A DNA stretch of 40,870 bases from a virus (lineage: Duplodnaviria; Caudoviricetes). How positions within the stretch are numbered: position 1 is the first letter of the stretch; each line of letters opens with the position of its first letter. The stretch covers positions 1-40,870 of IMG/VR virus record IMGVR_UViG_3300038393_000751; one strand, written 5' to 3'. Below the pieces are notes generated by a model. That model did no database searches, had not been told where the DNA came from, and was given only the letters and a program-made list of their open reading frames with translations. The position numbers and the translations under genes are program-made. Of this stretch, positions 1 through 40,870 are shown one piece after another.

Positions 1-62
1 AGGACGTAGGAAAAGAGACACAAAGCCTATTTGCGAAGGATGCTTGGACCTTCGCCACTTAA
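1..62 (+). CDS. 3' end of an upstream gene (partial)
   Basis: Open frame ...DVGKETQSLFAKDAWTFAT ending at TAA 60-62, directly before the RBS of the next gene. Confidence 0.45.
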   Translation, partial: DVGKETQSLFAKDAWTFAT

Positions 63-75
63 AGGGGGATGCCAT

Positions 76-264
76 ATGGCCGATCGGCGCATTCTTGATT
101 CCAATAAAAATTTTGTTGCTCCCGGGGTAATTTCGCAAACGGGGCACGTCACGTATACATCCATCCCGCAAAAGCAGCGGATTGTCGATGGCAACGGTCA
201 TTTGGTGGCTCCCGGGGTTATCGTTCAATCCGGACATGCCACCGTCAACACGATTAAACGATAA
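76..264 (+). CDS. 62-aa hypothetical protein with an internal 30-aa duplication
   Basis: RBS AAGGGGG then ATG 76, preferred over TTG 31. RILDSNKNFVAPGVISQTGH / RIVDGNGHLVAPGVIVQSGH. Confidence 0.7.
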   Translation: MADRRILDSNKNFVAPGVISQTGHVTYTSIPQKQRIVDGNGHLVAPGVIVQSGHATVNTIKR

Positions 265-278
265 GGAGGAACTGACCT

Positions 279-749
279 ATGTTACCAATTGTCTATGATG
301 CCAATGGGAATCCGTGCCTCCTGGTGCAGATCAACGGAAGTGCAGCCTCGGGCGGCGCGATCAACACGAATGCGACAGTCGTCGGGACCAGCGTCATGCA
401 GCCCGTGGATATTCAGAACCGGCTGCAAACAACGACTCAAACGCATAATGCCGTGAGTGTTGCGCTAAGTGGTACATCTACGCAGACCAATTTTATTGAT
501 ACGGCTGGGTTTGATACCGTTGCTGTCACTGTAATGAATGACGTTAATACCCAACAAAACGGTGTAAATCTGTTTTGGTCTAACGATGGGACTACTCTAC
601 ACGGTAGTGAAACGCTTCTAGCGTCGGCAGTAGGCCAAACAAGGGCCGCATCTACGGCAATTAAAGCACGATATTTAAAGGTTCAGCTCACAAACGGTGA
701 CGCATCAGCAGCCCATACCATGAGTGCTTGGGCCTATCTCAAAGCGTAA
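279..749 (+). CDS. hypothetical virion-associated beta-rich protein
   Basis: RBS AAGGAGG; T/S/A/V-rich; structural-gene context. Confidence 0.7.
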   Translation: MLPIVYDANGNPCLLVQINGSAASGGAINTNATVVGTSVMQPVDIQNRLQTTTQTHNAVSVALSGTSTQTNFIDTAGFDTVAVTVMNDVNTQQNGVNLFWSNDGTTLHGSETLLASAVGQTRAASTAIKARYLKVQLTNGDASAAHTMSAWAYLKA

Positions 750-764
750 AGGAGGGAAAACCAT

Positions 765-1004
765 ATGCCACAACAACCACCTAGCACAAACGGAATTATG
801 GAGCTCGACGCCACAACCGCCGATGCGATCCGCACGAAGCTGCAAACGATCCAGGCGGCATTTACGCCAACGGATGAGCAGCCCGTATGCGATACGTTCT
901 ACATTACAGCTACGTACAACCGCGAAAACCCGGACTTCCCAATCAACGGGGATACCGCACAATATCTGCTTGCAGCGGTAGGTGACGCCAATGCCGGGGC
1001 TTAG
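765..1004 (+). CDS. hypothetical protein
   Basis: RBS AAAGGAGGG; overlaps the start of the next gene. Confidence 0.7.
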   Translation: MPQQPPSTNGIMELDATTADAIRTKLQTIQAAFTPTDEQPVCDTFYITATYNRENPDFPINGDTAQYLLAAVGDANAGA

Positions 1005-4000
1005 GTTTAATGGGCTGAATAACTACGTAACACTCACTAATTCCGGTCTGGACCTTACCACTCAAGGAACGGTTGAGGCTTGGTTTAAGTGCTCTGGAAC
1101 GAACGGCACTAACCAAATGATTGTTGACCGTAACCCTAACTATGGGTATACCATTTTTCTCGATAGCGCTGGGAATCTTCAAGGTAGGTTCACTCAGACC
1201 GGATCAACAACCAGCCCAAAGACATACGCAGACGGCCTTTGGCATCATGCGGTTGTTACCGCTCAATCCGGTACGACAATCATGTATGTGGACGGAGCTC
1301 AAGTAAATAGCACAACCTTTACTGGAAGTGCAACGCAATCGCTCACGACCTATATCGGTTCACGTTCTGGGACGCAGTTCTTTTTCAGCGGATCAATCGC
1401 AGCTGCTCGCATCTATTCCCGCGCCCTTTCCGCCTCCGAAGTAGCCGCCAACTACGCCGGGACCGTCACGCGCACGGGCCTTGCCGGGGAATGGCTGTTC
1501 AACGAAGGCCAAGGCACGACCGCACTTGATACGTCCGGGAACGGGAACAACGGCACGATTACGGGAGCTACGTGGGTTGTAAAGGCGTCACAGCAGGGGC
1601 TAACGTTTAATGGGCTGGGAACGGACTATATTGGTTTGCCTGTTGGTCTTCCGTCTTTATTCAACTTCGGTACAGGAGACTTAACTTTTGAATTGAGGTG
1701 CAGTTTGGGAGAAATTCCGATTACTAACAAGGTGATTTTTGGTGACGACTCATCGACTTCCACGCCTTGGATCGGGATAATCAATGGTGGCTACATCCAA
1801 TTTGCCCTAAGCGGAACTAACTTTGTTTCATCCAGCCCCCAGCCTTTAAATGCACCAATTCATGTTGTGGCTATGCGTTTAAGTGGGACGATGTACGTTT
1901 ATATCAATGGGGTACTGGCTGGAACACCGACAAACTACACAACCGCTGTAAGTTTATCAAATAATGCGGCTATTGGTAGATTCGGCTCCAGCTTAAACAA
2001 AACGTTTTATTTCAAAGGTCAAGTGAGCTCTTTTCGCATCTACAATCGGGGATTGAGTGCATCCGAAGTATCCGCCAATTACGCTGGAAACGTCACTCGT
2101 TCCGGTCTAGTCGGTGAATGGCTGATGCAAGCGGGCCAAGGCACAACCGCCTTTGACACGTCCGGTAACGGCAATCACGGGACCATCACAGGCGCAACGT
2201 GGGCTGTGAAGTCGAAAGCGCGGTTCAATCTGCTGGGCGTGGACGGAAACTGTGATAGCTTAACTGGGTGGAATAACGGAAACTCGACAACGATATTGAC
2301 GTTAGATTCCGCTAATGCAAAGTACGGAATTAATGCAATTAAAGCTACTATTAACACGGGCGGGACAGTCGCAAGTGCTTGGTGGAATACTAAGCCCATC
2401 TCGTTAGTCGGCGGCAAGTATTACATCCTAGCAGCAGATGTGAAGAATGGAACATCATCTAATGTGCGATTATTCCTTGACGATTCAAGCGGTTCCGTAC
2501 TGGTTGCGAGCCCATTATTATCGGGGACAACATACACTACAGCTTACGTTAAATATGCTACTCCTTCTGTCGGTGCTAAAGTAACTGTTGAGGCAATATC
2601 CGCAGGAACACCCGGACAATATGGATACGTGGACGGCATCCGCCTCTACGAAATTTCGGCAGACGAATACAACCGTATCGACGTCGATCCGAGCTGGACG
2701 GGCGGCGCGAACATCAGCGCATTGTTCCCGTATGTGGAAGCAGCGACTCCGTTATCCACGCTTCCAGCCGTTAACAAGACGGTGCGGACGGGGATGCGGT
2801 TTAATGGATTGACGGATAAGATCACCGCTCCTAACGTCAATCTGAACGCATCTGGAACGCTTATGGCGTGGATTCAACCCGGAACACCGACTAGCCCAAC
2901 GTTCTATCAGGGCATTATCGGGAATATCGACTTCAATATCGACCGTAACGGATACATTATGTGTGTCAATAACTCCGTACTTGAGCTTGAAACCGGAAGC
3001 GCCACAGCTCTCCAGCGTGTATTCGGGACAACTAATCTTCGGGACGGAAAATGGCATTTTGTATGTGTAACGTGGGATTCCTCCGTTATGCGAGCGTATA
3101 CGGATGGCGTTAAGGAAGGCGAAGTTACTCAAACGGTAATTCCGACGAACGCAACTTTACCGCTGGCAATCGGATATGGGAATAACTATCCGTCTCAATT
3201 CGTTGGGCCGATGAATGGAATTCGGATGTATAACCGAGCATTGACTCAAACGGAAATTACAGCAGCTTACGCCGGGACCGTCACCCGCACGGGCCTCGTC
3301 GGAGAGTGGCTGCTCGATCATCGGTATAACGGCTATGCGCTGGATACGGCACAAGGCGCGACAACGGTCGTGGGGAATTTGCTTCCGGGGCTTGATACTG
3401 GGACATGGACGGTTGACTCCCACGCTGTTGTAAATGGGCCTTACAGCTTAACGCTGAACGCTACCTTAGCGAACCAGATTACCAATAGCCCAAATATACG
3501 AGTAGTGCCGAACAGGGATTATATCCTCAGTGTGGGCATTGGAACTTTAGCAACGCATCAGGTTTATTTGCGGGAATTCGATGCAAGCGGGGCACAGATC
3601 GGTTCAACGAAATCTGTAACCTCTGCCCAAGGAGCAACGAACGCAACGATTATATTTACGTCTTCTCCGACAACAAATTATATCGACGTTCGATTACTCT
3701 CGGGTGCAGCGGGGACATTTACGTTTAATCAGTTCATGTTTACGACAATCGACGGCACCAGCGCAGCCTTCGCTCCGCAAACCGGAAATCACGGCGCGGT
3801 GTATGGCGCAATCCCGGCGATTCGCAGAGCCACGCTCAAGCCGAAGAAGAATCTGCTGCCTACGTTTGATTCGGGAAAGTGGACGATAGATGCAGCGTAC
3901 ACCGTTAGCGGGAATACGCTTAGCGCTAATATTTCTACTGGGTACAAAAACATTACCATCGTCATTCCGAATATCAAGCCTAGTACGACCTATATGATCT

Positions 4001-6492
4001 CCGGCATGAGTAATAAAGTCGGTGTTTCGGCTAGATCGAACAGCAGCTCGGGAACGCTCTTGTTTAACCTCGATGGTACCTATACGGGAAGCTACACGTT
4101 TACAACGGCAGCAGATACAACGTCACTCTATATTGGTTTAGCTAATGCAGGAGCGGCTACGGGATTGATTTCTATATCCGATCCGCAGCTAGAACTTGGC
4201 TCCACGCAAACCACGTTTGAATCGTATACCCTGGTCCCGGACATCAAACAGGTTCTCCCGGTTCTTGCATCCAGCACGGCAGCGGCTCCGGTTGCTCCAG
4301 CGGCAGATACTACAGCTCCAGCAGCTCCAACAGGGCTCACGGCAACGGCTGTATCCAGCTCGCAGATTAACCTCTCCTGGACCGCAGCAACGGATAATGT
4401 GGGCGTTACAGGCTATGACGTGTATCGCGGGGGCAACTTGATCGGATCGACCACCGGAGCGACCGCGTACAACGACACGGGCCTCACGGCTTCTACATCG
4501 TATTCGTACACGGTGAAGGCGAAGGATGCAGCAGGCAACGTCTCGGCAGCAAGCAGCAGCGCAAGCGCGACAACGCAATCTGCGGCAGATACAACGCCTC
4601 CATCGGTTCCGAGCAGCTTAACGGCTACGGCAATATCAACCACTCAAATCAATCTCAGCTGGAGTGCATCGACGGATAACGTAGCGGTTACGGGCTATGA
4701 TGTCTACCGGGGCGCTTCGCTCATCGGCTCTACAACCGGAGCCACGACCTACAGTGATACGGGGCTTACTCCTTCGACAGCCTATTCGTACACGGTCAAA
4801 GCAAAGGATGCGGCGGGCAATATCTCCGCAGCCAGCAGCGCAGCTTCCGCAACCACGCAGGCCATGGGCAACCTGGTTTTGCAGAGTAACTGGGAACAAG
4901 GCTCATTCTCGGAGGCGGGAACCGGTTCCGCAGTAACGAAATCGGCCAGCACGACCAGGCTGCGTACAATCAATCCGGTTTCGATTACAGGTGGAACGTC
5001 TTACACCTTCAGCGTTCAATCCGGGTACAAGATCATGATGATTACGCTTGATAGCAGCGGCAATGAGCTGGATTATGTGGATTGGCAAACGCTGCCTTAT
5101 ATCATCACAGTCAATGCCTCGGCGGTTTCTGCGGTGTTCCGGGTGGCCTTTACGGATGATTCGGTCATTACGACAACGGCCATTAGTGCAGCTATGCCAA
5201 GGCTGGAGCTGACCTCCAGGACAACCGTTCCGTACCAGGGTGCAAGCTTCAACGGTACAAGCCAGTATGCCGAGGATGGGGTTATCGCCTGGAGCGGCGG
5301 CTTCACGGTGGATATGTACATCTATCATGATGCGAGCGTTAACCAGGACTGGAACCGGATTATTCAGCGAGGCAACGACGATGGAGCAGGATTCGCCATC
5401 AGGCGATACTCAACGGGGGTTATTTTCACAAATGCCACTACTGCCCCGGACAATGCCTATGTCGATTTGGCAAGCGGCTGGCACAGGCTCCAGTTCCGAT
5501 ATACGGGCTCGGTTCAAGAAATCTGGGTGGATGGGACCAAAGCCACAACATCATCTGTATCCGATGCTCCAGGTTCGGTAGGAAGCCAGTTCACCGTGGG
5601 TAAGAAAACGGGGGCTGCGGAGTATTACTGGAGCGGTTCGATGAAGAACTTACGCTTTTGGAACCGCAGCTTAACGGATACGGAAATGGGCCAGCTGAAT
5701 GGCGGCACGGCCATCAGTTCCGGACTCAAGGGCGAATGGTTCACAAAAGCCTTCAGCGGAACAACCTTATCGGATACTTCGGGCAGCGGCAATACACTGA
5801 CGCTGTATGGCGGGCTCGGTATGGATACAGGTGTACCGACGACGAATTTGGCGGTTGAATACCGACTTGGGGATGGATCGGGACAAACGCTCGCGGATTA
5901 CTCGGCAAATGCGCTTAACGCTACACTCGGCAGCAGTACCAGCGTTGAAACGGCAGACCCGGCATGGACTTCCTATGGACTCAGCTTCTCTAATGCGGAG
6001 CTGGATGTAACGAACATTCCGTACAATGCCGCACTTGATTTCAGCGCGAGCTCCAGCGTTACGATTATCGCCTTAGTCAAACTCACGAATGTGGCATCGG
6101 TGCAAACCTATGAACGGCGCAACGGCTCGCTGGGATGGTTGCAACTCCGAAATCGTGCAGGGCAACCCGGGAACATCCTGTGCCATAATGATGCAGGAAC
6201 ATCTGTTTCGGCCAATACAGCCCGAAATCAAGTATCCGATACATGGGATGTACTGTTTGGACGGATTAATGCAGGCACGATGCAGGCACGGTTTAACAAA
6301 GAAGCTTGGGGTACTTCAGCAACCGCTTCGGGTACGTATACATTCGCAAGTGTCGGGGCAACCCTAGCCCCTCGGGATGGTAACATTGCTTACTTCGCCT
6401 ATTACAACCGAGCTTTGTCTGATGCAGAGTGCGATAAGGTATATGACTTCATCAAGCAGCTGGTGAACGGTCGAGGCATTACGCTGGCATAG
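991..6492 (+). CDS. large multi-LamG (concanavalin-like) / CBM-like / 2x Fn3 virion adhesin or tail-fibre protein
   Basis: Start ATG 991 behind AGGTGA. Repeated LamG motifs (FNG..YV, W(H)HAV, RIY.RALS..E, GLVGEW..D.SGNGNHG); two Fn3 units DTT(A/P)P..P..LTATA.S..QINLSW.A.TDNV.VTGYDVYR. Confidence 0.85.
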   Translation: MPGLRFNGLNNYVTLTNSGLDLTTQGTVEAWFKCSGTNGTNQMIVDRNPNYGYTIFLDSAGNLQGRFTQTGSTTSPKTYADGLWHHAVVTAQSGTTIMYVDGAQVNSTTFTGSATQSLTTYIGSRSGTQFFFSGSIAAARIYSRALSASEVAANYAGTVTRTGLAGEWLFNEGQGTTALDTSGNGNNGTITGATWVVKASQQGLTFNGLGTDYIGLPVGLPSLFNFGTGDLTFELRCSLGEIPITNKVIFGDDSSTSTPWIGIINGGYIQFALSGTNFVSSSPQPLNAPIHVVAMRLSGTMYVYINGVLAGTPTNYTTAVSLSNNAAIGRFGSSLNKTFYFKGQVSSFRIYNRGLSASEVSANYAGNVTRSGLVGEWLMQAGQGTTAFDTSGNGNHGTITGATWAVKSKARFNLLGVDGNCDSLTGWNNGNSTTILTLDSANAKYGINAIKATINTGGTVASAWWNTKPISLVGGKYYILAADVKNGTSSNVRLFLDDSSGSVLVASPLLSGTTYTTAYVKYATPSVGAKVTVEAISAGTPGQYGYVDGIRLYEISADEYNRIDVDPSWTGGANISALFPYVEAATPLSTLPAVNKTVRTGMRFNGLTDKITAPNVNLNASGTLMAWIQPGTPTSPTFYQGIIGNIDFNIDRNGYIMCVNNSVLELETGSATALQRVFGTTNLRDGKWHFVCVTWDSSVMRAYTDGVKEGEVTQTVIPTNATLPLAIGYGNNYPSQFVGPMNGIRMYNRALTQTEITAAYAGTVTRTGLVGEWLLDHRYNGYALDTAQGATTVVGNLLPGLDTGTWTVDSHAVVNGPYSLTLNATLANQITNSPNIRVVPNRDYILSVGIGTLATHQVYLREFDASGAQIGSTKSVTSAQGATNATIIFTSSPTTNYIDVRLLSGAAGTFTFNQFMFTTIDGTSAAFAPQTGNHGAVYGAIPAIRRATLKPKKNLLPTFDSGKWTIDAAYTVSGNTLSANISTGYKNITIVIPNIKPSTTYMISGMSNKVGVSARSNSSSGTLLFNLDGTYTGSYTFTTAADTTSLYIGLANAGAATGLISISDPQLELGSTQTTFESYTLVPDIKQVLPVLASSTAAAPVAPAADTTAPAAPTGLTATAVSSSQINLSWTAATDNVGVTGYDVYRGGNLIGSTTGATAYNDTGLTASTSYSYTVKAKDAAGNVSAASSSASATTQSAADTTPPSVPSSLTATAISTTQINLSWSASTDNVAVTGYDVYRGASLIGSTTGATTYSDTGLTPSTAYSYTVKAKDAAGNISAASSAASATTQAMGNLVLQSNWEQGSFSEAGTGSAVTKSASTTRLRTINPVSITGGTSYTFSVQSGYKIMMITLDSSGNELDYVDWQTLPYIITVNASAVSAVFRVAFTDDSVITTTAISAAMPRLELTSRTTVPYQGASFNGTSQYAEDGVIAWSGGFTVDMYIYHDASVNQDWNRIIQRGNDDGAGFAIRRYSTGVIFTNATTAPDNAYVDLASGWHRLQFRYTGSVQEIWVDGTKATTSSVSDAPGSVGSQFTVGKKTGAAEYYWSGSMKNLRFWNRSLTDTEMGQLNGGTAISSGLKGEWFTKAFSGTTLSDTSGSGNTLTLYGGLGMDTGVPTTNLAVEYRLGDGSGQTLADYSANALNATLGSSTSVETADPAWTSYGLSFSNAELDVTNIPYNAALDFSASSSVTIIALVKLTNVASVQTYERRNGSLGWLQLRNRAGQPGNILCHNDAGTSVSANTARNQVSDTWDVLFGRINAGTMQARFNKEAWGTSATASGTYTFASVGATLAPRDGNIAYFAYYNRALSDAECDKVYDFIKQLVNGRGITLA
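4306..4860 (+). repeat. tandem Fn3-coding repeat, two units of about 280 bp
   Basis: Near-identical peptide units with shared DNA such as TATTCGTACACGGT and AAGGATGC. Confidence 0.85.
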
Positions 6493-6507
6493 AAAGGGGG
6501 AACTCCC

Positions 6508-7140
6508 GTGGCAAAAGACTTCACAGAGCTGCATAAACGGCTCCAGAAGTACGTAGATGATACGGTTGATCCAAGTGACGCCATCATGTGGTTCAACGCT
6601 TGTAATGAGGATATAAGCTTTATCGCGGGGTACGCCAAGACGCTGACCGTCCCTTTCAACCGGGATGTTCCCGTCATGGACCTCCCGAGCGATTTCATCG
6701 AATTGATGGAGCTGAAGCTCAAGAAAAACTCTCAAGATGATTATTTGCGGATCAGGCCCCTTGGCCTGGTCCAGCCTATTGATTTGTATGATCCGGGATA
6801 CCCGGAAGTTGACGGATCGGCAGGCTACGAGATATTCGGGGACTCCATTGAAATCCGCATGGATAACATGGAATCCGGGCAGCTGCTCTATCGGTATTAT
6901 GCCTACCTCCCGGATGTGACAGACCTCACGAACGTCCCGGCACTCAAGCCCCGGTTTCATGACATGTACGCACTTTTTGCTGCCACCAAGTTTTTTCAGG
7001 AGTATCAAGATGAGCTCCAGACGAAAAATGACTATTGGGGCGAATACATGGCAAAACGGCAGGAACTTGAAGTGGAATTCAACCGGATTAAAACCCGTTC
7101 CCGGTCCAAAACGGTGTACCAATTTAGAGTATGGAGCTGA
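6508..7140 (+). CDS. putative head-tail adaptor protein
   Basis: GTG start behind AAAGGGGG; LPSDF..L and P.L..RFH..YALFA pattern typical of podophage adaptors; lies upstream of the nozzle-like gene. Confidence 0.6.
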   Translation: MAKDFTELHKRLQKYVDDTVDPSDAIMWFNACNEDISFIAGYAKTLTVPFNRDVPVMDLPSDFIELMELKLKKNSQDDYLRIRPLGLVQPIDLYDPGYPEVDGSAGYEIFGDSIEIRMDNMESGQLLYRYYAYLPDVTDLTNVPALKPRFHDMYALFAATKFFQEYQDELQTKNDYWGEYMAKRQELEVEFNRIKTRSRSKTVYQFRVWS

Positions 7141-7146
7141 TGAATC

Positions 7147-7461
7147 ATGGCCGTTAGGCTGAATGTTGCAAACAACGCGCAAACCACACTCAACGGAACG
7201 ATTACATCCGCTCAGACCACCATTACCGTGGCGGATGTATCCTTGTTCCCTACGGCTCCGTTTCGCATCACCGTGGATGCGGAGATTATGGAAGTCTCCA
7301 GCGTCAACGCCGGGGCCAAACAATTCACTGTATTGCGAGCTCAGGAGGGCACAGCCGCAGCCGTACATAACTCCGGGGTGTTCGTCGAGAACCGCTGGAC
7401 GAAGGGAACGTATGATGAGCTTGTCGCAGCCATTAACGAGGCCCGGACCTACGCACCGTAA
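7147..7461 (+). CDS. small virion structural protein
   Basis: NNAQTTL..TI....TTITV...RAQEGT.A..H..G..VE.R pattern seen in phage tail-associated proteins. Confidence 0.7.
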   Translation: MAVRLNVANNAQTTLNGTITSAQTTITVADVSLFPTAPFRITVDAEIMEVSSVNAGAKQFTVLRAQEGTAAAVHNSGVFVENRWTKGTYDELVAAINEARTYAP

Positions 7462-7474
7462 AGGGGGCAAGTAG

Positions 7475-9637
7475 ATGGCAACCGCTACACTATATGCGAT
7501 TAACACAGCAAGGCTCAAGGACCAATACGGTGATTCAGATTATGGATTTGATAGCTTTGACCAATCTAATGTTAACACGACAGCAACCGTGTATTTCTAT
7601 GGTATAAACTATACCATCAGTAATGAACCACCAGGAAATCAAGATGATTGGTTCTTTGCTCGTTTTGATAAAAATGCCATGCCCGCCTATGCTTCCATTA
7701 ACTCGATCACACTTCATTTATATACCGATAATGTGTTTACTTCACAACCTTTCTACTCCGTCGATTGGAATAATGGTTGTTGGGATAACTCAGGATTATT
7801 CACGGGAAGCGGATCAAATCGTGGTGTAGCTAATGGTCCCGCTCAAGTGGCTGGGGTTTCTGGAAACAAAACCATAACAAATGCAGGGGGTGGATGGTAT
7901 ACCGTTGATTTAACGGGATTACAATCCTCTTGGGCGATTCAGATGGGCTCTTGGGGTAATGACATCGGGATGGGCGGCACCTACAGACCTTATCTCGTCG
8001 TGGATTACGTCCCGGCCAACCGCGCTCCCAACCCTCCAGCTGGACTTTCCAACGGACGCGGAACCTGGACATGGTTTAATTCGGCCCCGACATACACTTG
8101 GGCCTTCTCCGATCCGGATGGCGGAGCCCAAGGCGGCTGGCAGCTCCAGCGTTCTTCCGATAACTGGGCTACCGTCGATTATGATACGGGCGTCCAGACG
8201 GGAACCGGAACATCTCATACGATTTCCTGGTCCAATCAAGGATCGCAGTATGTCCGTGTACGGACGTATGATAATTTTGGTGTATGGGGTGACTGGGCTT
8301 GGGATGGGTACAACTATGATACGGTAGGCCCTACGGCTCAATATTGGGGCTGTGGACCAACCGACAATGATACAGGACACCTCAGTACGAACCGAGTCCG
8401 AAACATCCCTGTAGGCGGGACCTACCGCGTTTGGGCCTTGAATGTTACGGATACCCGTTCCGGGGTGAGTATGGTCCGTTTCCCCACACGAAATAACGCA
8501 CAGGGAACCTTTGTTTGGTACGATGGCGTCAATAACGGGGGCGGGAATTGGTATGCGGACATCCCGATCGCAAGTTACAGCAGCGCCGAAGGCTCCTACC
8601 AAACGGATATTTATGCCTATGACGTAGCCGGGAACAGCCCGTTTATAGGCAGCGTTACCGTCACCGTGGACCGTACCGTACCACTTGCTCCGACTATCAC
8701 GCTAGGCACTCCATTGTCTACGTCGATTGCCCTTTCCTGGACCGCGTTTAATGATGGGGGAACGTCCTCGGGCTGGGCTCAAACGCTGGTGTATATGCGC
8801 AAGTGGAACGGCAGCAGCTACGTGGATATTACGGGCTCTCCTGCTTCTGTGGGGAATGTAACCTCCTATACCTGGACAGGGCTGCTGGAAAATACCCAGT
8901 ATCAAGCCATTGTGCAGTATGTGGACCAAGCCGGGAACTACGGTAATTACAATTCCCCGACCTTCACAACCAATGCGCTGCCGGTTTCCGGGTTGTATGG
9001 ATTGACCAGCTCGGGCTATCTCATTAACCAGCGTCCGAAAATTTCAGTGTATGCCAATGACGCTGGCGGAGATAATGTTGATTTGCATATCAAAATCAGC
9101 AAAAACTCGGACATGAGCAACCCGATTGTAGATTCCTGGGCGAGCCACACATCCGAAGCAGGCAATGCAGGGTGGGCCGTTCGTGCTGCCGTTGTCCATG
9201 GGGTTAAGAACTATTACACGCCTCAAGTGGACCTCGGAACCGGAACATTTTATTTGCAAATCCAGGCGAATGACGGCAAGGAAAACGGGCCGTTAACCTC
9301 ACCGATGACGTTCATAATCAATCCAGTCAATTGGCCGACCATCGTAAAGGATACGGATACCGGAATATCCAAACGGACCGTTGATGACCTTCGGGCTAAG
9401 GCGAATGCAGTTCAGCAGGCAAGAGGCCGAACCGTGACTTCTTTTTCCGATCCGGTCATTACAGCAGGCGTCACGAAGCCGAAGAAAATCCATGTGGATG
9501 AGCTGCAAGCAGCCATTCAGGATATTGCGGCAGCTACGGATGACAGCATTACCTGGAACTCCGTCATTACGGGGGATGTTACGCTACGTTCCGGTGCGCA
9601 CTGGAATGAGCTGCGAAACTGGCTGGTGAAGTTGTAA
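7475..9637 (+). CDS. tail fibre/appendage protein with Fn3/Ig-like and GBS Bsp-like repeat domains
   Basis: GVSMVRFPT...WYDG...G.WYADI......EGSYQTDIYAYD.AGN resembles a Bsp repeat; Fn3 motif SYTWTGL..NTQY; C-terminal H.DEL / HWNELR helical repeats. Confidence 0.7.
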   Translation: MATATLYAINTARLKDQYGDSDYGFDSFDQSNVNTTATVYFYGINYTISNEPPGNQDDWFFARFDKNAMPAYASINSITLHLYTDNVFTSQPFYSVDWNNGCWDNSGLFTGSGSNRGVANGPAQVAGVSGNKTITNAGGGWYTVDLTGLQSSWAIQMGSWGNDIGMGGTYRPYLVVDYVPANRAPNPPAGLSNGRGTWTWFNSAPTYTWAFSDPDGGAQGGWQLQRSSDNWATVDYDTGVQTGTGTSHTISWSNQGSQYVRVRTYDNFGVWGDWAWDGYNYDTVGPTAQYWGCGPTDNDTGHLSTNRVRNIPVGGTYRVWALNVTDTRSGVSMVRFPTRNNAQGTFVWYDGVNNGGGNWYADIPIASYSSAEGSYQTDIYAYDVAGNSPFIGSVTVTVDRTVPLAPTITLGTPLSTSIALSWTAFNDGGTSSGWAQTLVYMRKWNGSSYVDITGSPASVGNVTSYTWTGLLENTQYQAIVQYVDQAGNYGNYNSPTFTTNALPVSGLYGLTSSGYLINQRPKISVYANDAGGDNVDLHIKISKNSDMSNPIVDSWASHTSEAGNAGWAVRAAVVHGVKNYYTPQVDLGTGTFYLQIQANDGKENGPLTSPMTFIINPVNWPTIVKDTDTGISKRTVDDLRAKANAVQQARGRTVTSFSDPVITAGVTKPKKIHVDELQAAIQDIAAATDDSITWNSVITGDVTLRSGAHWNELRNWLVKL

Positions 9638-9653
9638 GGAAGGAGGAATAACG

Positions 9654-11297
9654 ATGAAGCAGACTCCACTCGCAAGGCTTAGTTTTACCCAAGGCGTAAA
9701 AAGTGCGTTCGATCCGTCCTCTGTTCCGCCTGATGCACTCTATGGGGCGCTTAACATGCGCTCCGATGAGTCGGGCATCCTTCGCATTCGACGGGGCCAT
9801 TCGCCTGTGAATATCACGCCTCTCGGCACAGGGAGCTTCCAGGGGGGTGTTAGTGCGTTCGGCAAGGTTCTAACAGCCTGGAACCGGAATCTATACCTTA
9901 TCGACAATGCTGGAGCGTCTACGCAGATTGGAACAGGGCTTATCGGGGCAACTGCGACCGATCGGGTATCGATGATCCGCTGGACGCGCAGCGGCTTGGA
10001 GACGGTGTATCTATTCCCGGGTAACGGCATCTTTCAAACGCAAGGGAGCAGTACAGCAGCGGTGACTCCGTATACCCCTGCTGCGGGGGAGAGCCTGAAC
10101 CTCATTCGGAAAACAGATGGAACCTTGGAGGCGAACAGCGGGCCATCCCGGTGCAAGCTCTCTGTGCTGAAAGCCTCACTCTCCCAGCGCATAGCAGCCG
10201 CAGGCGATCCGCAGAGTCCGAACACGGTATATTTCTCAGCCCCGCTGGATGCGACTTATTGGCCCGATGACCAAATTATCCAGCTCCCGGATGACGGATC
10301 GAAAATCACCCGGATTGTCAACTGGTACAATACGCTCATTATTTTCCGGGATAAGGACATTTGGGCATTCTTCGGCTCCAGTGCAACCGATACATCCGCG
10401 CAGCTGGTTTTGCAGGATTCCTCCGTAGGATGTGCGGCTGGGGAGAGTGTGGCCGCAGTTCCGAACATCGGACTGATGTTCCTTGGACCGGATAACATTT
10501 ATGCTTTGCAGACGGTCACGGCCATTGAAAATCAAGTGAAATCCGTGCCGATCGGGGATGATGTGCGGAAGTTCGTGAAAAAAGCGCTGACCTTCGACAT
10601 GAGCGGGATCAGTGCGGTGTACTACAACAAAGAGTACCGATTATCTTTCCCGAAGTGCATGGCCGAGGAGCGGGTTTTAGTCCTTTCCACGGTAAACAAT
10701 ACACTGGCATGGTACCCGGATTCCGGTCCCGTGACAAACCAGTTTATCATTCACAATAACAGCTGCCTTGCTTCTTCAGACCTTGAAGGCAAATGGCTGA
10801 AATATGATGAAACCAGGATAGACGATGACGGGGCTCCGATTCCGATTGCACTGGAATTCCGCAGGGAAAACCTCCAGCCAGGACCAGGACGCATCAAACA
10901 CCTGTATATTTATGCCATTTCCAAGGGACGTTCCCAGCAAACCTCGATATTCTACATGGGGGATACGTTTGGCACTCCGAAATATAACGATGAAATCATT
11001 GAAAATGCCGTGGTGAATGTGGGCACGGATCAGCATTTAACCGTGGATGTCACCGCTGACGGCACAACGTACACCGTGAAGGAATTCAGCGTCACCGTGG
11101 ACCGACTAGCCGCAGCCAGCCTCACGAACATCGAACCGGTTCGGATATTTGAAGCCCGTTTCCAGCCGAGCCTCAAGGGGAATTTTGCCCAGGTTCGGAT
11201 TTCAGGAACCGTCCCGGATGAAGAAATTGTGATTATGGGATATGCGATAGACTACTCGACGCGCGGACGTATTCACGGGCAAAAATTCAAGGTATAA
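9654..11297 (+). CDS. putative tail nozzle / DNA stabilisation protein (P22 gp10 / T7 gp12-like)
   Basis: RBS AAGGAGG; ALNM...G.L..R.G N-terminus, NTVYFS, IT.I..W...LIIF, VGC.A..SV pattern; lies between adaptor and ejection genes. Confidence 0.65.
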   Translation: MKQTPLARLSFTQGVKSAFDPSSVPPDALYGALNMRSDESGILRIRRGHSPVNITPLGTGSFQGGVSAFGKVLTAWNRNLYLIDNAGASTQIGTGLIGATATDRVSMIRWTRSGLETVYLFPGNGIFQTQGSSTAAVTPYTPAAGESLNLIRKTDGTLEANSGPSRCKLSVLKASLSQRIAAAGDPQSPNTVYFSAPLDATYWPDDQIIQLPDDGSKITRIVNWYNTLIIFRDKDIWAFFGSSATDTSAQLVLQDSSVGCAAGESVAAVPNIGLMFLGPDNIYALQTVTAIENQVKSVPIGDDVRKFVKKALTFDMSGISAVYYNKEYRLSFPKCMAEERVLVLSTVNNTLAWYPDSGPVTNQFIIHNNSCLASSDLEGKWLKYDETRIDDDGAPIPIALEFRRENLQPGPGRIKHLYIYAISKGRSQQTSIFYMGDTFGTPKYNDEIIENAVVNVGTDQHLTVDVTADGTTYTVKEFSVTVDRLAAASLTNIEPVRIFEARFQPSLKGNFAQVRISGTVPDEEIVIMGYAIDYSTRGRIHGQKFKV

Positions 11298-11373
11298 TGA
11301 GGGATAGATTAGTTCGAGCCTCATGAGGGCCATCTTAGCACGGCATATTGCCGGGGCTTGGGTGGCCTTTTTC
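11289..11373 (+). promoter_or_regulatory. intergenic element A: -10-like box, short palindrome, long terminator-like hairpin
   Basis: TATAAT 11293-11298; palindrome CCTCATGAGG 11319-11328; stem GGCCATC..CGGCA-tat-TGCCG..GGTGGCC followed by TTTTT. Confidence 0.6.
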
Positions 11374-11398
11374 ATTTGAAAGGAAGTGATATTGCTTT

Positions 11399-13300
11399 AT
11401 GCCAACCATGGATGAGTACGAAAAGATGGGCGGATATGCCAAAGATAAGGCACTTGGGATGAACATCGTGAACGGCGGCGGGACTCCGGCTGGAGCGCAA
11501 ACCTTCGGGATGCCGCAGGCCCAGCAATCCTCGTTCACCCCCTATACCGCTTCGACCATTAAACTATCCGATCCGTTGAAAGCCGCACAAACAAACGTTG
11601 ACACAAGGCCCAACCTCCCGACTTTCCAGGCAGGCAAAACCGTGGATACCTCGGGCTATAAAAATGCGATCGAGAAGTATAACCCGGGGGACCCGAAGTT
11701 CAATATGGGGCAGCTCTCCGACTCCATTAACGGGGCCAAAACATCTGCGGGTGCCGTTCCGGTGCAGGCTTATCAATACCAGGACCCAGCCCAGTTTCAA
11801 AAGCTGCTCACGCAGATGAATTCCGTGCTTCAGCCGCTCACGGACGCGCAGAAGGCTAATGCCACAAGTTCCTATAACAGCCAAGCGCAGAAGCTCGGGG
11901 ACCAGTGGGCCGCTCGCGGACTTCTCGCATCCGGAGCCGCCGCTTCCCAGCAAATGCAAGGGGCGCAGGGCTTAACCCAGCAGCTTGCCACAATGGACGC
12001 CCAGCAGCAGGCCAATGCCATTCCGCTGGCCCAGCAGTTCGCGCAGCTTGCGCTCCAGGAGGACAGTCAAAAGTTTAATCAACAGGCCAACAACCGGGAT
12101 TTCACGGCGCAGCAGGCACAGAACAATGTCGGGAATCTCATGAGTGCGCTCGGGCTGCAAAACACCCAGCAGCAGCAGTATATTGGAAATCTCGGGAATC
12201 TCGCCAACATGGACATTAATCAGAACCAGTGGGCGCAAAATTTCGGGCTCCAAAAGCAGCAGTTCGAGGCAGGAAATGCGCTGGATTGGGCGAACTTGAT
12301 TAACAATCAAAACCAGTTCAACGCGAACAGCACGAACAACACAAACCAGTTCAACGCGAACCTGAACAACAACCAGCAGCAGTTCAACGCAGGCGCTTTG
12401 AACGATGCCGCTCGGTTTAACAGCTCCCAGGGGCAGGCGAACAGCCAGTTCAATGCGGGGCAAGCAAACAACATGAACCAGTTCAACGCGCAGCAGGCGC
12501 AGAACCAAAACCAGTTTAATGCCAATAACACGCTGGACTGGAGCAAGCTCTTGCAGAACCAAAACCAGTTCAACGCCACAAACCAGCTGGACCGGGACCG
12601 CTTGAACCAGCAGCAAAGCCAGTTCGACACAACCACGGCCATGCAGAAGCAGCTCAATAACTGGAATGCTTATAAGGACAATGTTGCCATGACCGGGAAC
12701 CTCGGCACGGGGCCGAAAACAGACTGGGGCCTACTGAACTCGAACCCGAACCAAATGGCAGCAAATCAGCAGACCGCACAGGCGCAGCTCATGATGGATT
12801 ACCTGAAAAATGTCGGGGTGAATCCGAATAACCTGGGTAGCCTCTTTAGCGGCATGAACAACTATGGAAACCTAAGCAATCTGCTGAATCAATACAGCGG
12901 TCAACCGACGATCCAAGGGCAAGAAATGAATTACAAGAACAAGCAGCTGGACGCTCAAATCAACCAATGGGCTGCATCGAACGGACTTTCCTCCGAAGCA
13001 CACCAGCTTCAGCGCGAGTCCCAGCAGCAGACCAAGAACTACCAAGGGTGGCTCCAGCAACGCGGAATGACCGAGGATCAGGGAAAGCAGGCAACCCAAG
13101 GCATCATTACGAACCTTCTCGGCATGGAGTCAAAGGACAAAGCGATTCAATATATCGTCGAGAACCAAAAGGAAATCACGGACGATGGCGCAAATGTTCA
13201 AGAGCTGCTCAAAGCGATTGATACCAAGTGGGGTACCTACGCGCAGAACAATAAACCGCAAAGTGGCGGCGGCAACATTTTCGATCAAGCTTTGAAATAA
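11399..13300 (+). CDS. Q/N-rich putative internal virion (ejection/pilot-like) protein
   Basis: Very Q/N/A-rich; ARGL.ASG motif; QFNA repeats with 11-aa period; located between nozzle and giant gene. Confidence 0.7.
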   Translation: MPTMDEYEKMGGYAKDKALGMNIVNGGGTPAGAQTFGMPQAQQSSFTPYTASTIKLSDPLKAAQTNVDTRPNLPTFQAGKTVDTSGYKNAIEKYNPGDPKFNMGQLSDSINGAKTSAGAVPVQAYQYQDPAQFQKLLTQMNSVLQPLTDAQKANATSSYNSQAQKLGDQWAARGLLASGAAASQQMQGAQGLTQQLATMDAQQQANAIPLAQQFAQLALQEDSQKFNQQANNRDFTAQQAQNNVGNLMSALGLQNTQQQQYIGNLGNLANMDINQNQWAQNFGLQKQQFEAGNALDWANLINNQNQFNANSTNNTNQFNANLNNNQQQFNAGALNDAARFNSSQGQANSQFNAGQANNMNQFNAQQAQNQNQFNANNTLDWSKLLQNQNQFNATNQLDRDRLNQQQSQFDTTTAMQKQLNNWNAYKDNVAMTGNLGTGPKTDWGLLNSNPNQMAANQQTAQAQLMMDYLKNVGVNPNNLGSLFSGMNNYGNLSNLLNQYSGQPTIQGQEMNYKNKQLDAQINQWAASNGLSSEAHQLQRESQQQTKNYQGWLQQRGMTEDQGKQATQGIITNLLGMESKDKAIQYIVENQKEITDDGANVQELLKAIDTKWGTYAQNNKPQSGGGNIFDQALK

Positions 13301-13318
13301 TAAGGGGGATTTTCACTC

Positions 13319-16300
13319 ATGCCATTTGATGCCAATGGGAAATATACTCCACCTGGAGGATGGTTATCCGAGAATCGCAAAAAGCAGAAGCAGGAAGATG
13401 AAGCTCGGACACAGCAACCAAACCCGGATCGGCTGGTCGAAAGGGGCGATAGCCCTCTTTCCCAGCTGCTCACGGATTATGCTTATCCAGACGGAACCCC
13501 GGCAGGACCGCAGTATATTCAAACCAATTATGCGACTCCGGATGGAACTCCAGCAGGACCGCCGTTCATTCAGACGAACTATTCGGCTCCAGACGGAACC
13601 CCAGCAGGCCCGCCAGCTCCACCGCAGCAGCCATTCCAGGCTCCGGAGTGGTTTAATCAATCTCAAGCCAATACCGATTTTACGCAGCCAAACCGAAGCA
13701 GCCTTTCGCAAATGCTGGATCAGCTGCAAACGACAGCCCCGACAACGACAGCTCCACAGCCGCAGCCGCCGAGCTTCTTTGACCGTGTAGGCCAAGGGCT
13801 TGTAAATACGGCCAAGGATGCCTATAACACGATTTCAAATGACGTATCCGGGCTTGCTCAAAACGCGCTGGATTATAAGCATTCGCTGGATCAGCAGTTT
13901 CAGAACACGCTTCAATCCAAAGCGCAAGAGATCAAGAATGATGCACAAAGCGTATGGGATGGAGCTCAAAAGGTAGGCGGCATTCTCAATCGTCCGTTTG
14001 CTTTTGCTGCGGCTTCTATGGTCCCGGCAGCTCCGATCATTGAAAACGGCCAACCTGTACCTGGGACTGACGCCCGGGCAGAATGGCTGCAAAAGTATCC
14101 GCTCCAGTCCACAGGCAGCGAAACCGCTGATAAAGTTCTGGATTCGATCGGCGGAATGCTGGGACTGTTTACCCCGATGGGTGAGACAAACGCGCCAGCC
14201 ATGGCACAGCAGGCAGCGCACGGCCTCATGGAAGGAACGAGAGTCGGGCAGGCAGCAAAGAATTTGTACGGGGATGCAGCGGAAAGTGCAGCAAACTTTA
14301 TTAACAATAAATTTGTTCCGAACAATCAAATCATGGACGCAACGAATTTGGTTAATCAAAAGCTAGGACCAATCTCGGCAGACTTGGCGCGTCAAGCAGG
14401 GGAAAACCTTGCCACCGGAACCGTAGCGGGAATGATGTTCGGGGCAGAATCTCCATTCATTACAGAAGGCGGAGACGTTTCCCAGCTGCCGCAGAGCATC
14501 ATTGATAACGGGATGATGTTTGGACTCGGGGAAGCCGCAGCTCCATTTGTCGGGGCTGGGATTAGCAAGTTTGCCAGCTGGGGGAACCAATCGCTCAAGC
14601 AGGCGCTCTTTACGGGCTTATCCCGGGCTGCGGAAATGCAGCGGGGACGAGTGGATGTCATAAATCCAGGCGAATCTCCATCAATGAACCCGCGGCGAAA
14701 CGTCATGGATGCTGAAGTGGTGAACCCGGATGATATGAAGTTTACACTTCCGTCCGGAGCTGACTTCGAAACTGCCGTAACCAGCAGCGTCATTAACAAG
14801 ATGGATGATCAAACCCGGGCACAATTTAATGATTTTGCGGATGAATCCCGGGCTCAAGGCATGAGCCAAGAAGACGCAACCCGTGTAGCCATGAATGAGC
14901 TGGCGAAGCATCCAGAAGGACATCAGGCCATCGTGGACGCAGTTCATGAGCAAATCCAGTCTTCTCAGCTCGGAGAACAGTCGAAGGCTCCTGTGGATGT
15001 AGAAGGCGTGACAGGCCAAACAGCCGAAGCATTCAACCCTACACACACAGGAAAACCCGGATCGACGCGCAGCGGGCAGGATTTCATGATCACTCCAAAT
15101 GGAGACGGTACAGTTTCCTTCACGAACCAAGATGGAACTCATCAAGGAAGCATGGGCGAAAGATCGTTAAACGATAACTTTGATACGAAACCGACGACTC
15201 CGAAGAAATACGCGAATACCGACGACCTCCAAAGCATCCGGGATGCCTTTGAAACCGGGAAATTCAAGACGCTGGATGATTGGAAAGCACAAGCTACGCC
15301 AAGCCAGCTTGAAGCCTACAATACCGAGCCCGACTTTGTTCATACGCTTTGGAATAAGTTTGGCAATGGAACACCGGACCTCCCTACTCCGGATCAGCTC
15401 TCGAATATGAGCAGGCAGGAACTTTTGTCCCTGAAACTCCAGGCATTCTTTTCGGGAGACAATAAGGAGCTTACCCCGGAGCAGATCGAGCGGAATAATC
15501 AAATCACGGACCTTGTAACCAGTGAAATCAACCGCAGGGACGGGAAGACGGCAAGTGATTTGCAATTTCCTGATATTCCTGAAGAACAGCCTCAATCGCA
15601 GGTTCCAGCCGATGCTGCTGTAGGTGATACCGTTACCCTTCACGGGATGAACGATCAATTTACCATTACTTCAATGAATGGCAAAATGATCACGGCCAAG
15701 AGCTCCAAAGGCGGAGAACTCACGGTGAGCAAAAAGGCGATCAGCGGTGTTGTGAGCGGAGGAGAACAGGCAGCAGCCCCCGAGCAGCCAGCGGAAACCG
15801 TCGATCAAATGCGGTCCAGGCTGAGCGGACTCGTTCAACAGCGTAACCAAATCGCCGGGAAACCGGAACATGTGCAGGAATCGAACCGCCTGCTTCATGA
15901 AATTGATGCGCTTCGCAAGGAGATTGGCAATAAGCTCCCCACCATCCGTGAAAAGGTGCAGGAAAAAGAACGTTTCGAGGGGAATCACCCGAATTGGTCT
16001 GACCAAGTGACCAGCAATATCCGGGAATTCAAGCCAGGAGATCGGGTTAAAACTTTTCACGGGGTTAATCCGGAAGAAGGACACTCCGTTGGAACTGTAT
16101 CACATATCGGATGGGATGGCATGGTCGGTATTAAATATGATTCCGATGCGCATCCGAACCTCAAAAACCGGATGGTAAATCATGGTGTTCATGCGGTCCA
16201 TTATGCCGAGGAAGGTGAAACTTCTAAGGTACTGGATCAAAAGCAGCTGCGGGACCTCAAGAAGCAGAAGGAAATAGAAACCAAAGGCGAAAAAGTTTCT

Positions 16301-19300
16301 TCTTCCGATGACAATTCCAAGCCGGTCACAAATCATGTTTCGATCCAGGATGGAACCGTCAAAGTCCAGGCCCGCACGAAGAACCTGAACCATGAGCTGC
16401 TGCCGCGCGGATTCGACGCAAAAAGCCTCACGGGGATGTCGTACTCCTTCAAACTGGATGACTACATCCAAGCGCAGAAATCGGGATCAGGCAACGTCCA
16501 CTATGCCGCGAAGAAGTTCACTGAAAAGCAGTTCGATTATCAAGGAATGCTGGAGAAGCACGAATACGCTCCAATGGTGGACCGGATTGTAGACTCGCAA
16601 ATCAGTGCAATTGAAAAAGCGGCGGAGAAACTGGGCGTGGAAACGCCGAAAGCGGAGGACCGGAAGCCGAAGCAACCGCAACCGAAAGCAATATACGCAA
16701 ATGAAAATTCGCTGGCCGATGAAGTAGGCCAATGGATGAAAGAGAACTATGACAAACGGTTCTATGAAGAAAATCCGGTAGTATTCCGGGAAATTGCTGG
16801 CATGATTGAAGATTACCGAAGCGGAAAGTTCGATGAGTTGGCGGAAAACGGTGTCCTTCAACAAGCAGGAAATAACCCGTTCTATGCCAAACCGTTTGAA
16901 CATTTCACGGGTGTTAAATTGCCTTCGGAATCGAGCGAGAAAGAGCTGCGCAGCTTACTGGATGCTTCCAAAAAATCGCCTCAATCGTCGGAAACTTTCG
17001 CGGAGCAAACGATACAAGTGAAAGACATTCCGGATATTAAGGTAAAGGTATTCCACAATGCGGAAGACTTTAACCAGGAATACCGTAAGTACGAATCCGA
17101 GCATGCCGAGGGAACAGGGGAATTGGAGCCTAAAGGTTTCGCGCATCGGAAGTCCAATACTGTTTTCCTTCCTCCGGGGTACAAGGATTATGTACTGCAC
17201 CATGAAGCGGGCCATTTGATTTATTACCACAAGAAAATAAAAGATGTCGAACAGCTGACTAATGATGTGAGAGACAAATTTTTCGAGTGGATCGAAGCAT
17301 CAAATAAGGTTCGTCCAAAGGCGTGGAGTGCTTATGAAAATATGCCGAATGGACCGAAGAAGGAAAATATACGGAAATACTTGCATGATCCTTCTGAATT
17401 ATTCGCTGATGCCCACGCCTTTTATAAGACGAATAAGGATGCAGAAACCTTAACACCGAAGACGTTCGCGTACTTTGACAGCATGTATCCATCCGCTGCT
17501 GATGAACCGAAGCAAGAAGCGGACCATCCGAAGGCCGAAGAACGTCTGTCTGAGCAGGAAACACATAATAATAATGATGTGCAGGAAACCAAGAAGGAGG
17601 ACGCGACCAATGGCGAGCAGACTGACAGCCTGGGGGCTCCAAGCAAAGAAACACTGGGCGGAACACAGGCCGAAGATGTACCGGGAACTGCAAGCGAAGG
17701 GGCAGCTGGAGAAAGCTCTGTACGCAGCCCAAGAGCTGACGAAGGAAACGCTGGCGGAACTGATAGCGAACCAGGGGATGAGCTACCAGGAAGCGTGGGA
17801 AGCGATTCGGGAAATGTGGCTGTTCCTTCCGGACGAGAAGACAGTTCCGAGCCTGGGAACGAGTCCAGCGACTTGGGAAGCACCGGAGCAGGACGAGAGC
17901 TAAACACACAAGGCGGAAACTACGTTATCACGGAGAAAGATGACCTGGGCTTAAAGGGTAAGAAAACCTCCTACAAGGATAACGTTCGCGCCATTAAGCT
18001 CATGAAAGAAATCATGGCCGAAGGGCGGCAAGCGACCGCAGAAGAACAGGCGGAGCTTGTGAAATATGTAGGCTGGGGCGGCATTGCTGAGCCGTTTAGT
18101 CCATCGTGGCAAGTACCACAGGACTGGAAAGCGGAGTATAACGAGCTCAAGGAACTACTGACTCCGGATGAATGGCAGCTGGCAGCTGATACCATCCTCA
18201 ACGCGCACTATACATCAAAGGAAGTCATTGCGGCTATGTATGACGGGGCTGCACACCTGGGATTTGACGGCGGGCGCGTCTTGGAGCCTTCGATGGGTGT
18301 CGGACACTTCCTTGGACTGATGCCAAAAGAGCTGGCGAAATCGAGCCGCATTACGGGCATTGAGATTGACAACATCACGGGTAACATCGGCAAGCTGCTG
18401 TATCCAAAGTCGGATATTCGCGTCATGGGATTTGAAGATGCGAAGCTCGGCAATGACATGTACGATATGGCGATCGGCAACGTGCCATTTGGTAAATACG
18501 GGATTGTGGATATGGCCTACAAAAACACAGGTATGCTGAGCGCCATTCACAATTACTTCTTTGCCAAAGCGCTGGATAAGGTTCGGCCAGGCGGCATTGT
18601 CATGTTCATTACTTCCCGCTACACAATGGACGCAAGGGAAAGCGGAGTCCGGAAATACATTTCAAACAAAGCGGATTTAATCGGAGCCATTCGCCTGCCG
18701 AATACGGCTTTCAAAAAGAATGCGGGCACCAGCGTAGTCACGGACATTCTCGTTCTGCAAAAGCGGGCTGAAGGCGTACCAGCTAGGGACACTTCCTGGA
18801 TCGAAACACGTTCGATGGATTTCAGCGGAGCAGATTACGATGTGAACAGCTATTTCCACGATAATCCGCAAATGGTCCTCGGCACGTTTGATGCAACGGG
18901 CTCGATGTACCGCGGCGGAGAACTAACCGTGAATCCGAAGGAAGGCGTAAACCTCCAGGATGCCATTTCCCAGGCTTTGAAAGCTCTCCCGGAGAACATT
19001 ATCACCCCGAGGGAGAAAAAGGCCACAGAGGAAGCGCAGCCGCGTGAGATTGTTCCAGCTCCAGGACATATCAAGGAAAATGCGTTTGTGGTCCATAACG
19101 ATTCGATTTATCAGAAGATTGAGGATCAGCTAGTTCCCGTAGACGTGCCGGGGGCGACAGTGGATCGGATCAAGGGCATGATTGGCATTCGGGATGCGGT
19201 CCGGGAATACCTGAGACTCCAATTAACGGAAGCTCCGGACAGTGCAATCAACGCAGCTCGCAAGCATTTGAATAAGGTTTATGATGCGTTCGTAAAAAAA

Positions 19301-22300
19301 TTCAATCCGCTGAATAACCCGACGAACATCAAAGCGTTTGCAGATGACCCGGATGCGTACCTCCTGCTTTCCCTGGAGCATTACGACAAGGACACAAAAA
19401 CCGCAAAGAAAGCGGCGATTTTCTCCGAGCGTACCGTACAAATGTACAAGCCAGCGGAAAGTGCAGGAACGTCGAAAGAGGCTCTTGTTATTTCTCTGAA
19501 CGAACGAGGCCGCATTGACCTGGGGCGCATGATGGCACTCACGGGCAAAAGCCAGGGCGAAATCATTCAAGACCTGGATGGCATGATCTATAACGATCCG
19601 CAAGGCGGCTGGGTAACAGAGGATGCCTATCTTTCCGGTAATGTGAAGGAAAAGCTGGTGGCAGCACAAAACGCTGCGGAGCTCGATCCTGCTTTCCAGA
19701 AAAACGTCGATGCGCTCATGAAGGTGCAGCCTCCAGACCTCCAGAAAGAGGAAATTGATGTTAAGCTCGGCTCGCACTGGGTAGATAAGGATTACATCAC
19801 GCAGTTTGCCGCAAATCTCCTACGGGAGCGGCCAAGCAGCTTTGAAGTCGGGTACAATAACTTGATTGCGGAATGGCACTTCAAACCGAAGGACAACGCC
19901 AAGTACATCCGCAACGGCACGGCAGCGACCATTCAATTCGGAACCAATGACTATGATGCCATTGACCTGATTGAAATGACGCTGAACATGAAGACAGCCA
20001 CCGTTCGCAGGACCATCAAGCATCCGGATGGCAGCTCCACTTCCTATGTGGATCAAAAAGCAACCGTGGCCGCACGGGAGAAGCAAAATGCCATCAAGGA
20101 AGAATTCCAAAAATGGATTTGGTCCGATGAGAAGCGGGCAAATGAACTGGTTCGCTTGTACAATGACAGGTTCAATACGGACCGGCTGCGGCAGTATAAC
20201 GGAGAACATCTGACCTTCCCAGGCATGAACCCAGGCATCACGCTCAAGCCTCACCAAAAAGATGCTGTGTGGCGGGCTATGCAATCCGGAAATACGCTGT
20301 TCGCTCATGCCGTAGGCGCAGGCAAAACGTTTGAAATGATCGCCTCCATGATGGAGCTCAAGCGCACCGGAGTTATCAATAAACCGATGTGGGTAGTGCC
20401 GAATCATTTGGTGGAGCAAATGGGATCGGACTTCATGAAGCTGTATCCTGCGGCAAATATCCTGGTAGCGGGAAATAAGGATTTCGAGAAGGAAAAACGG
20501 AAAAAGCTGTTTGCCAAAATCGCAACCGGGAACTATGATGCGGTGATTGTCCCGCATTCCAGCTTCGGCAAAATCTCCATGAGCAAGGATACGGTAGAGA
20601 AGTTTTACCAGGATCAGCTCGACCAGCTGGAGCTCGCTATGGAGCAGGAAGTCAAGGAAGGCAGCAGAAAAGAAACAGGACTCGCCAAGAAGCTGCGGGC
20701 CGCACGGAAAAGGTTACAGGAGAAGATGCAAAAGCAGCTCTCCAAAATCGAAAAGGACGATAACGTATCGTTTGAGGAACTGGGCGTTGATTCCCTGGTA
20801 GTAGACGAAGCACATGAGTTTAAAAACTTGTTCTATACAACAAAGTTAAGCCGTGTCGCGGGCCTCGGGAATCAGGAAGGATCAGGCAAAGCGTTCGACC
20901 TCTTTATGAAAACAAGATACCTCCAGCAGCTTAACGGGGGTAAGGGCGTTATTTTCGCAACCGGTACTCCGGTATCGAACTCGCTCGCAGAAATGTACAC
21001 ATTCCAGCGTTACCTCCAGTATAACGAGCTGGAAAAGCGGGGAATTGTGAACTTTGACTCCTGGGTATCGCAGTTCGGGGAAATCAAGAACGTCCTGGAG
21101 CTTTCCCCTGAAGGCAAGGGCCTGCGGATGCGCAGCCGTTTAACCGAAGTTGTAAACCTTCCGGAGCTTCTGCACTTATTCCGAAGCTTTGCTGATGTGA
21201 AAACAGCCGATGAACTGCTGGCAAAGAAGCTCATCACCCGTCCGGACATGAAAGACGGCAAACGCAACATGGTAGTTTCGCCTCCATCCGAAGCGCTCCT
21301 TAATTTGGTAGAGGAGCTGGCAGCACGGGCCGAAGCGGTACGCAGCGGCAAAGTGAAACCGGATGAAGACAACATGCTGGCGATTGTGGGTGAAGGACGC
21401 AAAGCGGCGCTCGACATGCGCTTGGTTGATCCTTCGGCTCCGGATTCCCCGGATTCCAAGGTGAATGTGGCCGCAGCTCATATTGCGGAGATTTACAAGA
21501 AGACGAAGAAATTCAAAACCGCAAGCGGGAAAACGATCGACAACGGTACGCAAATTGTCTTCTTGGACCTTTCCACCCCAAAAGGGGAGAAGATGGACAA
21601 AGACGGGAATACCGTAGTGGATGATTCCGTGGATGCCGCGGACATTTCCGTATACAACGACCTCCGCAAAAAGCTCATCAAGAACGGAGTTGCAGCCAAG
21701 GATATTGCTTTCATCCATGACTACCCGAAAGATGCGCAGAAGGAAGAACTGTTCCGGAAAGTCAATAGTGGCGAGATTCGCATTCTCCTGGGCTCCACGG
21801 CAAAAATGGGCGCGGGCATGAACGTGCAGAAACGGCTCACGGACCTCCATCACCTGGATGTACCTTGGAGGCCGTCCGATGTGGAGCAGCGCGAGGGCCG
21901 AATCCTCCGACAAGGTAATGAGAATGAGGAAGTCGGCATTCATGCGTACATCACGGAGAAATCCTTTGATGCGTACATGTGGCAGATCATTGCGAACAAG
22001 GCCAAAGTTGTGGATCAAACGATGTCCGGGGACCTCACTTCCCGCCGTGTCGTCGATCCATCAGGCATGGAAATGAGCGCTAATGAAATCAAAGCAGCAG
22101 CCACCGGGGATGAGCGCATTATTACCCTGGCGAACCTGGATCGGGATGTTGCGGAGCTGGAGCTCAAGTATCAATCCCGCGTCGATACACTTCGGCAGCT
22201 GCGCTGGGATGCCGAGCAAACCCCGCGGCAAATCAAAGGGTATCAGAATGAACTGGCCGCAGCTCAATCCGACCTTGCCAGCCGCAAAGACATGAAGGGC

Positions 22301-25300
22301 GAGAATTTCACCCTGGAGCTGGGCAAAAAATCATTCAAGGAACGAGAAGAAGCGGGGCAGGCACTTATTGACCTGAACAAAAAAACTGTAATGGACCATG
22401 AGGAAATGAAAACCATCGGTTCGTTCGGCGGATTCCCTGTTATCGTGCAAGGTTATAAGTACCTTTCGGATAAGGTTGCTCGCAATGAATATTATCTCAA
22501 GGGAAAACAAGCCTATTATCCATTCTCGGTTACGGATACGGCAGCAGGCACAGCAAGAAGCCTGGAAGCTGCACTCGGACGAATTGACGGAAGGGTAAAG
22601 GAACTCGGGGATAAAATCACCCATGAGCAGAGCGAGCTCGAAAAAATCCAGGAGCAGCTTGTAACCCAGGAACAAGAGGCTGCGGGCCTGCGGGAGAAAT
22701 ACAACGAAAAATTATCCGCGAAGCTGGCTCTGGAGGCTGAACTGAACCTGGACGGCAAAGCGGATGAAATCGGCGCAGAAGGATCGGATGAAGGAGATGA
22801 CTCCGGGGACGATGAAGGAACTCCGCCGCGGAAATCCGGAAAAAGCTATGCAATGCCATCCGCAGCAGCCGCGAAAAAACCGCGAAATACGGTCAAAACG
22901 CGCATTCAAGGGCTGGCGGATAGCATCCAGGAAACGGATCGTGTACTAACCCCAAGAGCCGCGGAAAAAGTGGCAGACCTGATTGCAGAACACCTGGGAA
23001 CGGCCATTCAAAAGGATTACGTTCAGCCAAGAGCCGAGGGAACCTATACCCCAAGCCAAGGCGTGGGCGAAGTCCGGGGCCGCAGCTTTAGCGAGTGGAG
23101 AACCGTAGGCCACGAACTCGGCCATGCCTTCTCGGATAAGCTGGCCCGCATCGGGGATAAAGAGGAACTACGAGCTATGGCCGATGCACTTTATCCAGGC
23201 GGGACGAAAAACATGGATGTAGCAACGCAAATGGAAGAAGGATTCGCTGAATTTTTCCGCCAGTGGGTTGCCGATCCGGATTTGGCTGCACAGAACGCAC
23301 CGAAAACCACAAAGCTCTTTGAAAACTTCATCGAAAGCGATAAGAAGCTGAAAAACGTATTCAGCCGCGTTCGGACTTTAGTCGATAATGACTTTATGAA
23401 CGATGAGCTGGGCCGTGCGGTGGCAGGCTCCATTGTGCATGATGTCACGGATGACGGCGAGGCTTACGGGGGCCAAATGTACTCCGTGCCAGCCTGGAGA
23501 AAACTAGAGTTTAACGTGCTGGATTCCACGGTCCCGGCACGGGCCTTGGATGCCAAAGTCGGGAAAGACCTGAATGATATTTCGCTGGAGAAGCTGATGG
23601 TGATTGGGGCCGAGTCTTCTTCCATGGCCGAGGCTTACTTTAACAGCATCCCGCGGGATAAAAACGGGGCTTTTGTCGGGGAGAAATCACTCAAGGATAT
23701 TTTCCAATCCGGGGTAAATCTCATCGGGGAGAAAATCCAGTGGAAGGCACTCAAATTGGATGGTGTCGAGGAAAAACAGTATAAACGGATGAACGCTAAG
23801 GACATCTTTAGTGCGGTGGCGATTGCCGAGCGGATTAACGAGCGGTATGAACGTGGATTCCGCAAGCTGCCGATGACTCCGGAAAGTGCCGCGAAAATCC
23901 TGGAGATTGCCGACCAGCGTTTCCCAGGGCTGCGCGACATCATTAACGACTATGCTGAAACACTTTCCAATGCAATCCTGGACATTTCCGTGAATGAGGG
24001 CATTATCACTCCGGAAGTACGGGCGATTGTCAAAGCAGGCTCCAGCCATTACATCCCGCTGATTACAGACAGCAAGAAAGCAAACCTCTTGACAGGAAAA
24101 AGCAAGAGCGGGCGGAGCTACAAATCCACCGTTTCCAGGTTCAAGGGTGAAGTTGCTCCCGTGCTGGATGTGTATCAGGCCACGATGATGAAGCTCAATG
24201 AGCTCGCCAAATCCGTGCAGTATAAGCGCGTTCTCGACCAGCTGAGTGAGTATGCACGGGTGCAGGATAAGAGCATCGGACTGTTCGTGAAAAAGATTCC
24301 GCAGCCGGTTGAGGCTTCCACATTCGACGCTGCCGCTGCCGCCGAGAAGCTCGGGAAAATGATGGGGCTTGACATGGCGGAGATTCAAGACATGGCCGAT
24401 TTGGTTCAAGGCCAAGACATGACGTTATTCACGCCAAAGGGCATTGGGAGCATCAATCCGAATGACCCGATCATCATGAACCGCTATAAAGGGAATATCG
24501 AGTACCTGAGAGTTGCACCTGACCTTTACCGGATGCTGACCTCCCTTTCTTCGGTGCAGATGAACGGCGTGATGCAGTTCCTTGCAAAGCTCTCGAAGCT
24601 GCCGCGATTCACGGGCCTTGCCACGGCTCGCTTTATGACCAACGCCGTGGCCGTGGACATCACGACCGCGCTGACGCAATCGAAGAACCCGCTTTCCATG
24701 ATGACCACGGGAACCTTGGAATCCATCAAAACGATGCTCGGAGCCTACGGGCATAAACTGGGGATCGACACCAAATGGACCCAGGAAGCCGAAGCGATCC
24801 TCGACGCATTCAAAGCATCCGGAGGAGCAGCGGGATCGGCAGAGTCCATGATTCGGACCGCAGCGGCCACCAGCTTCAAGGATGATGTGGTTCAAATGAA
24901 TGCTCCAGGCTGGGGATATGCGACTCTCCGGACCGGAAAGCGGATTGTGGTTCGCCTGATTAACACACCGCACGATGCGCTTCGCTTTATCGAGGAAGGA
25001 CCGCGGCTTGCGGAATGGATTACGGATGTTAAGAAAGGGATGAAAGAAATCCGCCCGGATTTGAGCTCCCGGGAACTGTTCAAAACCTTCATCAATGAAG
25101 GGACTGACAAACTCCCGGTTGAACTGCAATCGGAAATGGAGCGCATCCTGGTCAATGCGGCTTACCAGTCCGGGGAAGTCACACTCCCGCTCGGAAGACG
25201 TGGAGCCAGCCCGGTTGTACGAACCTGGACGGCCAGCGTTCCATTTATGCGCGGTTCCCTGAACGGTGCAACCAAGGCAGCTAAAATGATGTTCGGGAAG

Positions 25301-26449
25301 AAAACCGCACTCCGGACATGGCTTACATCAACGGTATTCATCGGCGGACTATCTGCTCTCATGTATGCCATGATGGGCCAGAACGAAGACGATAAGAAAG
25401 TTCTGGAAGACCTTCCGAGCACAACCCGGGATAAATACTGGGTATTCCCGAACGGTGCGGCTCCAGGAACTTACATCTACGTCAAAAAGCCGTATGAATA
25501 TGCCATTGCCGTGAATTACGCTGAACGCTTCGCGGATCAAATGTATTTTAAAAACAAAGTCTCGCGGAAATGGAATTCGGACCTTCGAGATCCACTTCCA
25601 AGCACCAGCTGGATGAGTCCATGGCTGCAAGCGTTGCGGGAGATTGAAAAAAATACAAACTCACTCGGCGGACCGATCATCCCGAGATCGGACGAAAACA
25701 AATTCCCGGCTGCACAGTATGGCCCCACAACCTCCGTTACAGCCCGGGAAGCTGCAAACCTTTATGCGCAGCTGGTCGGGGACGAAAACGGCATCAGCCC
25801 GAGGGTGATTGATTACTACATTAAGCAAACCACCGGACAATGGGGAGGCGGAGCGCTGGCCGGGGCAGACATGGCATTTAAGCTCGCGCAAACGGGTGAA
25901 TTGAAGTACGGGAAGGATATTTCCGGAGTGGAATACTCTCCTATACTGGGCTCCCTTGTGTACGGCAAAGCGGAAGGCTCCAGCCGAGTCGTGGATAAGT
26001 TTTATTCGGACCTCCAGACTACACAGAACCTTTACGCTACGCTTCAGAAGTATGCGAAGGAAAAGGATATTTCCAAATTGAGCGAATACGCTACTCCGGA
26101 GAATATCCAAAAACTGAAAATGCTGCCTGCCATGGAGTCCTTATCGAAGAACATGAGCGACCTCCGAAACGCTTATGGGGAAATCGAGGGGAAAGATGTA
26201 GACCCGATCAAAGCAGCCAGGTTGAATGCGGTTCAAGACTATTTGGAGAAGTATTTAGCTGGACTTCCATACGGATTCGAGCCTGCATATAACGAAAAGG
26301 CCGAAATCAGCCCAGCCCAGCTGGAGAACATGCGGCAAGCTTTTATGGCCGATGCGCAAAAGAAACTGGATAATGAGCTCAAGCATCCAGGAGGCGTCAC
26401 AGATGCCGCTGAACTCCTGCTAAAGTTGTACCAAAGGAAGCAGAAATAA
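13319..26449 (+). CDS. 4376-aa polyvalent DarB-like protein: zincin + N6-adenine methyltransferase + SNF2-like SF2 helicase + zincin + LPD38-like C-terminus
   Basis: HEAGH (~17201); NAHYT, VLEPSMGVG, IGNVPF (~18200-18490); AHAVGAGKT (~20303), DEAH (~20805), ATGTP, GAGMNVQ, QREGR; HELGH..EEGFAE (~23111); RDKYW..KKPYE..GGPIIP..ISPRVIDY. Confidence 0.9.
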   Translation: MPFDANGKYTPPGGWLSENRKKQKQEDEARTQQPNPDRLVERGDSPLSQLLTDYAYPDGTPAGPQYIQTNYATPDGTPAGPPFIQTNYSAPDGTPAGPPAPPQQPFQAPEWFNQSQANTDFTQPNRSSLSQMLDQLQTTAPTTTAPQPQPPSFFDRVGQGLVNTAKDAYNTISNDVSGLAQNALDYKHSLDQQFQNTLQSKAQEIKNDAQSVWDGAQKVGGILNRPFAFAAASMVPAAPIIENGQPVPGTDARAEWLQKYPLQSTGSETADKVLDSIGGMLGLFTPMGETNAPAMAQQAAHGLMEGTRVGQAAKNLYGDAAESAANFINNKFVPNNQIMDATNLVNQKLGPISADLARQAGENLATGTVAGMMFGAESPFITEGGDVSQLPQSIIDNGMMFGLGEAAAPFVGAGISKFASWGNQSLKQALFTGLSRAAEMQRGRVDVINPGESPSMNPRRNVMDAEVVNPDDMKFTLPSGADFETAVTSSVINKMDDQTRAQFNDFADESRAQGMSQEDATRVAMNELAKHPEGHQAIVDAVHEQIQSSQLGEQSKAPVDVEGVTGQTAEAFNPTHTGKPGSTRSGQDFMITPNGDGTVSFTNQDGTHQGSMGERSLNDNFDTKPTTPKKYANTDDLQSIRDAFETGKFKTLDDWKAQATPSQLEAYNTEPDFVHTLWNKFGNGTPDLPTPDQLSNMSRQELLSLKLQAFFSGDNKELTPEQIERNNQITDLVTSEINRRDGKTASDLQFPDIPEEQPQSQVPADAAVGDTVTLHGMNDQFTITSMNGKMITAKSSKGGELTVSKKAISGVVSGGEQAAAPEQPAETVDQMRSRLSGLVQQRNQIAGKPEHVQESNRLLHEIDALRKEIGNKLPTIREKVQEKERFEGNHPNWSDQVTSNIREFKPGDRVKTFHGVNPEEGHSVGTVSHIGWDGMVGIKYDSDAHPNLKNRMVNHGVHAVHYAEEGETSKVLDQKQLRDLKKQKEIETKGEKVSSSDDNSKPVTNHVSIQDGTVKVQARTKNLNHELLPRGFDAKSLTGMSYSFKLDDYIQAQKSGSGNVHYAAKKFTEKQFDYQGMLEKHEYAPMVDRIVDSQISAIEKAAEKLGVETPKAEDRKPKQPQPKAIYANENSLADEVGQWMKENYDKRFYEENPVVFREIAGMIEDYRSGKFDELAENGVLQQAGNNPFYAKPFEHFTGVKLPSESSEKELRSLLDASKKSPQSSETFAEQTIQVKDIPDIKVKVFHNAEDFNQEYRKYESEHAEGTGELEPKGFAHRKSNTVFLPPGYKDYVLHHEAGHLIYYHKKIKDVEQLTNDVRDKFFEWIEASNKVRPKAWSAYENMPNGPKKENIRKYLHDPSELFADAHAFYKTNKDAETLTPKTFAYFDSMYPSAADEPKQEADHPKAEERLSEQETHNNNDVQETKKEDATNGEQTDSLGAPSKETLGGTQAEDVPGTASEGAAGESSVRSPRADEGNAGGTDSEPGDELPGSVGSDSGNVAVPSGREDSSEPGNESSDLGSTGAGRELNTQGGNYVITEKDDLGLKGKKTSYKDNVRAIKLMKEIMAEGRQATAEEQAELVKYVGWGGIAEPFSPSWQVPQDWKAEYNELKELLTPDEWQLAADTILNAHYTSKEVIAAMYDGAAHLGFDGGRVLEPSMGVGHFLGLMPKELAKSSRITGIEIDNITGNIGKLLYPKSDIRVMGFEDAKLGNDMYDMAIGNVPFGKYGIVDMAYKNTGMLSAIHNYFFAKALDKVRPGGIVMFITSRYTMDARESGVRKYISNKADLIGAIRLPNTAFKKNAGTSVVTDILVLQKRAEGVPARDTSWIETRSMDFSGADYDVNSYFHDNPQMVLGTFDATGSMYRGGELTVNPKEGVNLQDAISQALKALPENIITPREKKATEEAQPREIVPAPGHIKENAFVVHNDSIYQKIEDQLVPVDVPGATVDRIKGMIGIRDAVREYLRLQLTEAPDSAINAARKHLNKVYDAFVKKFNPLNNPTNIKAFADDPDAYLLLSLEHYDKDTKTAKKAAIFSERTVQMYKPAESAGTSKEALVISLNERGRIDLGRMMALTGKSQGEIIQDLDGMIYNDPQGGWVTEDAYLSGNVKEKLVAAQNAAELDPAFQKNVDALMKVQPPDLQKEEIDVKLGSHWVDKDYITQFAANLLRERPSSFEVGYNNLIAEWHFKPKDNAKYIRNGTAATIQFGTNDYDAIDLIEMTLNMKTATVRRTIKHPDGSSTSYVDQKATVAAREKQNAIKEEFQKWIWSDEKRANELVRLYNDRFNTDRLRQYNGEHLTFPGMNPGITLKPHQKDAVWRAMQSGNTLFAHAVGAGKTFEMIASMMELKRTGVINKPMWVVPNHLVEQMGSDFMKLYPAANILVAGNKDFEKEKRKKLFAKIATGNYDAVIVPHSSFGKISMSKDTVEKFYQDQLDQLELAMEQEVKEGSRKETGLAKKLRAARKRLQEKMQKQLSKIEKDDNVSFEELGVDSLVVDEAHEFKNLFYTTKLSRVAGLGNQEGSGKAFDLFMKTRYLQQLNGGKGVIFATGTPVSNSLAEMYTFQRYLQYNELEKRGIVNFDSWVSQFGEIKNVLELSPEGKGLRMRSRLTEVVNLPELLHLFRSFADVKTADELLAKKLITRPDMKDGKRNMVVSPPSEALLNLVEELAARAEAVRSGKVKPDEDNMLAIVGEGRKAALDMRLVDPSAPDSPDSKVNVAAAHIAEIYKKTKKFKTASGKTIDNGTQIVFLDLSTPKGEKMDKDGNTVVDDSVDAADISVYNDLRKKLIKNGVAAKDIAFIHDYPKDAQKEELFRKVNSGEIRILLGSTAKMGAGMNVQKRLTDLHHLDVPWRPSDVEQREGRILRQGNENEEVGIHAYITEKSFDAYMWQIIANKAKVVDQTMSGDLTSRRVVDPSGMEMSANEIKAAATGDERIITLANLDRDVAELELKYQSRVDTLRQLRWDAEQTPRQIKGYQNELAAAQSDLASRKDMKGENFTLELGKKSFKEREEAGQALIDLNKKTVMDHEEMKTIGSFGGFPVIVQGYKYLSDKVARNEYYLKGKQAYYPFSVTDTAAGTARSLEAALGRIDGRVKELGDKITHEQSELEKIQEQLVTQEQEAAGLREKYNEKLSAKLALEAELNLDGKADEIGAEGSDEGDDSGDDEGTPPRKSGKSYAMPSAAAAKKPRNTVKTRIQGLADSIQETDRVLTPRAAEKVADLIAEHLGTAIQKDYVQPRAEGTYTPSQGVGEVRGRSFSEWRTVGHELGHAFSDKLARIGDKEELRAMADALYPGGTKNMDVATQMEEGFAEFFRQWVADPDLAAQNAPKTTKLFENFIESDKKLKNVFSRVRTLVDNDFMNDELGRAVAGSIVHDVTDDGEAYGGQMYSVPAWRKLEFNVLDSTVPARALDAKVGKDLNDISLEKLMVIGAESSSMAEAYFNSIPRDKNGAFVGEKSLKDIFQSGVNLIGEKIQWKALKLDGVEEKQYKRMNAKDIFSAVAIAERINERYERGFRKLPMTPESAAKILEIADQRFPGLRDIINDYAETLSNAILDISVNEGIITPEVRAIVKAGSSHYIPLITDSKKANLLTGKSKSGRSYKSTVSRFKGEVAPVLDVYQATMMKLNELAKSVQYKRVLDQLSEYARVQDKSIGLFVKKIPQPVEASTFDAAAAAEKLGKMMGLDMAEIQDMADLVQGQDMTLFTPKGIGSINPNDPIIMNRYKGNIEYLRVAPDLYRMLTSLSSVQMNGVMQFLAKLSKLPRFTGLATARFMTNAVAVDITTALTQSKNPLSMMTTGTLESIKTMLGAYGHKLGIDTKWTQEAEAILDAFKASGGAAGSAESMIRTAAATSFKDDVVQMNAPGWGYATLRTGKRIVVRLINTPHDALRFIEEGPRLAEWITDVKKGMKEIRPDLSSRELFKTFINEGTDKLPVELQSEMERILVNAAYQSGEVTLPLGRRGASPVVRTWTASVPFMRGSLNGATKAAKMMFGKKTALRTWLTSTVFIGGLSALMYAMMGQNEDDKKVLEDLPSTTRDKYWVFPNGAAPGTYIYVKKPYEYAIAVNYAERFADQMYFKNKVSRKWNSDLRDPLPSTSWMSPWLQALREIEKNTNSLGGPIIPRSDENKFPAAQYGPTTSVTAREAANLYAQLVGDENGISPRVIDYYIKQTTGQWGGGALAGADMAFKLAQTGELKYGKDISGVEYSPILGSLVYGKAEGSSRVVDKFYSDLQTTQNLYATLQKYAKEKDISKLSEYATPENIQKLKMLPAMESLSKNMSDLRNAYGEIEGKDVDPIKAARLNAVQDYLEKYLAGLPYGFEPAYNEKAEISPAQLENMRQAFMADAQKKLDNELKHPGGVTDAAELLLKLYQRKQK
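13478..13613 (+). repeat. three 45-bp coding repeats (Y..PDGTPAGP)
   Basis: YAYPDGTPAGPQYIQTN / YATPDGTPAGPPFIQTN / YSAPDGTPAGP. Confidence 0.85.
17610..17903 (+). CDS. 97-aa helical protein nested in the +1 frame of the giant gene, TnpV-like
   Basis: AAGGAGG 17594-17600, 9-nt spacer, ATG 17610. WG..AK.HW.EHRPKMY.EL...GQL...L reads as a globular protein, while the host frame here is a low-complexity linker. Confidence 0.75.
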   Translation: MASRLTAWGLQAKKHWAEHRPKMYRELQAKGQLEKALYAAQELTKETLAELIANQGMSYQEAWEAIREMWLFLPDEKTVPSLGTSPATWEAPEQDES

Positions 26450-26536
26450 GGTACAATGTGGGTAGGCATCAAGACGAGCTCCTTCAAGGAGCCTTTACCA
26501 CGGATTTATTCCGGGGTGGGGGCTCCTTTTTCTTTT
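26448..26536 (+). promoter_or_regulatory. intergenic element B (homologue of A): -10-like box, palindrome, terminator hairpin
   Basis: TACAAT 26452-26457; GCTCCTT-C-AAGGAGC 26478-26492; stem AAGGAGCCTTTACC-A-CGGA..TCCG-G-GGTGGGGGCTCCTT followed by TTTCTTTT. Confidence 0.7.
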
Positions 26537-26563
26537 GGACCTTCAGGGAAAGGAGGAATGTGA

Positions 26564-26980
26564 GTGGAAAGACTGGAAAAATACATTAACGGTGCGACCG
26601 CGGTGATTGGGGCGGTTGTTGGGTACCTGTTCGGAGGGTGGACGTTGTTGCTGCAAGTTGTTATTGCCTTGACCGTGGCGGACTATATTACGGGCCTTGC
26701 CGCGGGATACGTAGAAGGCACCTTGAGCTCCAAGACCGGCTTCCGTGGGGGTGTCAAAAAGGCGCTTATCTTTGTGATAATTGCCGTAGCTCATATGGTG
26801 GATCGGCTCATCGGGGAAGGGAACACCGTCATGACGGCAGCTTGTTTTTTCTACATTTCAAACGAGCTTTTATCCATCCTAGAGAACTGCACAAGAGCGG
26901 GCCTGCCGACTCCGGAAATCCTCAAGAAAGCACTCTTGATCTTGAAAGACAAAGGTGGGAATGGCAATGACGCTCAGTAA
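26564..26980 (+). CDS. phage holin (holin_4_1 / toxin-secretion holin family)
   Basis: GYLFGGW, DYITG, LSS..GFRG..KK, NE.LSILEN..R.GLP.P motifs; RBS AAAGGAGG. Confidence 0.92.
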   Translation: MERLEKYINGATAVIGAVVGYLFGGWTLLLQVVIALTVADYITGLAAGYVEGTLSSKTGFRGGVKKALIFVIIAVAHMVDRLIGEGNTVMTAACFFYISNELLSILENCTRAGLPTPEILKKALLILKDKGGNGNDAQ

Positions 26981-27584
26981 AGATGATTGGTGGGAGAAGG
27001 CAAAAGAGGCCAGTGCTATCATTTCCTGGTTCCCTACGGTCATTCTCTGTCAATGGCAGCTGGAAACGGGCAATTTCAAATCCGCGAACCTTCTGAACAA
27101 CAACAACATTGCGGGCCAAACCTGGCAACCGTACATGGGCGAAGCTATGAAGGGGACGGCGCGGCCAGCAAATGAGGGCGGGTATTATATCCGGTATGCC
27201 GATCCGGTTGACGGGTATGTGGACTTTATCCAAAAGAATCCCCGTTACTCCCATGTGAAAGACGCCTCTACCGAGGAAGATCAAATTCGGGCTATTGCGG
27301 CGGCGGGCTGGGCAGCAGACCTGGAGTATGCCGATAAGCTCATCGACATCCTGAACGGGAACAAAGCACAGGGCTACGTCCTGGAAGTAAAGGAGGATGA
27401 CACCTTGGAACTCTTGGAATGGGAATGGAAGCAGCTCGGGGATTCGCTGCACGGTCTATATCAAAAGGGCCTCATCAGCGACTATAACTGGGCGGATAAA
27501 GCCTACGAGATGAAACTGACGCTAAGTGAGCTGGCCTATCTGAACATGGTCATTTTGGCTCGGCAAAACGGAGTCGAAGCGTAA
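26967..27584 (+). CDS. endolysin with glucosaminidase/lysozyme-like (GH73-like) domain and C-terminal helical domain
   Basis: VIL.QW.LETG, NN.AG, AGWAAD..YADKL pattern; follows the holin; start moved to ATG 26967 on RBS spacing. Confidence 0.8.
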   Translation: MTLSKDDWWEKAKEASAIISWFPTVILCQWQLETGNFKSANLLNNNNIAGQTWQPYMGEAMKGTARPANEGGYYIRYADPVDGYVDFIQKNPRYSHVKDASTEEDQIRAIAAAGWAADLEYADKLIDILNGNKAQGYVLEVKEDDTLELLEWEWKQLGDSLHGLYQKGLISDYNWADKAYEMKLTLSELAYLNMVILARQNGVEA

Positions 27585-27598
27585 AGGGGGTGAACACC

Positions 27599-27646
27599 TT
27601 GGCGAAAAAAGGCGGCATGAAATCAGGCGGCGGCAAAAAGTGTTAG
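27599..27646 (+). CDS. 15-aa basic micropeptide MAKKGGMKSGGGKKC
   Basis: Strong RBS AAGGGGGTGA, TTG start, stop just before a terminator. Confidence 0.5.
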   Translation: MAKKGGMKSGGGKKC

Positions 27647-27655
27647 GCAAATAGC

Positions 27656-27696
27656 AAAAAGAGCCTCGGGGAACTCCCTAGGGCTCTTTTTCTTTT
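27656..27696 (+). terminator. intrinsic terminator ending the late/lysis operon, probably bidirectional
   Basis: AAAAAGAGCC..GGCTCTTTTTCTTTT. Confidence 0.85.
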
Positions 27697-27722
27697 CTGG
27701 CGAAGGTTTTATACGATTATAT

Positions 27723-27765
27723 AAAAAATACCCATATCCTGCAAGTGGGTGCAGTATGGGTATTT
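27723..27765 (-). terminator. hairpin with U-tract on the minus strand
   Basis: AAATACCCATA..CTGCA / TGCAG-TATGGGTATTT with an A-run at 27723-27728. Confidence 0.65.
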
Positions 27766-27774
27766 GCTCTAAAG

Positions 27775-27804
27775 AGCTTATGCGGGCGGGCAGGCAAAAT
27801 ATGC
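27775..27804 (-). promoter_or_regulatory. possible sporulation-sigma (SigE/SigG-type) promoter
   Basis: Minus strand GCATATT-N15-CATAAGCT. Confidence 0.4.
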
Positions 27805-27815
27805 AAGTCCGGTTT

Positions 27816-27911
27816 TTAATTTGTAAATAAATAAAACAGCACGATGAAAATCGGGAGCCCGAAGAAAAACAAAAGCAAAATTAACCCGTCTTCGGCATCG
27901 TGGTCATGCAT
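27816..27911 (-). CDS. 31-aa single-TM hydrophobic peptide MHDHDAEDGLILLLFFFGLPIFIVLFYLFTN
   Basis: Start overlaps the upstream stop (ATGCATGA); weak RBS; strongly hydrophobic. Confidence 0.45.
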   Translation of the reverse strand: MHDHDAEDGLILLLFFFGLPIFIVLFYLFTN

Positions 27912-28188
27912 TCTTTTTGATTGGCCCGCATTTCGGGCATTTCATGGGCGATTTGGTCCCAGCGAGTGTTAGGGGCTCCCCGTGGCAGAAATCGCAAACA
28001 GGGGCAATCTCCGGCTTCTCCGGGGCATTTACAACCGTTACCTTACGGATCGGGCGAATGCCGAACTCATAACTCTCCGTCTCAAACCAAAATCTCCCGT
28101 CTCGGGCCATGCGGTCCAGCTTGTATATCCACATCATGCAAAACGCTCCGATCACAACCCCGGCATATAAGACAGCCCAATAAAACAT
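27904..28188 (-). CDS. 94-aa membrane-anchored protein with C-terminal Zn-ribbon
   Basis: GGAGG RBS before ATG 28188; N-terminal TM segment; CDFC...CPKC. Confidence 0.7.
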   Translation of the reverse strand: MFYWAVLYAGVVIGAFCMMWIYKLDRMARDGRFWFETESYEFGIRPIRKVTVVNAPEKPEIAPVCDFCHGEPLTLAGTKSPMKCPKCGPIKKNA

Positions 28189-28290
28189 TTTTCGATCCTC
28201 CGACAAATTTCTGGAATAAAATGCACGGTTTTTATATATCCATATAACAACCGTAAGCAAACGGTATAAAACTTTGGAGGCGATTCACCC

Positions 28291-28446
28291 ATGACTACTC
28301 AGCAAATCGTATTGGAGCTTCTGAAAGCACACAGCCAAGGCGTAAACGTGTTTCTCACGGCAGAAGGTTTGGAAAAACTCTCCCAAGCGACACAAGCGAA
28401 CCCGGACGTGATTGACGAAGCGGAGCGTGTGGCCCGTGAAGCTTGA
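28291..28446 (+). CDS. 51-aa hypothetical protein (not in ORF track)
   Basis: GGAGG 28276-28280; MTTQQIVLELLKAHSQGVNVFLTAEGLEKLSQATQANPDVIDEAERVAREA; overlaps the next start. Confidence 0.65.
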   Translation: MTTQQIVLELLKAHSQGVNVFLTAEGLEKLSQATQANPDVIDEAERVAREA

Positions 28447-28636
28447 GAAATGCCCTGTTTGTGAGAAACTTTGTACTCCGGGCAGCTGCGGCTGCCCTGT
28501 TCGTGTCAATAAGCCGGTAGCGTTCAACCTTGAAGACCCGTATGAGGCGAAGCTGTACCGACACCTCAAGAAGCAGGGACCCTTTTCCAAGTACGTGAAG
28601 CGCCTCATTGATCGAGATATGTCTAGTGCAACATGA
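28436..28636 (+). CDS. ribbon-helix-helix protein with N-terminal Cys cluster
   Basis: KPVAFNLEDPYE..LY.H....FSKYVKRLI.RDM; CPVC..C..CGC; GTG start behind GGAG. Confidence 0.7.
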   Translation: MKLEKCPVCEKLCTPGSCGCPVRVNKPVAFNLEDPYEAKLYRHLKKQGPFSKYVKRLIDRDMSSAT

Positions 28637-28770
28637 AATAGGATACCGTAACCATGGCCGCGCCAATTACAACGGGTACGAGTGCAATCATTCCGGATCA
28701 ACTCCTTTGAGTGTGGGATTCTACAACGTAGGATGTCCGGGAAAAATCAATTTTAAACGGAGGAATCAAA

Positions 28771-29169
28771 ATGATCGTTAGAATGAATGGGAAAACCATC
28801 CTGAACACGGTTTCAAAGTCCGCTGTGCTCCCGATCGAGACAAAAGCAGAAGTTTCCAGGGTGCAAGCGCTGTTCTCCAGCGGCATCCCTTCCATGGCTA
28901 TGGCCGCAGCTGCCAAAGTCGGGTTGATCGAGAAAATGGACCCGTTATATCGCTTCATGGCCGAAGTTATCGGAGCCCTCGGTACGTTCGCCATTATGGG
29001 CGGGATCATCGTTTATGTGTTTCGGCGCAGAACTGGAACTAAAATTCTTACAGTTTCCACATTCGCCATTCTCGCCGCTACCCTGGTTCCGTCGATCGTG
29101 CTGCTGCTGATTATCATCGGGAAATACCTGAACGACACGATGGAAACAGTCCTGCGGGATATGAATTAA
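28771..29169 (+). CDS. membrane protein, VirB2/TrbC pilin-like topology
   Basis: GGAGG RBS; leader ending AMAAA, then two hydrophobic segments separated by RRRTG. Confidence 0.6.
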   Translation: MIVRMNGKTILNTVSKSAVLPIETKAEVSRVQALFSSGIPSMAMAAAAKVGLIEKMDPLYRFMAEVIGALGTFAIMGGIIVYVFRRRTGTKILTVSTFAILAATLVPSIVLLLIIIGKYLNDTMETVLRDMN

Positions 29170-29182
29170 GGAGGGGTTCCCC

Positions 29183-29323
29183 TTGAGATTTTTGATCGGA
29201 ACCGCTTTCGGCGGAATCCTGGGCTGGGCCGCTGCGCTCTACGTGAATGTGAAAATGCCAAGCAGCCCGCCTGTGAAAATCGTTGGATTCATCAAATACC
29301 TGGTAACGGAGTTGAGCAAATGA
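29183..29323 (+). CDS. 46-aa membrane peptide (not in ORF track)
   Basis: AAGGAGGGG RBS, TTG start; MRFLIGTAFGGILGWAAALYV...; ATGA overlap with the ATPase. Confidence 0.7.
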   Translation: MRFLIGTAFGGILGWAAALYVNVKMPSSPPVKIVGFIKYLVTELSK

Positions 29324-31539
29324 TAGCCCCTTATTTCACGGATAACAAATACCGGATCACGGTGAAAATCGGAAACATTTCAGACGAAAAAATATTGGAA
29401 GTCGAAGCTCCCGCGCCAAAGCCTGCACCTAAAGCGGAAGTGTTCGAGACTCCGGGTTTTGTCACGTTCCGGACCATCCCGCACAATACCCTGGAGAACA
29501 AGAAAAACGATAACTTTGCCGATGTGCTGGCCGACTCCTACCAAAATTTGTTCACAGCTTGGCGAGCGGGAATGCTCGGGAACCGGGAACGGATTTTCTT
29601 CGAATCCGTCATGAGTACCCAATCTTACGAAACGTTTGTATCTTCAAGCCAAAGCGCAGCGGATATGACGCGGCAGCAGCTCAATATGACTTGGAAGAAC
29701 CTGAATGTGCTGGATGATACGCGGGCCTATATGAAGTATTTCACGGACCCCGGCAAGGTATCTGCTTATGAAATGAAGCTGCGGTATCACTTTTTCTTGA
29801 GTCTAAAGACGGACCGGAAAATGACCGAGGCCCCGCTCCCGGAGATTCTGGAGCTATCCCGCTTTATGTCCGGGGATGATCGGGCCGTCATTCAGTTCGG
29901 CTTCCAATCAGCAGAGGAAGAATGGGTGAAGGAGGCAGCGGCGGAGGAAAAGAACTTCGCTAAGAAGCGCCCGCGGGAGTGGAAAAACCGGGAAGTCGGT
30001 ACGGCTACGCAAATGAAACAGATGCATCCCGGCTATGATTTCGTGCTGCGGATCGCTGTTTATTCCCAGGATGAGCGCAGGCGCAGACGGATCGCCCGAG
30101 GCATATCCATAGCCCTCAAGCAGCTGAACGGGGATAACGAGCTCTTGGAAAGTGAAATCGGGAAAATACGGATCGACAGATGGTTGGAAGGATTCCGCTC
30201 GCTCAAGCTGGATGTGCCTTTCCTCTACTCGAAACGAAATATTATCACCGCTCCCGAGGCAGGCCGGTTCCTTAATTTCCCGCAGCGCAGCTTGCAGGAG
30301 GAATACCCGATCATCAAGGCGATTGACACGAAGGAAACCAACATTGACCCCGAGCTGCAAAAAGGCGGCTGGTTGCTGGGTGAAGCGGAATTCCAGGGCA
30401 AAAAATACCCGATCAGCATTCGGGCCGATGAAAAATATTGGGGGAATTTGTGCCTGCCATCGGTAGCCATCGGCGGGATGGACCAAGGAAAGACCAAAGG
30501 TTTTGGAGCCAATGCACTGGTTCAAGCGGTAAAAATGGGATTTGGAGGCATGGCGATTGATCCAGCCAAAGGCGAGCTCGGGGATGAAGTGGAGCGCTGC
30601 CTGCGTCCGGATCAGGTGGAGCGGTATAACCTGGCTAACATCGTATTTGGCTTAGATTGGAACGAAGTGAAACACGCCAAGAACGGCGGGAAGGATATGC
30701 TGGTGGATACCGTGCTTGCCTTTTTCGAAGACAACACAGACCAAACCGGAGCCCAAACCGCCCGATTCCTGGAAGCTGCCGTACACGGGATGCAGACGGG
30801 GAGGCTATCGGAAATTGTGCGCATCTGCACAGAGAAAAAATATCTCAAAGAGTGCTACAGCAAAATGCCGATGACCATTCACCGGACCACGCTAAAAGAG
30901 CTGCACGACTACCAGGACGCACGAAGGGCCCAAATCGTCGCTCCGATCCTCAATCGCTTAAACATCGTTCTGGGGGACTCCTGGATGCTCAAATGCATGG
31001 AATCACGAAACAGCATTGATATGGTGGAGCTGCTGCAAAAGCGTAAGGCCATTATTTTTGACGTGGCAAAGAAAGACGGACTTAGCCCGCGCAAAATTGA
31101 CCTCATCGTAAACCTACTCACAACGAAGATTGCGCTCGCTATGCAGCTGAGGCCCGAGAAGAACCAATTTCCATTTTTCATTATTTATGATGAGCCGCAT
31201 CAATTTCTCCGATCCACAAAGCTGTGGGAATTCCTGGCCGTAGAGTCCCGGAAATGGCGGGTGAAATTCGTTTGGATGTTCCATGAATGGGATCAGCTCC
31301 CGGCGAAAACGCAAAAACATATCAAAGCCGCGCTGCCTCATTACCACATTTACCCTTCGGCCAAGAGCATATTTAAGGACTTGAAGGAAGAAATTGACCC
31401 GTTCACGGTAGAAGAAGCCATGAAGCTGAAGAAATACCATGCCATCAACGTGCTTCGGACGAAGAATGGCGTAGCCCAGGCGCTTATTGTACGGATGACC
31501 GCGCCACCCAGCGAACAGAAAAAGGAGGGAGCAGCATGA
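29320..31539 (+). CDS. P-loop ATPase of the VirB4/VirD4/HerA-FtsK superfamily
   Basis: Walker A GGMDQGKT, IDPAKGE, Walker B FIIYDEPHQF, ESRKW arginine-finger-like motif. Confidence 0.8.
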   Translation: MIAPYFTDNKYRITVKIGNISDEKILEVEAPAPKPAPKAEVFETPGFVTFRTIPHNTLENKKNDNFADVLADSYQNLFTAWRAGMLGNRERIFFESVMSTQSYETFVSSSQSAADMTRQQLNMTWKNLNVLDDTRAYMKYFTDPGKVSAYEMKLRYHFFLSLKTDRKMTEAPLPEILELSRFMSGDDRAVIQFGFQSAEEEWVKEAAAEEKNFAKKRPREWKNREVGTATQMKQMHPGYDFVLRIAVYSQDERRRRRIARGISIALKQLNGDNELLESEIGKIRIDRWLEGFRSLKLDVPFLYSKRNIITAPEAGRFLNFPQRSLQEEYPIIKAIDTKETNIDPELQKGGWLLGEAEFQGKKYPISIRADEKYWGNLCLPSVAIGGMDQGKTKGFGANALVQAVKMGFGGMAIDPAKGELGDEVERCLRPDQVERYNLANIVFGLDWNEVKHAKNGGKDMLVDTVLAFFEDNTDQTGAQTARFLEAAVHGMQTGRLSEIVRICTEKKYLKECYSKMPMTIHRTTLKELHDYQDARRAQIVAPILNRLNIVLGDSWMLKCMESRNSIDMVELLQKRKAIIFDVAKKDGLSPRKIDLIVNLLTTKIALAMQLRPEKNQFPFFIIYDEPHQFLRSTKLWEFLAVESRKWRVKFVWMFHEWDQLPAKTQKHIKAALPHYHIYPSAKSIFKDLKEEIDPFTVEEAMKLKKYHAINVLRTKNGVAQALIVRMTAPPSEQKKEGAA

Positions 31540-31640
31540 AAACAAAATGGTGGGAAGAACTGATATGGTGGGGACTCGGGCTCGCTATGGCCCCGGCGTT
31601 TGTGCGGATCGCATCGGAACTATCAACTGCATTGAAATGA
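31536..31640 (+). CDS. 34-aa membrane peptide (not in ORF track)
   Basis: AAAGGAGGG RBS; ATGA overlap; MKTKWWEELIWWGLGLAMAPAFVRIASELSTALK. Confidence 0.65.
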   Translation: MKTKWWEELIWWGLGLAMAPAFVRIASELSTALK

Positions 31641-31686
31641 AAAAGAAGCCCCACTCCTTGACGAAGGGAGGGGGCTTTTCCTTTTT
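31640..31686. terminator. bidirectional intrinsic terminator
   Basis: AAAAAGAAGCCCCACTCCTT-gacga-AGGGAGGGGGCTTTTCCTTTTT, with U-tracts on both strands. Confidence 0.85.
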
Positions 31687-32052
31687 GACAGGAATTAAGA
31701 AGTTACCGCGAAAAGCAGGCCAAGCAAGTAGGTGCGATAAACAGCGGAAATTTGGAAGAATGACCGACTATCCATCGAAAAACCGAGAGAGATAACCCGC
31801 CCTCTCAATACATCCCGGGTGGCCTTCCGGGAATGTAAGCGGGATCGCCTCAAAACAACTCACATACGTTACCCTACGGAATGAACAACGCGAACCAGCT
31901 GAATACAGGGAAGGGGTTGCCAGCTGACAGCAGAGTTTATAGGAAGCACTTTTAAGACCGGACTACCAACAGCAGGGACCTTCCGGACGGTCCAAGTTGA
32001 TAATCTATTTCTCGCAGCTTTCGGTCTGGGTTGTCCGTGCGATTCATTCGTT
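31640..32052 (-). ncRNA. candidate ~400-nt structured RNA
   Basis: SigA-type promoter upstream and terminator downstream; no RBS-led ORF; nested helices with G-U pairs that work only on the minus strand. Confidence 0.55.
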
Positions 32053-32057
32053 TTAAT

Positions 32058-32086
32058 ATTGTAACATTTGGTAAAACCCTTGGGAA
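32058..32086 (-). promoter_or_regulatory. SigA-type promoter (leftward)
   Basis: TTCCCA-N17-TACAAT with extended TG. Confidence 0.65.
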
Positions 32087-32121
32087 GTGCTTATGCTAAT
32101 GTTGTATACCGTATATATTAG

Positions 32122-32155
32122 TTGCATTCCGCATAAAATAGTGCTATATTTATGC
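32122..32155 (+). promoter_or_regulatory. SigA-type promoter (rightward) with overlapping operator-like palindrome
   Basis: TTGCAT-N17-TATATT with TG; GCATAAAATAG-TG-CTATATTTATGC 32131-32155. Confidence 0.7.
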
Positions 32156-32182
32156 AGTAGCCACAAAAGGAAGGTGGTAGAA

Positions 32183-32413
32183 ATGAACAGCACTTTGGAG
32201 AGAATTGCGAAGTGTCGGCGCATCCTGGGGTGGACCCAGCAGCAGCTTAGTGAGCGAACGGGGATACACCAAACGCGAATCAGCCGCTTCGAGCTCGGAA
32301 AGTCCATCCCAAGGCCCGAGGAACTTATGGCCTTATCCAAGGTTCTCGGCGTGTCGATGGAAAGTCTTGTTGATCCGACGAAGGAATGCGTCATGTCACT
32401 CAAAATTGAATAA
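32183..32413 (+). CDS. XRE-family HTH regulator (Cro-like)
   Basis: R...GWTQQQLS..TGI....ISRFE.G...P....L..LSKVLGVS...LV; RBS AAGGAAGGTGG before ATG 32183. Confidence 0.9.
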   Translation: MNSTLERIAKCRRILGWTQQQLSERTGIHQTRISRFELGKSIPRPEELMALSKVLGVSMESLVDPTKECVMSLKIE

Positions 32414-32427
32414 GGAGGGCAATGGGA

Positions 32428-32748
32428 ATGCCAATGGACAAAACAATTGATTATTTTGCAGAAAAGCTGGCCCCGCGGATCGTGGAACGCATCATGATGG
32501 AACCGAGCAAGTATGTGAGCGGGCTTACGGGAACCGCAGCGAAGCTCATCATGGAAACTGAGCTTTACCGGCTGACTCATTTTTACCCGGACCCGGAGCG
32601 GGACCGCATCTATGAGGCTATGGCCCAGCATCCGGAAATCAAACTCGCGTTCGACTTAGCTAACGATCTACTCCAAGAATTCGCAGAATCGCGCATCCGT
32701 GCTATCGAGAACCCGCGGGACTACCATTCAAGAGTCGATTTTATCTAA
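32428..32748 (+). CDS. hypothetical protein
   Basis: AAGGAGGG RBS; operon position. Confidence 0.7.
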   Translation: MPMDKTIDYFAEKLAPRIVERIMMEPSKYVSGLTGTAAKLIMETELYRLTHFYPDPERDRIYEAMAQHPEIKLAFDLANDLLQEFAESRIRAIENPRDYHSRVDFI

Positions 32749-32764
32749 GGGAGGAAAAAGGACA

Positions 32765-33097
32765 ATGGAAAACCAAGTGAAGCGGATTGAACTAACACCG
32801 GAAGTTGTAAATGGATTCTTGGAGTGGCAAAAAGGCGGGAAGCAGCGCAGAGTTGAAATCAAGGTGGAAGGCTGGGATACAGTCTACCGCATTAACGGAG
32901 AACGAGTAACTGAACCCACCGAATCAAATTACCGTGTGATTGTAAGTGATACGATTGAGGGGATTTACTGCTGTCAAGTGAGCCTTTATTACGCTTCGGA
33001 AATTGACTTGATCAAGGAAGCAAAACGAACGATGCAATCCCGCATTGATGAGCTCGAAAAGCTTCAACGATTGGAGGCTGCAAACGATGGTCGTTAA
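32765..33097 (+). CDS. hypothetical protein
   Basis: GGGAGG RBS; MENQVK start; overlaps the next gene. Confidence 0.7.
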   Translation: MENQVKRIELTPEVVNGFLEWQKGGKQRRVEIKVEGWDTVYRINGERVTEPTESNYRVIVSDTIEGIYCCQVSLYYASEIDLIKEAKRTMQSRIDELEKLQRLEAANDGR

Positions 33098-34019
33098 AGT
33101 CAATGCAAGCAATTTCACGGAATTCCTGGCCCAGTACGAATCACTTACGGTCGTACATACCAAGGACCTCCCCCGGACGGATTGGCTCACCTGGCGGAAG
33201 AAAGGGCTCGGGGGATCAGAAATAGCGGCCATCCTCGGGAAAAGCCCGTATGAGTCGGCGTTGGCGGTTTACCTCGGCAAGCTGGACCTCATCCCGCCCA
33301 AGGAAGAAAACGATGCTATGCACTTCGGGAATTTGCTCGAACCGGTTGTCGCGGGTGAGTTTGAGCGCCGATCCGGATTCACCGCTTATGAGCTGCACCG
33401 CATGGTGCGGCATCCAATTTATGATTTCATGGTTGCTAACGTGGACCGCATCATATACGACGATGTACTTGGTTGGGGCATCCTGGAGTGCAAAACTGCT
33501 TCGACGTACAAAGAGCAGGATTGGCTCTATGATAAAACCCCGGAGCACTATTATTATCAAGTCCAGTTTTATCTTGCGGTTACGGGGCTCCAGTTCGCCT
33601 ATATCGCTTGCCTCATCGGAGGGCAAAAGTTCGTTTATAACTTTATCGCCAGGGACGAGACAGCAATTGAGCAAATCCTGGAAGGAGCAACCGACTTTTG
33701 GTTCAACCATTTGCTGGAGAAAGTCCCGCCCGATGTAAGCCACCTGGACACAGACGCACTCGGCAGGCTGTACCCGAAGCATGAGGAAGGCAAAACGCTC
33801 AATATCACGGAGGAAGAAGCCTGGATATGGGATGACTTAATTCTCGCTCGGAAGGCCCTTTCCGGGGCGGAGAAAGCGGAAGCGGAAGCGTCGAACCGAA
33901 TTAAGGCCCGAATGGGGGATGCGGAAATCCTCTACCTGGGCGGAGAGAAAATTGCCACCTGGAAGACGAATGCCAAGGGCTCCCGCGTATTTAAGCCGAA
34001 TTTACCCAAGGAGGAATAG
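33087..34019 (+). CDS. YqaJ-like viral recombinase/exonuclease
   Basis: WL..RKKGLGGSE.AAILG.SPY, G..LEP, ANVDR, LECKT, YY.QVQ.Y..VTG. Confidence 0.92.
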   Translation: MVVKVNASNFTEFLAQYESLTVVHTKDLPRTDWLTWRKKGLGGSEIAAILGKSPYESALAVYLGKLDLIPPKEENDAMHFGNLLEPVVAGEFERRSGFTAYELHRMVRHPIYDFMVANVDRIIYDDVLGWGILECKTASTYKEQDWLYDKTPEHYYYQVQFYLAVTGLQFAYIACLIGGQKFVYNFIARDETAIEQILEGATDFWFNHLLEKVPPDVSHLDTDALGRLYPKHEEGKTLNITEEEAWIWDDLILARKALSGAEKAEAEASNRIKARMGDAEILYLGGEKIATWKTNAKGSRVFKPNLPKEE

Positions 34020-34024
34020 ACAAC

Positions 34025-34801
34025 ATGGAAACTCAATTCGATATTCAACCCGTATATCAAAAGGGATGGACGGAGGAGCGTAAGCTCCTTCTCAAGCTGG
34101 TGGCTATTTACAAAGTCGTGAAGTACATCCAGAAGCGCGGGAAAAATAAGTTTCACAATTACAGCTACGCCACCGAAGCGGACGTGAACGAAAAAGTCCG
34201 GGAGGAACTGGCCGAGCGTAACGTTATTCTCATCCCGAACCTAATTAACCATTCCATGCGGGAAACCACAACCCGCAGCGGGAACACGGAGTATATCTGC
34301 TGCGTGATTATGCAGTTCACTTTCATGGACGCCGAAACGGGAGAACAGCTTACGATCGGCATGAGGGGCGAAGGCCAGGACGTTGGCGATAAGGCGATTT
34401 TCAAGGCTATTTCCGGGTGCCAGAAGTACGCGCTGATGAAGCAGTTTATGATTCCGACCGGGGATGACCCGGAAGCGGATGAGGATGCAGACCGTCGAAA
34501 TGCGGGCGTGAGCGGATCGCAAAACCAGGGCGGGAGCAATGCCCCATCCGGGAACTCACAGCCTCCAGCGGGCAATTCTGGAGCTCCAGCAGCCAATCCG
34601 AACCTGGTTACGGACGGCCAGGTGAAGATGCTCAACGCGAAGGCTGGGAGCGCAGGCTACAAGAAGACGGATAAAGACCAGCTCATGAAGGACATCGGCC
34701 AGCTCATCGGCGCAACCATTTCCAGCTTCTCGGAAGTCCAGAAGAAGGATGTTAACAAGATTGCGGAATGGCTGGATCAGAAAGCCGCGCAGCCTGCCTA
34801 A
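34025..34801 (+). CDS. ERF-family single-strand annealing protein
   Basis: K.GKN.F.NYSYA, GEGQD.GDKA..KA.S...KYAL...F.IPTGDDP. Confidence 0.88.
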   Translation: METQFDIQPVYQKGWTEERKLLLKLVAIYKVVKYIQKRGKNKFHNYSYATEADVNEKVREELAERNVILIPNLINHSMRETTTRSGNTEYICCVIMQFTFMDAETGEQLTIGMRGEGQDVGDKAIFKAISGCQKYALMKQFMIPTGDDPEADEDADRRNAGVSGSQNQGGSNAPSGNSQPPAGNSGAPAANPNLVTDGQVKMLNAKAGSAGYKKTDKDQLMKDIGQLIGATISSFSEVQKKDVNKIAEWLDQKAAQPA

Positions 34802-34802
34802 T

Positions 34803-34820
34803 AGCCGCCTTCGGGCGGCT
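34803..34820 (+). other. GC-rich hairpin with C(UUCG)G tetraloop (weak terminator or stabiliser)
   Basis: AGCCGCC-TTCG-GGCGGCT; poor U-tract. Confidence 0.55.
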
Positions 34821-34861
34821 CTATCCTTGTTATGCATCAAAATGAAATAGGTGGTGTACAT

Positions 34862-35047
34862 GTGGGAACTAAAATTATCGAGACTCCAGACAGTAAGATG
34901 GTATGTGATTCTTGCGATTATGACATGATCAAACCGACTTACGCAAAGTATCAAATCAGGTTTTCTGGCGGGGTTCGTTTGTGCGTTTGCTTTAGCTGTT
35001 TTGATACCTTATACGATGCTCTAATGAAACACAAAGAATCAAAATGA
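34862..35047 (+). CDS. small Cys-rich (Zn-finger-like) protein
   Basis: AGGTGG RBS, GTG start; CDSC...CFSC. Confidence 0.6.
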   Translation: MGTKIIETPDSKMVCDSCDYDMIKPTYAKYQIRFSGGVRLCVCFSCFDTLYDALMKHKESK

Positions 35048-35066
35048 ATAAAGGGGTGTGTATGGA

Positions 35067-35216
35067 ATGGATTGGCGTTGTAGTGGTTGCGGTTCAACTA
35101 AACCAGAAACGTGTATATGTGAAAATGACTTTGAACTAACGGACGCGGAAGAAATTCCTGTTCCAAAACCAAATTCAATAGATTACGTCAAAGTGCGTCT
35201 CGAAGAAACAAAATGA
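35067..35216 (+). CDS. 49-aa Cys-containing protein (not in ORF track)
   Basis: AAGGGGTG RBS; MDWRCSGCGSTKPETCICE... Confidence 0.55.
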   Translation: MDWRCSGCGSTKPETCICENDFELTDAEEIPVPKPNSIDYVKVRLEETK

Positions 35217-35243
35217 ATACTGAAGCACTTGGGAGGGCTTTCA

Positions 35244-35552
35244 ATGGAATGGATTAGCGTTGACGAACGGCTTCCGGAAACAAGGCAAAGGGTGCTGGTG
35301 TGCTTCACAAATTCCTATGGTAAGACATGGGTTACATGCGCCGATTACATCGCGCCAAAGACCGTTCTCGAAGAAGATTATATGGATGAGCAATATACAG
35401 ACGGAGGCGAGTACGACGAAGAAAAAGACTGCTACTGGACGACGAGCGGTTGGTACGAAAATAATTACGAGCCAGAAACAAACTGGAAACTAAGCGACAA
35501 AGTTACGCATTGGATGCCTTTGCCACAGGTTCCGGTTATGAACACCGTTTGA
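35244..35552 (+). CDS. DUF551-family protein
   Basis: MEWISVDERLP ... VTHWMPLP. Confidence 0.85.
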   Translation: MEWISVDERLPETRQRVLVCFTNSYGKTWVTCADYIAPKTVLEEDYMDEQYTDGGEYDEEKDCYWTTSGWYENNYEPETNWKLSDKVTHWMPLPQVPVMNTV

Positions 35553-35579
35553 ATATCGAGGAACATGGGAGGGTTTAGT

Positions 35580-35705
35580 ATGGACAAAAAACTGTACGAC
35601 ATTATCTGCGATTGGATTCAAATGTTAGATGACGGCGAGATAGCAGCGGTAATTGATGAGATGAAAGATGAGTTAGAAACTTACCGTAGAGAGAACCGGA
35701 AATAA
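35580..35705 (+). CDS. 41-aa hypothetical protein
   Basis: GGGAGGG RBS; MDKKLYDIICDWIQMLDDGE... Confidence 0.6.
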   Translation: MDKKLYDIICDWIQMLDDGEIAAVIDEMKDELETYRRENRK

Positions 35706-35746
35706 GTAACCAAGCTGAATATTGAAGGACATAAGGAGGTTTACAG

Positions 35747-35842
35747 ATGCAAGAGGCGTTATATGGAGCGGCAACAATCGGATTTGTTGCTGGTATTGCC
35801 TTAACATTGTTCGCAATGTGGTTTTTATCTAAAAGACGATGA
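35747..35842 (+). CDS. 31-aa single-TM peptide
   Basis: AAGGAGG RBS; MQEALYGAATIGFVAGIALTLFAMWFLSKRR. Confidence 0.65.
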   Translation: MQEALYGAATIGFVAGIALTLFAMWFLSKRR

Positions 35843-35882
35843 ACATTCGTGAATATTTAGTTACCTGGGGAGGATTGGACCA

Positions 35883-36014
35883 ATGACGAAGATTGCTACA
35901 TGCGCGAATGAACATTGCTGCTCCCCAATCTATGCAGGCGATAAAGCCTGGAGGATGTTTGGGCAGCTGTATTGCAATATTCGGTGTGCTTTGAAAAACT
36001 TGCGGAAGGGGTGA
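35883..36014 (+). CDS. 43-aa Cys-rich (Zn-finger-like) protein
   Basis: GGGGAGG RBS; C....CC.PIY.GD.......LYC...C. Confidence 0.6.
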   Translation: MTKIATCANEHCCSPIYAGDKAWRMFGQLYCNIRCALKNLRKG

Positions 36015-36019
36015 ATGTA

Positions 36020-36244
36020 TTGGCGCTTAACCGAAAGCGAAAGCATAATGATCCGGTTCGCTGCTCCTTCTGCGGAGAAAAGCGAGCACACCATACGCTT
36101 CATGGTTTATCCCGTTTTGGGGGTGGGAGAACATGCTGTGATGTGTGCTTTCCAGGGGTGAAATCTGAATATGTCAAGGAACAGGAACGCGAAGCGGCCT
36201 ATGAAATGACGGAAGCGGATTACCAAACCTGGGGGAAATTATAA
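36020..36244 (+). CDS. Zn-finger-like hypothetical protein
   Basis: AAGGGGTGA RBS, TTG start; CSFC...CDVC; EADYQTW tail. Confidence 0.65.
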   Translation: MALNRKRKHNDPVRCSFCGEKRAHHTLHGLSRFGGGRTCCDVCFPGVKSEYVKEQEREAAYEMTEADYQTWGKL

Positions 36245-36268
36245 ATCAATCAAGGGAGAGATGTAACT

Positions 36269-36688
36269 ATGCTTAATCGAGTGATACTTATTGGACGCTT
36301 AACGAAGGACCCGGAGCTGCGCTACACACCAGCTGGAGTTGCTGTAACTACGTTTACCCTTGCCATAGACCGACCATTCACAGGCCGGGATCAGCAGCGC
36401 GAAGCGGACTTTATTAACGTTGTCGTGTGGCGGCAGCTGGCCGAGACATGTGCTAACTATTTACGCAAGGGCCGTTTAGCGGCTGTAGAGGGCCGTATTC
36501 AAGTCCGGAACTATGATAACAGTGAAGGGCGCAGGGTATATGTTACGGAGGTTGTAGCAGATAACGTGCGCTTTCTGGAGAGCATGAACAGCAGCAGCTC
36601 GGGCGGAACCGGCAGCAGCTCCAGTGGCGATCCGTTTGCGGATGACGGGAAACCAATCGACATCAGCGACGATGATTTGCCGTTCTGA
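36269..36688 (+). CDS. ssb: single-stranded DNA-binding protein
   Basis: [20 protein letters not shown] ... DISDDDLPF. Confidence 0.97.
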
Positions 36689-36721
36689 TACAAAATGTAA
36701 CAAGAAAATAAGGGGTACGAC

Positions 36722-36751
36722 AGGCTTCCCGATCCGGGGAGTCTTTTTTTT
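36722..36751 (+). terminator. intrinsic terminator after ssb
   Basis: AGGCTTCCC-gatcc-GGGGAGTCT plus T-run. Confidence 0.85.
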
Positions 36752-36762
36752 ATGGTAAACTA

Positions 36763-36791
36763 TTGAAATTTGTCGATGATAGAGTTATAGT
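36763..36791 (+). promoter_or_regulatory. SigA-type promoter of the replication operon
   Basis: TTGAAA-N17-TATAGT; TCGA boxes at 36773, 36805, 36814 and 36838. Confidence 0.7.
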
Positions 36792-36834
36792 GTAAGGGAA
36801 CGATTCGAATATTATCGAAAGGGGTGTTAGATCA

Positions 36835-36999
36835 TTGTCGAATACTAATGCAAAAGTACCATTGACACGTCCAGTTAGTTTCACGCTGACCCATGATTTT
36901 GCCGACAAATTGGACGACCATTGGAAGAAAAGGGGTTTCCCCACCCGTTCCGCTTATCTCTCTTATTTGATCCGAATCGACATGGAGAAGAAGGGTTAA
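36835..36999 (+). CDS. 54-aa CopG-like ribbon-helix-helix protein (not in ORF track)
   Basis: AAAGGGGTG RBS, TTG start; RPVSFTL...FADKLDDHWKKRGFPTRSAYLSYLIRIDM. Confidence 0.75.
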   Translation: MSNTNAKVPLTRPVSFTLTHDFADKLDDHWKKRGFPTRSAYLSYLIRIDMEKKG

Positions 37000-37000
37000 T

Positions 37001-37840
37001 ATGGCGAAAGACGCGAAAGATGCCTTTTACTTCTCCCATGATTCCAACGCTAGGGGAGATACTAAAATCCTCGAAATGAGAAGTGTGTACGGTTCCGAGG
37101 GTTACGGCTGGTATTGGATACTCATCGAAATGATGAGGGAAGAACAAGATTACAAACTCGGGATGCAAAGTAAATACATTTGGAATGCATATGCAAAGCA
37201 AATGGATTGCAAACCGGAGCAAGCAAAACAATTCGTTTTGGATTGCATAAACGAGTTTAAATTATTCAATTCTGACGAACTTTTTTTCTGGTCAAATTCA
37301 CTAAATCGGAGGATGTCAAAACGCGAAAAAACATCTTCTGCGCGAAGTGAAGCGGCTAGAAAACGTTGGAGTGATGCTGGTTTAGATGCAAATGCATTGC
37401 AAACTGATGCAAATGCAAAGCCGGGCTATGCATTAAAAAGGAAAGTAAAAGAAAGTAAAGGAAAAGAAATTAAAGTAAATATTAAAACACCTTTGTCGTT
37501 TTCCAACGACGAGCTGATTCCTTTTCTCGAAATCCTTGAATACTTGAACACCAAAACGGGGAAGAAATTCAAACCCGTAGATAAAACCAAGAAGGCCATT
37601 CGAGCACGGTGGAACGAAGGCAACCGCCTGGGAGAATTTAAAACCGTGATTGACAACAAAGTGCTGGATTGGGGAAATCCAAAACCCGGGCAAAAAGATA
37701 TGCGGCAATATCTTGCCCCGGACACTCTTTTCGGGACCAAATTCGAACGATACCTAAACGAGCAGCCAAAGGGGGATGCACATGAACCCGGAACTGTTAG
37801 CGAAAGCTATTCCGACTATGAGCGCTTCGTCATCAAGTGA
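37001..37840 (+). CDS. phage replication initiator (DUF4373/Lin1244-like N-terminus, conserved phage C-terminal domain)
   Basis: YFSHDSNARGD.K...R..YG..GYG.YW..IE; YLN.KTGK.F...I.AR..EG....FK.VID.K...W....YL.P.TLFG.KFE.YLN. Confidence 0.85.
   Translation: MAKDAKDAFYFSHDSNARGDTKILEMRSVYGSEGYGWYWILIEMMREEQDYKLGMQSKYIWNAYAKQMDCKPEQAKQFVLDCINEFKLFNSDELFFWSNSLNRRMSKREKTSSARSEAARKRWSDAGLDANALQTDANAKPGYALKRKVKESKGKEIKVNIKTPLSFSNDELIPFLEILEYLNTKTGKKFKPVDKTKKAIRARWNEGNRLGEFKTVIDNKVLDWGNPKPGQKDMRQYLAPDTLFGTKFERYLNEQPKGDAHEPGTVSESYSDYERFVIK
37385..37480. other. probable replication origin: iterons plus A-rich tract inside the initiator gene
   Basis: GATGCAAATGCA at 37385 and 37406, further TGCA(A) copies at 37163-37213, purine/A-rich run 37436-37480. 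Confidence 0.55.
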
Positions 37841-38600
37841 TTCACTGATTGGTGCCTGCTGCCTTTTCTGTCACACGTATATCCCGCGGATGGACTTGAA
37901 AATGCTGGGGAAGCCCTTTTACCCATTGCCAACATGCTCCTGCGTGATGGATCGGGAACAAAAGCGGCTGGAGCTGGAGGAACGCATGGAGCGCAAGCGA
38001 AGGATTCAGCGCACCTATGCCCGCAGCCTGGTTGCAGATTCGATCCAGGATGCAACATTGGAAAACTTTACATACCGGGATGGAACAGGAATTGCGCTTA
38101 CGAAGTCGAAAGAGTTTGTCAAACACTTTTCGACACGGAAAACGGGGATACTGCTATTCGGCAAACCTGGGAACGGGAAAAGCCACCTTGCCCGAGGGAT
38201 GGAACAAGCGATAGACGCCATGCACTATGCAACGCTGTTTCTTGATTGGCTCAAACTGTGCGAATTGGCGAAGGCTACGTTTTCCCGTAACTCCAAGACC
38301 ACGATAGCCGATTATGTCACCGCGGCGGTTGAAGCTGATTTTCTTGTGCTGGACGAGCTGGGAGCCGGGACGCTATCGGACTTTGAATTCAAGAATCTCC
38401 TGTTCCCAATCGTGAACGGCAGGCAAGGCAAAAAAACCGTCTATACGACGAACCTGGACATCAAACGTCTCGCGTCTTGGATGGCTGCGCATGACCCGGA
38501 TGGACGGATTATAGACCGAATTATCGGCAGCTGCGAGATTGTGCAAAATAGCGGCACCAGCAAGCGCGTAGAAGACGCCGAGAAGCGCATGAGTACATAA
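37782..38600 (+). CDS. DnaC/IstB-like AAA+ helicase loader
   Basis: N-terminal CxxC..CxC; ATLENF; Walker A GKPGNGKS; Walker B FLVLDELG; YTTNL; RIIDRI. Confidence 0.9.
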   Translation: MNPELLAKAIPTMSASSSSDSLIGACCLFCHTYIPRMDLKMLGKPFYPLPTCSCVMDREQKRLELEERMERKRRIQRTYARSLVADSIQDATLENFTYRDGTGIALTKSKEFVKHFSTRKTGILLFGKPGNGKSHLARGMEQAIDAMHYATLFLDWLKLCELAKATFSRNSKTTIADYVTAAVEADFLVLDELGAGTLSDFEFKNLLFPIVNGRQGKKTVYTTNLDIKRLASWMAAHDPDGRIIDRIIGSCEIVQNSGTSKRVEDAEKRMST

Positions 38601-38618
38601 CCCAAGGGGGAAACAACG

Positions 38619-38921
38619 TTGGAAGAATTAACAGTCAAAATCAAGCAATGGGCAAGCGACCGAGGACTTGATACAGCGGACCCGAACAAACAAATGCTGA
38701 AGCTTGGGGAAGAATTCGGGGAATTGTGCCAAGGGATGGCTAAAGGCCGTAAGGATCAGGTGATTGATTCTATAGGCGATATGTATGTCGTTATGACCAT
38801 CCTTTCGATGCAGATGGGGATCAACATCGAGGACTGTGTTCAGTCGGCTTATGACGAAATCAAAGACCGGAAAGGCAAGATGATTAACGGCGTGTTCGTC
38901 AAACAAGAAGACTTGATCTAG
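38619..38921 (+). CDS. MazG-like nucleotide pyrophosphohydrolase
   Basis: WA.DRGL, KQMLKL.EE.GEL, DSIGD..V, AYDEIKDRKGKMINGVFVK. Confidence 0.88.
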   Translation: MEELTVKIKQWASDRGLDTADPNKQMLKLGEEFGELCQGMAKGRKDQVIDSIGDMYVVMTILSMQMGINIEDCVQSAYDEIKDRKGKMINGVFVKQEDLI

Positions 38922-38934
38922 GGGGCGTAGAACA

Positions 38935-39198
38935 ATGGGATCAATGGACCAAGCGGAGCGGCTCAGAAGGGCCTTGGAGCTCCAGCAAAAAGACAAGGAT
39001 GATATGGACCGTATCTTCTGGCTGATGTTACACGGCGGCAGGACACCGCTGGACGCTTGCAAGACGGTTATTGGGTGCAATGACATGTTCTTATCTCACG
39101 ACACCGAGAATGGGCTTTTACGGGCCTCTAGGAGCGTGGACGATGAGCAAGTTTTACAACAAGAAAGTTTTATTGACCGAAGGCGGGACTGTTCTTGA
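38935..39198 (+). CDS. hypothetical protein
   Basis: AGGGGG RBS; fills the operon gap; overlaps the next gene by about 55 nt. Confidence 0.5.
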   Translation: MGSMDQAERLRRALELQQKDKDDMDRIFWLMLHGGRTPLDACKTVIGCNDMFLSHDTENGLLRASRSVDDEQVLQQESFIDRRRDCS

Positions 39199-39667
39199 TG
39201 AGGATCATCTGAAGGAGCTCAAGCAAGCTGGGATTGTGCTGGATGGAATTCACTTTGACAGCATGATGGAGTGTGACTTTTACGTCGAGCGGCTGCTCCC
39301 GAAAGTCCAGTCCGGGGAAATTGAAGTCATCCTCCAGCCTCGCTACCTCCTGCTCCCGGCCTTCGAAAAGCGGGGGAAGAAGTGGCAAAAGATGGAGTAC
39401 ATAGCCGACTTCGAAGTGCGGCATAAGAGCGGGCGCGTGGATGTCATTGACATTAAGGGCCTGGAAACGGATGATTTCAAAATCAAGCGGAAGCTGTTCG
39501 AGTATACCTTCCCGGAGCATGAGCTGCTGATTATCAAGCGGGTGAAGAAATTTGGCGGCTGGGTGACGGAAGAAGAATACAACCGGCTGCGCCGATCGGA
39601 GAAAAAGGAGAAACGCGGGGATGCCAAGCCGCGAAATAAAATTAAGCGTCGATCCAAGAGAGCATAA
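39143..39667 (+). CDS. DUF1064-family PD-(D/E)xK nuclease-like protein
   Basis: MSKFYNKK..DGI.FDS..E..FY, LQP.Y.L.P.F, Y.ADF, VIDIKG..T..FKIKRKLF. Confidence 0.88.
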   Translation: MSKFYNKKVLLTEGGTVLDEDHLKELKQAGIVLDGIHFDSMMECDFYVERLLPKVQSGEIEVILQPRYLLLPAFEKRGKKWQKMEYIADFEVRHKSGRVDVIDIKGLETDDFKIKRKLFEYTFPEHELLIIKRVKKFGGWVTEEEYNRLRRSEKKEKRGDAKPRNKIKRRSKRA

Positions 39668-39788
39668 ATGCGTGTGGGCCGAGGCTTTCAGGCTAACCGA
39701 AGATTTAACCCAGCTGGAGGCGGATGGCTGGGAATGCGAGATATGCGGGCAGCGCATTGCGGGTGAGCTGCCCGACAACAACACATGA
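39621..39788 (+). CDS. 55-aa Zn-ribbon-like protein (not in ORF track)
   Basis: AAGGAG RBS; H.C.W...WECEICG. Confidence 0.5.
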   Translation: MPSREIKLSVDPREHKCVWAEAFRLTEDLTQLEADGWECEICGQRIAGELPDNNT

Positions 39789-39804
39789 GAGGAACAATGG
39801 GACA

Positions 39805-40671
39805 ATGGACTACGAAAAAGACAGACTATCAGACACCGAGCGCAAAGTATTGGAGTTTATACGGGAGCAAATGGCCGGGGAGAGTACCATATCCTCCGAA
39901 GGGCTTATGAGCCTTTCAATCGCCATGAAAGTCGTGAATAGTGCATCATCCTGGTACAGCAGCGTCTCCAAACTCAAATACCAAAAATACATGGAGTCCA
40001 TCCGGGACGGACAAATGGCTCTATACAGCATTACAGACAAGGGATACAGAGAATTAAACGATCAAACCGAACTCGAACCAGTAAAAGCGGAGGCCAAACC
40101 CATGAATAGACCAATGGAGGACGCGCTCAAGGAAGCGCTTAATAAAGGCAAATTCAATTACACCGCAACATCCCAGCTGGGGCTATCACTCCCAAAGCCT
40201 GGGACCTATGCAGAGAACGTGAACGGGATCATTGACATGTTTAAAGAGCGGATCAACCCGAAAGCAGGAGAAAATGAAGTCATGCGGCTGCGCGAATGGT
40301 ACGATAAACTCAGCGCTCAAGGGGTGCCAGCTTACCAGTGGATGGTGGAGGCGATTGCTAATTGTTCGACCAAAGTCAATGCGTCACAACGCACGATTGC
40401 TTACCTCATCGGAATACTCAAAAGCTGGGCCACCTATGGATTCGGATCAGATTATTCCAGTGAGGCCAAGAAGTTGTTTGAGCGATTCGAGTCACGGTTT
40501 AACACTCAGCTATCCGATGCAGCCCGCAGACATTTGATGGGAATCATAGAGCGTAATGGCATCGTAGACACATTGGCCGGGATATTCGAAATGGAACTGG
40601 AAATTGTAGACATGAGCAGGATTATTGTAGAACAGCTGGAGCGCTCACTCGGATCGGAGGAAAGCGCATGA
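39805..40671 (+). CDS. winged-helix plus DnaD-like domain protein
   Basis: LSDTERKVLEFI..VSKL....Y....YSITDKG (wHTH); EAI......IAYLIGILKSW...G (DnaD-like). Confidence 0.6.
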   Translation: MDYEKDRLSDTERKVLEFIREQMAGESTISSEGLMSLSIAMKVVNSASSWYSSVSKLKYQKYMESIRDGQMALYSITDKGYRELNDQTELEPVKAEAKPMNRPMEDALKEALNKGKFNYTATSQLGLSLPKPGTYAENVNGIIDMFKERINPKAGENEVMRLREWYDKLSAQGVPAYQWMVEAIANCSTKVNASQRTIAYLIGILKSWATYGFGSDYSSEAKKLFERFESRFNTQLSDAARRHLMGIIERNGIVDTLAGIFEMELEIVDMSRIIVEQLERSLGSEESA

Positions 40672-40870
40672 TTGAACTTTCCCCGATGGACCGCTTAAAA
40701 ATCTTTGCGCTCGATCCAAGAGGTATCAAAATGCGGGAGGTGCGGCTTTCACCCACTCCAGGCTTCGTTATTTGGGCCAAGAAGAACGCAGAGCCGGTTG
40801 AGATAGATATACGCGGGGTAGGTTATCCCGCTCGCGTAGGCGGCAAATATCAGTCTGTGCTGCGGCTTTG
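40668..40870 (+). CDS. hypothetical protein, truncated by window end
   Basis: GGAGG RBS; ATGA overlap; open to the end of the window. Confidence 0.6.
   Translation, partial: MIELSPMDRLKIFALDPRGIKMREVRLSPTPGFVIWAKKNAEPVEIDIRGVGYPARVGGKYQSVLRL

What the first reader, a model, noticed from the sequence alone, without database searches (positions are those of the whole stretch)
31640..32086. Candidate ~400-nt structured RNA in the cI position
Seen: a leftward TTCCCA-N17-TACAAT promoter with TG, about 410 nt with no RBS-led ORF, then a terminator. Nested helices in + coordinates: 31879-31885/32043-32049; 31955-31960/32022-32027; 31961-31970/31996-32005 (10 bp with two G-U pairs valid only on the minus strand); 31976-31980/31989-31993; 31796-31800/31839-31843; 31809-31818/31827-31837. 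CCGGAAGG occurs at the tip of two separate hairpins. A CAGCUG stem presents the loop GCAACCCCUUCCCUGUAUU, an anti-Shine-Dalgarno-like seed complementary to e.g. GGAAGGGGT at 36004-36012 (short matches to RBSs can be chance). I do not recognise it as tmRNA, RNase P, 6S, T-box or intron. Established: RNA-based immunity exists (P4 CI RNA, P1 C4). Inference: a novel phage RNA for immunity, copy control or protein sequestration.
Basis: partly seen in the sequence, partly recalled or inferred. Interest (0 to 1): 0.8.

Follow-up and report, generated by a model that had tools for sequence, protein, structure and literature searches.

The report
Orphan phage RNA in repressor slot
A soil phage with no repressor or integrase gene in its known sequence carries, where temperate relatives keep those genes, a gene-free stretch of about 410 bases that is likely copied into a non-coding RNA and would pair with messenger RNAs, but no relative of it was found and its fold is only slightly better than chance.

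Summary
The parts are present: an extended -10 promoter facing left, a gene-free gap, a two-way terminator and the listed helices. The statistics are weak. The fold has z -1.5, or -0.5 without the terminator. The repeated 8-mer and the anti-Shine-Dalgarno match are at chance level.

No homologue turned up in Rfam, BLAST, four motif scans, about 100 syntenic loci or single-sequence covariance searches, so covariation is untested. This scan has not noted this sequence on other DNA.

The slot holds integrase and cI in temperate relatives. Eleven hand-picked relatives run from the ATPase to rightward early genes with ORF-free runs of only 92-255 nt, and one of them, TP-84, is listed as lytic. So nothing needs to replace cI.

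Best reading: an orphan accessory non-coding RNA of a probably lytic phage, made from the old cI promoter (about 50% that it is a real RNA). It would most likely pair through its C-rich loop. A deletion scar is the main rival; RNA-based immunity is about 10%.

The parts
32058..32086 (-). sigma-A-type leftward promoter motif with extended -10 (TG at 32066-32065); likely the position of the ancestral cI promoter
   Evidence: chance 9% in shuffles of the promoter region; cI faces left from the equivalent place in G001 and D6E
31640..32052 (-). predicted non-coding transcript of about 410 nt (start site inferred about 7 nt after the -10; not observed)
31875..32051 (-). predicted 5' domain: closing helix, one long arm and the C-rich stem-loop
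   Evidence: MFE and MEA folds
31961..32005 (-). best-defined hairpin: 10-bp helix with two G-U pairs plus 5-bp helix; 8-nt loop holding a 6-nt palindrome
   Evidence: pair probabilities 0.96-1.0; loop unpaired 0.99-1.0
31896..31926 (-). CAGCUG stem with C-rich loop (CCCCUUCCC core unpaired 0.6-0.97)
   Evidence: target pairing at chance level
31809..31837 (-). second hairpin; 8-nt loop holding the palindrome GGCC
31641..31686 (.). two-way intrinsic terminator shared with the convergent ATPase operon
31952..32047 (-). 31-codon ORF starting 4-5 nt after the predicted start site; no RBS, no family, not in the protein collection
31536..31640 (+). 34-aa hydrophobic peptide gene, start overlapping the ATPase stop, strong RBS; converges on the RNA
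   Evidence: called as a gene on 7 contigs; no family
29320..31539 (+). 739-aa P-loop ATPase (phrog_5156) that marks the left edge of the slot
32122..32155 (+). rightward early promoter motif (TTGCAT-17-TATATT, TG) overlapped by a 7-bp inverted repeat at 32131-32155, a likely operator
   Evidence: the operator role is inference
32183..32413 (+). 76-aa XRE/Cro-type HTH gene, the only HTH_3 match in the record; heads the early recombination-replication operon

Best explanation
The gap is likely an orphan accessory non-coding RNA gene of a probably lytic Bacillota phage: host RNA polymerase would transcribe it leftward from a promoter likely inherited from the lost cI gene to the shared terminator, and the RNA would pair with G-rich ribosome-binding regions through its predicted open C-rich loop. 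SHOWN: the promoter and terminator motifs, the lack of coding signal, the lack of integrase and cI in the record, and relatives without them. INFERRED: transcription (about 50% that it is a functional RNA), a lytic life style, the promoter's origin, and an accessory rather than immunity role (about 75% if the RNA is real). WEAKEST STEP: the pairing mechanism (about 45% if real and accessory). No target stands out in the phage, so any target would be a host mRNA.
For: Flanks face the right way and are spaced as one unit. The gap is 50% G+C, higher than 5 of 6 other gaps (34-51%), yet no frame looks coding: scores -0.04 to -0.22 against -0.01 to +0.30 for 19 genes. Six-frame read-through finds no PHROG or Pfam remnant at E<=10. 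Fold signal is mild and strand-specific: 56 pairs at p>0.9 on minus, 13 on plus, shuffles 22+-14; 8 helices of 10 bp or more against 3.3. Eleven hand-picked relatives without cI here keep ORF-free runs of 92-255 nt, against at least 387 nt in the window. The slot is an accessory site: small genes in PK2.1, TP-84 and BpsM-61, a tRNA cluster in L231. No serine or tyrosine integrase in the record, one HTH_3 gene. Single contigs bridge the junction (X1 27357-35243 and X5 21000-35875; both runs may be the source). TP-84 is listed as lytic with all CDSs in one direction (PMC10969951, passages). RoxS pairs through a CCCCU region (PMC5419742, passages).
Against: No homologue in any search, so no conservation or covariation. 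Global fold z is only -0.5 to -1.6. 12 of 31 minus-strand genome windows (the target's own among them) fold as stably, and 2 others have as many sure pairs. The promoter's -35 is poor, and similar minus-strand -10 matches lie in the early-promoter regions of PK2.1, TP-84 and BpsM-61. CCCCU occurs in 52% of shuffles and C-runs are not enriched. No phage target beyond chance. The record is 92% complete by CheckV, so an integrase or partition genes could lie in the missing part.
Confidence: 0.35

Rival explanations
1. Scar: the promoter and terminator are relics of a deleted integrase-cI module, and the DNA between them is neutral filler that may be transcribed without function.
For: Same slot and direction as integrase and cI in G001 and D6E. 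Orphan sequence. Fold, repeat and seed statistics lie near chance. The terminator is needed by the plus-strand operon anyway.
Against: No protein remnant (none against ORFs of related loci for the two in-frame short ORFs tested). No codon signal. Relatives without cI trimmed the gap to 92-255 nt. The fold is better defined on the promoter's strand.
Confidence: 0.27
2. RNA-based immunity or copy control: the phage persists as a plasmid-like prophage, its single HTH protein limits the early operon, and the RNA stands in for cI (like P4 CI RNA or P1 C4; both recalled, not from a call).
For: Slot and promoter direction match cI. No integrase or second HTH in the record. An operator-like palindrome overlaps the early promoter.
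Against: The RNA does not overlap the early transcript. Duplexes with the HTH and rep start regions are matched by 17% and 95% of 100 shuffles. Relatives without cI lack such a unit. No partition genes were recognised among the 32 ORFs scanned.
Confidence: 0.1
3. Large structured RNA that self-associates or binds a protein, like OLE, ROOL or GOLLD, using palindromic loops as kissing contacts.
For: Both well-formed loops hold palindromes (6-nt and GGCC); loop-loop duplexes are -10.3 and -8.9 kcal/mol. OLE and GOLLD use palindromic loop contacts, GGCC among them (PMC12286853, passages). A possible 10-bp long-range helix 32018-32009 / 31714-31705 has p about 0.16. A related slot holds tRNAs.
Against: Noticed after the fact: 4% and 25% of the region's 8-mers hold such palindromes. 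No Rfam match. No tRNA in the window. Weak global fold.
Confidence: 0.1
4. Short-leader mRNA for the 31-aa peptide (32047-31952), or for the 26-aa hydrophobic frame at 31775-31695.
For: The ATG lies 4-5 nt after the predicted start site. The 26-aa frame has a codon score of -0.03 against a null of -0.20+-0.15.
Against: No RBS. Neither is in the protein collection. No Pfam family. The 52-aa extension of the 26-aa frame has no homologue. About 300 nt would stay unexplained.
Confidence: 0.08
5. Type I toxin-antitoxin-like pair: the RNA is the convergent antitoxin of the 34-aa hydrophobic peptide.
For: Convergent layout with a shared two-way terminator, as in par/Fst (PMC7472228, passages).
Against: No PXXXG motif: the peptide has P-A-F-V-R. 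No Pfam hit. No significant repeat pairing with the peptide's start region (10% of 100 shuffles). The peptide is coupled to the ATPase stop and no promoter motif of its own was found. The par antitoxin is about 40 nt.
Confidence: 0.05

Closest known systems
C-rich-region sRNAs of Bacillota (RoxS/RsaE; PMC5419742, passages read)
   Same: A predicted unpaired CCCCU-containing loop that could pair with G-rich sequences; own promoter and terminator motifs.
   Different: No Rfam match; phage-borne; about 410 nt; one such loop against four C-rich regions in RoxS; no target shown. It may work like RoxS but is not a member.
Large phage and prophage RNAs ROOL, GOLLD and OLE (PMC12286853, passages read)
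   Same: Long protein-free unit in a Bacillota phage; palindromic hairpin loops.
   Different: No Rfam match; no tRNAs nearby; no covariation evidence; shorter than GOLLD (many over 800 nt); weak fold statistics.
Lambdoid immunity module of temperate relatives (D6E recombinase, repressor, cro; G001 serine integrase, AimR/AimP-like pair, cI, cro)
   Same: Same slot between the ATPase and the rightward HTH gene; same leftward direction.
   Different: No integrase, cI or aimR/aimP here, and no sequence likeness to the G001 region, including the stretch between aimP and cI.
cI-less Saundersvirus-type layout (TP-84, PK2.1, BpsM-61, 035JT001, PBC5)
   Same: ATPase followed by rightward early and recombination genes, with no integrase or leftward repressor annotated.
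   Different: Their slots hold small protein genes or short spacers, not a leftward protein-free unit. TP-84 and PK2.1 are siphoviruses, whereas this phage has an SU10-type adaptor and a DarB-like giant protein.
P4 CI RNA and P1 C4 antisense immunity RNAs (recalled, no call)
   Same: An RNA near a phage switch.
   Different: Those are short RNAs with complementary targets in the phage's own transcript; no such target is found here.
par/Fst type I toxin-antitoxin loci (PMC7472228, passages read)
   Same: Convergent units sharing a two-way terminator; a small hydrophobic peptide.
   Different: No PXXXG motif, no DRa/DRb-type pairing, peptide inside an operon, RNA ten times longer.

Membership tests
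Any Rfam 15 family (tmRNA, RNase P, SRP, 6S, T-box, introns, ROOL, GOLLD, OLE, raiA, RsaE) | covariance-model score at the gathering cut-off | tested here: not met
   0 matches over the window; best matches at E<=10 score 19.5-20.8 bits, below their cut-offs; 6S 0 at E<=10; ARAGORN 0
C-rich sRNAs (RoxS/RsaE type) | unpaired C-rich region | tested here: inconclusive
   predicted unpaired 0.6-0.97, but CCCCU occurs in 52% of shuffles
C-rich sRNAs (RoxS/RsaE type) | specific pairing with a G-rich target mRNA | tested here: not met
   phage start regions only: best duplex matched by 28% of shuffled loops; host targets could not be tested, host unknown
C-rich sRNAs (RoxS/RsaE type) | expressed as a discrete RNA | not testable with these tools
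   no RNA holder listed
Large ornate RNAs (ROOL, GOLLD, OLE) | extensive structure supported by covariation | not testable with these tools
   no homologue to align
Large ornate RNAs (ROOL, GOLLD, OLE) | often near tRNA islands | tested here: not met
   no tRNA in the window
Antisense immunity RNAs (P4 CI, P1 C4) | complementary target in the phage's own early transcript | tested here: not met
   BLAST against the window, best E 0.43; duplex tests on four start regions
Antisense immunity RNAs (P4 CI, P1 C4) | confers immunity in trans | not testable with these tools
   needs phage and host
Arbitrium (AimR-AimP-AimX) | aimR and aimP upstream of the RNA | tested here: not met
   AimR/AimP-like ORFs seen in G001 (identified by length, position and look, not by a family scan); no ORF of that kind in this slot
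par/Fst type I TA | convergent transcripts with a two-way terminator | tested here: met
   sequence layout; transcription not shown
par/Fst type I TA | PXXXG motif in the peptide | tested here: not met
par/Fst type I TA | direct repeats that pair the RNA with the toxin start region | tested here: not met
Repeat-built RNAs (type III antitoxin mimics, CRISPR-repeat mimics; recalled) | tandem repeats or a CRISPR repeat match | tested here: not met
   best internal repeat score 18, matched by 81% of 200 shuffles; no Rfam CRISPR repeat

The most novel reading that the evidence does not exclude
A Bacillota phage without integrase and cI persists as a plasmid-like prophage and uses a new 410-nt RNA, made from the old cI promoter and pairing with itself through palindromic loops, as its immunity or copy-control factor: an RNA that replaced a lambdoid repressor.
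Probability: 0.08. Interest if true: 0.8.

Novelty: new member of a known kind. Interest (0 to 1): 0.3.

Why it matters
If it is a real RNA, it adds an uncatalogued phage RNA in a slot that relatives fill with integrase and cI, an arbitrium-like pair, small genes or tRNAs. It would also show an old cI promoter reused for an RNA. If it replaced cI, it would be a new kind of switch in a Gram-positive phage. As it stands it is a single sequence with no covariation, no expression data and no known host, so it is a lead, not a discovery. Seven literature searches listed no paper on such an RNA.

Tried and rejected
HOMOLOGUE SEARCHES, ALL EMPTY.
- blastn in phages and plasmids at E<=1; the 6.6-kb region matched only the ATPase, in 9 records.
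- Four motif scans of viral contigs gave 0, 106, 38 and 12 loci; none extended by nhmmer, blastn or covariance model. In one search flanking DNA was fetched for 80 of 106.
- Whole-record or genome blastn: 0 of 45, 0 of 136, 0 of 61. Short 26-44-nt hits in 5 of 401, 2 of 401 and 1 of 5 genomes did not extend. These genome sets overlap.
- Single-sequence covariance models of the 5' and 3' halves: only the window among 94 sources; 0 of 42 records; 0 of 151 in each of three samples. Such models are weak, so this is not absence.
- Only 2 true relatives of the virion protein in viral contigs.
- Supplements of PMC10690425: motifs not found in 6 files; files 1, 2 and 4 were not searched and may bear on novelty.

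EXPRESSION. No RNA holder listed. All 11 holders are DNA runs, 6 of them possible sources. The laid contigs gave only two differences in the gap (31873; a one-base loss at 31941 at depth 3.9, whose tables were cut): too few for covariation.

IDEAS REJECTED. 6S, tmRNA, RNase P, SRP, T-box and intron likeness (resemblances recalled). A 45-50-nt degenerate repeat, not significant. CsrA-type GGA sponge (my count by eye is about what chance gives; no script). A CTG-started 46-codon plus frame at 31924-32064 (score -0.11). ESM Atlas hits of the 34-aa peptide were 0.83 or lower, leads only.

MY OWN FAULTY RUNS, DISREGARDED. The self-alignment used too-cheap gaps (redone). The HTH slice was out of frame (redone). 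The 31-codon slices were out of frame, so that ORF has no valid codon score or phmmer result.

Full report
CONTEXT. The window is a whole virus record of 40,870 nt, linear and 92% complete by CheckV. It encodes an SU10-type adaptor, a 4376-aa DarB-like protein, a glucosaminidase, a membrane protein with a 739-aa ATPase (phrog_5156), then an HTH gene, YqaJ, ERF, SSB, a replication initiator and DnaC. Relatives of the ATPase lie in Bacillus and Geobacillus phages and in Bacillaceae, Brevibacillus and Paenibacillus genomes, so the host is inferred to be a Bacillota species. The phage is close to a singleton: the best ATPase relatives are about 50% identical, and the gene after the HTH has no true relative. 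Eleven soil or rhizosphere DNA runs hold the region, six of them possible sources. Single contigs in two runs bridge ATPase, gap and HTH, so the junction is not an obvious misassembly.

THE OBSERVATION. The leftward motif TTCCCA-17-TACAAT with TG is at 32086-32058. It is moderately beyond chance: 9% of shuffles of the promoter region give an extended -10 on that strand. The terminator is real as a structure and works both ways. All listed helices are complementary, but only two are near certain; the others have probabilities of 0.2-0.7, and one needs a bulge. The whole fold is not clearly better than shuffles: z -1.5 with the terminator and -0.5 without. Finer measures give p of about 0.02-0.05: 56 sure pairs against 22+-14, with 13 on the plus strand, and 8 long helices against 3.3. 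Two of the other 30 genome windows do as well on sure pairs. The repeated CCGGAAGG, the C-rich seed and the C-runs are chance-level.

IS IT CODING? No minus-strand ORF has an RBS. On the plus strand the same permissive filter gave one frame, 31565/31685-31795, that crosses the terminator; its longest form is not in the protein collection. Codon scores of all six frames lie below those of all 19 genes scored. Six-frame read-through finds no PHROG or Pfam family at E<=10. The 31-codon ORF starts 4-5 nt after the predicted start site, so short-leader translation is not excluded; it has no family and was never called.

IS IT KNOWN OR CONSERVED? There is no Rfam, tRNA, tmRNA or 6S match. No homologue was found by blastn, motif scans, nhmmer over the ATPase-anchored loci or single-sequence covariance models; counts are in Tried and rejected. 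Covariation, the test that would settle structure, could not be run.

THE SLOT. Temperate relatives carry a recombinase and a leftward repressor here: D6E, and G001, the closest relative by virion protein (46%) and ATPase. G001 has a serine integrase, an AimR-like 415-aa ORF, an AimP-like 40-aa ORF, cI and cro (the Aim labels are my reading). So the leftward promoter sits where the cI promoter would be. A second group goes from the ATPase straight to rightward early genes. I picked 11 such loci by hand from about 100; four of them (L212, L217, L252, L259) are short contigs whose further content is unknown. Their longest ORF-free runs are 92-255 nt, against 387 nt here under the same filter, or 542 nt if the doubtful plus frame is ignored. 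TP-84, one of them, is listed as lytic with all genes in one direction (PMC10969951, passages). The window has no integrase of either type and one HTH_3 gene. The two best HTH matches among related loci are rightward genes of this second group, L217 and PK2.1. The simplest reading is a phage that lost lysogeny, in which nothing needs to replace cI. The slot takes accessory cargo, including a tRNA cluster in L231.

HOW IT MOST LIKELY WORKS. Host sigma-A polymerase would start near 32051 and stop near 31640, giving about 410 nt (inferred). A 7-bp inverted repeat overlaps the rightward -10, with one half-site just upstream of the leftward -35, so the HTH protein may control both promoters (inferred). 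The best-formed parts are two hairpins and a stem that presents an open C-rich loop (predicted). By analogy with RoxS, which pairs through a CCCCU region (PMC5419742, passages), the loop would bind G-rich translation starts, probably of host mRNAs, since no phage start region stands out. I put a functional RNA at about 50%, an accessory role at about 75% of that, and loop pairing at about 45% of that. Rivals: neutral scar 0.27, RNA immunity or copy control 0.10, self-associating large RNA 0.10 (palindromic loops as in OLE and GOLLD, PMC12286853, passages; noticed after the fact), peptide mRNA 0.08, type I antitoxin 0.05 (criteria from PMC7472228, passages; two of three not met).

LITERATURE AND EARLIER NOTES. 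Seven searches were seen as listings only, apart from the four papers read as passages and the supplement search of PMC10690425 (three files not searched). P4 CI RNA, P1 C4, type III antitoxin mimics and CRISPR-repeat mimics are recalled, not from a call. The scan's index showed no look-alike of this DNA or ATPase. It holds other phage RNA findings of similar layout, which I did not test.

VERDICT. Observation partly confirmed; interpretation partly supported. This is an orphan candidate RNA with suitable flanks and weak structure statistics, in a phage that probably needs no repressor. Interest 0.3.

Noticed in passing
L231:1995-2677: Directly after the related ATPase: a promoter-like site, four tRNA genes, a 200-nt non-tRNA insert between the first two (no Rfam match; fold z +0.44), and what looks like an IS200/IS605-type end (my recall).
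   Followed up: partly
L238:1-4140 (G001): The closest relative carries a serine integrase, an AimR-like 415-aa ORF, an AimP-like 40-aa ORF, cI and cro: an arbitrium-like module in a phage with this virion type. Not confirmed by a family scan.
   Followed up: partly
window 28771-31640: Membrane protein, small ORF, 739-aa ATPase and 34-aa peptide: a module common in Bacillota phages, both temperate and lytic. It has no Pfam or NCBIfam hit here, though some relatives carry PF26449. Function unclear.
   Followed up: partly
window 13319-26449: 4376-aa DarB-like polyvalent protein (methylase, SNF2 helicase, LPD38) whose DNA matches lie mostly in phages of Proteobacteria, unusual beside Bacillota-type early genes.
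   Followed up: no
window 27125-27386: Several runs hold two variants of the endolysin gene in this stretch, suggesting local allelic exchange.
   Followed up: no
window 27650-28290: A second long gap (641 nt, 46% G+C) after the lysis genes with only doubtful ORFs; not examined for RNA.
   Followed up: no
window 32087-32155: Operator-like inverted repeat over the early -10 and a lone half-site at 32090-32096 next to the leftward -35.
   Followed up: partly
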